Origin: Clostridiales bacterium
GTDB taxonomy: Bacteria > Bacillota > Clostridia > Christensenellales > JAISNN01
Assembly (NCBI GenBank): GCA_031289865.1
Contig: JAITOQ010000008.1
Coordinates: 1-31,968, forward strand
Reading direction: 5' to 3'
Length of the DNA: 31,968 nucleotides
Shown: one piece after another, positions 1 to 31,968 of the stretch
How positions within the stretch are numbered: the stretch's first letter is position 1
How the letters are laid out: each line of letters begins with the position of its first letter
Program-made: the position numbers and the translations under genes
Notes under the pieces: model-generated
What the model saw: only the letters and a program-made list of their open reading frames with translations
Told to the model about the DNA's origin: nothing
Database searches by the model: none

Positions 1-3
1 GGT

Positions 4-423
4 ATGATCGAGCGGGCTTATTCAAAAATTGAACCTCACCTCAACGATTTTATGGGCGGGGTTTTTGAAGAAATCTGTAAGCAATGGCTATGGCGCAAAA
101 ATCGAAAGGGCGCGTTGCCGATAGAATTCACAGACCTCGGTAGGTGGTGGGGCAACAATCCGCACAAACGTGAGGAAGCCGAGCTTGACATACTCGCCGC
201 CGACGGAAAGACCGCTGCGCTTTTTGCGGAATGCAAGTGGAAAAACGAAAATATAGACGTCACGGTTTTGGACACCCTTATCGAACGCTCGAAGCTCTTT
301 TCCTACCCAAAAATCTGTTTCTATATCTTCGCCAAAAACGGATTCACCAAAAGCTGTATTGAAAAAGCAAAAGATATGGGCAACGTGACTCTTGTGTGTT
401 TTGAGGACATGATAAATATATAA
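4..423 (+). CDS. C-terminal part of an archaeal-type AAA ATPase with DUF234 (nuclease-like) domain; 5'-truncated by the window edge
   Basis: Motifs FEEICKQWL, GRWWG, ELDILA, FAECKW typical of the DUF234 C-terminus; ORF runs from the window start. Confidence 0.75.
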   Translation: MIERAYSKIEPHLNDFMGGVFEEICKQWLWRKNRKGALPIEFTDLGRWWGNNPHKREEAELDILAADGKTAALFAECKWKNENIDVTVLDTLIERSKLFSYPKICFYIFAKNGFTKSCIEKAKDMGNVTLVCFEDMINI

Positions 424-466
424 ACGGCTACCGTTTTAGATTCTTTGCTACGCTCGGAATGACACC
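424..466 (-). repeat. TGTC-type REP-like palindromic repeat, copy 1
   Basis: acggctaccgttttagattctttgctacgctcggaatgacacc matches copies at 4114, 4265, 5057, 5152, 16432, 17541, 20119 and 20888. Confidence 0.85.
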
Positions 467-488
467 GGCTTCTGCATATCACCTCACC

Positions 489-527
489 AAAATCGCAATC
501 GATATTTTCTCGATTGCGATTTTTTTT
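489..527 (+). terminator. Intrinsic terminator-like hairpin
   Basis: aaaatcgcaatcga-tattttc-tcgattgcgatttttttt; related hairpin at 2293-2328. Confidence 0.7.
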
Positions 528-586
528 GCACTATTACTTCTAATCGGCAAAATTTATTCCCGTTTTAACGACAAAAAAACTCCTTA

Positions 587-629
587 CAACGTATAAGTTT
601 CAAGAGATTGTGCCACAACTTATACGTTG
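587..629. promoter_or_regulatory. Pair of near-palindromic operator-like sites overlapping a divergent sigmaA promoter
   Basis: caacgtataagtt (587-599) is the exact reverse complement of aacttatacgttg (617-629); minus-strand TTGACG(635-630)-17-CACAAT(612-607). Confidence 0.55.
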
Positions 630-669
630 CGTCAATGATGCCGCAATTTTTATGTTATACAATATCACC

Positions 670-873
670 ATGAAAATTTTCGGGCAGCGTTTAAGAGAAT
701 TAAGAACAGAAAAGGGTCTGTCGACTATGGCTCTCGGTAAAATTATCGGGGTAAGCGACATGGCAATCAGTCGGTGGGAAAACAGTAAAACGGATATAAT
801 AAGCGAAAATCTAATTAAACTTGCCAAATATTTCGGGGTGTCAACCGATTATTTATTGGGAATTGAAGATTGA
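670..873 (+). CDS. XRE-family helix-turn-helix transcriptional regulator (67 aa)
   Basis: MKIFGQRLRELRTEKGLS...AISRWEN...LAKYFGVSTDYLLG is a classic HTH_3 pattern; start moved to ATG 670. Confidence 0.9.
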   Translation: MKIFGQRLRELRTEKGLSTMALGKIIGVSDMAISRWENSKTDIISENLIKLAKYFGVSTDYLLGIED

Positions 874-983
874 TTCGTAACACCCCGCAAAAAAAGCCGC
901 TTAACGCTACCCCAAAAATCACAACCGATATTTCAGCGGTTTCAAAAAATGCAAAAAAAATACTATGGAGGTCTTTTTTATCT

Positions 984-2267
984 ATGAAAAAAACTTTTAC
1001 TACCGACGGTTCAGCCGCTCTTGCACTACCCGACAGAATGAGGTCTATCGACCAATTTCGCGGACTGCTTTTGTTTTTAAACGCATTAGCATACATGATC
1101 GGAGGGTTTAATGCTATTCTCGCTTCTATACCCTCCGTTGTAAACGGTAAGGGTGAATTTTTGCTCATACTTTTAAAAGGAATTCCGATTGACGATATTT
1201 TCTTACCTATGTTCGTATTTATCATGGGTCTGACCGCTTGCGGTAGCTTCAAAAAGCTGCAAGAGACAAGGGGACAGACCTATGCGACGAGAAAATTCGC
1301 CTTAAAGTATCTCACCTTAATCGGCTTCGGTTCGGTCATAATGAACGGCTTAGCAGAGTTTTGCAAGTCGCTTCTCATCGATAAAAAAGCCTTTGACACG
1401 ATTAAGATCGGTGATCAATTAGGTATTATACTCTTTTTGATCACTATCCCGCTCTTTATCTTTTGGCTCGTTACAAAGATTATCAAGAATAAAAAGCTAA
1501 AGAAAATCGCCGGTTGGGCAATCAAAATCGTTTGGATTTTAGGCGGTATAGAGACGGTGGTTTTAATCGCGGCGGACGCGGGCGCAAAAATTGTGGGAGG
1601 CTCCGGGCTCGGTGTTTGGGACGTATTCCAAACCATAGGTTTCGGGGGGCTGCTCGCCGTTCCGTTTATGGGCATGAACAAATGGGGCAAGCTTACGGCG
1701 GCTTTTGCTTTAGGGATACTTTTGACGGCGTTTTATCATTACGGCGGCTTCGGCGACTTTGTCACCCCTTACAAATACATCTTTAACGGCGGCTTATTCG
1801 GCGGCTTCGGCTTTGCTATCGCGGTCTTGCTGGGCGGTTATTTCAGAGACGTAAAGGACGACAACAGACACCTTTTGTACTGGATTTCTACGGCGGTCGT
1901 CTTGGCTATCCCTATCGTACTCGTCTTGGGTTTCAACTTTGTCGCGGCACGGCGCGGCGCTACTCCCGTTTACGCATTCTTTGCCGCCGGACTCGGCGCG
2001 GCTATCTGGGGAGTCTTTAACATTATAGAAAAATTCTTCGTCCCTAAATACGGCTTCCTCGGCATTCCTAACTACAGCTTTCTCCGCGTTTGGGGCGGCT
2101 CGTCTCTCCTCACCTACGCCCTGTCTATGATAATCGCAACCCTACTCGGAGAATTTGCGAAAGACGCTTCGCTTCCGGTCGCAATCATCGCCGTCATCGT
2201 AATCATGATAGCCATATACAGCTTAAATCACTACTTGTCGGCAAAAGGAAAACACATAAAAATATAA
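984..2267 (+). CDS. Multi-pass membrane protein, HGSNAT/DUF5009/DUF1624-like acyltransferase
   Basis: RMRSIDQFRG resembles the RLxSLDxFRG motif of HGSNAT-like proteins; many hydrophobic segments; GGAGG at 967-971 supports ATG 984. Confidence 0.6.
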   Translation: MKKTFTTDGSAALALPDRMRSIDQFRGLLLFLNALAYMIGGFNAILASIPSVVNGKGEFLLILLKGIPIDDIFLPMFVFIMGLTACGSFKKLQETRGQTYATRKFALKYLTLIGFGSVIMNGLAEFCKSLLIDKKAFDTIKIGDQLGIILFLITIPLFIFWLVTKIIKNKKLKKIAGWAIKIVWILGGIETVVLIAADAGAKIVGGSGLGVWDVFQTIGFGGLLAVPFMGMNKWGKLTAAFALGILLTAFYHYGGFGDFVTPYKYIFNGGLFGGFGFAIAVLLGGYFRDVKDDNRHLLYWISTAVVLAIPIVLVLGFNFVAARRGATPVYAFFAAGLGAAIWGVFNIIEKFFVPKYGFLGIPNYSFLRVWGGSSLLTYALSMIIATLLGEFAKDASLPVAIIAVIVIMIAIYSLNHYLSAKGKHIKI

Positions 2268-2292
2268 CCGTTATTCAACACAAAATTCTCCT

Positions 2293-2328
2293 AAAATCGT
2301 AATCGCTATTCCGCGGTTGCGATTTTTT
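2293..2328 (+). terminator. Intrinsic terminator-like hairpin
   Basis: aaaatcgtaatcgc-tattcc-gcggttgcgatttttt downstream of stop 2267. Confidence 0.65.
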
Positions 2329-2347
2329 CAGTCAATCGCTAAATTGC

Positions 2348-2376
2348 TTGCTAAAATATGCCGATTATTATATAAT
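2348..2376 (+). promoter_or_regulatory. sigmaA promoter of the DIP1984-family gene
   Basis: TTGCTA(2348-2353)-17 bp-TATAAT(2371-2376), followed by AAAGGAG before ATG 2410. Confidence 0.7.
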
Positions 2377-2409
2377 AAAGAAAATAAACGACAAAAAGGA
2401 GTTTTTATT

Positions 2410-2865
2410 ATGAAATTAGCCGAAGCATTGTTATTACGGTCTGAATATCAGAAAAAAATCGAGAATTTACAGATCCGAATTTTGGCGAACGTCAAGGTAC
2501 AAGACAACGACAAGCCGCTTGAAAATCCTAAGCAGCTAATCAAAGAAGTCTTTGAATTAAGCGATAGGCTTTGCGAACTCATAAAAAAAATCAATCGGAG
2601 GAATAATACCGTCGTTTTGCCAAACGGACAAACTCTGTCGGACGCGATTGTCGAACGGGCTATGCTGTTAAAAAAGCACAATATCCTCACGGCGGCGGCG
2701 GCGAAAATCATCGAAAAGGATTATCGGCTAACCCATACCGAGGTCAAAATGAATGCGGTATTATCCGCTTCTGAGCTTCAAAAAGAGATCGATGCGTTCT
2801 CTAAAGCCTTTAGAGAAACGGATACGTTAATCCAAGGAGCAAATTGGACGAGAGATTTAGAATAA
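2410..2865 (+). CDS. DIP1984-family protein (151 aa, function unknown)
   Basis: MKLAEALLLR...N-terminus, KINRRN and IQGANW C-terminal pattern characteristic of the family; SD supports ATG 2410. Confidence 0.85.
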   Translation: MKLAEALLLRSEYQKKIENLQIRILANVKVQDNDKPLENPKQLIKEVFELSDRLCELIKKINRRNNTVVLPNGQTLSDAIVERAMLLKKHNILTAAAAKIIEKDYRLTHTEVKMNAVLSASELQKEIDAFSKAFRETDTLIQGANWTRDLE

Positions 2866-3073
2866 ACTACAGTAGGTAGTCCGTCGGATAAAAGCGGGTG
2901 CAACATCTTGATTGTGGTAGGGTCGCGGGACAACTCAGGAGGTTCAAATCCTCTATTGTACAATTCTGTCCGTATATACCGATCACATCAGTACAAATCA
3001 CTTCTTACATTTCGTAACCATGCGCCGATTTACCGCAGATGAGGGAGGGTTCGGGGAAAAGCTGTTTAAAAAG
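2866..3073 (+). ncRNA. Putative structured RNA / long 3' UTR with a tRNA-like domain
   Basis: T-arm GGAGG-TTCAAAT-CCTCT (2938-2954); GTGCAA (2898-2903) pairs with TTGTAC (2956-2961); outer helix 2885-2897 with 3025-3035; closed by terminator at 3074-3102. Confidence 0.55.
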
Positions 3074-3102
3074 TCCGTCGGTAAAAACCCGACGGATTTT
3101 TT
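3074..3102 (+). terminator. Intrinsic terminator
   Basis: tccgtcgg-taaaaac-ccgacgga-tttttt. Confidence 0.85.
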
Positions 3103-3149
3103 GATGTAAAAGCGACAAGTTTTCGCGGGCTTTGTGATATAATATTCCC

Positions 3150-4043
3150 ATGAAAAAGTCCGAACGCTTGATAAATAAAAAATTACGCCTCAAAAACCGC
3201 GTATGGGAGGCGGACTTTCTGCGCGGGATTTGCTTGATTCTCATGATGCTGTATCATTTGGGAATATTGGTGTCTTTTTTCAATGAGTTTTTTTGGTTCG
3301 ATTATGTACCGGAGGGGAGCGGCTTCTCAAAATTTGTCGCCTTTGCGGAAAACTCGACCTTTTATTCCGCGTTTGTCGAGGACTATCTTCACAAAATAGT
3401 CATCTTTTTCTTCTTTTTTCTCGCGGGAATCGCCACGTTTTTTTCGCGGAATACAATCAAAAGCTTTTTTAAAACCGCGGGATTTGCGCTCGCCGTCACA
3501 GCCGCGACATACGGCTTATCTCTGCTCATTTCGGACGAATCTTTTCTTGTCACGCACGGCGTCTTTCACATTTTTGCGTTTTGCTATCTCTTTTGCACCC
3601 TTGCTTCGTTCGCGTTCAAAAACAAATACGCCCGTTCGGGATTTTTTATCTTTGCGGCGGTCTTCTTTATCGTCCTCGACATACGCGCTCAATCGGGCGC
3701 GGCAGTTTTTCCCGACTCGCTTTGGGCGGGTTTTTTCGTCGACAACGACCTTTTGCCCTCGTATTTGGATAACTTTTATATAATCCCCTATATCGGCTAT
3801 TTTTTAATCGGCGCGGGACTTGCCCCATTCCTCTATCCCGAAAAAAAATCCATCCTCCCGAAGCTCGACAAAAAATGGCATACCCCCGTCACCCTCATCG
3901 GTCGCCATCCCGTCACCGCCTACGCGCTCCATCTCGTCGTTTTTTCAATCATTCTCTTTATCATCGGTCTCATCTTTGTCCCGAATGAATGGCTCGACCC
4001 GCTTAAAAGCTTATTCGCGGAAATTTTCGGAACGGCAGCGTGA
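3150..4043 (+). CDS. DUF1624 / heparan-alpha-glucosaminide N-acetyltransferase-like membrane protein
   Basis: RVWEADFLRGICLILMMLYH N-terminal motif, FFFLAG, IGRHP; multiple TM segments. Confidence 0.8.
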   Translation: MKKSERLINKKLRLKNRVWEADFLRGICLILMMLYHLGILVSFFNEFFWFDYVPEGSGFSKFVAFAENSTFYSAFVEDYLHKIVIFFFFFLAGIATFFSRNTIKSFFKTAGFALAVTAATYGLSLLISDESFLVTHGVFHIFAFCYLFCTLASFAFKNKYARSGFFIFAAVFFIVLDIRAQSGAAVFPDSLWAGFFVDNDLLPSYLDNFYIIPYIGYFLIGAGLAPFLYPEKKSILPKLDKKWHTPVTLIGRHPVTAYALHLVVFSIILFIIGLIFVPNEWLDPLKSLFAEIFGTAA

Positions 4044-4077
4044 CGCTGCATCCATAATCGCAACAGACTGATATGAG
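4035..4077. repeat. Palindrome-plus-tail motif, copy 1 (second copy at 24649-24687)
   Basis: gcagcg-tga-cgctgc-atccataatcgcaacagactgatatgag vs gcaacg-tga-cgttgc-atccgtcatcgcaaccgatatgag. Confidence 0.7.
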
Positions 4078-4113
4078 AAGCATTTTTTTGTTTTATTATT
4101 GTATGGCTTGCCA

Positions 4114-4348
4114 TTTGAGATTCTTCGCTTCGCTCAGAATGACACCGACTTTTACTAAATACCGCACTTATTACTTGCTACCTATTACTTATTACTTAAA
4201 AAATCGGTATCCTTTTTGTAGGAAACACCGACTTTTTATTTTGCGGTCGTACAACCGCCGTTTTGGATTCTTCGCTTCGCTCAGAATAACACATACTTTA
4301 TTTACGTCCGCAATTTTCAACTTTCAACTTTCAACCTTCAACTTTCAC
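4114..4348. repeat. Intergenic repeat mosaic: two TGTC-type REPs (4114-4154, 4245-4291) and two heptamer arrays (TTATTAC-type 4168-4195, TTTCAAC 4315-4348)
   Basis: Direct sequence matches to the other copies in the window. Confidence 0.8.
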
Positions 4349-4415
4349 ACTTCTTCCTCATTCCGCATACCTTGAAACATACCGCTTAAACAGCGGATTC
4401 TATAGGGGAAAGAAA

Positions 4416-4958
4416 ATGGCGGACGGCAGCAACCCACAAGTGTTATCGCTCAACATACAGAGCGCGTACACGCAATTTGTTTTTTGGACGCGGTCTATGC
4501 TTGTATCGGTGGTTAGCGACGTCAAGGGGCGACCCGAAACCATTGAAAAGCTAAAGGATATTCCAAACGAATTGTATTCCGTTTTTTTGGATCATTACGA
4601 GACGGACGAATGCGAAACTCTCCGCTCTCTGCACCTCGACCAAGCTCTGTTATTTGTCGAAATCGCACGCGCATACGCTTATGAAAACTCCGACCTCTAC
4701 GAACTCTCTTACGAGCGTTTGGTCCAAAACACCGAAGCGATAGCCGCGGGTTTTAACCGCGCAAATCCGCTCAACGCTCTCGACCAAACCGCAAACTATT
4801 TTTTGCGCGACGTCCAAAAGACTATCGACCAAATCCGCCTCCGCTTTGACGGCGAATTTGTACAAGAAATCACCGCTTTTGACGAAGCGTATCAAAATAT
4901 CATTTCACTTGCGGAATACCTAAGCGCCAACATTGCGGCAAAGCCAAGTGATAGTTAA
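4416..4958 (+). CDS. Hypothetical all-helical protein (180 aa), resembling a Bacillota family with a WTRS motif that is often mis-annotated as acetylglutamate kinase
   Basis: FWTRSMLVS and RANP motifs, acidic helical composition; purine-rich SD region; family call from recall only. Confidence 0.5.
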   Translation: MADGSNPQVLSLNIQSAYTQFVFWTRSMLVSVVSDVKGRPETIEKLKDIPNELYSVFLDHYETDECETLRSLHLDQALLFVEIARAYAYENSDLYELSYERLVQNTEAIAAGFNRANPLNALDQTANYFLRDVQKTIDQIRLRFDGEFVQEITAFDEAYQNIISLAEYLSANIAAKPSDS

Positions 4959-4960
4959 AA

Positions 4961-4988
4961 ATTGAAAGTTGAAAGTTGAAAGTTGAAA
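4961..4988 (+). repeat. (GTTGAAA)4 heptamer array directly after the stop codon
   Basis: attgaaa gttgaaa gttgaaa gttgaaa. Confidence 0.9.
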
Positions 4989-5047
4989 ATTAAGGGGTCG
5001 CTTCGCTCCAAAAAAAGTCGGCGTTATACCGCGGAATTGTGAGCATA

Positions 5048-5195
5048 AAAAAAGTAGGTGTCATTCTGAGCAAAGCGAAGAATCTAAAACGTCGGTTGTA
5101 CAACCACTGAAACATAAATTCGGAATCCGATTAAATGTAATTCAGAGAAATCGTTTTAGATTCTTCGCTTTGCTCAGAATGACACCTACTTTTTT
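5048..5195. mobile_element. MITE/REPIN-like unit: perfect 44-bp inverted repeats around a 60-bp spacer
   Basis: aaaaaagtaggtgtcattctgagcaaagcgaagaatctaaaacg (5048-5091) and its exact reverse complement (5152-5195); mobility inferred. Confidence 0.6.
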
Positions 5196-5342
5196 ATAAG
5201 GATACGGGACGAGCGGGTCTCTGTTCCCTACAAAAATGACATCGATTTTCACCAACCGACCTATGACCCGACCCTATAAAATTACGAAAACTTTTGAAAA
5301 GAGTGCAGAGAAAAAATTTTCGTGAAAATTTTGTCTCTGCAT
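5145..5342 (+). repeat. ~200-bp composite repeat: TGTC REP + GTAG-type REP (5203-5232) + long AT-rich hairpin (5287-5342)
   Basis: Same modules in the same order at 19937-20159 (minus strand) and partially at 20888-21032. Confidence 0.8.
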
Positions 5343-5354
5343 ATTTATTGTCCA

Positions 5355-7187
5355 TTAAAATATATAATATTGCGCTTGCGCTTGCCACAGCTCGTAATAC
5401 TTACCGTTTTCATCCGCCATCAATTCGTTATGCGCGCCGTACTGGACGAGCCGCCCTTTGTCAAACACCGCTATCTTTCCGCAAAAGCGGCAAGACGATA
5501 GGCGGTGAGAGATATAGACCGCGCTTTTTTCGGCGACAAGCCCGTTAAATTTTGTATACAACTCATACTCGGCGACGGGGTCGAGGGATGCGGTCGGTTC
5601 GTCGAGTATGACAAACGGCGCATTTTTGTAAAGGGCGCGTGCAAGCGCGAGTTTTTGCGCCTCGCCGCCCGAAATTTCTACGCCGTCCTCCTCGCAATCC
5701 TTGTAGAGATATGTGTCTGTTCCTTTCGGCATACGCAATACACGCTCCTTGAGACCCGCACCGTCCAAAACCGTATCGGCACGCGCCGCGTCGCATTCGG
5801 TATCGCAAGCCAAATTGTCCGACACCCTAAAGGAAAAAATCTTAAAATCTTGAAAGACCACGGAGAAAAGCTTTCTGTATTCGTCGGTGTCAAAATCGCG
5901 TATATTTATCCCGTTCAAGAAAATTTCGCCCTCGTAGCCGTCGTACATTTTGGTCAACAGCTTGATAAAGGTCGTCTTTCCCGACCCGTTATGCCCGACG
6001 ATAGCCAGCCGCTCCCGTCCGTCGATTTTGATACTAAAATCCTTTAGCGCATAGCTCTCGCTCCCCGGATACTTAAAGCTAACGTTTTTAAACTCCGCAA
6101 CCAAATTTTTCGTGTCTATACCGCGCAAATCACGCGTACCGCACGGCTGATTTTCGGTGTCCGTGATAGCGAAATAGTAGCCGACTGTCTGCAAAATCTC
6201 GACGAAACAGCCCGCCCGCGTAAAGACCTCTATGAGCCCCGTGACGACTATCATAAAGCTCCCCGTGTACATGATGAGCGCGTCGATCTCAAACATGCCG
6301 ATCATGCCTTTTAAGCCGATAAACGCATAGACCCCAAAGCCCGCAATCGCGCCGACGACCGCAATAACTGAGGAGCTCATGCCCGTCGCCGTCGCAACCT
6401 TTTTACGAATCTTCACTCCCTTTTCTATCAAGTGATACGCCGCGTCGCGTTCTATCAAACGCTGCTCGTTAAATACGCGGATTTCCTTTCCGTTTTTGTA
6501 GTCGGACACGGTTTCCAAATAGTATTCAAAGATTTTGCTGAGATTGAGATACTGATCCTTTTGCTGAAACCAATATTTTTGCGTCTTTTTATTGACAAAA
6601 AACACAATTGCAATCAAGACCGCCATGACCCCGAACACCAGAAAGCCGAGGTACGGAGATTCGATAAAGGATGCACCCGTCTTTGAAAAATCAAACGCCC
6701 CGCGAAGAAACGGCGAAAGAACGACCACCGCCGCCACAATCGACACCAACCCGAACAAAAAGCCCCCTATCGCCCATGCAAGATAGCCGAAGTGGCTCCC
6801 TATCGCGTTTACGCTCTCCTTGTACTTCCTCGCCTTGCCGTCAAACTCCTTGTCCTCCAGCTTTTGATAGTCCACGGAGTACAGCTTCATAGCCGCTTTT
6901 TGGTACTCCCTCATATAAAGCCGCGGATAATTTGTAATCTCAGCCAAGCTCCCCAAAAAACTTTGGATCAGGTACGCTCCGAAATTCAGCCCGATCGCCA
7001 GCCCCGCAAAAAGCGTCAGCGTCCCCGCATCGCGCCCGCCCAAAAGCTCGCCCACAATCCGCGCCGTCAAGATAATGTTTATAAACGGCTTGACCGACTT
7101 GACCGCGCCGTTTAAAATCTGTAACGGCAACGCCCACGGCGATAGCTTAAACAACTCGCGTATACTGCGCATAAAAAGTTTAATCAT
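5355..7187 (-). CDS. ABC exporter, fused permease + ATP-binding subunit (610 aa)
   Basis: N-terminal TM helices; Walker A GHNGSGKTT, signature ISGGEAQK, Walker B VILDEPT, ISHRL. Confidence 0.93.
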   Translation of the reverse strand: MIKLFMRSIRELFKLSPWALPLQILNGAVKSVKPFINIILTARIVGELLGGRDAGTLTLFAGLAIGLNFGAYLIQSFLGSLAEITNYPRLYMREYQKAAMKLYSVDYQKLEDKEFDGKARKYKESVNAIGSHFGYLAWAIGGFLFGLVSIVAAVVVLSPFLRGAFDFSKTGASFIESPYLGFLVFGVMAVLIAIVFFVNKKTQKYWFQQKDQYLNLSKIFEYYLETVSDYKNGKEIRVFNEQRLIERDAAYHLIEKGVKIRKKVATATGMSSSVIAVVGAIAGFGVYAFIGLKGMIGMFEIDALIMYTGSFMIVVTGLIEVFTRAGCFVEILQTVGYYFAITDTENQPCGTRDLRGIDTKNLVAEFKNVSFKYPGSESYALKDFSIKIDGRERLAIVGHNGSGKTTFIKLLTKMYDGYEGEIFLNGINIRDFDTDEYRKLFSVVFQDFKIFSFRVSDNLACDTECDAARADTVLDGAGLKERVLRMPKGTDTYLYKDCEEDGVEISGGEAQKLALARALYKNAPFVILDEPTASLDPVAEYELYTKFNGLVAEKSAVYISHRLSSCRFCGKIAVFDKGRLVQYGAHNELMADENGKYYELWQAQAQYYIF

Positions 7188-7270
7188 ATTTTTTCCCTTT
7201 TTTTATTTTTATTGCCGTGGCTTTATGTTTTTTTCAGAATGTTTGTTTAATTTCGTTCTCTTTTTATCTG

Positions 7271-7302
7271 CAACTTTCAACTCTCAACTTTCCGCTTTCA
7301 AC
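7271..7302 (-). repeat. Heptamer array (GTTGAAA on minus strand) containing the stop codon of the upstream ABC gene
   Basis: caac tttcaac tctcaac tttccgc tttcaac; encodes the C-terminal KLKAES*. Confidence 0.85.
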
Positions 7303-9113
7303 TTATAATAATAGCTCTGTATCTCGTACATTCTGTAATAATGCCCCTTTTTTTCCATCAATTCATCATGCGTCCCGACCTCCGCAATCGCGCCGTCCCT
7401 CATAAAAAAAATGCGGTCGCAAAAGCGCGTGGAGGACAATCGGTGAGAGATAAAAAACGAGGTCTTATCATGCGAAAAATCGTTGTACTTAAGATACATC
7501 TCGTTCTCCGCGATAGGGTCGAGAGCGGCGGTCGGTTCGTCCAATATGAGTATCGGCGCGTCCTTGTAGAGAGCGCGTGCGAGGAGCAGCTTTTGGGTTT
7601 CGCCGCCCGAAAGATTTACCGCGTCCTCGTAGACTTTTTTTATGAGCCGCGTATCCGCCCCCTTTTCAAAGGTCTTAATTTTGTCCTTAAGCCCCGCCTC
7701 ATCGAGAACCGCGGCGACCCGTTCAGAGTCGATTTCCGACTCGTTCTCCTTGAGCGCAATGTTTTGACCGATACTCATCGGGAGCAATACATAGTCCTGA
7801 AAGACCGCCGCAAACAAGGTATAGTACTCTTTTTTGTCAAAGCGCGATATGTCTGTTCCGTTCAAAAGAATGCGTCCCGATTCGGGTTTGTAAAAGCCGC
7901 AAAGGAGCTTTATGCAAGTGGTTTTGCCCGCGCCGTTCTCCCCGACCACAGCGATTTTTTCGCCCGCTTCTATTTTGAACGACATATCTTTTATAGTCGG
8001 TTCGGTGCTCCCGCGATATGAAAAGGTGACGTTTTCAAATTCGATTTCGCAAGGAAATTCATCTTTTTTCGGTACGGAAACCGCGTCGAGAGCGGCGGGC
8101 GCAACCTCCTCGCGTTCGACGAACTCACGGTAGCGGCTCGCGTTAAAGGAAATGCGTTTCAGCTTAAAAATATTGCTCGTCAAGCTGAAAATCCATGCAA
8201 AAAAGCCCGTGACCAACGCGAAATAGAACACAAAATCCGACACGGAAATATCGTTTTTTAACACTCCGTTTATGAGATAGACAAACGCGGCAAGATCGCA
8301 AACGAGGGAGAGTACCGCGTGTGCGGCATGCGTCCCGATTTGGACTCCGAACAGTTTTTTTGAGGTCTTGTTTACTCCGCGTCCGATATCGTCCACAATT
8401 TTCAAAAAAAACCTTTTTACTCCGAATACGCGGACGTCCTTTCCCGCGGCAAAGTCGTTTGCAGTCTTAAATAGGTAGTTTGTCCGCATTTGCTGCGCTT
8501 TGTATTCGTCATAGACCTTTTTGGAACGCTTGTGATAATAGCTCTCTAAAGCAAAATTCGCCGCGCCCGCCGCGAGTACGATGAGTATCAAAATCGGACT
8601 GACGCTCGTCAAGAGAACGGTATAGGTAAAAAGCCCCGTCAGATTGACCGCCAGCTCCACACCCGCGTCAAAAAAACCGCGTGCGCCGTTTCCCCACGCT
8701 TGCGTAAAGCCCTTGCATTTTTCAAACGCAAGCCGACCCTCAAGACTCTCTATGTATTCGTAATCGGTATTCATCATCTTGCGAAAGGCGCGAATGCGAT
8801 ATTCCGTATTCATGTTTTCCGCGACAGCCGTACATTTTGACTGCAAAAACGGGTTGATCCATGTGATCGCCGCAATCAAAAACGACATCAACCCGACCAA
8901 TATCAAGAGCTTCCCGATCCCGAAGCCGCCCTCTATCGCATCGATCATAAGCTTGGGAATGAGCGCGGTCACGATAGGCAAAACCACAAGCGGCGGTATC
9001 CGCATTAGATACAGCCAAAAGCTCCCCTTGTCAAACGCCCGCCAATTTTGAAACAAATACTTGACGTTGTCTCTATCCGAATATTTTTGTTTTTCAGCTT
9101 TTGCTTTCGGCAT
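7284..9113 (-). CDS. ABC exporter, fused permease + ATP-binding subunit; likely heterodimer partner of 5355-7187
   Basis: GENGAGKTT, LSGGETQK, LILDEPT, ISHRL; ATG 9113 preferred over TTG 9122 from GGAG spacing. Confidence 0.93.
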   Translation of the reverse strand: MPKAKAEKQKYSDRDNVKYLFQNWRAFDKGSFWLYLMRIPPLVVLPIVTALIPKLMIDAIEGGFGIGKLLILVGLMSFLIAAITWINPFLQSKCTAVAENMNTEYRIRAFRKMMNTDYEYIESLEGRLAFEKCKGFTQAWGNGARGFFDAGVELAVNLTGLFTYTVLLTSVSPILILIVLAAGAANFALESYYHKRSKKVYDEYKAQQMRTNYLFKTANDFAAGKDVRVFGVKRFFLKIVDDIGRGVNKTSKKLFGVQIGTHAAHAVLSLVCDLAAFVYLINGVLKNDISVSDFVFYFALVTGFFAWIFSLTSNIFKLKRISFNASRYREFVEREEVAPAALDAVSVPKKDEFPCEIEFENVTFSYRGSTEPTIKDMSFKIEAGEKIAVVGENGAGKTTCIKLLCGFYKPESGRILLNGTDISRFDKKEYYTLFAAVFQDYVLLPMSIGQNIALKENESEIDSERVAAVLDEAGLKDKIKTFEKGADTRLIKKVYEDAVNLSGGETQKLLLARALYKDAPILILDEPTAALDPIAENEMYLKYNDFSHDKTSFFISHRLSSTRFCDRIFFMRDGAIAEVGTHDELMEKKGHYYRMYEIQSYYYKLKAES

Positions 9114-9136
9114 TTTTTGCAATGCTCCTGAATTAT

Positions 9137-11116
9137 TTATAGTTGACTTTCGTGCTTTTTAAAGAAATCAAACCGCGGCTCCAAAAACTTAAACGACTTG
9201 ACGTCGGGGTATATCTCTCCGAAGGTTTTTTCGGCGAGGTTCCAATCAAAGAGTTTTTTGTCCGCGTTCATATATTCCGCGGTGAGCTCCGCGCCGTCGG
9301 GAGTGATTGCGTGGAGCATGAGGACGCCGACTTTTATGACGTGGATTGTGTCGGTGATGAGAGAAGCACGCGTATCTATGTCGTCGGTTTTGGATTTTTC
9401 CGCCCATGTTTGGTTTGCCGAGCGGAAGTATTCGTCGATTATGCCGACGACGCCGTTAAACTCAAATTTATTCATATATTCCTCGTACTTTGCGAGTGCC
9501 TCTACCGCTTTTCGGAGGGTGTCCTCCGAAACGGACTTATTCGGCAATTTTCCGTCAAAATACTGTTGGAGCGAATAAAACACCGAACGGATAATCCGAT
9601 TAAAGATATTCGTCAGAATATTCCCTTGCAATAGTACGGGGTCTCCGCTCTTTTCAAACTCCTCCGGATAAAACGCTTTTGAGCGGAAGCTCGCGGTCGC
9701 AGAACCGATACCCTGTCCCAAAAAGTGCATACGGAGCTGTTCGACGGTATAGTAGTCCAAAAGGCTGTCCGCGGTCGGAGCTTTTACCTTGCCGCTGCTC
9801 CCCGCTTTGGCATTCCCCACCAAAAGGTGCTTATTTGCCACCACACGGGTCAAATTGAGCCTGCCGCTCTTTTTTTCTATCGTGTGACCTGCGCTTTGCG
9901 CCGCAAGAAAGACTCCCGTCTGTGCTAAGCAGTAAAAAAACACGTTATCTTCTCCGATAAATTGTACGACGCCCGCGTCCTTGTCGCACCACCAATCCGT
10001 CCATTCCGAGCCTTTACCCGTTCTTTTTCCCGCGGCGGAAAGATATGCGTCCGTGAATGAGATCGGAGCCCAAAGGGATTCGGGCCAAACGTAAAAGGTC
10101 AAGCCGTCGGTTTCGCCGCTTTTAAGTTTCGGCAGAGGCACTCCCCACTTGCAGTTTCCCGAAATACGGAACGGCGCAAGGGTTTTGTTGGAGCGATAGC
10201 GGATTCCCTCCGATTTTAAGAGTGCGCAAGCCTTGTCGCGAAGGGTCACGGAGGTGAATTTAAGCTGAACGCGCTTGTTTTTTTCGTCATAAAAGTAGAC
10301 GTGTTCGGGCAAACGGTCCAAAACCGCGTCGATCATGTCTTTTGCGGATTCGGAGATATAGAGGAGCGGCGGCTGTAAAAAGTCGCGCATGTCGCGGAGC
10401 ATAAATTTCCGCGCTCCGTCCCGTTCCAAAACCTCGCACCACGCACGAATCTCCTCCCTAAAAGCCTCCAACCTCAAATAATAGTTGGAAACAAGCTTCA
10501 TCTTAGGGGCGGTGTGAGAAAGCGTACTGACGGGATCGATAAGCTCCGACGGCGAATATTGATGCCCTAAGGCGCATTCGTCCGCATATCCGACCTCCGA
10601 CTTGCAGCCGTCGATAGGGCATTTCCCCTCGACCTGCCGCCCGTTCAAAATCATATCGAATTCCTCGTCGTAAAACTGTTCGGTGTCCTTTCGTTCCATA
10701 TAGCCGCTCTTTAGCATTTCCTCAAAAAAGTATGCGGAAATTTTTTCGTGCCGACGGTAGGACTCGCCGAAACAAGACGCGGCAAATAGGTCGAGTGAAA
10801 TCCCGTACCTCTCCAAAGTCGCCTTTTGGATATTGTGATAGCCCTCGACATATTCGGGGAGCGTCCCCGTATACTCGCCGCTCTCCTTTAGCTTGCGGTA
10901 CTTTTCCTCCGCAACCGAACCGAACCCGTCCGTACCCGAAACGAATATGACGTTTTCTTTTCCGATATTGTCCCGCATATAGCGCGCATACGCGTCCGCC
11001 CAAAGGAAAATCGCGCCTATATGCCCGATATGCAAGGGCTTGTTTCCGTTCGGCATACCCGCCGTAACGATAAGTCTTTTGGGGAAATTCGGTCTTGTGA
11101 GATTTGATTTTGGCAT
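9137..11116 (-). CDS. Divergent methionyl-tRNA synthetase-like protein (class I tRNA ligase family)
   Basis: PLHIGH, SGTDG, LNGRQVEGKCP Zn-knuckle, WGVP, FYVW, FIGED and anticodon-binding helical domain align with MetRS; KMSKS replaced by KAGSS; no C-terminal OB domain. Confidence 0.75.
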   Translation of the reverse strand: MPKSNLTRPNFPKRLIVTAGMPNGNKPLHIGHIGAIFLWADAYARYMRDNIGKENVIFVSGTDGFGSVAEEKYRKLKESGEYTGTLPEYVEGYHNIQKATLERYGISLDLFAASCFGESYRRHEKISAYFFEEMLKSGYMERKDTEQFYDEEFDMILNGRQVEGKCPIDGCKSEVGYADECALGHQYSPSELIDPVSTLSHTAPKMKLVSNYYLRLEAFREEIRAWCEVLERDGARKFMLRDMRDFLQPPLLYISESAKDMIDAVLDRLPEHVYFYDEKNKRVQLKFTSVTLRDKACALLKSEGIRYRSNKTLAPFRISGNCKWGVPLPKLKSGETDGLTFYVWPESLWAPISFTDAYLSAAGKRTGKGSEWTDWWCDKDAGVVQFIGEDNVFFYCLAQTGVFLAAQSAGHTIEKKSGRLNLTRVVANKHLLVGNAKAGSSGKVKAPTADSLLDYYTVEQLRMHFLGQGIGSATASFRSKAFYPEEFEKSGDPVLLQGNILTNIFNRIIRSVFYSLQQYFDGKLPNKSVSEDTLRKAVEALAKYEEYMNKFEFNGVVGIIDEYFRSANQTWAEKSKTDDIDTRASLITDTIHVIKVGVLMLHAITPDGAELTAEYMNADKKLFDWNLAEKTFGEIYPDVKSFKFLEPRFDFFKKHESQL

Positions 11117-11142
11117 AATGACACCTACTTTTTATCCTTAAT

Positions 11143-11170
11143 TTTCAACTTTCAACTTTCAATTTTCAAC
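11143..11170 (-). repeat. Four-unit heptamer array containing the aspS stop codon
   Basis: tttcaac tttcaac tttcaat tttcaac. Confidence 0.9.
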
Positions 11171-12896
11171 TTTTAATAGCAATATGTGTTTCAAGCAACT
11201 GTTTCGGCTCTAACGCGGACGGTGCGCCCATCATGAGGTCTTGGGCGTTTTTATTCATCGGGAATGCTATGACCTCTCTGATATTCGGCTCTCCCGCAAG
11301 GAGCATGACCATACGGTCAACCCCCGGAGCAATCCCCGCGTGAGGCGGTGCGCCGAAATGAAACGCGTTGTACATGGCGGGAAAGCGGCTTGCGACCACG
11401 TTTTCGTTAAGTCCGACGATTTCAAAGGCGCGGACTAACGCTTCGGGGTTGTGATTCCGTACCGCTCCGCTTGACAGCTCGATTCCGTTACAGACTATAT
11501 CGTATTGATAAGCCAAAATATCCAACGGATTCATATTGTTGAGCGCGTCAAGCCCGCCTTGCGGCATACTGAACGGATTGTGGCAAAACTCGATTTGCCC
11601 CGACTCCTCTCCTATCTCGTACATCGGAAAATCCACTATCCAACAAAATTTGTAGACGTCTTGTTCGGTCAGACCGAGTACCTCGCCGAGGCGCGTCCGG
11701 AGTAGTCCCGCCGTTTTTTCTATTTTTCCCTTTTTACCCGCGACGATTCCGACAAAAGCGTTCGGAGCTAAGTTTAGCGCGGCTTTTATCTCGTTTTCCT
11801 TTTCTGTCAAAAATTTTGCAATCCCGCCGTTTAAGCGGTTTTCGCCGTCGGTCTTGACCCAAAACAGCTTTCCCTCGTTTTGACCGATATATTCGACGGT
11901 TTCGTCGATAGTCTTTCTCGTCCCCGCGAAATTTTGCACGACGACGGCTTTGACTGTGTTTTCCTTAAAATCCGCGAACGCGCCGTCTTTCACAAACGCG
12001 GTGATATCCTTGACAAAAAGCGGATTCCTAAGGTCGGGCTTGTCGCTCCCGTAGTTTTCCACCGCGTCGCGGTATGTGATTCGCGGAAACGGCACTTCGG
12101 CTATCCGCTTATCGGAAAATTCTCTAAAAATTTCGGGTAAAACTCCTTCGAGTTCGGTGAACACGTCCTCTTGGCTCGCAAAAGCCATTTCCATATCCAT
12201 CTGATAAAATTCGCCCGGTGAGCGGTCGGCTCTCGCGTCCTCGTCCCTAAAGCACGGCGCAATCTGAAAGTACTTGTCAAAACCCGCCGTCATGAGTATC
12301 TGTTTAAAAATCTGCGGAGCTTGCGGGAGCGCGTAAAATTTACCGGGGTGAACTCTACTCGGTACTATATAGTCCCGCGCACCCTCCGGAGATGAGCTTG
12401 TGAGTATCGGCGTCGTGATTTCCAAAAATCCTCTCGCGGTCATCTTTGCGCGAAGTGCGGAAACCACACGCGAACGGAGGACGATTTTGTCCTTGACCGT
12501 CGGGTTTCGGAGATCCAAAAAGCGGTATTTGAGCCGAGTTTCCTCTTTTGACTGTAGGGAATTCCCTATCTCAAACGGGAGCTGCTCGCTGCAGCGTCCC
12601 AAAACCTCGATTTTGGTCGGCGCAATCTCGATTAAGCCCGTAGGGAGCTTAGGATTCGGCGCGGAGCGCAAAACCACGCGCCCGTCTACCGCGACGGTGG
12701 ATTCACGCGGAATACTCCTAAGCTCGTTTTTTGTTTTTTCGTCGTCCGCGGTTATCTGCGTCACGCCGTAAAAATCGCGTATCGTAGCAAAAATAATGTT
12801 GCCGATGTCGCGTGTTCCTTGTAGCCACCCCTCGATTCTGACGGTTTTGCCCGCGTCGGTGTCGCGTAATTCGTTGCAAGTGTGAGTTCTTCTCAT
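11166..12896 (-). CDS. aspS: Aspartate--tRNA ligase
   Basis: RTHTC, EGARDY, ALPQAPQ, CFRDED, GEFYQMD, GIELSSG, GAPPHAG motifs; GAGGA SD supports ATG 12896; RDIG rather than RDHG suggests the discriminating type. Confidence 0.97.
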   Translation of the reverse strand: MRRTHTCNELRDTDAGKTVRIEGWLQGTRDIGNIIFATIRDFYGVTQITADDEKTKNELRSIPRESTVAVDGRVVLRSAPNPKLPTGLIEIAPTKIEVLGRCSEQLPFEIGNSLQSKEETRLKYRFLDLRNPTVKDKIVLRSRVVSALRAKMTARGFLEITTPILTSSSPEGARDYIVPSRVHPGKFYALPQAPQIFKQILMTAGFDKYFQIAPCFRDEDARADRSPGEFYQMDMEMAFASQEDVFTELEGVLPEIFREFSDKRIAEVPFPRITYRDAVENYGSDKPDLRNPLFVKDITAFVKDGAFADFKENTVKAVVVQNFAGTRKTIDETVEYIGQNEGKLFWVKTDGENRLNGGIAKFLTEKENEIKAALNLAPNAFVGIVAGKKGKIEKTAGLLRTRLGEVLGLTEQDVYKFCWIVDFPMYEIGEESGQIEFCHNPFSMPQGGLDALNNMNPLDILAYQYDIVCNGIELSSGAVRNHNPEALVRAFEIVGLNENVVASRFPAMYNAFHFGAPPHAGIAPGVDRMVMLLAGEPNIREVIAFPMNKNAQDLMMGAPSALEPKQLLETHIAIKS

Positions 12897-13126
12897 ATTT
12901 TTCCTCATTATTATAGAATTTTGTTCATTTTTAGCCTATATATCCTATGAAATGCCGTCGTTATCGCTCCCATTATCATTAAACATCATATTCTCTTGAA
13001 AGGGCGAATACTCGACTTTTTTCCGCTAACTACCTTTCTTTCGCAATAAAATTCATTATCACTTAATATTGTGTCGCTATAATAACCTCAATCATTATAC
13101 AGCGGCTAAAGATATACTTACTTAAT

Positions 13127-13155
13127 AGTATATTACCGAAAAGAAATTTTGTCAA
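13127..13155 (-). promoter_or_regulatory. sigmaA promoter upstream of aspS
   Basis: TTGACA(13155-13150)-17 bp-TATACT(13132-13127); implies a ~220-nt leader. Confidence 0.7.
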
Positions 13156-13257
13156 ATAAAATCACCGTAACTAAGTGCGGCAACACGTTTGTTTTTAAAG
13201 GTTTTCAAAAACAAGGTGCATATTTTACAATATTTTATAATATATCGGTGTTTTTCC

Positions 13258-13286
13258 TTGCTTTTATTTCTTTTTTTTGGTATAAT
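13258..13286 (+). promoter_or_regulatory. sigmaA promoter with extended -10 for the MarR gene
   Basis: TTGCTT-17-TATAAT preceded by TG; AGGGAGG SD at 13321. Confidence 0.7.
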
Positions 13287-13333
13287 GTAAGTAACATCAC
13301 TGTTAATTTAAACATATTTTAGGGAGGTTCAAC

Positions 13334-13816
13334 ATGAAAAAGCAAAAAATTAACGCATTAGCAAACGATATCGTCGAGTTCTCGCCGATCATCAAAAAGA
13401 GTTTCATCGAAAACGTCATGCAGTTTAAGGACAAAGGGATTTCAAATCACCAGTTTTTCTGCATCTTAATCTTGCGTAAAAGCGGACCGTTGACGATGAG
13501 CACACTCGCCGACGCAATGAACGTGTCAAAACAACAATTGACCCGTATCGTTGACGAATTAGTCAAGAGCGACATCGTAGAACGCTACACAGATTCAACC
13601 AACCGCCGTTTGGTCTTCGCTCAACTCAGCGCAATCGGCGAAGCACGCGCAAAAGTACTTGACGAAAACGTTCAAAACCGTGCCGCCGAAGTACTCGGCG
13701 ATCTTTCGGACGCTGACATCGAAAAAGCGGTGGAGAGCGTAAAATGCTTAGTCGGACTTTGTAAAAAGATTTCGACAAAAAATCCGCCGTCCAAAAAAGT
13801 GGTTATTGACGACTAA
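13334..13816 (+). CDS. MarR-family transcriptional regulator
   Basis: LTMSTLADAMNVSKQQLTRIVDELVKSDIVERYTDSTNRR winged-HTH pattern. Confidence 0.9.
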   Translation: MKKQKINALANDIVEFSPIIKKSFIENVMQFKDKGISNHQFFCILILRKSGPLTMSTLADAMNVSKQQLTRIVDELVKSDIVERYTDSTNRRLVFAQLSAIGEARAKVLDENVQNRAAEVLGDLSDADIEKAVESVKCLVGLCKKISTKNPPSKKVVIDD

Positions 13817-14379
13817 TGCCCTCACGGAGTTTCACGTTCGAGGTATTGCTCCCCGACGGTAATTCTCTTTTGGTCTTAGTTCAAAAAAAACCCGAAATCA
13901 AAAATTTTAACCTTTCCGTCCGTCCGCGTGACGGACGGATACGGTTATCCGTGCCCGTTTCCGTCGGAAACGACGCGATCAAACACTTTTTAATCTCTAA
14001 AGCCGCATGGATTGAAAAGCGTTTAACTGTATCAACTAATACGGTTCAACCCATCAAAAAGTCCGAATATGACAAAGAAGTCGTTTCGGTCTTTTTGTCG
14101 TTTGTAAAAGAACGTACCGCCTATTGGGAAAGCGTCACAAACCTCGCCTCATCGGCAATACGCGTCAAAAACATGACCTCGCGCTACGGCAGCTGCAACG
14201 TCAAAACAAAAAAAATCACGATAAGCCTTATACTGATCGACAAACCGCCGATCTGCCTCGACTATGTGATCGTCCACGAACTCACCCACCTCGTGACGCG
14301 GTTTCACGACAAAACCTTTTATGCTCATTTAGAACGCTTTTTTCCGAATAGAAAAGAAGCGGAGAAAATGTTAAGATGA
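13816..14379 (+). CDS. M48-family / YgjP (DUF45, SprT-like) zinc metalloprotein
   Basis: MTSRYGSC, DYVIVHELTHL, HDKTFY; translationally coupled (TAATG) to the MarR gene. Confidence 0.88.
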   Translation: MPSRSFTFEVLLPDGNSLLVLVQKKPEIKNFNLSVRPRDGRIRLSVPVSVGNDAIKHFLISKAAWIEKRLTVSTNTVQPIKKSEYDKEVVSVFLSFVKERTAYWESVTNLASSAIRVKNMTSRYGSCNVKTKKITISLILIDKPPICLDYVIVHELTHLVTRFHDKTFYAHLERFFPNRKEAEKMLR

Positions 14380-14426
14380 AAAACAAGGGAGGGTTTTTGC
14401 GAACAAAAATCCTCCCTTATTTTTTT
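14380..14426. terminator. Bidirectional terminator between convergent genes
   Basis: aaaaacaagggagggtttttg-cgaa-caaaaatcctcccttatttttt. Confidence 0.75.
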
Positions 14427-14429
14427 AAT

Positions 14430-14696
14430 TTATTTATAAATATCGTTCCTATGTCCCACTTGCAAAATTAGGATTGTGACCGTAGACTCAGATATCTCCG
14501 CAATGATGCGGTAATCGCCGATTCTGTACCGCCATACTCCGCTTAGGTTCGCCGTCAACCCCTTACCGTGCGCCCTCGGATTTTCACACCCGTTAAGATT
14601 TTTCTCAATCCATGCGACAATAAGCCGCGAAGTGGTTTTGTCCAGCTTTTTTAAATTTTTTAAAGCACGTTCCGAATATAAAATCGAGTAGCTCAA
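14430..14696 (-). CDS. relE: Type II toxin, RelE/StbE family
   Basis: NPRAHGKGLTANLSGVWRYRIGDYRII...VGHRNDIYK. Confidence 0.92.
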   Translation of the reverse strand: MSYSILYSERALKNLKKLDKTTSRLIVAWIEKNLNGCENPRAHGKGLTANLSGVWRYRIGDYRIIAEISESTVTILILQVGHRNDIYK

Positions 14697-14914
14697 ATCA
14701 ACCCAAGCTCCTTTTTAACTTCGTCATGAGTATAAGTTTTCCCGCTCGCCGCATGTTCTTTTGCGGCTTTTTCGTAAAGCTTGATATCAAATTCGTCTTC
14801 AATCTTTTCCATTACGGCAAGACGTACGACCTCGGAAATTGTGACTCCGTGTAATTCCGCATAACCCCGTATTACATTGTACTCGTCATCACTTATTCTT
14901 AATGAAATAGACAT
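14693..14914 (-). CDS. Cognate antitoxin (RelB/DUF6290-like, N-terminal ribbon-helix-helix)
   Basis: MSISLRISDDE...MEKIEDEFD...KTYTHDEVKKELG; 4-bp overlap with the toxin gene. Confidence 0.88.
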   Translation of the reverse strand: MSISLRISDDEYNVIRGYAELHGVTISEVVRLAVMEKIEDEFDIKLYEKAAKEHAASGKTYTHDEVKKELGLI

Positions 14915-14931
14915 ACTCTCTCACCTCCTTG

Positions 14932-14968
14932 CGTAATACATTGTAATACATAATATGCGAAAAGTCAA
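14932..14968 (-). promoter_or_regulatory. TA operon promoter with autoregulatory operator repeats
   Basis: TTGACT(14968-14963)-17-TACAAT(14945-14940); two GTAATACA copies overlap the -10. Confidence 0.7.
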
Positions 14969-15012
14969 GGGGAATTATGCTATTTTTTTAATTTTTTTAT
15001 TTCTTCCGCAAT

Positions 15013-15039
15013 TTTCAACTTTCAACTTTCAACTTTCAC
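15013..15039 (-). repeat. Heptamer array containing the ClC stop codon
   Basis: tttcaac x3 + tttcac. Confidence 0.88.
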
Positions 15040-16382
15040 TTTTTCTTCTTCCCCCACTCCCTCAGCTTCTCTAACCATCTGCTGTAGATAAACCGTTCCG
15101 ACGGGTGTTCCGCGGTTTCGGATTCGAGCCAAACGCCCGTGATTTTGGATTCCTTCATCATTTGCGTCGGGTAGACGCTTCTGTGCCCCGTGACGATATA
15201 TGCGATGGAGCAAGCGACGGCCGCAAGCACCGCAAGCGACGGATTCAAAAACATCTCAAAAGCCATGACGATACATGCGAGAGGGGTGTTTGTCGCGCTT
15301 GCTAGTACCGCGAGCATTCCGAGCGCGGAAAAAACCACGGGGTCGAGATGAAACAGCGCGGCAAACGCGCTCCCCGACGTGATCCCGATAAACATAAGCG
15401 GAGTGAGTATCCCGCCGCTCCCTCCGAAAGAGAGCGTAATCGCGGTAAACACAATCTTTAGGAGAAAGTCGTATCCGCGTGCGGGGTCGCCCCCGATAAT
15501 CCTTGTAAAGTAGCCGATACCCATGCCGAGATAGTCCGTCCCGAACACGAGCGCGAGGAGTACGATCGCCGCGCCGCCTATTAAGCCCTTTAACGGCTTG
15601 TAGATTTTGATTTTGTTTGCAATTTTGTGCGTCCCGCCGAGGACGAGTATCGTCAGCATAGAAACCAACCCGAAGAATATCCCCGCCCCAAGCGCGATTC
15701 CCACGGTCGGGAGCGCGTTATTCCACGCAAGCGTGAGAAAAATTTCGGGCATTTTTTCCGTTTCTATCCCGAACGCCGATGACACAAAATAGCCCGCAAG
15801 CGAAGCAATCATAACGGGAAAAATATTTTTAAGGTCGATTCGTCCTACAATCAATACTTCTATCGCAAAGATTGCCGCGGCGACGGGCGTACCGAATATA
15901 GCCGCAAAAGCCGCCGCCATACCCGCGACGACAAGCCGCTTTGTGTCCTTTTCGTCGAGGTGAAAAAGCCCCGCGAGAAAGCTTGCCGCCCCCGCGCCGA
16001 TTTGCGTCGTCGGACCTTCCTTTCCCGCCGAACCGCCGCTCCCTATCGTGATGACCGTCGCAATGATTTTGACGGGAACCACGCCGAGTTTGATTCTCCC
16101 GCCCCTTTTGTGAATAGCCTCTATCGCTTTTTCCGTCCCGTGCCCCTCCGCACCCGGCGCAAGATGCTTGACGGCAAACGCGGACAAAAACATACCGATC
16201 GGCAAAAACAAATAGTAGTAGGAAAAGCCCGCCGCAAAACCGCTCGCGGTGTTTAACAGCCAAATAAAGCCCGCGCCTATCGCGCCGACCGCCGCCCCCG
16301 TGACGCCGCTCAACAACAGCCACTTCACCAAATATGCAAAAAAGAGGAAAAGCCCGACGGCTTTTTGTTTTATCTTCTCCAT
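15036..16382 (-). CDS. ClC-family chloride channel / Cl-/H+ antiporter, no CBS domains
   Basis: GHGT (GSGIP-position) motif, GSAGKEGP with gating Glu, FGTPVAAAIFAIE, GGSGGILTP, NTPL. Confidence 0.92.
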   Translation of the reverse strand: MEKIKQKAVGLFLFFAYLVKWLLLSGVTGAAVGAIGAGFIWLLNTASGFAAGFSYYYLFLPIGMFLSAFAVKHLAPGAEGHGTEKAIEAIHKRGGRIKLGVVPVKIIATVITIGSGGSAGKEGPTTQIGAGAASFLAGLFHLDEKDTKRLVVAGMAAAFAAIFGTPVAAAIFAIEVLIVGRIDLKNIFPVMIASLAGYFVSSAFGIETEKMPEIFLTLAWNNALPTVGIALGAGIFFGLVSMLTILVLGGTHKIANKIKIYKPLKGLIGGAAIVLLALVFGTDYLGMGIGYFTRIIGGDPARGYDFLLKIVFTAITLSFGGSGGILTPLMFIGITSGSAFAALFHLDPVVFSALGMLAVLASATNTPLACIVMAFEMFLNPSLAVLAAVACSIAYIVTGHRSVYPTQMMKESKITGVWLESETAEHPSERFIYSRWLEKLREWGKKKK

Positions 16383-16431
16383 AACTATTTATTATTTTAC
16401 TACTTATGCGAGATTTTTGCAAGTGTTTAGA

Positions 16432-16473
16432 TGTCATTCTGAACGAAGTGAAGAATCTCAAACGGTTAGCCGT
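16432..16473 (+). repeat. TGTC-type REP, left arm of an inverted pair
   Basis: tgtcattctgaacgaagtgaagaatctcaaacggttagccgt; inverted partner at 17541-17581. Confidence 0.88.
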
Positions 16474-16514
16474 ACAATAGCCGACAAAAAGTCGGTGTCA
16501 TTCGTAGTAGTCCG

Positions 16515-16847
16515 TCATGATTTGTAATCATAAGCAATTTTATTATATTTCTTTCCATTTAGGTCAACGATAAAGCCGTCCACGATTTTGCACGGTGAAT
16601 CCTTGGATTTTATTTCCTCCAAAATATCGTCGTCGGTTATGCCCGATACCCAAACGACCTCCAAATCACCAACAAATAAACCATGCCCCTCGTCATCGGC
16701 GAAAGTAACGGGATCTGCGATACAAACGAATACTTCTCTATGTATATCACCGATCCAAGCGAATAAAATATGCCCCTCGTCGCCTTTTTTAACGCCCTCT
16801 TTCACGTAGTTATCGTTGAGAACTCTCACTCTGTCTAAATATTTCAT
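16515..16847 (-). CDS. Putative immunity/antitoxin protein (DUF4926-like N-terminus)
   Basis: YLDRVRVLNDNYVKEGVKKGDEGHIL pattern; small and acidic; 4-bp overlap with the upstream putative toxin. Confidence 0.55.
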   Translation of the reverse strand: MKYLDRVRVLNDNYVKEGVKKGDEGHILFAWIGDIHREVFVCIADPVTFADDEGHGLFVGDLEVVWVSGITDDDILEEIKSKDSPCKIVDGFIVDLNGKKYNKIAYDYKS

Positions 16848-17452
16848 TTGATAAAACCTCCAAACGGTGTATTGTTTTTAATTTTCCCATTAGGAAAAAC
16901 CATCCAGCCGGTATAAAAATAGTATTCTTTCTCGGGAGTTCTTCCTTTGCTTCTGATTGTACACGGAATACTGATTCTTTGACCGTATTTGTTCAATTCA
17001 CCTATCACATAATTTCCGTTTCCATAGTTTTCAATTGATTGCGCCTTTATTATATCATACAACTCCTGCGCTTCGGCAAGCGTATAACCCATGTATTTTT
17101 CAAATAATATTTTTTTGTCTTTTTCTACAAACGCATATTCCGTTATTTTTTTCATCGGAAAATCCAGAATTACATCTGCCGGCGAAAATTCATTTACCGA
17201 CAGTAATCTACACTTGCAATTTTTATGCAACTGTCCCGGTCCTAAATTCTCGTCTGCATACAACCTCGGCATTTTTTCAATGTCGTTGACAAAAATACAA
17301 TCGTTTACGGCGACACAATATAAGCACGTTTTTGTAATCGGATCGTCTTGTACTTCCTTTACAAAGCTCTCCCTATTTAACTTCGATCGTGCTTTTCTTT
17401 TCACCCATTTTGTCGTAACAAAATAATTTTCCGCGGCATCAAATATCCCCAT
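16844..17452 (-). CDS. Putative polymorphic toxin: MuF-like (phage minor head) Cys/His motif + DUF6883-like C-terminal domain
   Basis: TCLYC...HKNCKC resembles the MuF TCxxC...HPNCRC motif; KITEYAF..K..LF..MGY..YG.R..TGW resembles DUF6883; AAAGGAGG SD; AT-rich. Confidence 0.6.
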   Translation of the reverse strand: MGIFDAAENYFVTTKWVKRKARSKLNRESFVKEVQDDPITKTCLYCVAVNDCIFVNDIEKMPRLYADENLGPGQLHKNCKCRLLSVNEFSPADVILDFPMKKITEYAFVEKDKKILFEKYMGYTLAEAQELYDIIKAQSIENYGNGNYVIGELNKYGQRISIPCTIRSKGRTPEKEYYFYTGWMVFPNGKIKNNTPFGGFIK

Positions 17453-17540
17453 AAAATCCTCCTTTGATTTCGATATTACATTACCATATTAAAAAGTCGA
17501 GTTCTCGTTTTTATGCCATGTATTTTCGCTATGCAATTGA

Positions 17541-17581
17541 ACGGCTAACCGTTTGAGATTCTTCGCAAGCTCAGAATGACA
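17541..17581 (-). repeat. TGTC-type REP, right arm of an inverted pair
   Basis: 17541-17564 is the exact reverse complement of 16450-16473. Confidence 0.88.
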
Positions 17582-17634
17582 CCGATTAGACAAGCCCTTT
17601 GGCTAAAACAACAATTTTTTCCTCATCAAAACAT

Positions 17635-17663
17635 TTGAGTTTTTCTTATAAAAATGTTATAAT
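17635..17663 (+). promoter_or_regulatory. sigmaA promoter with extended -10 for hppA
   Basis: TTGAGT-17-TATAAT preceded by TG. Confidence 0.75.
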
Positions 17664-17722
17664 ATATCGGAATCAAAAATCGGGCGTGTAATTGCGCCTA
17701 AAAAGGGAGTAAAGAGTCAGTT

Positions 17723-19912
17723 ATGCCAAATGTTTTAATTTATTTTATAGTATTCGTATCTGTCGCGGTCGCGGGTTCGCTCGCCTTTGCGCTCTACAAC
17801 TTTTTCCGTGTCAAAAAGTTGAAAAGCGGTACCGACGCCATGAACGAAATCGCCTCCGCAATCAGCGAGGGTGCGAGCGCGTTTATCGCGCATGAGTACA
17901 AGGTGATAGGTATCACCGCCGCAATAGTCGCGGTCGTCCTCGGTGTCATTCTCGACCCGTGGAGCGCAATCGCGTTTGCACTCGGTATCATTCTTTCGGG
18001 TTCGGCGGGCTTTGTCGGCATGAAGATCGCGACTATCGCAAACGTCCGCGTTGCCAATACCGCACGCGAAACACGCTCCCTCGGCAAGACCCTCAAGGTA
18101 GCTTTCCGCGGCGGCAGCGTCATGGGACTGTGCGTAGGCGGCTTTGCACTCCTCGGTCTTTTAATCTGTTTCCTCGTATTCGGTTTAGGCGCGGGACAAT
18201 TAAACGTCGAAAACATCAAGCTCACAAAAAACCTGATCGGAATCGAATACATACCGTTTACAATGGTCGTATCCTGCTATGCGCTCGGCTGCTCGATGGT
18301 CGCGCTCTTTAACCGTATCGGCGGCGGTATCTATACCAAAGCCGCGGACATGGGTGCGGATCTCGTCGGCAAGACGGAAGAACACATTCCCGAAGACGAC
18401 GCCCGCAACCCCGCCACTATCGCCGACAACGTAGGCGACAACGTAGGCGACGTCGCGGGGCTTGGGAGCGACCTCTTAGAGAGCTATGTCGGCGCAATCA
18501 TCGCCGCCGTCATCCTCTCCGCATACACCTTTATCACCACCCTTGCAACCGATAGAGAGTTTAGCGGCAAGTTGCTCCAACGTCTTATGCTGTTTCCCGT
18601 CACCTTTGCGGGCGTGGGCGTCATCGCGTGTATATTCGGTATCGGCTACGTCATCTTTAAAAAAGCCAGCAACAAGCCGCACCGCGAATTAAACATCGCG
18701 CTCTGGTCGTCCGCCGCAATCATCGTCGTAGGAGGTTGCGTCCTCTCGTGGGCGTTCTTTAAAGACTTCACGGGAAAAGAAATAGAAACTCTCGGCTTTA
18801 ATCTCGGCGAATTTTCGCCTTGGGTGGGTACGGTCATCGGTATAGTATGCGGTATCGTCATCGGTATGCTTGCCGAATACTACACCAGCGCGGATCACAA
18901 GCCGACACAAAACCTTGCTAAAATCACCACCGAAGGCACCGCACTCACCATCACAAGAGGGCTTGCGCTCGGGATGAAAAGCTGTTTTTTTCCCGTCATC
19001 GTCTTAGGACTTGCGGTCATCGGATCGTATGCGGCGGCGGGCGTGTACGGAGTCACAATGGCGGCGGTCGGTATGCTCTCTTTCGTCGCGGCGACGGTTT
19101 CCGTCGACACCTACGGACCTATCGCGGATAACGCGGGCGGTATCAGCGAAATGAGCAAGCTTGACCACGAGGTTCGTGAAATCACCGACAAGCTCGACTC
19201 CGTCGGAAATACCACGGCGGCTATCGGAAAAGGCTTTGCTATCGGGAGCGGCGCGCTTGCCGCGTTAAGTCTGTTGATATCGTTTATCCACAGCCAACTC
19301 AAGGCGGGCGAATCCGCAGAAGCCACATTAAATATCATCGACGCACTCACCCTTGCGGGCGCGTTTATCGGCGGCGCGCTGCCGTTCTTCTTTTCGGGGC
19401 TTCTGACCGACGCGGTCGCAAAGAGCGCGCAGCACATGGTCAAAGAGGTTCGCCGTCAGTTTAGAGAAAAACCGGGCATTTTGGACGGTACCGAAAAGCC
19501 CGATTACAAGCAATGTATCAAGATTTCCGCGGCGGGCGCAATCAAGGAAATGAAACTCCCCGTCCTCATCGCGGTCGCGCTTCCTTTGGTCGGCGGGTTT
19601 TTGCTCGGCGCAAAGTTTGTCGGAGGAATCCTCATCGGCGCAACCATTACCGCTATCATGATGGCAATCTTTACCGCCAACGCGGGCGGCGCATGGGACA
19701 ACGCCAAAAAAGCTATCGAACAAGGCTTTATAAAGGGTGTCGGCAAAGGCTCGAAAGAGCATGACGCCGCCGTCGTCGGAGATACCGTAGGCGATCCGCT
19801 AAAGGATACAGTCGGACCGTCGCTCGATATCTTAATCAAAATTATGGCGACCGTCTCCCTCATCGGCGTCGCTATCTTCGGACAGTTTAATCTGTTGGCG
19901 CTGTTTAGCTAA
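17723..19912 (+). CDS. hppA: Membrane-bound ion-translocating pyrophosphatase, K+-dependent type (probably Na+-pumping)
   Basis: GGGIYTKAADMGADLVGKTE, EDDARNP, DNVGDNVGD, GGAWDNAKK, GDTVGDPLKD; GNTTAA (Ala, not Lys) marks K+-dependence. Confidence 0.96.
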   Translation: MPNVLIYFIVFVSVAVAGSLAFALYNFFRVKKLKSGTDAMNEIASAISEGASAFIAHEYKVIGITAAIVAVVLGVILDPWSAIAFALGIILSGSAGFVGMKIATIANVRVANTARETRSLGKTLKVAFRGGSVMGLCVGGFALLGLLICFLVFGLGAGQLNVENIKLTKNLIGIEYIPFTMVVSCYALGCSMVALFNRIGGGIYTKAADMGADLVGKTEEHIPEDDARNPATIADNVGDNVGDVAGLGSDLLESYVGAIIAAVILSAYTFITTLATDREFSGKLLQRLMLFPVTFAGVGVIACIFGIGYVIFKKASNKPHRELNIALWSSAAIIVVGGCVLSWAFFKDFTGKEIETLGFNLGEFSPWVGTVIGIVCGIVIGMLAEYYTSADHKPTQNLAKITTEGTALTITRGLALGMKSCFFPVIVLGLAVIGSYAAAGVYGVTMAAVGMLSFVAATVSVDTYGPIADNAGGISEMSKLDHEVREITDKLDSVGNTTAAIGKGFAIGSGALAALSLLISFIHSQLKAGESAEATLNIIDALTLAGAFIGGALPFFFSGLLTDAVAKSAQHMVKEVRRQFREKPGILDGTEKPDYKQCIKISAAGAIKEMKLPVLIAVALPLVGGFLLGAKFVGGILIGATITAIMMAIFTANAGGAWDNAKKAIEQGFIKGVGKGSKEHDAAVVGDTVGDPLKDTVGPSLDILIKIMATVSLIGVAIFGQFNLLALFS

Positions 19913-19936
19913 ACTTTTAATTTTTTGATAATAGAG

Positions 19937-20159
19937 ATGCGAGACAAAATTTTCACGAAAAATTTTTCTCGCGCTCTTTTCAAATAGTTTTATGATTTAT
20001 AGAGAATAAAAAAGTCGGGGTGCTTACTCCGACTTTTTTATTCGGGGTGCTTACTCCGACTTTTTTATATTGTAGGGGACGATGCCTTCATCGTCCCGTA
20101 TCCGAATAAAAAAAGCATGTGTCATTCTGAGCAAAGCGAAGAATCTCAAACGATTTCTC
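19937..20159 (-). repeat. Composite repeat, copy 2: long hairpin (19937-19991), duplicated terminator, GTAG-type REP (20071-20100), TGTC REP (20119-20159)
   Basis: Reverse complement aligns module by module with 5145-5342. Confidence 0.8.
20006..20068. terminator. Bidirectional terminator with a 27-bp tandem duplication
   Basis: aaaaaagtcgggg-tgctta-ctccgactttttt; tcggggtgcttactccgacttttttat occurs at 20015-20041 and 20042-20068. Confidence 0.75.
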
Positions 20160-20185
20160 CGAATCACATCTCTTTTTATCCGCAA

Positions 20186-20213
20186 TTCTGCATTCTGCAT
20201 TCGGCATTTTGCA
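20186..20213. repeat. Four-unit heptamer array, TTCTGCA variant
   Basis: ttctgca ttctgca ttcggca ttttgca, preceded by ccgcaa like several TTTCAAC arrays. Confidence 0.8.
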
Positions 20214-20241
20214 TTAAAAATAAAAAACTTCTGAAAACCCC

Positions 20242-20270
20242 TTGTATATCCGCGTGTGATATGTTATAAT
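20242..20270 (+). promoter_or_regulatory. sigmaA promoter with extended -10
   Basis: TTGTAT-17-TATAAT preceded by TG; AAAGGAG SD. Confidence 0.72.
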
Positions 20271-20318
20271 ATTTTCGTTACAAAACCAAATTTAAAAACA
20301 AAAAGGAGAACTTAATCA

Positions 20319-20804
20319 ATGGGAAAGAAATTTCCGGCTTTTTTACTCGGTTTTTTCTGTTCGTTAGGCGGATTAGTCGTATGGGTAATTATCGGCTTGC
20401 TCGGCTTTTATGCTGGTATCGGTGCTTTTCTCATGGCTTACTTATTTGTGGCGGGCTATCAAGGCGTACTAAAGAAACCCGACGACAAGAGTTACATTCC
20501 GTTAATGATATTTGTCGTCATTATCGACATTGTTTTAGCCCTAATAGTCTTTATCGCAATAGATTGCTACCGCGTCGGAGTACCGTTTAGTATTGCCGTA
20601 ATTGATTTGTTAGACATGTCGGTTGTTTTGCTTGACCTCGCTATAGGCTTAGTCTTTGGCGCAATCGGGATATTCATGGCAATCTCCCAACAATCCCGTC
20701 AAAAAGCACGCAAACAATTCCTCGCCGATAAAAAGAAAAGAGCCGCCGAAGCCCAACAAGAACAAGACCAAAATCAAATCCAAAACCCAAATCAAAAACG
20801 CTGA
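20319..20804 (+). CDS. Hypothetical membrane protein (about 4 TM) with basic then Gln-rich C-terminal tail
   Basis: Own promoter, SD and terminator; hydrophobic segments. Confidence 0.8.
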   Translation: MGKKFPAFLLGFFCSLGGLVVWVIIGLLGFYAGIGAFLMAYLFVAGYQGVLKKPDDKSYIPLMIFVVIIDIVLALIVFIAIDCYRVGVPFSIAVIDLLDMSVVLLDLAIGLVFGAIGIFMAISQQSRQKARKQFLADKKKRAAEAQQEQDQNQIQNPNQKR

Positions 20805-20829
20805 CACTTTAATTTATCAATAAAAAGAC

Positions 20830-20866
20830 ATAGGTCGGATTGAAAAACACTCCGACCTATTTTTTT
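20830..20866 (+). terminator. Intrinsic terminator
   Basis: ataggtcgga-ttgaaaaacac-tccgacctat-tttttt. Confidence 0.82.
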
Positions 20867-20887
20867 ATTGTGATTGTACAGCTGACA

Positions 20888-21032
20888 TTTGAGATTCTTC
20901 GCTACGCTCAGAATAACAGCTACCTTTTTAATAAGTCGGAGTAAATCACTCCCCCATGTATCCCCCATATAAAAGTGGTAAAGTTTTTGAAAAGAGCGCG
21001 AGAAAAAATTTTTTCAAAAATTTTCTCTCGCA
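20888..21032 (+). repeat. Composite repeat, partial copy 3 (TGTC REP + aagtcggagtaa + long hairpin)
   Basis: tttgagattcttcgctacgctcagaataaca ... tttttgaaaagagcgcgagaaaaaa...ttttctctcgca. Confidence 0.75.
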
Positions 21033-21060
21033 CCCCTATTCTCAAAAAAAACAAAAAAAC

Positions 21061-22446
21061 CTAAAACTCCAAATTCCGATAGTTTCTCGGAAACGGCGTC
21101 ACATCGCGGATATTCGCGATTCCCGTGAGGAGCATAACCATGCGCTCGAACCCAAGCCCGAATCCCGCGTGTTTACAGCCCCCGAAACGCCTCAAATCGG
21201 TGTACCATGCGTAATTCTCCTTATCGAGGTTTAGCTCCTTCATGCGCGTTGTGAGGACGCTAACGCGCTCCTCGCGCTGACTCCCGCCGATCAACTCTCC
21301 TATTCCCGCGACCAACAGGTCCGCCGCGGCGACGGTTTTTCCGTCGTCGTTCAAGCGCATATAAAACGCCTTGATTTCCTTTGGATAATCGGTCAAAAAC
21401 ACGGGCTTTTTAAACACCTCTTCGGTGAGGTAGCGTTCGTGTTCGGATTGGAGATCCGCGCCCCACTCCACGGGAAATTCAAAACTTTTTCCGCTCGTCT
21501 TGAGAATCTCCACCGCCTCTGTATAGCTCAATCGTACAAATTCGTTACCTACGATATTTTCAAGCCGTGCAAGCAAGCCGCTATCGACGTATTCATTTAA
21601 AAACGCAAGCTCCGCCCCGCAAGCCGCTCTTACATGCCGAATCACCGACTTTACCATATCTTCCGCAAGCCGCATATCGTCCTCAATATCCGCAAACGCG
21701 ATTTCGGGCTCTATCATCCAAAATTCCGCGGCATGACGCGCCGTATTTGACAGCTCTGCGCGGAAGGTCGGACCAAAGGTGTAGACCTTAGAGAACGCCA
21801 TCGCATAGGTTTCCGCATTTAGCTGACCGCTGACTGTAAGGCTTGCGGGCTTGCCGAAAAAATCCTCCGAAAAATCCGTCCTCCCGTCCTCCGTTCTATG
21901 CGGTTTGTCCGGGTCGAGGGTCGTGACGCGAAACATCGCCCCCGCCCCCTCACAATCACTTGAGGTAATTATCGGGGTGTGAACATAGACAAATCCCCGT
22001 TCGTGAAAAAAGTCATGAATGGCAAAAGCCGCCTCGCTCCGAATCCTAAACACCGCATGAAAGGTATTCGTTCTCGGACGGAGGTACGCTTTTTCGCGCA
22101 AAAATTCAAAGGAATGCCGTTTTTTTTGTATCGGATAATCGGGCGCGGCTTCGCCCTCGACTATGACCGTATCGGCGTGAAGCTCGAACGGCTGTTTGTT
22201 TTCGGGGGTCAATACGACGCTCCCCTCCACGGTAAGCGACGCGCCCGTCAACTGCCTCTCGACCTCATCAAAATTTCCGACCTTTTCCCTATCAAACACG
22301 ATTTGAACCGTCCTAAAACACGACCCGTCGTTCAGCTCGATAAATCCGAAGCTCTTTGAGGTTCGTATCGAACGAATCCACCCCGAAACTTGAACGGTTT
22401 TTTGAGAGGGATTAAGAAATAGATTTTTTACTGTTGTTTTTTCCAT
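21061..22446 (-). CDS. asnS: Asparagine--tRNA ligase
   Basis: [68 protein letters not shown]. Confidence 0.97.
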
Positions 22447-22493
22447 AGCTTACAATCAATTGTGACCTTTTTTTATTTTTTTAATCTTTCCAT

Positions 22494-22521
22494 AAAAAAA
22501 ACCCGCGCAAACGGGTTTTTT
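22494..22521. terminator. Intrinsic terminator after the 65-aa gene
   Basis: aaaaaaaa-cccg-cgcaaa-cggg-tttttt. Confidence 0.65.
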
Positions 22522-22538
22522 CCTTACAAAAAACGATT

Positions 22539-22736
22539 TTAATACCGATCGTCCTCGGTCGTATATTGATAGAGCGGCTGATTCATCGTACCGTACGGTA
22601 CGAGCGATATCGGCTGAACTATCGGTGTGAGCTGAATGATATCCGACGGCCTTTCGATAGGCATCGGCTGACTGACGGGAGCTTGTCCGTAGACTATTCT
22701 CCTGACGGGCTTTGGGATATGTGATTTGCGTGCCAT
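22539..22736 (-). CDS. Small hypothetical Pro/Gln-rich protein (65 aa) sharing a 23-aa motif with the upstream membrane protein
   Basis: Strong SD AAGGAGGTG; motif conserved at protein level with many synonymous DNA differences. Confidence 0.8.
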   Translation of the reverse strand: MARKSHIPKPVRRIVYGQAPVSQPMPIERPSDIIQLTPIVQPISLVPYGTMNQPLYQYTTEDDRY

Positions 22737-22812
22737 AATTTTTGCACCTCCTTCTTAAATTTCCTTTGTAAACTTAGCGTTCGTGCCCGATAAAAACTCG
22801 TTTAAACGACTT

Positions 22813-23787
22813 TTATTTTTCTTCGGGGAGCGCGCCCTCTACGGGCAGATATTTTTCGGTAACGATAAACGCGTTTGCAAGAATGAGCGCGACCGATATT
22901 CCAAAGAGGACATACATTCCGAAGCTCATGCGGAACAAAAGCTCCTCGCTGTTTTGCAGCGACAAAATTATCGAATCGAACGCCCCGCGTGTCGTCGTGA
23001 TATTCATGAGTATAATCGCCGCTAATAGTACCAACGCAAGTACGAGCAGCAAAACATTTGCCTTATACGGTCTGCGTTTGACCTTTCCCGTTATGGATTT
23101 GACGATATATTTGACGACGTTATAAGCGAGAACCAAAAGTATCAATATAACCGTAACCGCCGCGAGGTGTGAGCCGACCATGATGACTTGCGGTATTTGG
23201 AATCTAAAATAGAATTCAAAGCCCGTATTTTCCCCAAGCTGTGCGCTTTGACCTTTAAAGAGCGCGGAGATGATCTCGAGTCCGCTGTATCCCGATATGA
23301 CGGGAAACGCCAAAATGATGATTATCAAGGCGACGGAGAGCGCGAGCATAAAGAGCGCGACGCCGCGGTGTTTGATATAGCCTTTTTCGGGCATAACGGT
23401 TTCGACTTGATATAGCGGTTGATTTTGGGTAGTATACGGCACGAACGAGACGGGGATCACGATAGGCGACAGCTGAACGCTGCCTCCCGGGTTCGGGATC
23501 GGCGAATTTTCCACATAACCGTAGCCTGCGGCGACGGTTTGTCCTTGTTGTACGGCTTGCTGTTGCGGCTCATATCCGATCTGTGCTTCTTGCTGTTGCT
23601 GCGGCGGCTGCTGCTGTGCGTATGGGTCGGGTTGACCGTAACCGTACGCATAGTAGTCGTTTTGCGGCACACAGTAAGTCCGTATGTAAAAGTCGCATTC
23701 AAACTTATCTGTACACGACTCGCATTCGGATAGGGAGCAAGGATCGGTCAAGACGCTCGGCTCTGCATTTTTTATTTTCTTGCCCAT
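22813..23787 (-). CDS. Hypothetical membrane protein: N-terminal Cys cluster, Gln-rich linker, shared motif, about 4 TM helices
   Basis: CSLSECESCTDKFEC..YC; QQQPPQQQQ; QLSPIVIPVSFVPYTTQNQPLYQ; GAGGA SD supports ATG 23787. Confidence 0.8.
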   Translation of the reverse strand: MGKKIKNAEPSVLTDPCSLSECESCTDKFECDFYIRTYCVPQNDYYAYGYGQPDPYAQQQPPQQQQEAQIGYEPQQQAVQQGQTVAAGYGYVENSPIPNPGGSVQLSPIVIPVSFVPYTTQNQPLYQVETVMPEKGYIKHRGVALFMLALSVALIIIILAFPVISGYSGLEIISALFKGQSAQLGENTGFEFYFRFQIPQVIMVGSHLAAVTVILILLVLAYNVVKYIVKSITGKVKRRPYKANVLLLVLALVLLAAIILMNITTTRGAFDSIILSLQNSEELLFRMSFGMYVLFGISVALILANAFIVTEKYLPVEGALPEEK

Positions 23788-23848
23788 GACACCATTCCTC
23801 AAATTTTAGTGAATTGCAAACTGCAATTCGCAATAGGGTAGTAAATAT

Positions 23849-23877
23849 AGTATACACTATTTTCAAAGAAATTTCAA
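23849..23877 (-). promoter_or_regulatory. sigmaA promoter
   Basis: TTGAAA(23877-23872)-17-TATACT(23854-23849). Confidence 0.68.
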
Positions 23878-23935
23878 TATATATTCGCTAAAAATTTAAA
23901 AATTCCTAAAATTTCCTTGACTTGTCTTAATTTTT

Positions 23936-24559
23936 TCAAGCCTTTGCGCTCAATTTCCCGCCTTTTCCTTTGGCTTTTGACTTTGCGGCTTCGGCTATTT
24001 CCGTTACGGCATTCACTGCCGCGTTTTTAGCTTCCTTTTTTGAGGCATTCGCCGTCCCGCCTTTAGTCTTGACCGCCCCTACCCCGCCTTTGACCTTTCC
24101 CGTAAACGAGACTGTAGCGGAGATTAGTGAAGAACCGAGGACGGTATAGTAGCCGTAATCGATCTCCTTTAAAAAGGTACCGAGCGGAACGCCGCCCGTA
24201 GCGGCCTCATATATCCCGTAGCCCAAAAAGCAAACGAACGCGATCACGGCAAAGATTTTCCGACCCGCGAGTTTTTTGTTCACCATACCGATGACGGCGG
24301 CGACGACCGCGGCGACCGACACTATGACGCCGAGTACAAACGCGGTATCGTCGAGCAGCGCGACAAGTCTTGACCAATCAAAGTTTTTAAGGTATTCGAT
24401 AAAATGAGCGACGGGCGTCCCGCCGTTGAGTATTTCGGGCAGTGACGGCAAAAACTGAGGTACGATCGCCGCCGCCGACGCAATCATCGAAAAAACAAAC
24501 CCGATAATCGCGCTCCACTTTTTAATTGTCATCTTTTCTTCTTTTTTCTTTTTGCACAT
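23936..24559 (-). CDS. Hypothetical membrane protein (about 4 TM) with Lys/Ala-rich tail
   Basis: AGGAGA SD before ATG 24559; hydrophobic segments; own promoter. Confidence 0.8.
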   Translation of the reverse strand: MCKKKKEEKMTIKKWSAIIGFVFSMIASAAAIVPQFLPSLPEILNGGTPVAHFIEYLKNFDWSRLVALLDDTAFVLGVIVSVAAVVAAVIGMVNKKLAGRKIFAVIAFVCFLGYGIYEAATGGVPLGTFLKEIDYGYYTVLGSSLISATVSFTGKVKGGVGAVKTKGGTANASKKEAKNAAVNAVTEIAEAAKSKAKGKGGKLSAKA

Positions 24560-24588
24560 AAAAAACTCTCCTAAATTTATCCCATATT

Positions 24589-24617
24589 ATTATACAACTA
24601 ACTGCCCGTTCTGTCAA
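24589..24617 (-). promoter_or_regulatory. Perfect-consensus sigmaA promoter
   Basis: TTGACA(24617-24612)-17-TATAAT(24594-24589). Confidence 0.85.
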
Positions 24618-24648
24618 TACCGTTTTGAAAAAAAATTATATTTTTTTT

Positions 24649-24687
24649 GCAACGTGACGTTGCATCCGTCATCGCAACCGATATGAG
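24649..24687. repeat. Palindrome-plus-tail motif, copy 2
   Basis: Matches 4035-4077 with a compensatory stem change. Confidence 0.7.
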
Positions 24688-24736
24688 TGTAATTATTGGC
24701 TTTAGTCGCCCGTTCACCGATTTTATTTTTGAGGAA

Positions 24737-24812
24737 TGTCGAGGCGGCATAAAATTCCCCTATGGGGAGGGGTGGCGGCGAACGCCGACGGGGTGGTTAA
24801 ACGTCGATAGTC
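24737..24812 (-). repeat. Single inverted copy of the 74-bp repeat family found at 31774-31968
   Basis: cgacggggtggttaaacgtcg (24786-24806) is the exact reverse complement of cgacgtttaaccaccccgtcg; gaggcggcataaaat also matches. Confidence 0.85.
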
Positions 24813-24853
24813 GGCGCCGCCGACGGTGACACCCACCTCTTTTTATCCTCACT

Positions 24854-24881
24854 TTTCAACTTTCCACTTTCAACTTTCAAC
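24854..24881 (-). repeat. Four-unit heptamer array
   Basis: tttcaac tttccac tttcaac tttcaac. Confidence 0.88.
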
Positions 24882-24885
24882 TTTT

Positions 24886-24918
24886 AAAAAAGCCGCCCCC
24901 AATGGGGACGGCTTTTTT
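24886..24918. terminator. Intrinsic terminator of the giant surface-protein gene
   Basis: aaaaaagccgcccc-caat-ggggacggctttttt. Confidence 0.85.
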
Positions 24919-24922
24919 CATT

Positions 24923-27900
24923 TTACCACTTCCGTGCCGGTCTTGTTACATCCTTTTTGATTTCCACGATAGGTTCTATTTTCTTTACCGCTTGTTTTGA
25001 CAAGACCTCCGGTTTTTTCAATCCGTTCACGAGATCGATATCGAGCTGACTGCGCGAATCCGGCTTTCTGCCTTTTTTGACGACGCGTTTGATTTCGGTC
25101 TGATTTCCGTAATTTGAGCCGACCTTTAGGCTGACGTCTTGTTCATAGGTTTGTCTGACGTTTTCGACCTTTGCCGCATAGTTATTGAGTTGAGTTGCCC
25201 GTGCTTTTCCGCGGAGAGCTTCGGCGATTTTCCTCTTTTTCACGAGAGCGAGTATGAGCCATAAAAGCCCGCCCGTGGCGGCTGCCGCGCCCGTGCCCGC
25301 GCCTATCGGCACGAATATCGAGGTGAGATACTTTGACTCGACGTCGGCGGCTTCGTAGTTATTCGCATCCTCGTCGTTCGTAAATCTAAAGCTGACGTTG
25401 TAGGTTTTGTAATCGCTGACTTTGGTTTCGGTTCCGTCGATTTCGCCCTCGCCGATATTAAACACATACGCAAGCGACGGATAATCCGATCCCTCTATAA
25501 TCAACTTTGATTTTTCGCGGGTTACTGTGAATGTCACTACCGCTTTTTTGACCGTCACGGTGACGGTTATGTCGTCGGCGTAATAATTCCCGTCCAAAGA
25601 CGCTTCGTCTAACGAATACGTCACCGTATACACGCCCGCTCTCAAGATTTCCGATACCGTCGCGCCGTCGTACGAGATCGTCTTAATTGTCGTCGCCGCC
25701 GTTCCTCCGATCGCTTGTACTGTGCAATTCGGTATCGCAAACGCCGTCCCCGTATAGGTTTGTGTTTCGGAATTCGCCGTGAGCGTAGCTTTTGCTTTAT
25801 TGATTATATAATCCGTGATATAGACCTCTCCGCCCGTAAACAGATTGCGGATTGTGCCTTTTGAGATATCGATATTGACGGTATAGGTTCCCGCGTTGAT
25901 CGGGTCTGCCGTCGCCGCGCTCAAATAGTATGAGAGGTACGCGGTGAGGTCGCCCAAATGCAAGAGTATACCCTTATAGCTGATCACTACCGAAGCGAAT
26001 TGTGTCGCCGAGGTATAAGTCGTCGAGTTTACGGTTATATAAAAGTCCGTGTTGCCCGCGGCGTATTCGAGCGGCGTCACGGTGATTTGTCCGTAGACCG
26101 TTGCGGTGATATTCCCGCCCGCGACCGTCGGCGTTACGTCGTAGTCGCCCGCGTTCAAGTAACCGTTCGCGTCCGACGATTTATCGGAATCTCCCGCGTT
26201 TGACGCCAAGGTAAAGCCTAAAAGAAGCTCCTCCCATACTCCCGCCGCCGGTGCGCCCGAATACGAGCCGTAAGTCTTACCCGCGATAATCGCGCCGATT
26301 GCGTTTTCAAAACCCGTCCCGACCGCCGCGGAGAGCTCCGCCGCCGTCAGTCCCAGATAGCCGCTCTCTTTCACGGTTTCGATACCCCACGCGGCAAAGT
26401 CAAACGCCGCCGCGGTAATCTCACCGACGTTATTCACGGTGAGCGTACCGTTAAAGCCGTTCGCCCATTCCCAATTGCCCGTGTCCAAGAGTTCAAAGGT
26501 GAAAGTAACGGTTTTATTCTTTCCGACGTTTTTGTTGTCGTAGACCGCGCTCACGAGCTTGACGGTACTCGCCGTCAACGTCCCCGTACCGGAGAGCGTC
26601 CAAGTAAAGTAAGTATCGAGATCGATACCCGACGAAGCCGTCGTCACCATAACCGGTAGCCAATCCGCGTCGTATCCGCTGTTTACGACATAGCTTGTCG
26701 CATCGTACACCTTGAGTGTCAAAGCCGTCAGATCACTGCCGCTTATCTCAACCGCACCCGCCTTTGCCTTTGTCACCATGAGGTCCAGCGATAGATCGAC
26801 CGTCACTTTATAGTTTGTATCCGACGACGGCGTAAACGTTACCGTGTAGTTTCCTCCGTCCGATACTGCAAAGATATCTCTTCCGACGACGGGTATAGCC
26901 GCTTTTAGATTGACGGTACCCGTTATCGTTTGACCGTATGACCCGTTCGCCGTCACGGCAAACGAATCGATATCGTCCAATGCCGCCGCCGTCGCCGCTT
27001 GTAGGCTTGTCACAAATAGCGGTGTGATTTCTCCCGCCAATGTCAAAGTAATGTAAGGCATGCCGCTATCGTACACGGTTCCGTCTACCGTAAGTATATA
27101 GCTTGCGGCTTTTAAAAATCTCAACGTAATCGTCACGTTAGGATTTCCCGCGTTCGCGTTGACATACGCCGCTGCCGTGGACACTGAAAACAGTGTGATA
27201 AAGCCGTCATTACCCGCAAATTCTACCTCAAGATAGGTTCCCATTGTGCCGAGGTTGAGCGGTGTTCCCGTTCCCGTATCGTATGCCTTTACCACGTCCG
27301 CGATTTGCGTAATAGTGATTTCCTTTCTGCCAACCGTGAGCGTTAATGATAATCTGTTGGCATAGGTACCGCTATCGCTTACCGTATAGTTGCTGTCCGA
27401 CGACGTAAATAGGACATAATACGTTCCCCCGTCGGATATTTCGAGATATAGCGTACTCTCAATTATCGTTCCCGTCCAAGCTATGCTCCCCGCGACCTCA
27501 TCGCCGTCTATCCCGTATGCCGTTGCCGCCGTCGGCTTTGTCGCGCCGATTATCACCGATATAGGCTTTAATGCTTCGGTTAGGATATACGGATTGATTT
27601 TGACGGTACTGCTCACCGCCCATTCAAAGGTATAGCCGCCGTTCGTGTTTATTACGTTGTAGTTTTGATTTGTATTTGTAGCCGACGTTGAGAGGGTTGC
27701 TTTGGTTGCGCCGTTCACGCCCGAAACATTCACTTTATCGTATACAAAACCGCCGAAGCTTAAGATCGTTCCGAAGCCTTGTCCCGCGAGGAAATCTCCG
27801 CTCGTAACGCTCAAATAATCTCCCCAAACGATATTGCTTCCGTCGACCGCCGTCGTTCCGACCTTGACCGCCGTCCCCTTGTCATATTCCTTTTGTATCG

Positions 27901-30900
27901 TCGGAGCCAAAACCCTATCTATCGTGATATTTATCGGACTGATCGTCGCTTTTGTCGCGCTCTTCGGTAGATCGAATGTAAGCCCGCCCCCGCCGTTTAT
28001 ATTGTAGTTTGAGTTGATAGAGGTCAGAGTGAGCGTCGCTTTGCTGTATGCCGATACGTTTTCATTGTCATACACAAACGAACCGTAACCAAAGACGTCC
28101 GCCCAACTGTGTACCAACACGCCCGAATTATTTACAAATCCTCCCGCGGTCAGCTCCAACAAGCCCCAAATATCGCTTGCCGTCACAACGTTAACGCCGA
28201 TCTTGACCGTCACCCCGCCGTCGTAAGTCTTTGTCACGGAAGCGGAGGTTTTAAACGCTACCGTCAAATCTACCTTATTGATATTGACGCTCCCGCTCGT
28301 TCCGCTTTGTGCCGCGGTGTCAAGTACATAGTTGTTTGCATTTTGCGTTGACGTGAGCGCGATTCCCGATACCGAAATAGTATAACCCGTCCCCGCATTT
28401 ACTCCGGAGTATGTCGCGCTTGTCACCGTAAAGTCGGTGTTGTAAGTGAGGCTGTCGCCGCTGACTATCCCCGTAAAAGTGAGAGTATAGTTCGCGGTAT
28501 AGCTTGCCGTCGCCGACCCGTCGTAGGTCTTGCTTTGCCCGTTCACCGTTACGCCGGTGAGGGTTTTCGGGTTTATCTTAAATTCGATATATTTTGATGC
28601 GTTAAGCGTGACCTTTAGATTTGTAGATTCCGCAAACGTCACACTATAAAACGCCCCGCCCGCTTTTACCCCGTAGTAAGGGTCGCCCGATACGGCGGCG
28701 TTGTCCACAAGCGAGAGCTTGTCGCCCGCATACCAAGCCAAAAACGCAGCTTGTTCCGCGCTTAGCGCGATCTTAGGTGTCGGCGTGTCGTTTGTAACCG
28801 CTGTCGCAAACGCGGACGTGAGCTTTGTCTGATATCCGCTTGCGATTGCCGAATATAACGTCCCGTAAGTATAGGACTCGCGGCTGTCGAGGGTTCCGAG
28901 ACCGGCGACGTCGGTAGCCGCTCCCGCAGCCGAAACATAGACCTTATCGACCGCAACCGCCACGGAGAAAGTTATCGGATTGTAATTGATCGTCCAATTG
29001 ACCGTCCCGTTGAAGCCGTCGCCTATCGTATTATAAGGGCTATAGGTCACCGTATAATAGACCCATGTACTCCCGCCCGTCCAGCTGGTTTGTCCCGCGA
29101 GCGGGTCAAAGGTCGCGACGTGATAGTACGCTCCGTCTTTCTTTATCCAATTTGTAGACCCGCCGTCGATACTCGCTTGCGCGACCGTCGTCCAATTGAT
29201 TTTTCCCGCAATCGAACCCCCGCTCCCCGAAGCCACGGTGTCATTGACCCCGTACATATAATAATATTCGTTGTTGTTGAGCGACGTCCCAAAACCGGGG
29301 TTGACCCGTCGCGTTACCGGATTAGCTTTTGCGATAGTAAAATTGATTACATACGAGCCGTTATATTCTCCCGACCCGCTCGCCTTGCTCTGTACCGTCA
29401 AGGTATATGAGCCGGCGTCCGTCGGCGCGGAGCTTGTAGAAGAATACGCCGTTCCCGCGCTATTCGCCCCCGACCACGTTTTCGAATCTATAGCGCCGTA
29501 TGTATCACCTCGACTCTCATGACCTACCAACGCCAACATGGTAATCGTTTCCGCGACCGTAGGACTTTGAGGCGACCCGTTATAGGTAAAGCTTGTACCC
29601 CCTTGCGCGGGAGCGAAAGGCGCAAATATAGCGTCGATCAATACAAACACTCCGCTACCGCCCGGCTGATCGCTAGTCCTTGCGGAAGGAGTGGCAAATT
29701 GCCATCGCCCGACAGTGATCGTTTGAGTATTCTTGGTATATTGGTCAGACCAATACATTTGAAAATACGAGCCGTTGTCCGACGTAGCCGTATAGGTATA
29801 AGTTGCTTTCATATCGGTTGCCGTAGGAAAATTCACCGCAGCCGCTGCCGTGACATAACCCGCTGACGTAGCAAGATTCCCCGCGATTCCCGTACCCGTC
29901 ACTTTACCGGACGCACTATACCCCACACCGCCATAGTCGTGTCTGCTCCCGACCCTTATCTCGTCGGCTTTTGCATAGGTGTAAGCGACCGATACGCCGT
30001 CAATCCATGTGTTGGCGTATCTGTTACTAGAAGTCGTAGAGTTTCTATAAACCTGCGCGCTAATCAAGAAATAAAGATTAGGGTTTGCCGCAAGAGTCGC
30101 ACCCGGAATCGTTACCCACATCTCCTTTAACGTTGTAGAATCCATCCCATAATTAGGTCTTGTCCCGCTTGCTCCGGTGTTAGAAGAGCGTTGTCGAACA
30201 AGTGGAGAAGTAGCATCTATGTCTGTTGCGTTTGGATTTGTCGATGCAAGCCCCGGCGTAGTCGAATTCCATAATGCCGACCAATAAAGCCAACTAGTCG
30301 CACCTCCTATAACCGTATACGCCGAATATCTGATGTTCACCGACACGGACGTTATCCGTCCCGCAACAAGGGCATCCTTTACAGCTCCGGTGAAGTTTAT
30401 ACTATAACCAGAGTATGACTCCATCGTCTGCGTGTTGTTTGTAAGCTTATGTACCGAATAGACTTCCGTATTAGATGACGGAGGGTCTGAAGCCGTTTGA
30501 TGAGTGTAGTATTTTGCAGAAGATACGTCTATATCGGTGATCGTTGAAAAATCCACACTACCTTTTGCGCTAAATTGAGTACCGTTGCCGCTACTCGTCG
30601 CCACTCCGGTAGCTTCCGTTGTGGTTTCCGACGCACCGAGAATCTGAAGCTCTGCGCAAGCTAAGTATTGACTATTCGTACCCGTTGTTGACTTAACCCG
30701 AAGTGCCACATAACGCACTTTGCGCGCCGTAGGAAATATGACCTTATCCGTTTTTCCGGTTGCGTTTACAGTTGTATCAAAGTTAGGGAAATTAGCATGA
30801 CCGGCACTTGAAGAACCAATCAATGTAAAGTAATTATTCAATGCAGTCGGATTAGTCCCGCTCGTATATAAATTATTTAAATTACTCCAATTAATATCGG

Positions 30901-31549
30901 CATATACTCCCGTTCCCTCTCCCTCTTGTAAACTTGTATATATGTCGTATGTGCTTATACGACCGTTTGCGCTGCTACCCGTTCGTCCGTAATGTAGAAG
31001 TCCTATAACCCATCTCGGCGTACCCAAATCGACAATTATAGTGCATCTATTTACATTTGTCACAATAAAACTACCAATGCCTCCGCTGTTCGCTAACCCG
31101 TATGCCGAACCGTTGACCTCTGCACACGCGTTGATTTCGTTACCGCTACCGCTGCCGCCGCGTGAAAGAAAGGTATCGTTACCGCTCTCAGCGTTCAGAC
31201 CCGAGCCGTCGTTAAGAGCCGCAACCCTTTTATAGGTCGTTGAACCGTTCCCGTCGGGCGCAATCGCCAAAGAGTAGTTGTCAGGCGCTAAGGCTATCGT
31301 ATAATTTGCAAGTCCGCCATAGCCGTAATAAGCATTCGGGTTTGTCGTAGCGTCCCAGTTCGTCAACGCCGCCGCACTTGTAACTCCGCTCTCGCTCTCT
31401 TCAAAATCGACCGCGGAAACCGACCCGCCGCCCAAAAAGCGACCGATCCCCAGCCCCGCAACCGCACTAAACCCGATCGCAAAAATCAAGGCAAATACAA
31501 ATACCTTTAGCCCTAACCGTAACTTTGTTTGTTGTTGTGATTTCTTCAT
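24923..31549 (-). CDS. Giant secreted, membrane-anchored surface protein (2208 aa): signal peptide, F5/8 type C (discoidin/CBM32)-like domain, repeated YDG/MBG-like beta-sandwich stalk, C-terminal TM helix and basic cytoplasmic tail
   Basis: Basic N-terminus + hydrophobic stretch + VSA; HYGR...NGRISTYDIYTS...ARKVRYVALRV...ELQI; repeated K(T/E/A/V)YD motifs; IFVPIGAG...LWLILALVKKRK; GGAG SD. Confidence 0.85.
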   Translation of the reverse strand: MKKSQQQTKLRLGLKVFVFALIFAIGFSAVAGLGIGRFLGGGSVSAVDFEESESGVTSAAALTNWDATTNPNAYYGYGGLANYTIALAPDNYSLAIAPDGNGSTTYKRVAALNDGSGLNAESGNDTFLSRGGSGSGNEINACAEVNGSAYGLANSGGIGSFIVTNVNRCTIIVDLGTPRWVIGLLHYGRTGSSANGRISTYDIYTSLQEGEGTGVYADINWSNLNNLYTSGTNPTALNNYFTLIGSSSAGHANFPNFDTTVNATGKTDKVIFPTARKVRYVALRVKSTTGTNSQYLACAELQILGASETTTEATGVATSSGNGTQFSAKGSVDFSTITDIDVSSAKYYTHQTASDPPSSNTEVYSVHKLTNNTQTMESYSGYSINFTGAVKDALVAGRITSVSVNIRYSAYTVIGGATSWLYWSALWNSTTPGLASTNPNATDIDATSPLVRQRSSNTGASGTRPNYGMDSTTLKEMWVTIPGATLAANPNLYFLISAQVYRNSTTSSNRYANTWIDGVSVAYTYAKADEIRVGSRHDYGGVGYSASGKVTGTGIAGNLATSAGYVTAAAAVNFPTATDMKATYTYTATSDNGSYFQMYWSDQYTKNTQTITVGRWQFATPSARTSDQPGGSGVFVLIDAIFAPFAPAQGGTSFTYNGSPQSPTVAETITMLALVGHESRGDTYGAIDSKTWSGANSAGTAYSSTSSAPTDAGSYTLTVQSKASGSGEYNGSYVINFTIAKANPVTRRVNPGFGTSLNNNEYYYMYGVNDTVASGSGGSIAGKINWTTVAQASIDGGSTNWIKKDGAYYHVATFDPLAGQTSWTGGSTWVYYTVTYSPYNTIGDGFNGTVNWTINYNPITFSVAVAVDKVYVSAAGAATDVAGLGTLDSRESYTYGTLYSAIASGYQTKLTSAFATAVTNDTPTPKIALSAEQAAFLAWYAGDKLSLVDNAAVSGDPYYGVKAGGAFYSVTFAESTNLKVTLNASKYIEFKINPKTLTGVTVNGQSKTYDGSATASYTANYTLTFTGIVSGDSLTYNTDFTVTSATYSGVNAGTGYTISVSGIALTSTQNANNYVLDTAAQSGTSGSVNINKVDLTVAFKTSASVTKTYDGGVTVKIGVNVVTASDIWGLLELTAGGFVNNSGVLVHSWADVFGYGSFVYDNENVSAYSKATLTLTSINSNYNINGGGGLTFDLPKSATKATISPINITIDRVLAPTIQKEYDKGTAVKVGTTAVDGSNIVWGDYLSVTSGDFLAGQGFGTILSFGGFVYDKVNVSGVNGATKATLSTSATNTNQNYNVINTNGGYTFEWAVSSTVKINPYILTEALKPISVIIGATKPTAATAYGIDGDEVAGSIAWTGTIIESTLYLEISDGGTYYVLFTSSDSNYTVSDSGTYANRLSLTLTVGRKEITITQIADVVKAYDTGTGTPLNLGTMGTYLEVEFAGNDGFITLFSVSTAAAYVNANAGNPNVTITLRFLKAASYILTVDGTVYDSGMPYITLTLAGEITPLFVTSLQAATAAALDDIDSFAVTANGSYGQTITGTVNLKAAIPVVGRDIFAVSDGGNYTVTFTPSSDTNYKVTVDLSLDLMVTKAKAGAVEISGSDLTALTLKVYDATSYVVNSGYDADWLPVMVTTASSGIDLDTYFTWTLSGTGTLTASTVKLVSAVYDNKNVGKNKTVTFTFELLDTGNWEWANGFNGTLTVNNVGEITAAAFDFAAWGIETVKESGYLGLTAAELSAAVGTGFENAIGAIIAGKTYGSYSGAPAAGVWEELLLGFTLASNAGDSDKSSDANGYLNAGDYDVTPTVAGGNITATVYGQITVTPLEYAAGNTDFYITVNSTTYTSATQFASVVISYKGILLHLGDLTAYLSYYLSAATADPINAGTYTVNIDISKGTIRNLFTGGEVYITDYIINKAKATLTANSETQTYTGTAFAIPNCTVQAIGGTAATTIKTISYDGATVSEILRAGVYTVTYSLDEASLDGNYYADDITVTVTVKKAVVTFTVTREKSKLIIEGSDYPSLAYVFNIGEGEIDGTETKVSDYKTYNVSFRFTNDEDANNYEAADVESKYLTSIFVPIGAGTGAAAATGGLLWLILALVKKRKIAEALRGKARATQLNNYAAKVENVRQTYEQDVSLKVGSNYGNQTEIKRVVKKGRKPDSRSQLDIDLVNGLKKPEVLSKQAVKKIEPIVEIKKDVTRPARKW

Positions 31550-31586
31550 ACCCTACTCTCCTTATGAAAAAAATGCTTTTCTTTTA

Positions 31587-31707
31587 TTTTTTCGTGGCTT
31601 TTTTGTGATAGACAAGTTGACTTTTTGTTTGTTTTTTCGTGGCTTTTTTGTGATAGACAAGTTGACTTTTTTTGTTTTTTCGTGGCTTTTTTGTGATAGA
31701 CAAGTTG
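31587..31707. repeat. Three copies of a 33-bp direct repeat just upstream of the surface-protein start codon
   Basis: ttttttcgtggcttttttgtgatagacaagttg with cgtggc at 31593, 31638 and 31681 (periods 45 and 43). Confidence 0.9.
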
Positions 31708-31773
31708 CTAAACAAGTTGCTTTTTGTATTATATATATCTACCCTAAAATAGGGATCTATATCAATTGTTGTC

Positions 31774-31968
31774 GTCGCCTACCGACGTTTAACCACCCCG
31801 TCGCTCCGCGCACTTCCACCTAAGGGTGATTTTATGCCGCCTCAACAGTCGCCTACCGACGTTTAACCACCCCGTCGCTCCGCGCACGTCCACCTAAGGG
31901 TGATTTTATGCAGCCTCAACAGTCGCCTACCGACGTTTAACCACCCCGTCGGGCTAAGCCCGCCACCC
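31774..31968 (+). repeat. 74-bp tandem repeat (2 full copies + partial third)
   Basis: gtcgcctaccgacgtttaaccaccccgtcg starts at 31774, 31848 and 31922; the two full units differ at 2 positions. Confidence 0.92.

Follow-up and report, generated by a model that had tools for sequence, protein, structure and literature searches.

A protein family derived from methionyl-tRNA synthetase is a candidate third route to Gln-tRNA-Gln in bacteria

We propose that a gene found in a 31,968-nucleotide stretch of DNA from a Clostridiales bacterium (hereafter the window) belongs to a family of glutaminyl-tRNA synthetases derived from methionyl-tRNA synthetase (MetRS), a reading to which, on sequence evidence, we give a probability of about 0.7. 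The synthesis of Gln-tRNA-Gln is a textbook case with exactly two routes, either GlnRS or GluRS followed by an amidotransferase, and for the twenty standard amino acids the set of synthetase types has been regarded as essentially complete. We suggest a GlnRS-type function because uncharged tRNA-Gln appears to switch on members of the family and because the family replaces the usual Gln-charging enzymes in many anaerobes. We further consider it probable that the family gives bacteria a third route to Gln-tRNA-Gln, that is a stand-alone enzyme of MetRS (class Ia) origin in which a lysine of the HIGH loop stands in for the KMSKS lysine, and that some Clostridia, Ruminococcus albus 8 among them, and Spirochaetia would have no other. 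The family spans at least 575 species of Clostridia, some Spirochaetia and others, and its database name is only “class I tRNA ligase family protein”. Full-text literature searches returned no paper describing this MetRS-derived KASSS family, which is an undescribed class I synthetase family and a large, unnamed offshoot of MetRS.

The window gene is preceded by a purine-rich, Shine-Dalgarno-like stretch (AAGTAGGTG) 7 nt 5' of its ATG, and the features of its product are collected in Table 1. The sole Pfam domain found on the protein was PF09334 (203.7 bits). The NCBIfam MetRS equivalogs scored far under their cut-offs (NF001100, 218 versus 587; TIGR00398, 184.4 versus 336.35), and there was no glnS or gltX model among the NCBIfam matches. 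An AlphaFold2 model (pLDDT 92.6) superposed on E. coli MetRS over 518 residues (VIA; Z 36.7, rmsd 3.3 Å) and matched the A. aeolicus MetRS-tRNA complex with Z 36, so that the predicted structure shows a MetRS fold made of a Rossmann core, a knuckle-bearing connective peptide, a KMSKS domain and a helical anticodon domain. The same assembly, 84.5% complete, has a canonical metG on contig C81 (694 aa, with KMSKS and GKEIVRFH). The window gene is hence a paralog, as a sequence-only reading of this DNA had supposed when it asked for a search for a separate metG.

Table 1. Features of the window that bear on the family gene, its product and its neighbours.
Feature	Position	Strand	Basis
MetRS-derived family member, 659 aa, proposed non-canonical glutaminyl-tRNA synthetase	9137..11116	(-)	ORF and translation
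HIGH loop K26-P-L-H-I-G-H32, with family-specific lysine K26	11021..11041	(-)	81/81 members
Cys/His knuckle C166-P-x-x-G-C171 ... C181-x-x-G-H185, connective-peptide domain	10562..10621	(-)	alignments
~60-aa family-specific insertion, residues ~247-310, before WGVP block	10187..10378	(-)	alignments, models
Pocket motif 1, W344-P-E-S-L-W-A-P351 (E. coli W253-L-D-A-P-I-G-Y260)	10064..10087	(-)	all eight residues identical, 81/81
Pocket motif 2, G388-E-D-N-V-F-F-Y395 (E. coli G294-K-D-I-V-Y-F-H301)	9932..9955	(-)	D390, N391, Y395 in 81/81
KMSKS position, K437-A-G-S-S441	9794..9808	(-)	K437, A438, S440, S441 in 81/81
Anticodon-domain helix N503-x-x-N506-R507-x-x-R510	9587..9610	(-)	N506, R510 in 81/81
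C-terminal tail D650-F-F-K-K-H-E-S-Q658	9143..9169	(-)	D650, F651, F652, K654, H655, Q658 invariant in alignment A1
aspS, canonical bacterial aspartate--tRNA ligase, directly upstream of family gene	11166..12908	(-)	NF001750, 716 bits vs cut-off 443
ABC exporter half-transporter 1 (transmembrane domain and ATPase)	7284..9113, ORF to 9122	(-)	PF00664, PF00005
ABC exporter half-transporter 2	5355..7187	(-)	PF00005; MsbA-like NCBIfam matches under cut-off
Best sigma-70-like promoter match, TTGACA-17-TATACT, 5' of aspS	13127..13155	(-)	11/12 consensus positions, consensus match only

By aligning the protein with HMMER to P. abyssi MetRS (1rqg), we found that query residues ~230-317 face ~23 MetRS residues, which leaves ~60 aa inserted, and that K-AGSS of the window protein faces K-FSTS. 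The insertion, which canonical MetRS lacks in our alignments, forms a small beta-alpha-beta-beta-alpha module with a pLDDT of 91.2 when folded alone, and a fold search with it gave generic ferredoxin/ACT/RRM-like matches alone, the best of them (Z 7.5) at background level. The protein stops after the helical bundle; the canonical MetRS of the same genome has a C-terminal tRNA-binding domain. Both the insertion and the missing C-terminal OB domain had been seen by the sequence-only reading, and the motif changes that it listed (MPNGN, WPESLWAP, GEDNVFFY and KAGSS) are all in the translation, with M21-P-N-G-N25 standing where E. coli MetRS has LPYAN. It was also right that HIGH (H29-I-G-H32), the amino-group-binding Asp (D63, in G61-T-D63) and the W253 equivalent (W344) are kept. 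In the knuckle, which by analogy with MetRS probably binds zinc, C166, C171 and C181 are invariant in alignment A3 (85 sequences), and H185 is invariant in alignment A1 and conserved in at least 90% of A3. The spacing of N506 and R510 suggests that they correspond to N391 and R395 of E. coli MetRS, an equivalence that we take partly from textbook knowledge and partly from the P. abyssi alignment.

The window protein is 44-78% identical to other members, nests within the family clade and has every invariant column of A1 and A3. In a phylogenetic tree, the family and a sister clade formed one group apart from 27 canonical MetRS (SH-aLRT 100), and the family branched off from MetRS of the two-knuckle (E. 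coli/archaeal) type. Canonical MetRS was also present in all five carrier genomes tested. Counting residues in 81 family members and four sister-clade proteins, we found that all 81 members keep H29/G31/H32, D63, W344-PESLWAP, D390-N391, Y395 and K437-A-x-S-S, residue 439 being Ser in 77, Gly in three and Ala in one. K26 is present in 81/81 members, whereas the four sister-clade proteins, which retain KMSKS, all have Gly there; the loss of the second KMSKS lysine thus co-varies perfectly with the gain of the HIGH-loop lysine. Judged by these residues, the family looks catalytically competent. The absence of KMSKS might suggest a disabled ATP site, but this is not supported: the first Lys and two Ser are invariant, and K26 appears where the second Lys was lost.

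The amino acid pocket was rewritten. Using E. coli numbering, which we take from the sequence-only reading and textbook knowledge, at five of the eight Met-pocket positions the residue has changed, in most cases to a polar one, and the replacement is fixed in 81 sequences. The family has N or Y for Y15, S for A256, L for P257, P for Y260, N for I297 and Y for H301; of the Met-pocket residues only the W253 equivalent is kept, L13 to M being conservative. The pocket motifs hold no invariant basic residue (Arg or Lys).

T-box leaders point to the tRNA concerned. We found such leaders upstream of 12 family genes among roughly 110 family loci examined, and the six that were scored against Rfam RF00230 reached 77.6 to 106.2 bits, three of them above the gathering score. 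The specifier register was calibrated on the thrS (GAA-A-ACC-G and GAA-G-ACU-A), metG (GAA-C-AUG-G) and leuS (GAA-CUC-G) leaders of one genome, A. herbilytica. The family leaders read GAA-N-CAA-G in nine cases, GAA-A-CAG-G in two and GAA-CAG-G, within a canonical 7-nt loop, in one. We adopted the CAA/CAG register because it is the only one that yields a single amino acid, with both Gln codons; since 0/8 sampled glnS genes had a T-box motif, a known glnS could not serve to calibrate the Gln specifier. In the genomes tested, the discriminator is G73 in tRNA-Gln, U73 in tRNA-Thr and A73 in tRNA-Lys, and the UGGN base of the family leaders, C or U, fits tRNA-Gln. As read from their leaders, these relatives are thus shown to be regulated by T-boxes that specify Gln codons.

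Other specifiers were tried and rejected. First, the register for Thr gives ACA, GCA and CCA in different leaders, U73 of tRNA-Thr cannot pair with their C or U, and in the same genome genuine thrS leaders carry N=A, with a codon placed one base further. Second, the register for Lys (+2) gives AAG, but AGG where a leader reads CAG, and A73 suits only the leaders with N=U. Third, a missing ThrRS or LysRS is not the explanation, as ThrRS and class II LysRS were each found in four of five carriers tested, including the window's genome. Together with the rewritten pocket and the distribution described below, the Gln T-boxes make a non-Met substrate, one of the options raised by the sequence-only reading, most likely; tRNA-Gln was not among the readings that it weighed.

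We compared the distribution of the family with that of GlnRS and GatB in 300 Clostridia genomes at least 90% complete (33 carriers and 267 non-carriers), absences being defined by HMM thresholds on draft genomes. First, GlnRS was matched in 2/33 carriers versus 194/267 non-carriers (no match in 31/33 and 73/267, respectively). Second, nine genomes had neither GlnRS nor GatB, and eight of them were carriers. Third, within each of two genera (g3 and g29) the family and GlnRS were mutually exclusive. A replicate with 101 Spirochaetia genomes contained three carriers, none with GlnRS, and the only two genomes that lacked both routes were carriers. Over the 401 genomes combined, 10 of the 11 without GlnRS and GatB carry the family. 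In one complete-looking genome (G260) the family, GlnRS and GatB were all absent, and a looser family-plus-MetRS profile found canonical MetRS only. In the window's genus, five of six genomes have the family, none GlnRS and all six GatB, GlnRS having no match in the window's assembly or in five congeners; in the rest of the order, GlnRS occurs in 14/15 families and the MetRS-derived family in 0/15. Both enzymes occur together in two genomes, and in one of these an in-frame TGA interrupts the family gene, which may be a redundant copy in decay. The distribution of the family is thus shown to be complementary to that of GlnRS.

These data would fit equally well, as regards both the Gln T-box control and the anti-correlation with GlnRS, a tRNA-Gln-specific misacylating synthetase, analogous to Helicobacter GluRS2, that loads Glu onto tRNA-Gln for an amidotransferase to convert into Gln. 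GatB is indeed present in 23/33 Clostridia carriers and in the window's genus, and PyrN, a related MetRS-like domain, binds glutamyl-adenylate. However, ten carriers from two phyla gave no GatB match, and GatA had no match either in the five tested among carriers without GlnRS and GatB, R. albus 8 included; the family therefore cannot depend on the GatCAB route. Moreover, an invariant Tyr occupies the position of the Arg of Glu-binding PyrN, in a pocket whose motifs lack an invariant basic residue, and a GluRS-type match was found in 5/5 carrier genomes tested, with one confirmed GluRS-type protein in R. albus 8. We thus regard misacylation as unlikely. Our preference for Gln over Glu is drawn from the carriers without GatCAB and from the pocket without Arg or Lys, and from these only.

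It is quite improbable, in our view, that the family is a pseudo-synthetase that binds tRNA-Gln or regulates through it, or makes some other use of tRNA-Gln or Gln without aminoacylation. In its favour, the second KMSKS lysine is gone, many carriers own another route to Gln-tRNA-Gln, and non-translational roles are known for several synthetase paralogs. Against this stand the conservation of HIGH, the alpha-amino-binding Asp, the pocket and K437 in 81/81 members along with the compensating K26, and the ten genomes without another known route, which need Gln-tRNA-Gln and all carry the gene (10/10).

The genomic context of the window gene bears on a third alternative. As the sequence-only reading described, aspS, the family gene and two ABC genes follow each other on the minus strand, with gaps of 49 nt, ~23 nt (counted from the ATG at 9113, the likely start of the first ABC gene, preceded by AGGAG) and 96 nt, and none of the three gaps holds a terminator-like site. 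The family gene appears to be expressed together with aspS, and the promoter match upstream of aspS is a possible operon promoter. The other neighbours in the window include MarR and a YgjP-like peptidase. A functional link to aspS is rejected because the adjacency was found in the window and one other locus (L014) only, 2/82 in all, and a link to the ABC pair is unsupported beyond one genus-level clade. No T-box or other Rfam element was found in the whole window at gathering scores, nor between 11050 and 13400 at E-values up to 1. The gatCAB genes of the window's genome (C147) do have a T-box upstream, with a reduced Stem I and an unreadable specifier.

From this gene order it had been suggested that the protein works in biosynthesis with export by the ABC pair, as would a tRNA-independent amino acid ligase of a natural-product pathway resembling the cupin/MetRS hydrazine synthetases. 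We hold this to be very unlikely. The ABC pair does lie downstream of the family gene in 5/5 genomes of a clade of 74-78% identity, and the MetRS-like domain of PyrN, also with a degenerate KMSKS, is a structural neighbour (9l8v_B, target-normalised TM-score 0.82), ranked under about 25 true MetRS structures. But the pair, of a common heterodimeric exporter type, follows the family gene nowhere else, 76 other loci have unrelated neighbourhoods, the surroundings of the family gene in the window contain neither a cupin nor an N-hydroxylase nor any other biosynthetic gene, and T-box control together with GlnRS complementarity points to translation. Least credible of all is an additional MetRS that still charges tRNA-Met, whether resistant to inhibitors, as the sequence-only reading had suggested, or specialised in another way: second MetRS genes for inhibitor resistance are known in Gram-positive bacteria, and the MetRS fold, the PF09334 match and the retained N/R/W residues of the anticodon helix would suit it, but the Met pocket is rewritten throughout the family, the T-boxes of relatives read CAA/CAG versus AUG in the canonical metG leader of the same genome, and the distribution follows the absence of GlnRS and nothing related to Met.

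If the family is a MetRS-derived GlnRS, Gln-AMP would be made in the polar pocket (S347, N391 and Y395), stabilisation of the transition state would fall to K26 and K437, in the manner of ArgRS-type enzymes, tRNA-Gln would be bound by the retained helical anticodon domain, perhaps with participation of the beta-alpha-beta-beta-alpha module, and Gln would be transferred to A76. Two sets of observations sit less easily with this reading. First, the family still has the N/R/W residues with which MetRS recognises the CAU anticodon, while tRNA-Gln would present YUG. Second, the window copy has no T-box, and GlnRS or GatB accompanies the family in part of the carriers (2 and 23 of 33 Clostridia carriers, respectively). 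In the window's organism, the enzyme possibly operates alongside the indirect route because the genus also has GatCAB, unless GatCAB there serves Asn only; with GatB in all six genomes of the genus, the gene is not demonstrably the sole route in this organism.

If confirmed, a third route to Gln-tRNA-Gln would give a standard amino acid a further type of synthetase, a find on a par with that of class I LysRS, and explain how Gln codons are translated in the sampled genomes without GlnRS and GatCAB. In at least 575 species, gut and rumen Clostridia among them, a gene now annotated as “methionine--tRNA ligase” or “class I tRNA ligase family protein” would receive a corrected name. The family would also show a natural change of both substrates, amino acid and tRNA, in one synthetase, and would be a new candidate orthogonal pair for genetic-code engineering.

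Among known systems, the family is closest in build to two-knuckle MetRS (PDB 1qqt, 1pfw and 1rqg; PF09334; PRK00133), with which it shares the Rossmann core, the Cys-knuckle connective peptide, the stem-contact/KMSKS domain and the helical bundle, as well as HIGH, the alpha-amino Asp, the W253 equivalent and the N/R residues of the anticodon helix. It differs by KA(S/G)SS, the new HIGH-loop Lys, the ~60-aa insertion, the rewritten pocket and the lack of a C-terminal domain for dimerisation or tRNA binding; a true MetRS always accompanies it, and its relatives appear to be under the control of tRNA-Gln rather than tRNA-Met. With GlnRS (class Ib; TIGR00440) it would share the reaction and the tRNA, and the two distributions exclude each other, as in functional replacement. 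However, only the class I Rossmann core is common to both: GlnRS derives from GluRS and has a beta-barrel anticodon domain, whereas the family has a helical bundle and is placed with MetRS (class Ia) by the tree. In carriers, tRNA-Gln has U1-A72 and G73, features also of E. coli tRNA-Gln. In bacteria without GlnRS, a non-discriminating GluRS or GluRS2 with GatCAB is the source of Gln-tRNA-Gln, and GatB co-occurs with the family as given above; unlike the reaction proposed here, that route takes two steps through a misacylated intermediate.

The MetRS-like domains of PyrN, Spb40 and others are a further parallel: PyrN-C has KFSTG in place of KMSKS and still adenylates (PDB 9l8v). Like the family, they use a MetRS scaffold for a non-Met amino acid, keep HxGH and, in PyrN, have a G-x-D-N motif at the ribose and alpha-amino site. 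Unlike it, PyrN has at N+4 an Arg on the Glu gamma-carboxylate where the family has Tyr, and enzymes of this type work without tRNA, use an N-hydroxylamine as acceptor of the amino acid, have a fused or partner cupin within biosynthetic clusters, and show neither T-box control nor a link to GlnRS distribution. A different synthetase with a different substrate, ArgRS, is comparable at the active site. ArgRS with a degenerate KMSKS reportedly relies on a catalytic lysine of the HIGH loop (Sekine et al. 2001, J Biol Chem 276:3723, listed in PMC8318970). In such enzymes, too, the second KMSKS lysine is lost, and a lysine presumably precedes the first His of HIGH by three residues (K-x-L-H-x-G-H), as K26 does in the family. 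By this analogy, K26 probably has a catalytic role.

The gene at issue encodes P0001, a protein of the MetRS-derived KASSS family, whose residue numbers are used throughout. By translating the ORF, we found that every motif listed in the sequence-only reading, which had proposed a MetRS-like paralog lacking KMSKS, is correct (MPNGN, H29-I-G-H32, GTD63, W344-PESLWAP, G388-EDNVFFY and K437-AGSS). The claimed insertion was recovered by HMMER alignment to P. abyssi MetRS as about 60 extra residues before the WGVP block. The C-terminal tRNA-binding domain, likewise said to be missing, is absent from the family protein and present in the canonical MetRS of the same genome. The protein matches PF09334 alone in Pfam (203.7 bits) and scores below the cut-offs of the NCBIfam MetRS equivalogs (218 vs 587 and 184 vs 336). 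As contig C81 of the assembly (1.93 Mb, 263 contigs, 84.5% complete) bears a separate canonical metG, which has KMSKS, the family gene is a paralog and not the only metG of the genome. The change from Y to N at residue 23 occurs in 19 of 81 family members, and is not peculiar to this gene.

Coordinates and strands of the features discussed in the window
Feature	Position	Strand	Remarks
MetRS-derived family gene	9137-11116	-	659 aa, ORF translation
aspS		-	directly upstream of the family gene; canonical, 716 bits
Two ABC half-transporters		-	downstream of the family gene
MarR-family regulator, YgjP-like metallopeptidase, CLC chloride channel, sodium-translocating pyrophosphatase	13334-14379, 15036-16382, 17723-19912	+, -, +	pyrophosphatase 1012.7 bits
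Asparagine--tRNA ligase	21061-22446	-	canonical (NF003037, 653 bits); 10 kb from aspS and the family gene
Giant ORF	24923-31549	-	2208 aa; sole Pfam matches YDG/MBG domain, about residues 993-1092

The gene order described from the sequence (aspS, family gene, ABC, ABC, with short gaps) was confirmed, the gaps being 49, ~23 and 96 nt, and no terminator-like site was found in the three gaps from aspS through the second ABC gene. Of the promoter-like sites, the strongest match is located upstream of aspS, and the 49-nt gap contains a weak one; no T-box was found upstream of either aspS or the family gene. Each of the five genomes in the clade with 74-78% identity has the ABC pair 3' of the family gene, none of the 76 other loci does, and aspS lies 5' of the family gene only in the window and in one congener. 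In our reading, this arrangement reflects synteny kept by descent rather than a functional unit. Elsewhere in the window, the genes for the MarR-family regulator and the YgjP-like metallopeptidase overlap by one base and are divergent from aspS. The giant ORF probably encodes a large surface protein, and a YDG protein resembling it is found near a family ortholog at another locus (L013).

By searching 5.8 billion proteins, we found hundreds of full-length relatives (44-78% identity, 640-700 aa), the named ones being called “class I tRNA ligase family protein” or “methionyl-tRNA synthetase”, and the family was found in at least 575 species when a single genome was scanned for each. Carriers, that is genomes with the family gene, are mostly Clostridia (Lachnospiraceae, Oscillospiraceae, Ruminococcus albus 8, Anaeromicropila herbilytica, Herbinix), and further members come from MAGs labelled Spirochaetales, Latescibacterota, Sumerlaeota and Acidobacteriota. 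No publication on it was found in a literature search. Identical in 81/81 members are H29, G31, H32, D63, W344-P-E-S-L-W-A-P351, D390, N391, Y395, K437, A438, S440, S441, N506 and R510. In a quick maximum-likelihood search, the family and a small sister clade were set apart from 27 canonical MetRS (SH-aLRT 100). This sister clade (P0150, P0165, P0167 and P0181, metagenomic proteins of alignment A2 with 25-30% identity) has the insertion and the WPESL(I)AP / DN..FY pocket in common with the family, retains KMSKS, GTDDHG and a Gly at position 26, and differs at anticodon-helix residues (A507, E510); it may be an intermediate form.

The distribution of the family was compared with the two known routes to Gln-tRNA, namely GlnRS, or GluRS with GatCAB (scored by GatB). 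Among 300 Clostridia genomes with a completeness of 90% or more, GlnRS was present in 2 of the 33 carriers and in 194 of the 267 non-carriers, and neither GlnRS nor GatB was found in 8 and 1 of them, respectively. Within one genus with 0.8-1.0 Mb genomes (g3), three genomes have the family without GlnRS and two have GlnRS without the family; in another (g29), these numbers are two and three. A whole taxonomic family (f21) carries the gene in 11/11 genomes and GlnRS in 0/11. GatA was not found in the five double-negative genomes checked, R. albus 8 among them. An independent sample of 101 Spirochaetia had GlnRS in 81 genomes overall and in none of its 3 carriers, and the only two genomes without GlnRS and GatB were both carriers; five carriers from other phyla gave no GlnRS match. 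When the 401 genomes were pooled, 10 of the 11 without both known routes were carriers and 364 of the 365 non-carriers had a known route; related genomes in these counts are not independent, although many taxonomic families, spread over two phyla, show this pattern.

G260 (2.1 Mb, 99% complete) is the only sampled genome without the family, GlnRS and GatB at the thresholds used. In G191, one of two Clostridia that have the family gene together with GlnRS and GatB, this gene (C340:8425-10389) contains an in-frame TGA, which may mark a redundant copy in decay or a sequencing error. In R. albus 8, where GlnRS, GatB and GatA were not found, a GluRS-type gene and an ORF of 271 aa outside any known family lie directly upstream of the family gene (L090, 2110-6983, NZ_ADKM02000080.1); the GluRS-type gene has an N-terminal extension of ~140 aa and scores 279.7 bits vs a cut-off of 289.95.

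In the window's genus, the family was found in 5/6 genomes, GlnRS in 0/6 and GatB in 6/6, and elsewhere in the order GlnRS occurs in 14 of 15 families and the MetRS-derived family in none. Thus, the genus fits the replacement pattern, and since GatCAB is also present, the family enzyme need not be the sole Gln route there. In the window's own assembly, gatB is split over two contig ends (intervals listed: C147:628-809 and 3401-3931; C126:2-841 and 1137-1952), and C147 also has, ~2.6 kb 5' of gatB, a T-box with UGGC and a much reduced Stem I (50.6 bits). In this genome, GatCAB may act for Asn, for Gln or for both. Besides AsnRS and GatCAB, this genome has two AspRS-like genes, the second of which follows gatB on C126. 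A. herbilytica (G001:C1; loci L114, L111, L115 and L116) has two ThrRS, three MetRS-type genes, GlnRS and GatCAB. A T-box, whose specifier region contains AAC, and an AsnRS/AspRS-like gene precede its gatCAB region, a sequence context that suggests a GatCAB geared to Asn and not to Gln.

A T-box leader precedes the A. herbilytica ortholog (82.9 bits, E 2e-18), and we found six further ones 5' of family genes among 80 loci and five more in the regions upstream of 31 additional family genes. The specifier register was calibrated on other T-boxes of A. herbilytica. The specifier region is GAA-A-ACC-G and GAA-G-ACU-A in its two thrS leaders, GAA-C-AUG-G in that of the canonical metG and GAA-CUC-G in that of leuS; therefore, where the 3' specifier loop has 9 nt, the codon lies one base past GAA. 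The Rfam consensus, GAA-a-uuc-a, has the same one-base offset. In this register, the first seven family leaders give CAA (7/7), and the five later ones read GAA-A-CAG-G (2), GAA-C-CAA-G (2) and GAA-CAG-G (1), the last with a canonical 7-nt loop and 106.2 bits, above the Rfam gathering score. Overall, the calibrated position holds CAA in 9 leaders and CAG in 3, both glutamine codons, and the alternative registers mix amino acids (ACA/GCA/CCA in one, AAG/AGG in the other). The discriminator-pairing base of UGGN is C in 8 and U in 4 family leaders, and A in the thrS leaders; the genomes tested have G73 in tRNA-Gln, U73 in tRNA-Thr(UGU) and A73 in tRNA-Lys(UUU). A threonine reading is thus contradicted by the calibrated register, by the mixed codons of the ACA register and by U73, and the glutamine codons together with the discriminator match support T-boxes that, judging from the leaders, would read tRNA-Gln in these relatives.

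Taking all our observations together, the most economical reading is that the family protein is a putative MetRS-derived glutaminyl-tRNA synthetase. Its polar uncharged pocket (S347, N391, Y395) would be suited to an amide side chain. Among known synthetases, ArgRS, GluRS and GlnRS depend on tRNA for amino-acid activation. The MetRS-type N/R/W anticodon residues are retained, and the proposed tRNA-Gln anticodon is YUG. The main rival, a Glu-charging enzyme feeding an amidotransferase, is disfavoured, since carriers without GatCAB exist and the pocket bears no charge.

An AlphaFold2 model of the putative glutaminyl enzyme (85 sequences; pLDDT 92.6, pTM 0.93) superimposes on E. coli MetRS (Z 36.7, rmsd 3.3 A, 518 residues) and on the A. 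aeolicus MetRS-tRNA complex (Z 36.0, rmsd 2.2 A, 450 residues); the inserted beta-alpha-beta-beta-alpha module gave generic fold matches only (Z up to 7.5). The second KMSKS lysine is absent from 81/81 members, and 81/81 have K26, which precedes the first HIGH histidine by three residues; the sister clade, with KMSKS intact, has Gly there (4/4). Sequence and model suggest a functional catalytic core rather than a degenerate one. K26 presumably has the same spacing as the HIGH-loop lysine of ArgRS. That lysine makes up for a degenerate KMSKS in ArgRS, according to the entry for Sekine et al. 2001 listed in PMC8318970. PyrN, a hydrazine synthetase, has a MetRS-like domain in which KFSTG replaces KMSKS and which still forms the aminoacyl-adenylate; there, the carboxylate of glutamate is bound by R425, at N+4 (bioRxiv 10.1101/2025.08.22.671884). 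G-x-D-N is common to PyrN and the family, whereas N+4 is Arg in the former and an invariant Tyr in the latter.

Follow-up and report, generated by a model that had tools for sequence, protein, structure and literature searches.

MuF toxins are phage head proteins that carry toxic tips. The MuF polymorphic toxins of temperate phages have been described by Jamet et al. (2017, PMC5576092), and MuF-based delivery is attributed to Zhang et al. (2012) by Iyer et al. (2017, PMC5512222). The links between DUF6883, DUF4926 and MuF are already described in a 2026 preprint (bioRxiv 10.64898/2026.08.28.747851), which presents DUF6883 (PF21814) as 'BECR-Tox3', with a downstream DUF4926 (PF16277), MuF fusions and a link to Phage_Mu_F. 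The CDI toxins Kp342 and EC3006 are tRNases with a Lys-Tyr-Thr triad (PMC9086364). The cassette described here shares features with all of these systems. Read from its sequence, it probably encodes a toxin that cuts RNA and has a remnant of a phage head protein as its base, together with a small antidote. On balance, we consider it reasonably likely that the cassette descends from the MuF toxins of phages and was acquired horizontally as a toxin-immunity module that stands alone, and that the inverted arms around it are incidental, being copies of a REP family spread over the whole genome.

The analysed DNA, referred to as the window, is a stretch of 31,968 nucleotides from a Clostridiales bacterium. 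The cassette consists of two intact, overlapping, AT-rich ORFs flanked by a chloride-channel (ClC) gene and a proton-pyrophosphatase (hppA) gene. The toxin candidate of 202 aa (16844-17452, minus strand) combines a mini-MuF module with a DUF6883/BECR domain. Its stop codon overlaps the start codon of the 110-aa immunity or antidote candidate (16515-16847, minus strand), a divergent DUF4926-like SH3-type barrel (aa 1-70) with a C-terminal extension, and the two genes are translationally coupled via this ATGA overlap. A Shine-Dalgarno sequence, read from the DNA as GGAGGA (17457-17462, minus strand), lies 5 nt before the start of the 202-aa protein, and a sigma-70 scan gave no convincing promoter for the cassette. 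In line with an earlier note on this DNA, the two genes are poorer in GC (36% and 40%) than the ClC and hppA genes (54%), and no phage or transposase gene accompanies them anywhere within the 32-kb window. The GC content of the whole cassette (37.6%) corresponds to the 5th percentile among genome windows. A ParE/DUF6290 pair is located 2 kb from the cassette.

The N-terminal half of the toxin contains a TCxxC...HxNCxC motif, which had been read as MuF-type. Profile comparison supports this ancestry: the Cys/His module (CxxC...HxxCxC, residues 43-81 with C43, C46, H76, C79 and C81; 17210-17326, minus strand) aligns with positions 68-109 of the 112 positions of Phage_Mu_F (hhalign probability 93%, E 2.4e-7) and is homologous to the C-terminal tail of that domain. 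PF04233 (Phage_Mu_F) gives no match to the 202-aa protein at E <= 1; it is matched by 4 of the 63 members of the toxin family, and a small in-house MuF HMM is matched by 9 of 63. A same-order protein of ~197 aa with the same architecture (locus L044, genome G100) passes the Pfam cut-off, over profile positions 37-111 only, and the best BFVD matches are 'minor capsid protein' entries. Language-model look-alikes of the N-terminal module, which serve as leads only, are small viral proteins (score 0.86), with one cluster in which 15% of the members have PF04233. Of the MuF domain, the N-terminal half of the toxin, with 94 residues ahead of the DUF6883 domain, retains no more than the Cys/His tail, namely the last ~40 positions. 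Two long proteins that seemingly had the Cys/His region, P0136 and P0125, are actually an Rhs-type protein and another carrier, both without it.

The C-terminal half of the toxin (residues 95-202, 16847-17170, minus strand) is predicted to be a DUF6883/BECR-fold RNase domain. The 202-aa protein scores 20.2 bits against DUF6883 (PF21814; E 7e-4), compared with a gathering score of 27 bits. Because the direct Pfam scores of both cassette proteins fall below the curated cut-offs, support was taken from the family level, where the DUF6883 model is matched by 39 of the 63 toxin family members (best E 1.4e-10). In RHS, PAAR-like, peptidoglycan-binding, WXG100 and MuF proteins, DUF6883 makes up the C-terminal tip, and its position at the end of such varied carriers is the signature of a polymorphic-toxin tip. 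The AF2 model of the toxin has a pLDDT of 93.6. In the wider VIA structure search, its residues 95-202 match the CdiA-CT of Kp342 (6cp9_A; Z 10.0, rmsd 2.5, 99 aligned residues), followed by EC3006 (Z 7.8) and then by RelE/ParE (Z 5-6) and BrnT. Foldseek with the whole toxin model found no match in the PDB at E <= 0.001, and a PDB sequence-profile search with the toxin returned a single chance match. According to the model, the C-terminal half of the toxin is a BECR RNase fold of the colicin D/CdiA-CT-like type. Within the family, K102 is conserved in 62 of 63 members, Y106 in 47 (with other aromatic residues in 12 more), K113 in all 63, and T195 in 54 (with Ser in 4 more). Placed by aligned range and conservation rather than by residue-level superposition, K102, Y106, K113 and T195 come near K157, Y160 and T255 of Kp342, which suggests that the Lys, Tyr and Thr of the family roughly coincide in position with the residues of the Kp342 tRNase triad.

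The product of the small gene downstream of the toxin gene is also divergent from the curated profile. PF16277 (DUF4926) gives no match to the 110-aa protein at E <= 1, and 4 of 16 homologues of this protein match it (best E 1.6e-7). Residues 1-70 are modelled as an SH3/KOW-like barrel (Z up to 7.1), a fold that is generic, and no HTH or RHH family was found in the protein. A gene for 74-129 aa with the same MK(Y/L/F)xD...KG..G start follows the toxin gene in 20 of the 24 related loci with a called toxin ORF. The model and the family matches together point to a divergent DUF4926-like SH3 barrel, the type of protein that habitually comes after DUF6883 genes. A complex prediction for the toxin and the 110-aa protein scored 0.02, which is taken neither for nor against binding. 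The earlier note had called the two genes a toxin-immunity pair with a DUF6883-like toxin domain and a DUF4926-like partner, and both domain assignments and the pair itself stand, the latter as a candidate predicted from sequence and model. The HMM searches that the same note had proposed give matches to DUF6883, DUF4926 and MuF for some members of the families, and fall short of the cut-offs for this particular pair.

The cassette was not found at this site in five congeners and is not syntenic in the genus. In all five, ClC and hppA are on separate contigs, so that the ClC-hppA junction represents a synteny break. The lack of synteny and the low GC content indicate that the cassette is accessory. 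No match to the toxin was found in three of the congeners (G002, G003 and G005), whereas G001 and G004 have, elsewhere in the genome, remnants of the toxin that are truncated at the N-terminus and accompanied by an immunity-like ORF. The toxin family recurs in gut Clostridia, where the ~200-aa stand-alone form is a conserved family with 40 representatives at E <= 1e-30; a profile search gave 557 matches. One set of homologues is found in an integrative element, and the toxin genes are broken in some of these copies. With tblastn, no match to the toxin was found among GenBank phages or PLSDB plasmids.

The cassette is bracketed by REP units in inverted orientation, from which the earlier note had inferred a toxin-immunity unit mobilised by REP ends. 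On this reading, the arms are the two ends of a composite mobile unit that brought both genes to this site. The left unit (16433-16481, plus strand) consists of a stem-loop (16433-16459, loop ACGAAGT) and a small hairpin tail (ACGG-TTAG-CCGT). Next comes another copy of the REP, truncated and represented by its start (16480-16503, plus strand; the family leader AAAAAGTCGGT and then GTCATTC), which ends 11 nt before the stop codon of the cassette. The right unit (17533-17580, minus strand) has a stem-loop at 17557-17580 with the loop GCTTGC, which is that of the commonest sub-family, and the same tail hairpin as the left arm. The exact 24-mer common to the two arms (16450-16473 and 17541-17564) and the difference between their loops are as had been noted. 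The compositionally foreign cassette between inverted arms would fit such a mobile unit, and the identical 16-nt tail is rare: it is found in 0.23% of random hairpin-type REP pairs, and the cassette arms are the only 1 of 52 adjacent hairpin-type pairs with identical tails, against a chance expectation of 0.12. This rarity leaves room for a specific relation between the arms. However, the inverted pair, although far beyond chance for random sequence, is explained by a dispersed REP family: the window contains 8 copies, and the 1.93-Mb assembly contains ~447, which occupy 348 sites (median neighbour gap ~1 kb). About 111 neighbouring REP pairs in the assembly are 0.3-3 kb apart, and close pairs (<2 kb) occur in all four orientations. 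The loops of the two arms come from different sub-families, and no target-site duplication is visible at their outer ends. The cassette, which the note had also proposed to look for at other loci with the same arms, is single-copy, and of Y1 transposases the assembly has no more than a sub-threshold match. Among the 41 genomes searched, expansion of the REP family is essentially limited to this species: the loop type of the right arm has 155 copies in this genome, 1 in one congener and 0 in 39 other relatives. In contrast, the cassette family extends across gut Clostridia, and none of 15 related loci scanned for the REP (L017-L031) has one. A search of sequencing runs listed one DNA match, a termite-gut metagenome that is probably the source, and no RNA run. 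The contigs of this metagenome break at REPs, with the cassette and its flanks at similar depth (~10x); a single contig joint skips the cassette, but its flank of 21 nt lies inside the repeat, so that it shows no empty site. Because the arms are two copies of a repeat that is present ~450 times, they are not evidence that the cassette moved on them, and mobilisation by REP ends is very improbable. Where a REP occurs every 4 kb, inverted repeats on both sides of a cassette say little, which is a caution for the reading of such genomes.

The phage ancestry of the toxin can also be read as a present function. The mini-MuF module could act in trans, docking the toxin to the portal or procapsid of a phage or phage-like particle of its own cell or of an infecting phage, so that the RNase would be injected into the next cell while the immunity gene protects kin. 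The homology of the N-terminal module to the tail of the MuF domain is consistent with such a role. On the IMG/VR viral contig L086, the gene for a toxin homologue is in the classical MuF position, where it overlaps a P22-like portal gene at its end, and the immunity gene comes next; on L080 and L085 an element of this type ends with the pair. The genome of the cassette itself has, on contig C87, a phage-like head cluster of terminase, portal (8688-10553), scaffold-like and capsid-like genes without the cassette, and this cluster is colinear with L086 (nine genes matched in order; portal 47%, capsid-like protein 52% identical). It bears on the suggestions of the earlier note that the unit might be loaded into heads of helper phages or act in anti-phage defence. 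Chromosomal copies, too, strongly conserve both the module derived from MuF and the M-x-[IV]-F-[DE] N-terminus, a conservation that an intracellular toxin-antitoxin-like role alone leaves unexplained. In related genomes, a different toxin, barnase (with barstar), is found on the same stub. The swapping of toxin domains on one stub is typical of delivered polymorphic toxins, and this modularity counts against the reading as a free-standing module. The immunity-like ORFs kept beside decayed toxins in congeners would fit delivery as well. However, housekeeping genes surround most of the family loci examined, with no head gene at a distance of up to 8 kb, and the co-occurrence of toxin and portal is weak: among 41 relatives, a P22-type portal is present in 4 of 6 toxin-bearing genomes versus 12 of 35 others, a difference that is not significant. 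At 11 portal loci of relatives, the portal gene is never followed by the toxin-immunity pair, and the cassette and the C87 cluster share no promoter motif beyond a chance 10-mer. The small MuF HMM found no MuF-like ORF on L085 or L086; because it missed the toxins there too, it is too insensitive to inform. We therefore regard delivery as capsid cargo as rather unlikely. A related proposal is that the MuF remnant (94 residues) is a portable portal-docking tag, by which chromosomal copies would either load the RNase into capsids of the conserved P22-portal-type phage-like particle encoded on C87 or sense the portal of an invading phage and trigger abortive infection; this is speculative and unlikely. 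At the other extreme, the phage-related ancestry, the decayed toxins of congeners and the broken toxin genes in some integrative-element copies would be expected if the cassette were inert, the last remaining piece of a decayed prophage with no function today. Yet neither frame is broken, the ribosome-binding site is strong, the two genes are translationally coupled, every conserved Cys/His, Lys, Tyr and Thr position is present, no other phage remnant lies within 32 kb, and the stand-alone form is conserved as a family of its own, so that a functionless relic is quite improbable.

If the cassette is a free-standing toxin-immunity module of MuF descent, the toxin would cleave tRNA or other RNA, and the 110-aa protein would neutralise it through direct binding. 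The pair would then persist at a phage-free chromosomal site, either by addiction or as a module of the abortive-infection type. The part derived from MuF may serve in it as an interface to phage head or portal proteins and not as a structural head protein, and the flanking REP hairpins would act at most as terminators or mRNA stabilisers. Were the stub a docking tag, modular toxins (DUF6883 with DUF4926, barnase with barstar) would have taken over a fragment of a structural head protein for targeting or sensing. As a tag that binds the capsid or portal, it would provide a minimal, testable handle by which proteins could be loaded into phage-like particles, or a new type of phage sensor. If it is not a binding tag, the locus is simply another RNase toxin-antidote pair.

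Among the known systems, type II toxin-antitoxin modules with a RelE/ParE fold resemble the cassette in having two small overlapping genes, a fold matched at Z 5-6 and a chromosomal stand-alone context. The antitoxin of type II modules has a DNA-binding domain and is usually encoded first, whereas here the toxin gene comes first, the partner is without a DNA-binding domain, and the toxin has a phage-derived N-terminal module of 94 aa. REP/BIME palindromes are likewise short, GC-rich, imperfect and intergenic, with hundreds of copies that often form inverted or tandem pairs, and a spacing class of ~74 bp is frequent; the repeats described here differ in being expanded in one species only among 41 genomes and in having no tie to cassette movement. 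Unlike a repeat-bounded mobile unit such as a MITE or a composite REP element, the cassette has no element-specific terminal repeats and no target-site duplication, and its cargo is single-copy.

The toxin domain itself is closest in structure to the CdiA-CT/CdiI systems of Klebsiella pneumoniae 342 (6CP9) and E. coli 3006 (6CP8/6VEK), BECR-fold tRNases that it matches with Z 10.0 and 7.8 and with a comparably placed Lys, Tyr and C-terminal Thr. However, sequence identity is 15%, CDI delivery is type V secretion in Proteobacteria, and no resemblance to CdiI was detected in the immunity protein, which is modelled as an SH3-like barrel. In domain content, the cassette agrees with BECR-Tox3 as given in the available text of the preprint (bioRxiv 10.64898/2026.08.28.747851), since the toxin domain, the type of partner and the toxin-then-immunity order are the same. 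It differs in that both proteins are divergent, below the Pfam cut-offs, and in that the immunity protein has an extra C-terminal extension of ~45 aa; the minimal-stub, phage-free form is not described in that text. Like the MuF polymorphic toxins (Jamet et al. 2017), the toxin has a CxxC...HpnCxC motif and, behind it, a toxin domain that takes up at least 100 aa at the C-terminus (residues 95-202), a small downstream ORF (<150 aa; here 110 aa) is the immunity candidate, and the gene comes right after the portal gene, but only in the viral relative L086. Unlike these toxins, it covers ~40 of 112 Pfam MuF positions without the larger N-terminal MuF body and without a PF04233 match, it has 202 aa compared with 400-700 aa, and the locus has no phage head module or portal, most family members examined being chromosomal and stand-alone. 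The cassette thus represents a variant of the MuF family that is reduced to the Cys/His tail and to ~200 aa and occurs mostly outside phages in gut Clostridia, yet stands beside a portal gene on a viral relative.

The cassette at 16432-17581 is well supported as encoding a predicted RNase toxin and an SH3-type immunity protein that is co-translated with it and would neutralise it, the pair having been gained horizontally and the toxin having descended from MuF (Phage_Mu_F, PF04233) toxins. The 202-aa toxin candidate ORF (16844-17452, minus strand) has a GGAGGA ribosome-binding site, and its TGA overlaps the ATG of the 110-aa immunity candidate ORF (16515-16847, minus strand). The cassette is flanked by a ClC chloride-channel gene (15036-16382, minus strand) and by hppA for an H+-pyrophosphatase (17723-19912, plus strand). 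Its GC content is 37.6%, compared with 54% in each of these two genes, and ranks at the 5th percentile among 938-bp windows across the source genome. Thus, the overlapping AT-rich genes described in the earlier note are borne out. So is the phage-free and transposase-free nature of the site, as neither kind of gene was found in the 32-kb window. The source assembly is a MAG of 1.93 Mb in 263 contigs (84.5% complete), in which the window is contig C196, and a PF04233 search of this assembly gave no match. A termite-gut metagenome is the sole sequencing run found to contain the window stretch, and the relatives in which the toxin was found are MAGs of Christensenellaceae and other gut Clostridia.

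ClC and hppA lie on separate contigs in all five congeners, and the YgjP/MarR neighbours of ClC are retained in four of the five, placing the cassette at a synteny break and indicating that it is not shared. Of the earlier proposal to look in relatives for ClC-hppA adjacency lacking the cassette, the absence of the cassette therefore stands, but the adjacency itself was not seen. A ParE-toxin/DUF6290 (RelB-like) antitoxin pair is located between a YgjP-like gene and ClC (14430-14914). Because the YgjP-like gene and ClC are only 15 bp apart in the congener G003, this pair, too, is an insertion, on the opposite side of ClC. Tandem heptamers (TTTCAAC/GTTGAAA) at 15005-15038 represent another dispersed repeat, which recurs on contig C87 of the same genome (about 6410-6440, 6640-6680 and 10554-10640); metagenome-contig depth reaches ~1300x at the window copy.

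Direct Pfam support for the 202-aa protein as a DUF6883 protein is weak (E 7e-4, with 20.2 bits where the cut-off is 27). Consistent with the DUF6883-like domain claimed previously, 39 of 63 aligned family members match DUF6883 (best E 1.4e-10). A 12-sequence profile retrieved 557 proteins, 40 of them at E <= 1e-30, from a library of 1.84 billion proteins, and many of these are ~200 aa long and match over their full length. In longer matches the domain is C-terminal, in RHS-repeat, PAAR-like and peptidoglycan-binding proteins, and in ESM Atlas clusters it ends WXG100, VG15 and Phage_Mu_F proteins. Such C-terminal placement on varied carriers is the architecture of a polymorphic-toxin tip. In the AlphaFold model (pLDDT 93.6, pTM 0.87), residues 95-202 align best with 6cp9_A, the tRNase CdiA-CT of K. 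pneumoniae 342 (Z 10.0, rmsd 2.5, 99 residues aligned), followed by CdiA-CT of E. coli 3006 (Z 7.8) and RelE/ParE/BrnT toxins (Z 5-6). The two CdiA toxins are reported in a review to use Lys-Tyr-Thr triads, namely K157, Y160 and T255 in Kp342 and K204, Y208 and T330 in E. coli 3006 (PMC9086364). Among the 63 family members, K102 is conserved in 62, Y106 in 47 (the rest being mostly aromatic), K113 in all 63 and T195 in 54, with Ser in four more. By aligned range rather than residue-level superposition, K102, Y106 and T195 probably occupy the places of the Kp342 triad.

The N-terminal module (residues 1-94, hereafter the stub) carries W16, C43, C46, H76, C79 and C81, each conserved in 58-63 of the 63 members, and C52, conserved in 50. 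Its profile aligns with a MuF alignment built from same-order genomes (93% probability, E 2.4e-7), only at MuF positions 68-109 of 112. PF04233 is matched directly by 4 of 63 members (best E 1.6e-6), a small in-house MuF HMM by 9 of 63, and PHROG head-morphogenesis and minor-head families by a few; the best BFVD matches to the toxin model are 'minor capsid protein' entries. By these comparisons, the stub is homologous to the MuF tail, not to the full MuF domain. The MuF-type motif reported earlier is accordingly upheld as Cys/His homology but not as a complete domain. In same-order genomes, short ORFs of 185-197 aa exceed the Pfam MuF cut-off by matching just the C-terminal portion of the model, and the one at L044 shares the present architecture and is followed by a DUF4926-type gene. 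Two others of these ORFs (L042, G104:C15; L045, G092:C1) encode proteins of ~180-190 aa in which the same Cys/His stub is joined to a barnase-like RNase, with a barstar-like gene next to each on the downstream side. At least two toxin/immunity types thus have the stub in common, and it is a modular unit at the N-terminus of proteins in a small family of polymorphic toxins. The first five residues, MGIFD (17438-17452), are invariant among the 12 closest homologues; in the wider family M-x-[IV]-F-[DE] is conserved, yet the model leaves this end disordered (pLDDT 56). A short motif for docking or processing is one possible reading.

Pfam gave no match for the 110-aa protein itself, which has 14 homologues that are 41-55% identical. 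The DUF4926-like partner noted before is recovered through the family, as 4 of 16 aligned partner sequences match DUF4926 (best E 1.6e-7). In the model of the protein (pLDDT 76.5), residues 1-70 form an SH3/KOW-like barrel, after which come a helix and a small sheet. A gene for 74-129 aa, usually overlapping, follows the toxin in 20 of the 24 related loci with a called toxin ORF, its product sharing the start MK(Y/L/F)xD..V...KG..G. Housekeeping or sugar-metabolism genes neighbour the five homologous loci inspected in detail. Housekeeping families dominate the 111 neighbours of 24 genome loci, with Amidase_3/endolysin at four loci and a few integrase and tail matches. On L054-L057, contigs with one immunity homologue, the pair resides in an integrative element that encodes Rep proteins plus a serine recombinase; one version of this element has PcfJ/PcfK. 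Two IMG/VR viral contigs also carry the pair: in L085 it follows an amidase, and in L086 the toxin gene occupies the MuF position, overlapping the end of a P22-like portal gene.

The earlier note placed the cassette between inverted repeats, and these are real: the left REP arm (16433-16481, plus strand, loop ACGAAGT) and the right arm (17533-17580, minus strand, loop GCTTGC) are opposite in strand and have an exact 24-mer in common. The further proposal that REP ends mobilised the cassette is not sustained. The REP palindrome (GTCATTCTGA, loop, GAAGAATC, then usually a second small hairpin) has 447 copies, spread over 348 sites of the assembly (about one per 4.3 kb), and 8 in the window, where copies are placed at 437, 4117, 4264, 5060, 5157, 16433, 17557, 20121 and 20891. 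Neighbouring copies are separated by a median of ~1 kb, 111 neighbouring pairs are 0.3-3 kb apart, and pairs closer than 2 kb show all four orientation combinations; inverted pairs ~74 bp apart are a frequent class. The loops belong to different sub-families (ACGAAGT, 12 copies; GCTTGC, the commonest, 142 copies, or 155 in the comparison with relatives), which speaks against a recent origin of either arm from the other. No target-site duplication is present at the cassette, which is single-copy in the genome. A third REP copy, of which only a truncated start is present (16480-16503), abuts the cassette's 3' end. For REP-mediated mobility speak the 16-nt arm tails, which are identical, as in 0.23% of random hairpin-tail-type pairs; the arms are the sole such pair among 52 adjacent ones (expected 0.12). 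Since these arms were singled out post hoc, the match is no more than a weak hint of a special relation. The GCTTGC sub-family has one copy in one congener and none in 39 other relatives, and no REP was found in ~215 kb of loci from the five congeners and three same-order genomes. The REP burst is thus specific to the source species, whereas the cassette family has a far wider distribution. Metagenome contigs end at REPs, where depth spikes to 400-2300x compared with ~10x for the cassette and flanks, and no trustworthy empty site was seen among them. The only transposase candidate for the family is a sub-threshold Y1 (RAYT-like) match (G000:C186:587-709). We conclude that the REP bracket is incidental. 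REP-mediated mobility ranks lowest together with an inert relic. Decay does occur in the family: the toxin gene is broken into pieces of 45-51 aa and 80 aa at two of the four element places with the immunity gene intact, and N-truncated DUF6883 remnants at other loci of two congeners (L030, G004:C64:17-547; L031, G001:C70:112-486) are each followed by a DUF4926-like ORF that continues up to the edge of the examined stretch, which looks like toxin decay with retained immunity. The G001 remnant lies downstream of a putative murG-like gene. At the cassette itself, both frames are open.

The main rival is that the toxin is loaded in trans into particles of an element such as that on contig C87. 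This contig of the source genome carries a P22-type portal gene within a compact, phage-like head cluster of ~10 kb (about 6699-16460; terminase, portal, scaffold-like, capsid-like and further genes) adjoining dnaX and recR. It is colinear with L086, with nine genes matched in order (portal 47%, capsid-like protein 52% identical); L086 has the pair after the portal and the C87 cluster lacks it. C87-type portals occur in 16 of 41 same-order relatives, with 71% identity in the closest congener and declining identity at greater phylogenetic distance. Loci fetched from relatives keep the neighbouring head genes colinear, and in none of these loci does the pair follow the portal. The cluster could be a domesticated particle, a GTA-like locus or a widespread prophage family. 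Portals are present in 4 of 6 toxin-bearing genomes and in 12 of 35 others, an unconvincing co-occurrence. We favour an intracellular addiction or abortive-infection role at this phage-free site, in which the MuF remnant would be the phage-facing part of the module.

The domains and their pairing have already been described in a 2026 preprint (bioRxiv 10.64898/2026.08.28.747851), Jamet 2017 (PMC5576092) and Iyer 2017 (PMC5512222). The preprint independently names DUF6883 'BECR-Tox3' and reports that DUF4926 commonly comes after it and that fusions with Phage_Mu_F are frequent. MuF toxins are defined by a full MuF domain and by location in a head module, whereas the 202-aa protein has no such domain and the cassette lies outside any head module. 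The cassette is therefore a variant, not a member, of MuF toxins.

Follow-up and report, generated by a model that had tools for sequence, protein, structure and literature searches.

Why should a 65-residue mini-protein and a 324-residue membrane protein, encoded one behind the other, carry nearly the same 23-residue peptide? The two genes, P0002 and the downstream P0001, lie on the minus strand of the window, by which we mean the whole stretch of 31,968 nucleotides analysed here (contig JAITOQ010000008.1 of assembly GCA_031289865.1, from a Clostridiales bacterium placed by GTDB in the Christensenellales; Table 1). The stretch was found in one sequencing run, of termite-gut metagenome DNA, and the genome to which it belongs is a termite-gut metagenome-assembled genome (MAG) of 1.93 Mb that is 84.5% complete. 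An initial annotation had proposed a self-contained two-gene unit in which the shared motif serves homotypic assembly or docking and builds a membrane-tethered scaffold or polymer, or in which the small protein acts as a soluble decoy. Our results support this interpretation in part. A peptide for docking or assembly that exists in tethered and free form is, as a general idea, compatible with all observations, but the pair is not self-contained: by sequence comparison it is the tail of a cluster of 8–10 genes, and the gene upstream of it, of 207 codons, encodes a paralogous anchor with a promoter match of its own.

Table 1. Positions of the features discussed, with the order of the cluster's genes in and outside the genus
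Feature	Position	Strand	Description
Intrinsic terminator after P0001	22494–22521	minus	Stem-loop and U-run, −17.7 kcal/mol, z −3.3
P0001	22539–22736	minus	65-aa mini-protein: basic N-terminal end, pre-box, VPY motif (22566–22634), short acidic/aromatic tail
P0002	22813–23787	minus	324 aa: Cys-rich head, Q/P/Y-rich linker, VPY motif, four-helix anchor
Four-helix (tetraspan-type) domain of P0002	22861–23361	minus	Predicted N-in/C-in topology; AlphaFold2 helices
VPY core of P0002	23386–23478	minus	Residues 104–134, predicted cytoplasmic, 19 residues before TM1; matches the family profile
Cys cluster of P0002	23671–23739	minus	C17-x4-C22-x2-C25-x5-C31-x7-C39
Promoter-like site before P0002	23849–23877	minus	TTGAAA-17-TATACT, 10/12; consensus match only
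Paralogous four-helix anchor without motif	23936–24559	minus	207 aa; Lys/Ala-rich C-terminal tail
Promoter-like site of the 207-aa anchor	24589–24617	minus	12/12 consensus match
Region of apparent insertion	24923–31549	minus	Also contig C21 (L006 7485–8323)
Gene order, genus			Zn-ribbon-4TM, 4TM, mini, mini, 4TM, (mini), 4TM, fused motif-4TM, mini
Gene order, outside genus			glnS, Zn-ribbon-4TM (decayed motif), 4TM, mini, 4TM, mini, fused ~214, mini ~125, fused ~324, secE-nusG-rplKAJL

The shared peptide is real and under selection. The two stretches (22566–22634 and 23407–23475, minus strand) translate as had been claimed, with 17 of 23 residues identical, and the similarity between the two proteins reaches 21 of 35 residues (BLASTP, E 3e-11). 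At the nucleotide level the stretches share 46 of 69 positions; 7 codons are identical, 10 differ synonymously and 6 change the amino acid. Across four members of the genus, the mini gene has a pS of about 0.7 (dS being saturated) and a dN of 0.13–0.20, giving dN/dS of 0.06–0.11. The earlier inference of selection at the protein level is thus borne out by the different codons at 10 of the 17 identical residues and by the low dN/dS of the mini gene, and the E value, the codon differences and the dN/dS together rule out chance or recent duplication as the source of the shared motif. P0001 has orthologues in three other species of the genus, in which frame and length are kept, and a GGAGG site lies 10 nt upstream of its ATG; judged by these comparisons, the 65-aa ORF is a real gene under strong purifying selection. 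Across the family, the motif has the consensus IQLTPIVQPIALVPYSTQxQP, from which we call it VPY.

The view that the motif belongs to no known family also held: it has no match in Pfam, NCBIfam, PHROGs, PADLOC or PDB. P0001 matched zero families in the first four of these collections, the motif profile found 0 PDB sequences at E ≤ 10, and a full-text literature search returned no paper with the peptide string, nor any that combined tetraspanin, zinc ribbon and Firmicutes. The four-helix domain of the anchors is likewise without match in Pfam, NCBIfam, PHROGs, PADLOC or PDB sequences; a Zn-ribbon paralogue on contig C21 gave one weak PHROG match, on its Zn-ribbon part. The sliding-clamp motif (QLxLxL) and motifs of the PxIxIT/LxVP type were rejected by eye, as the invariant proline positions do not fit them.

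P0002 itself is built as had been described, with its Cys cluster, Q/P/Y-rich linker and four transmembrane (TM) helices all confirmed by sequence, orthologues and AlphaFold2. Nine orthologues were found, at 39–47% identity overall, and the protein's best matches outside the genus are fused genes of ~324 codons, which on sequence grounds makes P0002 orthologous to the last fused gene ("F~324") of an order-wide cluster. Mean pairwise identities by region, computed over the ten P0002 orthologues (39–47% identical overall, about 45%), reveal a steep gradient. The VPY core stands at 0.98, in line with the expectation that the motif would be conserved in orthologues; the C-terminal tail (0.73) and the cytoplasmic TM2–TM3 loop (0.72) follow, then the TM helices (0.42–0.60) and the outer loops (0.37–0.39), and the linker, residues 41–87, is the region of lowest conservation (0.33). 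Among 56 fused proteins of all paralogue types, whose mean column identity is 19%, the only invariant columns lie in the motif. These alignments support the motif as the functional core of the P0002 family and, as the anchor drifts and the peptide does not, point to a conserved target on the cytoplasmic side. A cytoplasmic position of the motif is itself a prediction from sequence: an N-in topology is suggested by the heads, which carry Zn ribbons or Cys clusters, by groups of K/R residues that precede TM1 and recur in the loop between TM2 and TM3, and by the absence of any signal peptide.

The Cys-rich head is a putative metal- or Fe-S-binding element specific to the genus. All five cysteines are invariant in 10 sequences (P0002 and its nine orthologues), and F~324 proteins from other families lack the cluster. 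Among the credible ORFs of the genome the spacing occurs in P0002 only; four other matches to the regular expression fall in frames of 58–118 codons. No zinc-ribbon Pfam family matched the head at E ≤ 1, and it has just one CxxC pair, against the two CXXC knuckles that a zinc ribbon requires. We take the C-x4-C-x2-C-x5-C arrangement to be closer to the N-terminal Fe-S ligand pattern of FNR than to a zinc ribbon, and its C-x2-C-x5-C part presumably recalls the ligands of WhiB-like Fe-S proteins. One public gene call puts the start of P0002 at a GTG inside the ORF; the resulting product of 285 aa loses the basic N-terminal leader and the five cysteines. Because the cluster is invariant in nine orthologues, we place the start at the ATG at 23787 and regard the 285-aa call as too short.

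P0001 had been described as little more than a basic leader plus the motif. This understates it, as a conserved pre-box (RRIVYG...P) and the acidic/aromatic tail are also present. The same plan recurs in the free minis at large, which are 60–140 aa long and consist of a basic N-terminal end, a weak pre-box, the core motif and a variable C-terminal tail that is rich in D (31%), E (24%) and Y (18%) and often ends in Y. Many minis of other families (P0036–P0047 and similar) begin MSRKSKK or MSRKSRK, starts that fit the S-R-x-x-R/K pattern which the AuxB study (PMC12505970) cites for GpsB-binding motifs; minis of the window's genus begin MAKK or MARK instead. The window's genome contains one ORF with a DivIVA domain (C26:690-929). 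In one relative of the genus the mini profile also matched, less strongly and over its N-terminal two thirds, a 57-codon frame that lies outside the cluster (G004:C75:54279-54437).

The promoter and terminator thought to frame the pair are found where they had been placed (Table 1), and P0001 follows P0002 after a gap of 76 bp. A small hairpin with a U-run (22780–22812, minus strand) directly follows the P0002 stop; its fold is not significant by shuffling (z −0.6), and it may be a weak attenuator between the two genes. More widely, minis follow closely on the anchor gene upstream of them (median gap 30 bp), and the distance from a mini to the next gene ranges from −38 to 467 bp.

The pair is part of a larger array. 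In the window's genome the motif occurs exactly five times, always inside the cluster, with two copies in the window and three on contig C21 (8.3 kb), where three minis of 69–74 aa alternate with four membrane proteins of 174–460 aa, the largest of which carries Zn ribbons (Zn_Ribbon_1 matches). The window holds the last three genes, namely those for the 207-aa anchor, P0002 and P0001; by sequence the cluster is one of tetraspan anchors interleaved with minis, here split over two contigs, and its anchors are distant paralogues of one another. In relatives the gene before the fused one encodes an anchor of ~150 aa, and the 207-aa anchor matches these proteins (BLASTP, E 4e-20 to 4e-21). Its C-terminal ~50 residues (23936–24100, minus strand) form a basic, Lys/Ala/Gly-rich tail that is missing in the ~150-aa orthologues and has a histone-H1-like or membrane- or nucleic-acid-binding look. 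That the genus's short anchors (150–207 aa) correspond by gene fission to the fused ~214-aa gene of other families is a guess from position, the BLAST similarity being too weak to assign them. Compared with relatives, an extra short-anchor copy (174 aa, on C21) and a gene for a 2208-aa surface protein seem, from the gene order, to have been inserted inside the cluster, between its two halves. The ends of C21 and the window do not overlap, and their adjacency rests on synteny in relatives only; a dispersed REP-like inverted repeat at the C21 end, with 36 core copies in the genome, probably broke the assembly there. The gene flanking the cluster in this genome is asnS.

To place the cluster among bacteria, the motif profile was searched against word-indexed proteins, 1.84 billion representatives, species-representative genomes and the window's GTDB order. 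The word-indexed search returned 61 small relatives of the mini, and 182 protein clusters matched at E ≤ 1e-3 among the 1.84 billion representatives. The species-representative genomes gave 61 loci, all in MAGs labelled Christensenellales, Christensenellaceae, Candidatus Stercoripulliclostridium or just Clostridia, whose sources were digesters and the guts of termites, chickens and ruminants. Within the window's order, the cluster is present in 17 of 201 sampled genomes and 3 of 42 families. Four relatives of the genus have the whole cluster on a single contig, gene order outside the genus is remarkably constant, and the order of the cluster is kept in all three families; the Cys head, and a mini that follows the last fused gene, occur in this genus only. 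No conserved gene from outside the family accompanies the cluster, whose flanks are glnS, secE-nusG-rplKAJL or asnS.

Three architectures of the motif emerge from these loci: the free mini; the motif fused to four TM helices, ending 19–96 residues before TM1; and a split form, in which a soluble multi-Zn-ribbon protein ends in the motif and its stop overlaps the start of a separate four-helix gene. The split form is found in all four matching genomes of one family (f36). Since the peptide occurs with the anchor both fused and split, it appears to be functionally tied to it. Among the longer motif proteins, no domains other than Zn ribbons are fused to the motif. A motif-less second anchor of ~295 aa in other families (L065 3214–4143, L080 2224–3069) has a conserved N-terminal peptide of its own (..LSSPY..), and different anchors of the cluster may, to judge by their sequences, carry different cytoplasmic heads.

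AlphaFold2 models P0002 with a pTM of 0.71 and four TM helices at pLDDT about 90, and the four-helix domain of a ~214-aa paralogue from another family also folds (both with family alignments). Neither model docks the motif, which is left as coil, with a pLDDT of 58–71 in P0002 and 36–54 in the paralogue. Such predicted disorder is as expected for a peptide that folds on a partner, and would also be expected in a monomer model were the peptide to pair with further copies of itself or with another paralogue's anchor. A complex prediction of P0001 with residues 88–324 of P0002, both with alignments, gave an ipSAE of 0.01 in two runs without controls and speaks neither for nor against an interaction. 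Foldseek found no PDB neighbour of the four-helix fold at E ≤ 1e-3. Exhaustive structural alignment gave Z 8–10 against many four-helix bundles, including claudin-fold proteins, TARP, GARLH4, MP20 and synaptophysin but also soluble bundles; since the soluble ones score as high and such Z values are usual for four-helix bundles, nothing specific follows. Neighbours in the ESM Atlas are other unnamed four-helix proteins of Bacillota, with Zn-ribbon or FHA heads.

Three described groups of membrane proteins invite comparison. AuxB (DUF4064) of S. aureus, a bacterial tetraspan, docks the soluble adaptor GpsB through a cytoplasmic SRQAKY motif, and its TM domain pairs with other membrane proteins (PMC12505970). 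It shares with P0002 the logic of a four-helix membrane anchor bearing a cytoplasmic docking peptide and, by analogy, is the best functional precedent, although its motif is C-terminal, basic and 6 residues long, whereas VPY is N-terminal, proline-rich and about 30–45 residues long, and AuxB is the product of a single gene without free-standing motif proteins or a paralogue array. P0002 did not match DUF4064 at E ≤ 1, nor did the anchors (E ≤ 0.1–1) or the 56 members among the matches listed, and no GpsB-binding motif of the S/T-R-x-x-R/K type was found by eye in P0002. LetA and PqiA of Proteobacteria resemble P0002 in that their four-helix, tetraspan-like TM domain comes after a head that is cytoplasmic and either Cys-rich or of Zn-ribbon type, and their modules can be encoded by adjacent genes; modules of LetA, each a Zn ribbon with a tetraspan TM domain, heterodimerise via their cytoplasmic heads (PMC13017536). 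However, the LetA/PqiA cysteines are arranged as CXXC-Xn-CXXC before the TM domain, whereas those of P0002 have the spacing given in Table 1 and lie about 100 residues before TM1; the three-stranded outer beta sheet of LetA/PqiA contrasts with AlphaFold2 models of two paralogues, in which the outer loops form only short helices; the GRWSM-type motif is not seen in the anchors; and LetA lacks a VPY-like peptide. PqiA (PF04403) matched neither P0002, five paralogous anchors and ten relatives (E ≤ 0.1–1) nor residues 88–324 of P0002, and no MCE gene (PF02470) was found in the 84.5% complete genome or in the annotated flanks. The claudin/TARP/GARLH/MP20 superfamily, which includes scaffolds and auxiliary subunits, has a similar four-helix topology with a long first outer loop, but its structural Z of 8–9 and Atlas TM-scores of 0.47–0.48 are within the range of generic helical bundles, and the extracellular beta sheet of the Claudin/PMP22 families (PF00822, PF13903), which have a conserved W-GLW-C-C loop, is missing from the AlphaFold2 models. 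One of the 56 members gave a weak Claudin_2 match (E 0.012) among the matches listed.

We tentatively favour a model in which VPY is a cytoplasmic docking peptide, carried by membrane anchors and by co-expressed soluble copies, that holds a putative conserved partner. On this model the short linear peptide would be the working part of the four-helix anchor family in some Christensenellales. P0002 would display one copy at the membrane's inner face, on a stalk of flexible, low-complexity sequence beneath the Cys-rich head, and P0001, co-transcribed and made alongside it, would be a further copy, soluble or loosely attached. Other minis would be made in step with the anchor gene that precedes them, as the short median gap suggests, and the anchors and minis of the cluster would form a multivalent membrane platform that keeps the partner at the membrane. 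We infer both the binding of a partner by VPY and the joining of anchors and minis in one complex. The minis may be held to the anchors by charge, with their acidic tails (median net charge −6) facing the basic juxtamembrane regions; in anchors that lack the motif and precede a mini, the N-terminal region carries a net charge of +12 (median). The correlation between anchor and mini-tail charge is weak (Spearman −0.36) and kin-biased, the relatedness of the sequences being uncorrected.

The same arrangement might instead be built without an outside target, along the lines of the homotypic assembly proposed in the initial annotation. VPY peptides would then bind to one another, or to paralogous anchors on their cytoplasmic side, and the five anchors would join with the minis in a hetero-oligomer or lattice, much as pairing of Zn ribbons holds two LetA modules together. 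An operon-like array with so many motif copies and paralogous anchors would suit such an assembly, as would the conservation of the anchor's cytoplasmic loop and C-terminal tail and the precedent of LetA modules from adjacent genes, whose heterodimers are stabilised by cytoplasmic heads (PMC13017536). We consider it unlikely, given that the peptide is not docked on its own anchor in the two AlphaFold2 monomer models, that three to four prolines in 13 residues would disfavour regular beta pairing, and that near-invariance of the peptide across paralogues whose anchors drifted to about 20% identity fits one common target better than a multitude of anchor surfaces that co-evolve with it. Another reading, to which we likewise give little credence, makes the minis soluble decoys or regulators that compete with the anchored copies for the partner and thereby tune its share at the membrane. 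The same core peptide does exist without an anchor, and P0001 has its own strong ribosome-binding site, but a decoy would need only the core, whereas the minis also conserve the pre-box, the basic N-terminal end and the acidic/aromatic tail, and they are encoded 14–30 bp behind anchor genes, as would be expected of stoichiometric subunits.

Two further readings give the minis a role other than binding. MifM, SecM and VemP are encoded by small lineage-specific ORFs beside membrane-biogenesis genes and have a conserved peptide near the C-terminal end followed by acidic residues; the layout of MifM resembles that of the minis, which are small ORFs between membrane-protein genes with the same succession of conserved peptide and acidic residues. 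The motif could accordingly be a pausing or arrest peptide that acts in the ribosomal tunnel to control membrane-protein synthesis or insertion. We think this very unlikely, as P0001 is followed by a terminator and not by a regulated gene, the variable spacing noted above leaves no fixed distance from mini to next gene, the minis have no N-terminal sensor segment (signal peptide or TM segment) with which to sense insertion, the motif contains no consecutive prolines, and it is equally invariant within mature, full-length anchors. That the minis are modified or exported peptides, RiPP-like precursors in which the conserved part is the recognition sequence, might be suggested by several near-identical small genes in tandem with variable C-terminal tails. 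This is highly improbable: no gene for a modifying enzyme, protease or transporter was found in or beside the cluster in about 65 loci, the tails are simple D/E/Y runs, and the same sequence occurs inside membrane proteins.

The Christensenellales, gut bacteria that are heritable and associated with health, are for the most part uncultured, and their cell biology is poorly known. In some of them, a core syntenic cluster lies beside glnS and secE-nusG-ribosomal protein genes, and its membrane domain and peptide match nothing described; this synteny, the unmatched parts and the nearly unchanged peptide point to an undescribed, probably housekeeping, membrane-associated process. The window adds to this picture the genus-specific Cys head, an extra mini after the last anchor, figures for selection on a mini gene and a conservation profile by region. 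A more speculative and, in our judgement, rather doubtful extension is that about five paralogous anchors with Q/Y/P stalks, together with soluble VPY minis, form a "tetraspan web", a multivalent and possibly condensate-like submembrane platform that organises a conserved cytoplasmic machine and that the Cys-rich head of the termite-gut genus could couple to redox or metal state. The VPY peptide is short enough to be synthesised and used as bait, which makes its partner, and through it the function, directly testable, and the system would add to the very few bacterial scaffolds of tetraspan type, represented by AuxB and LetA.
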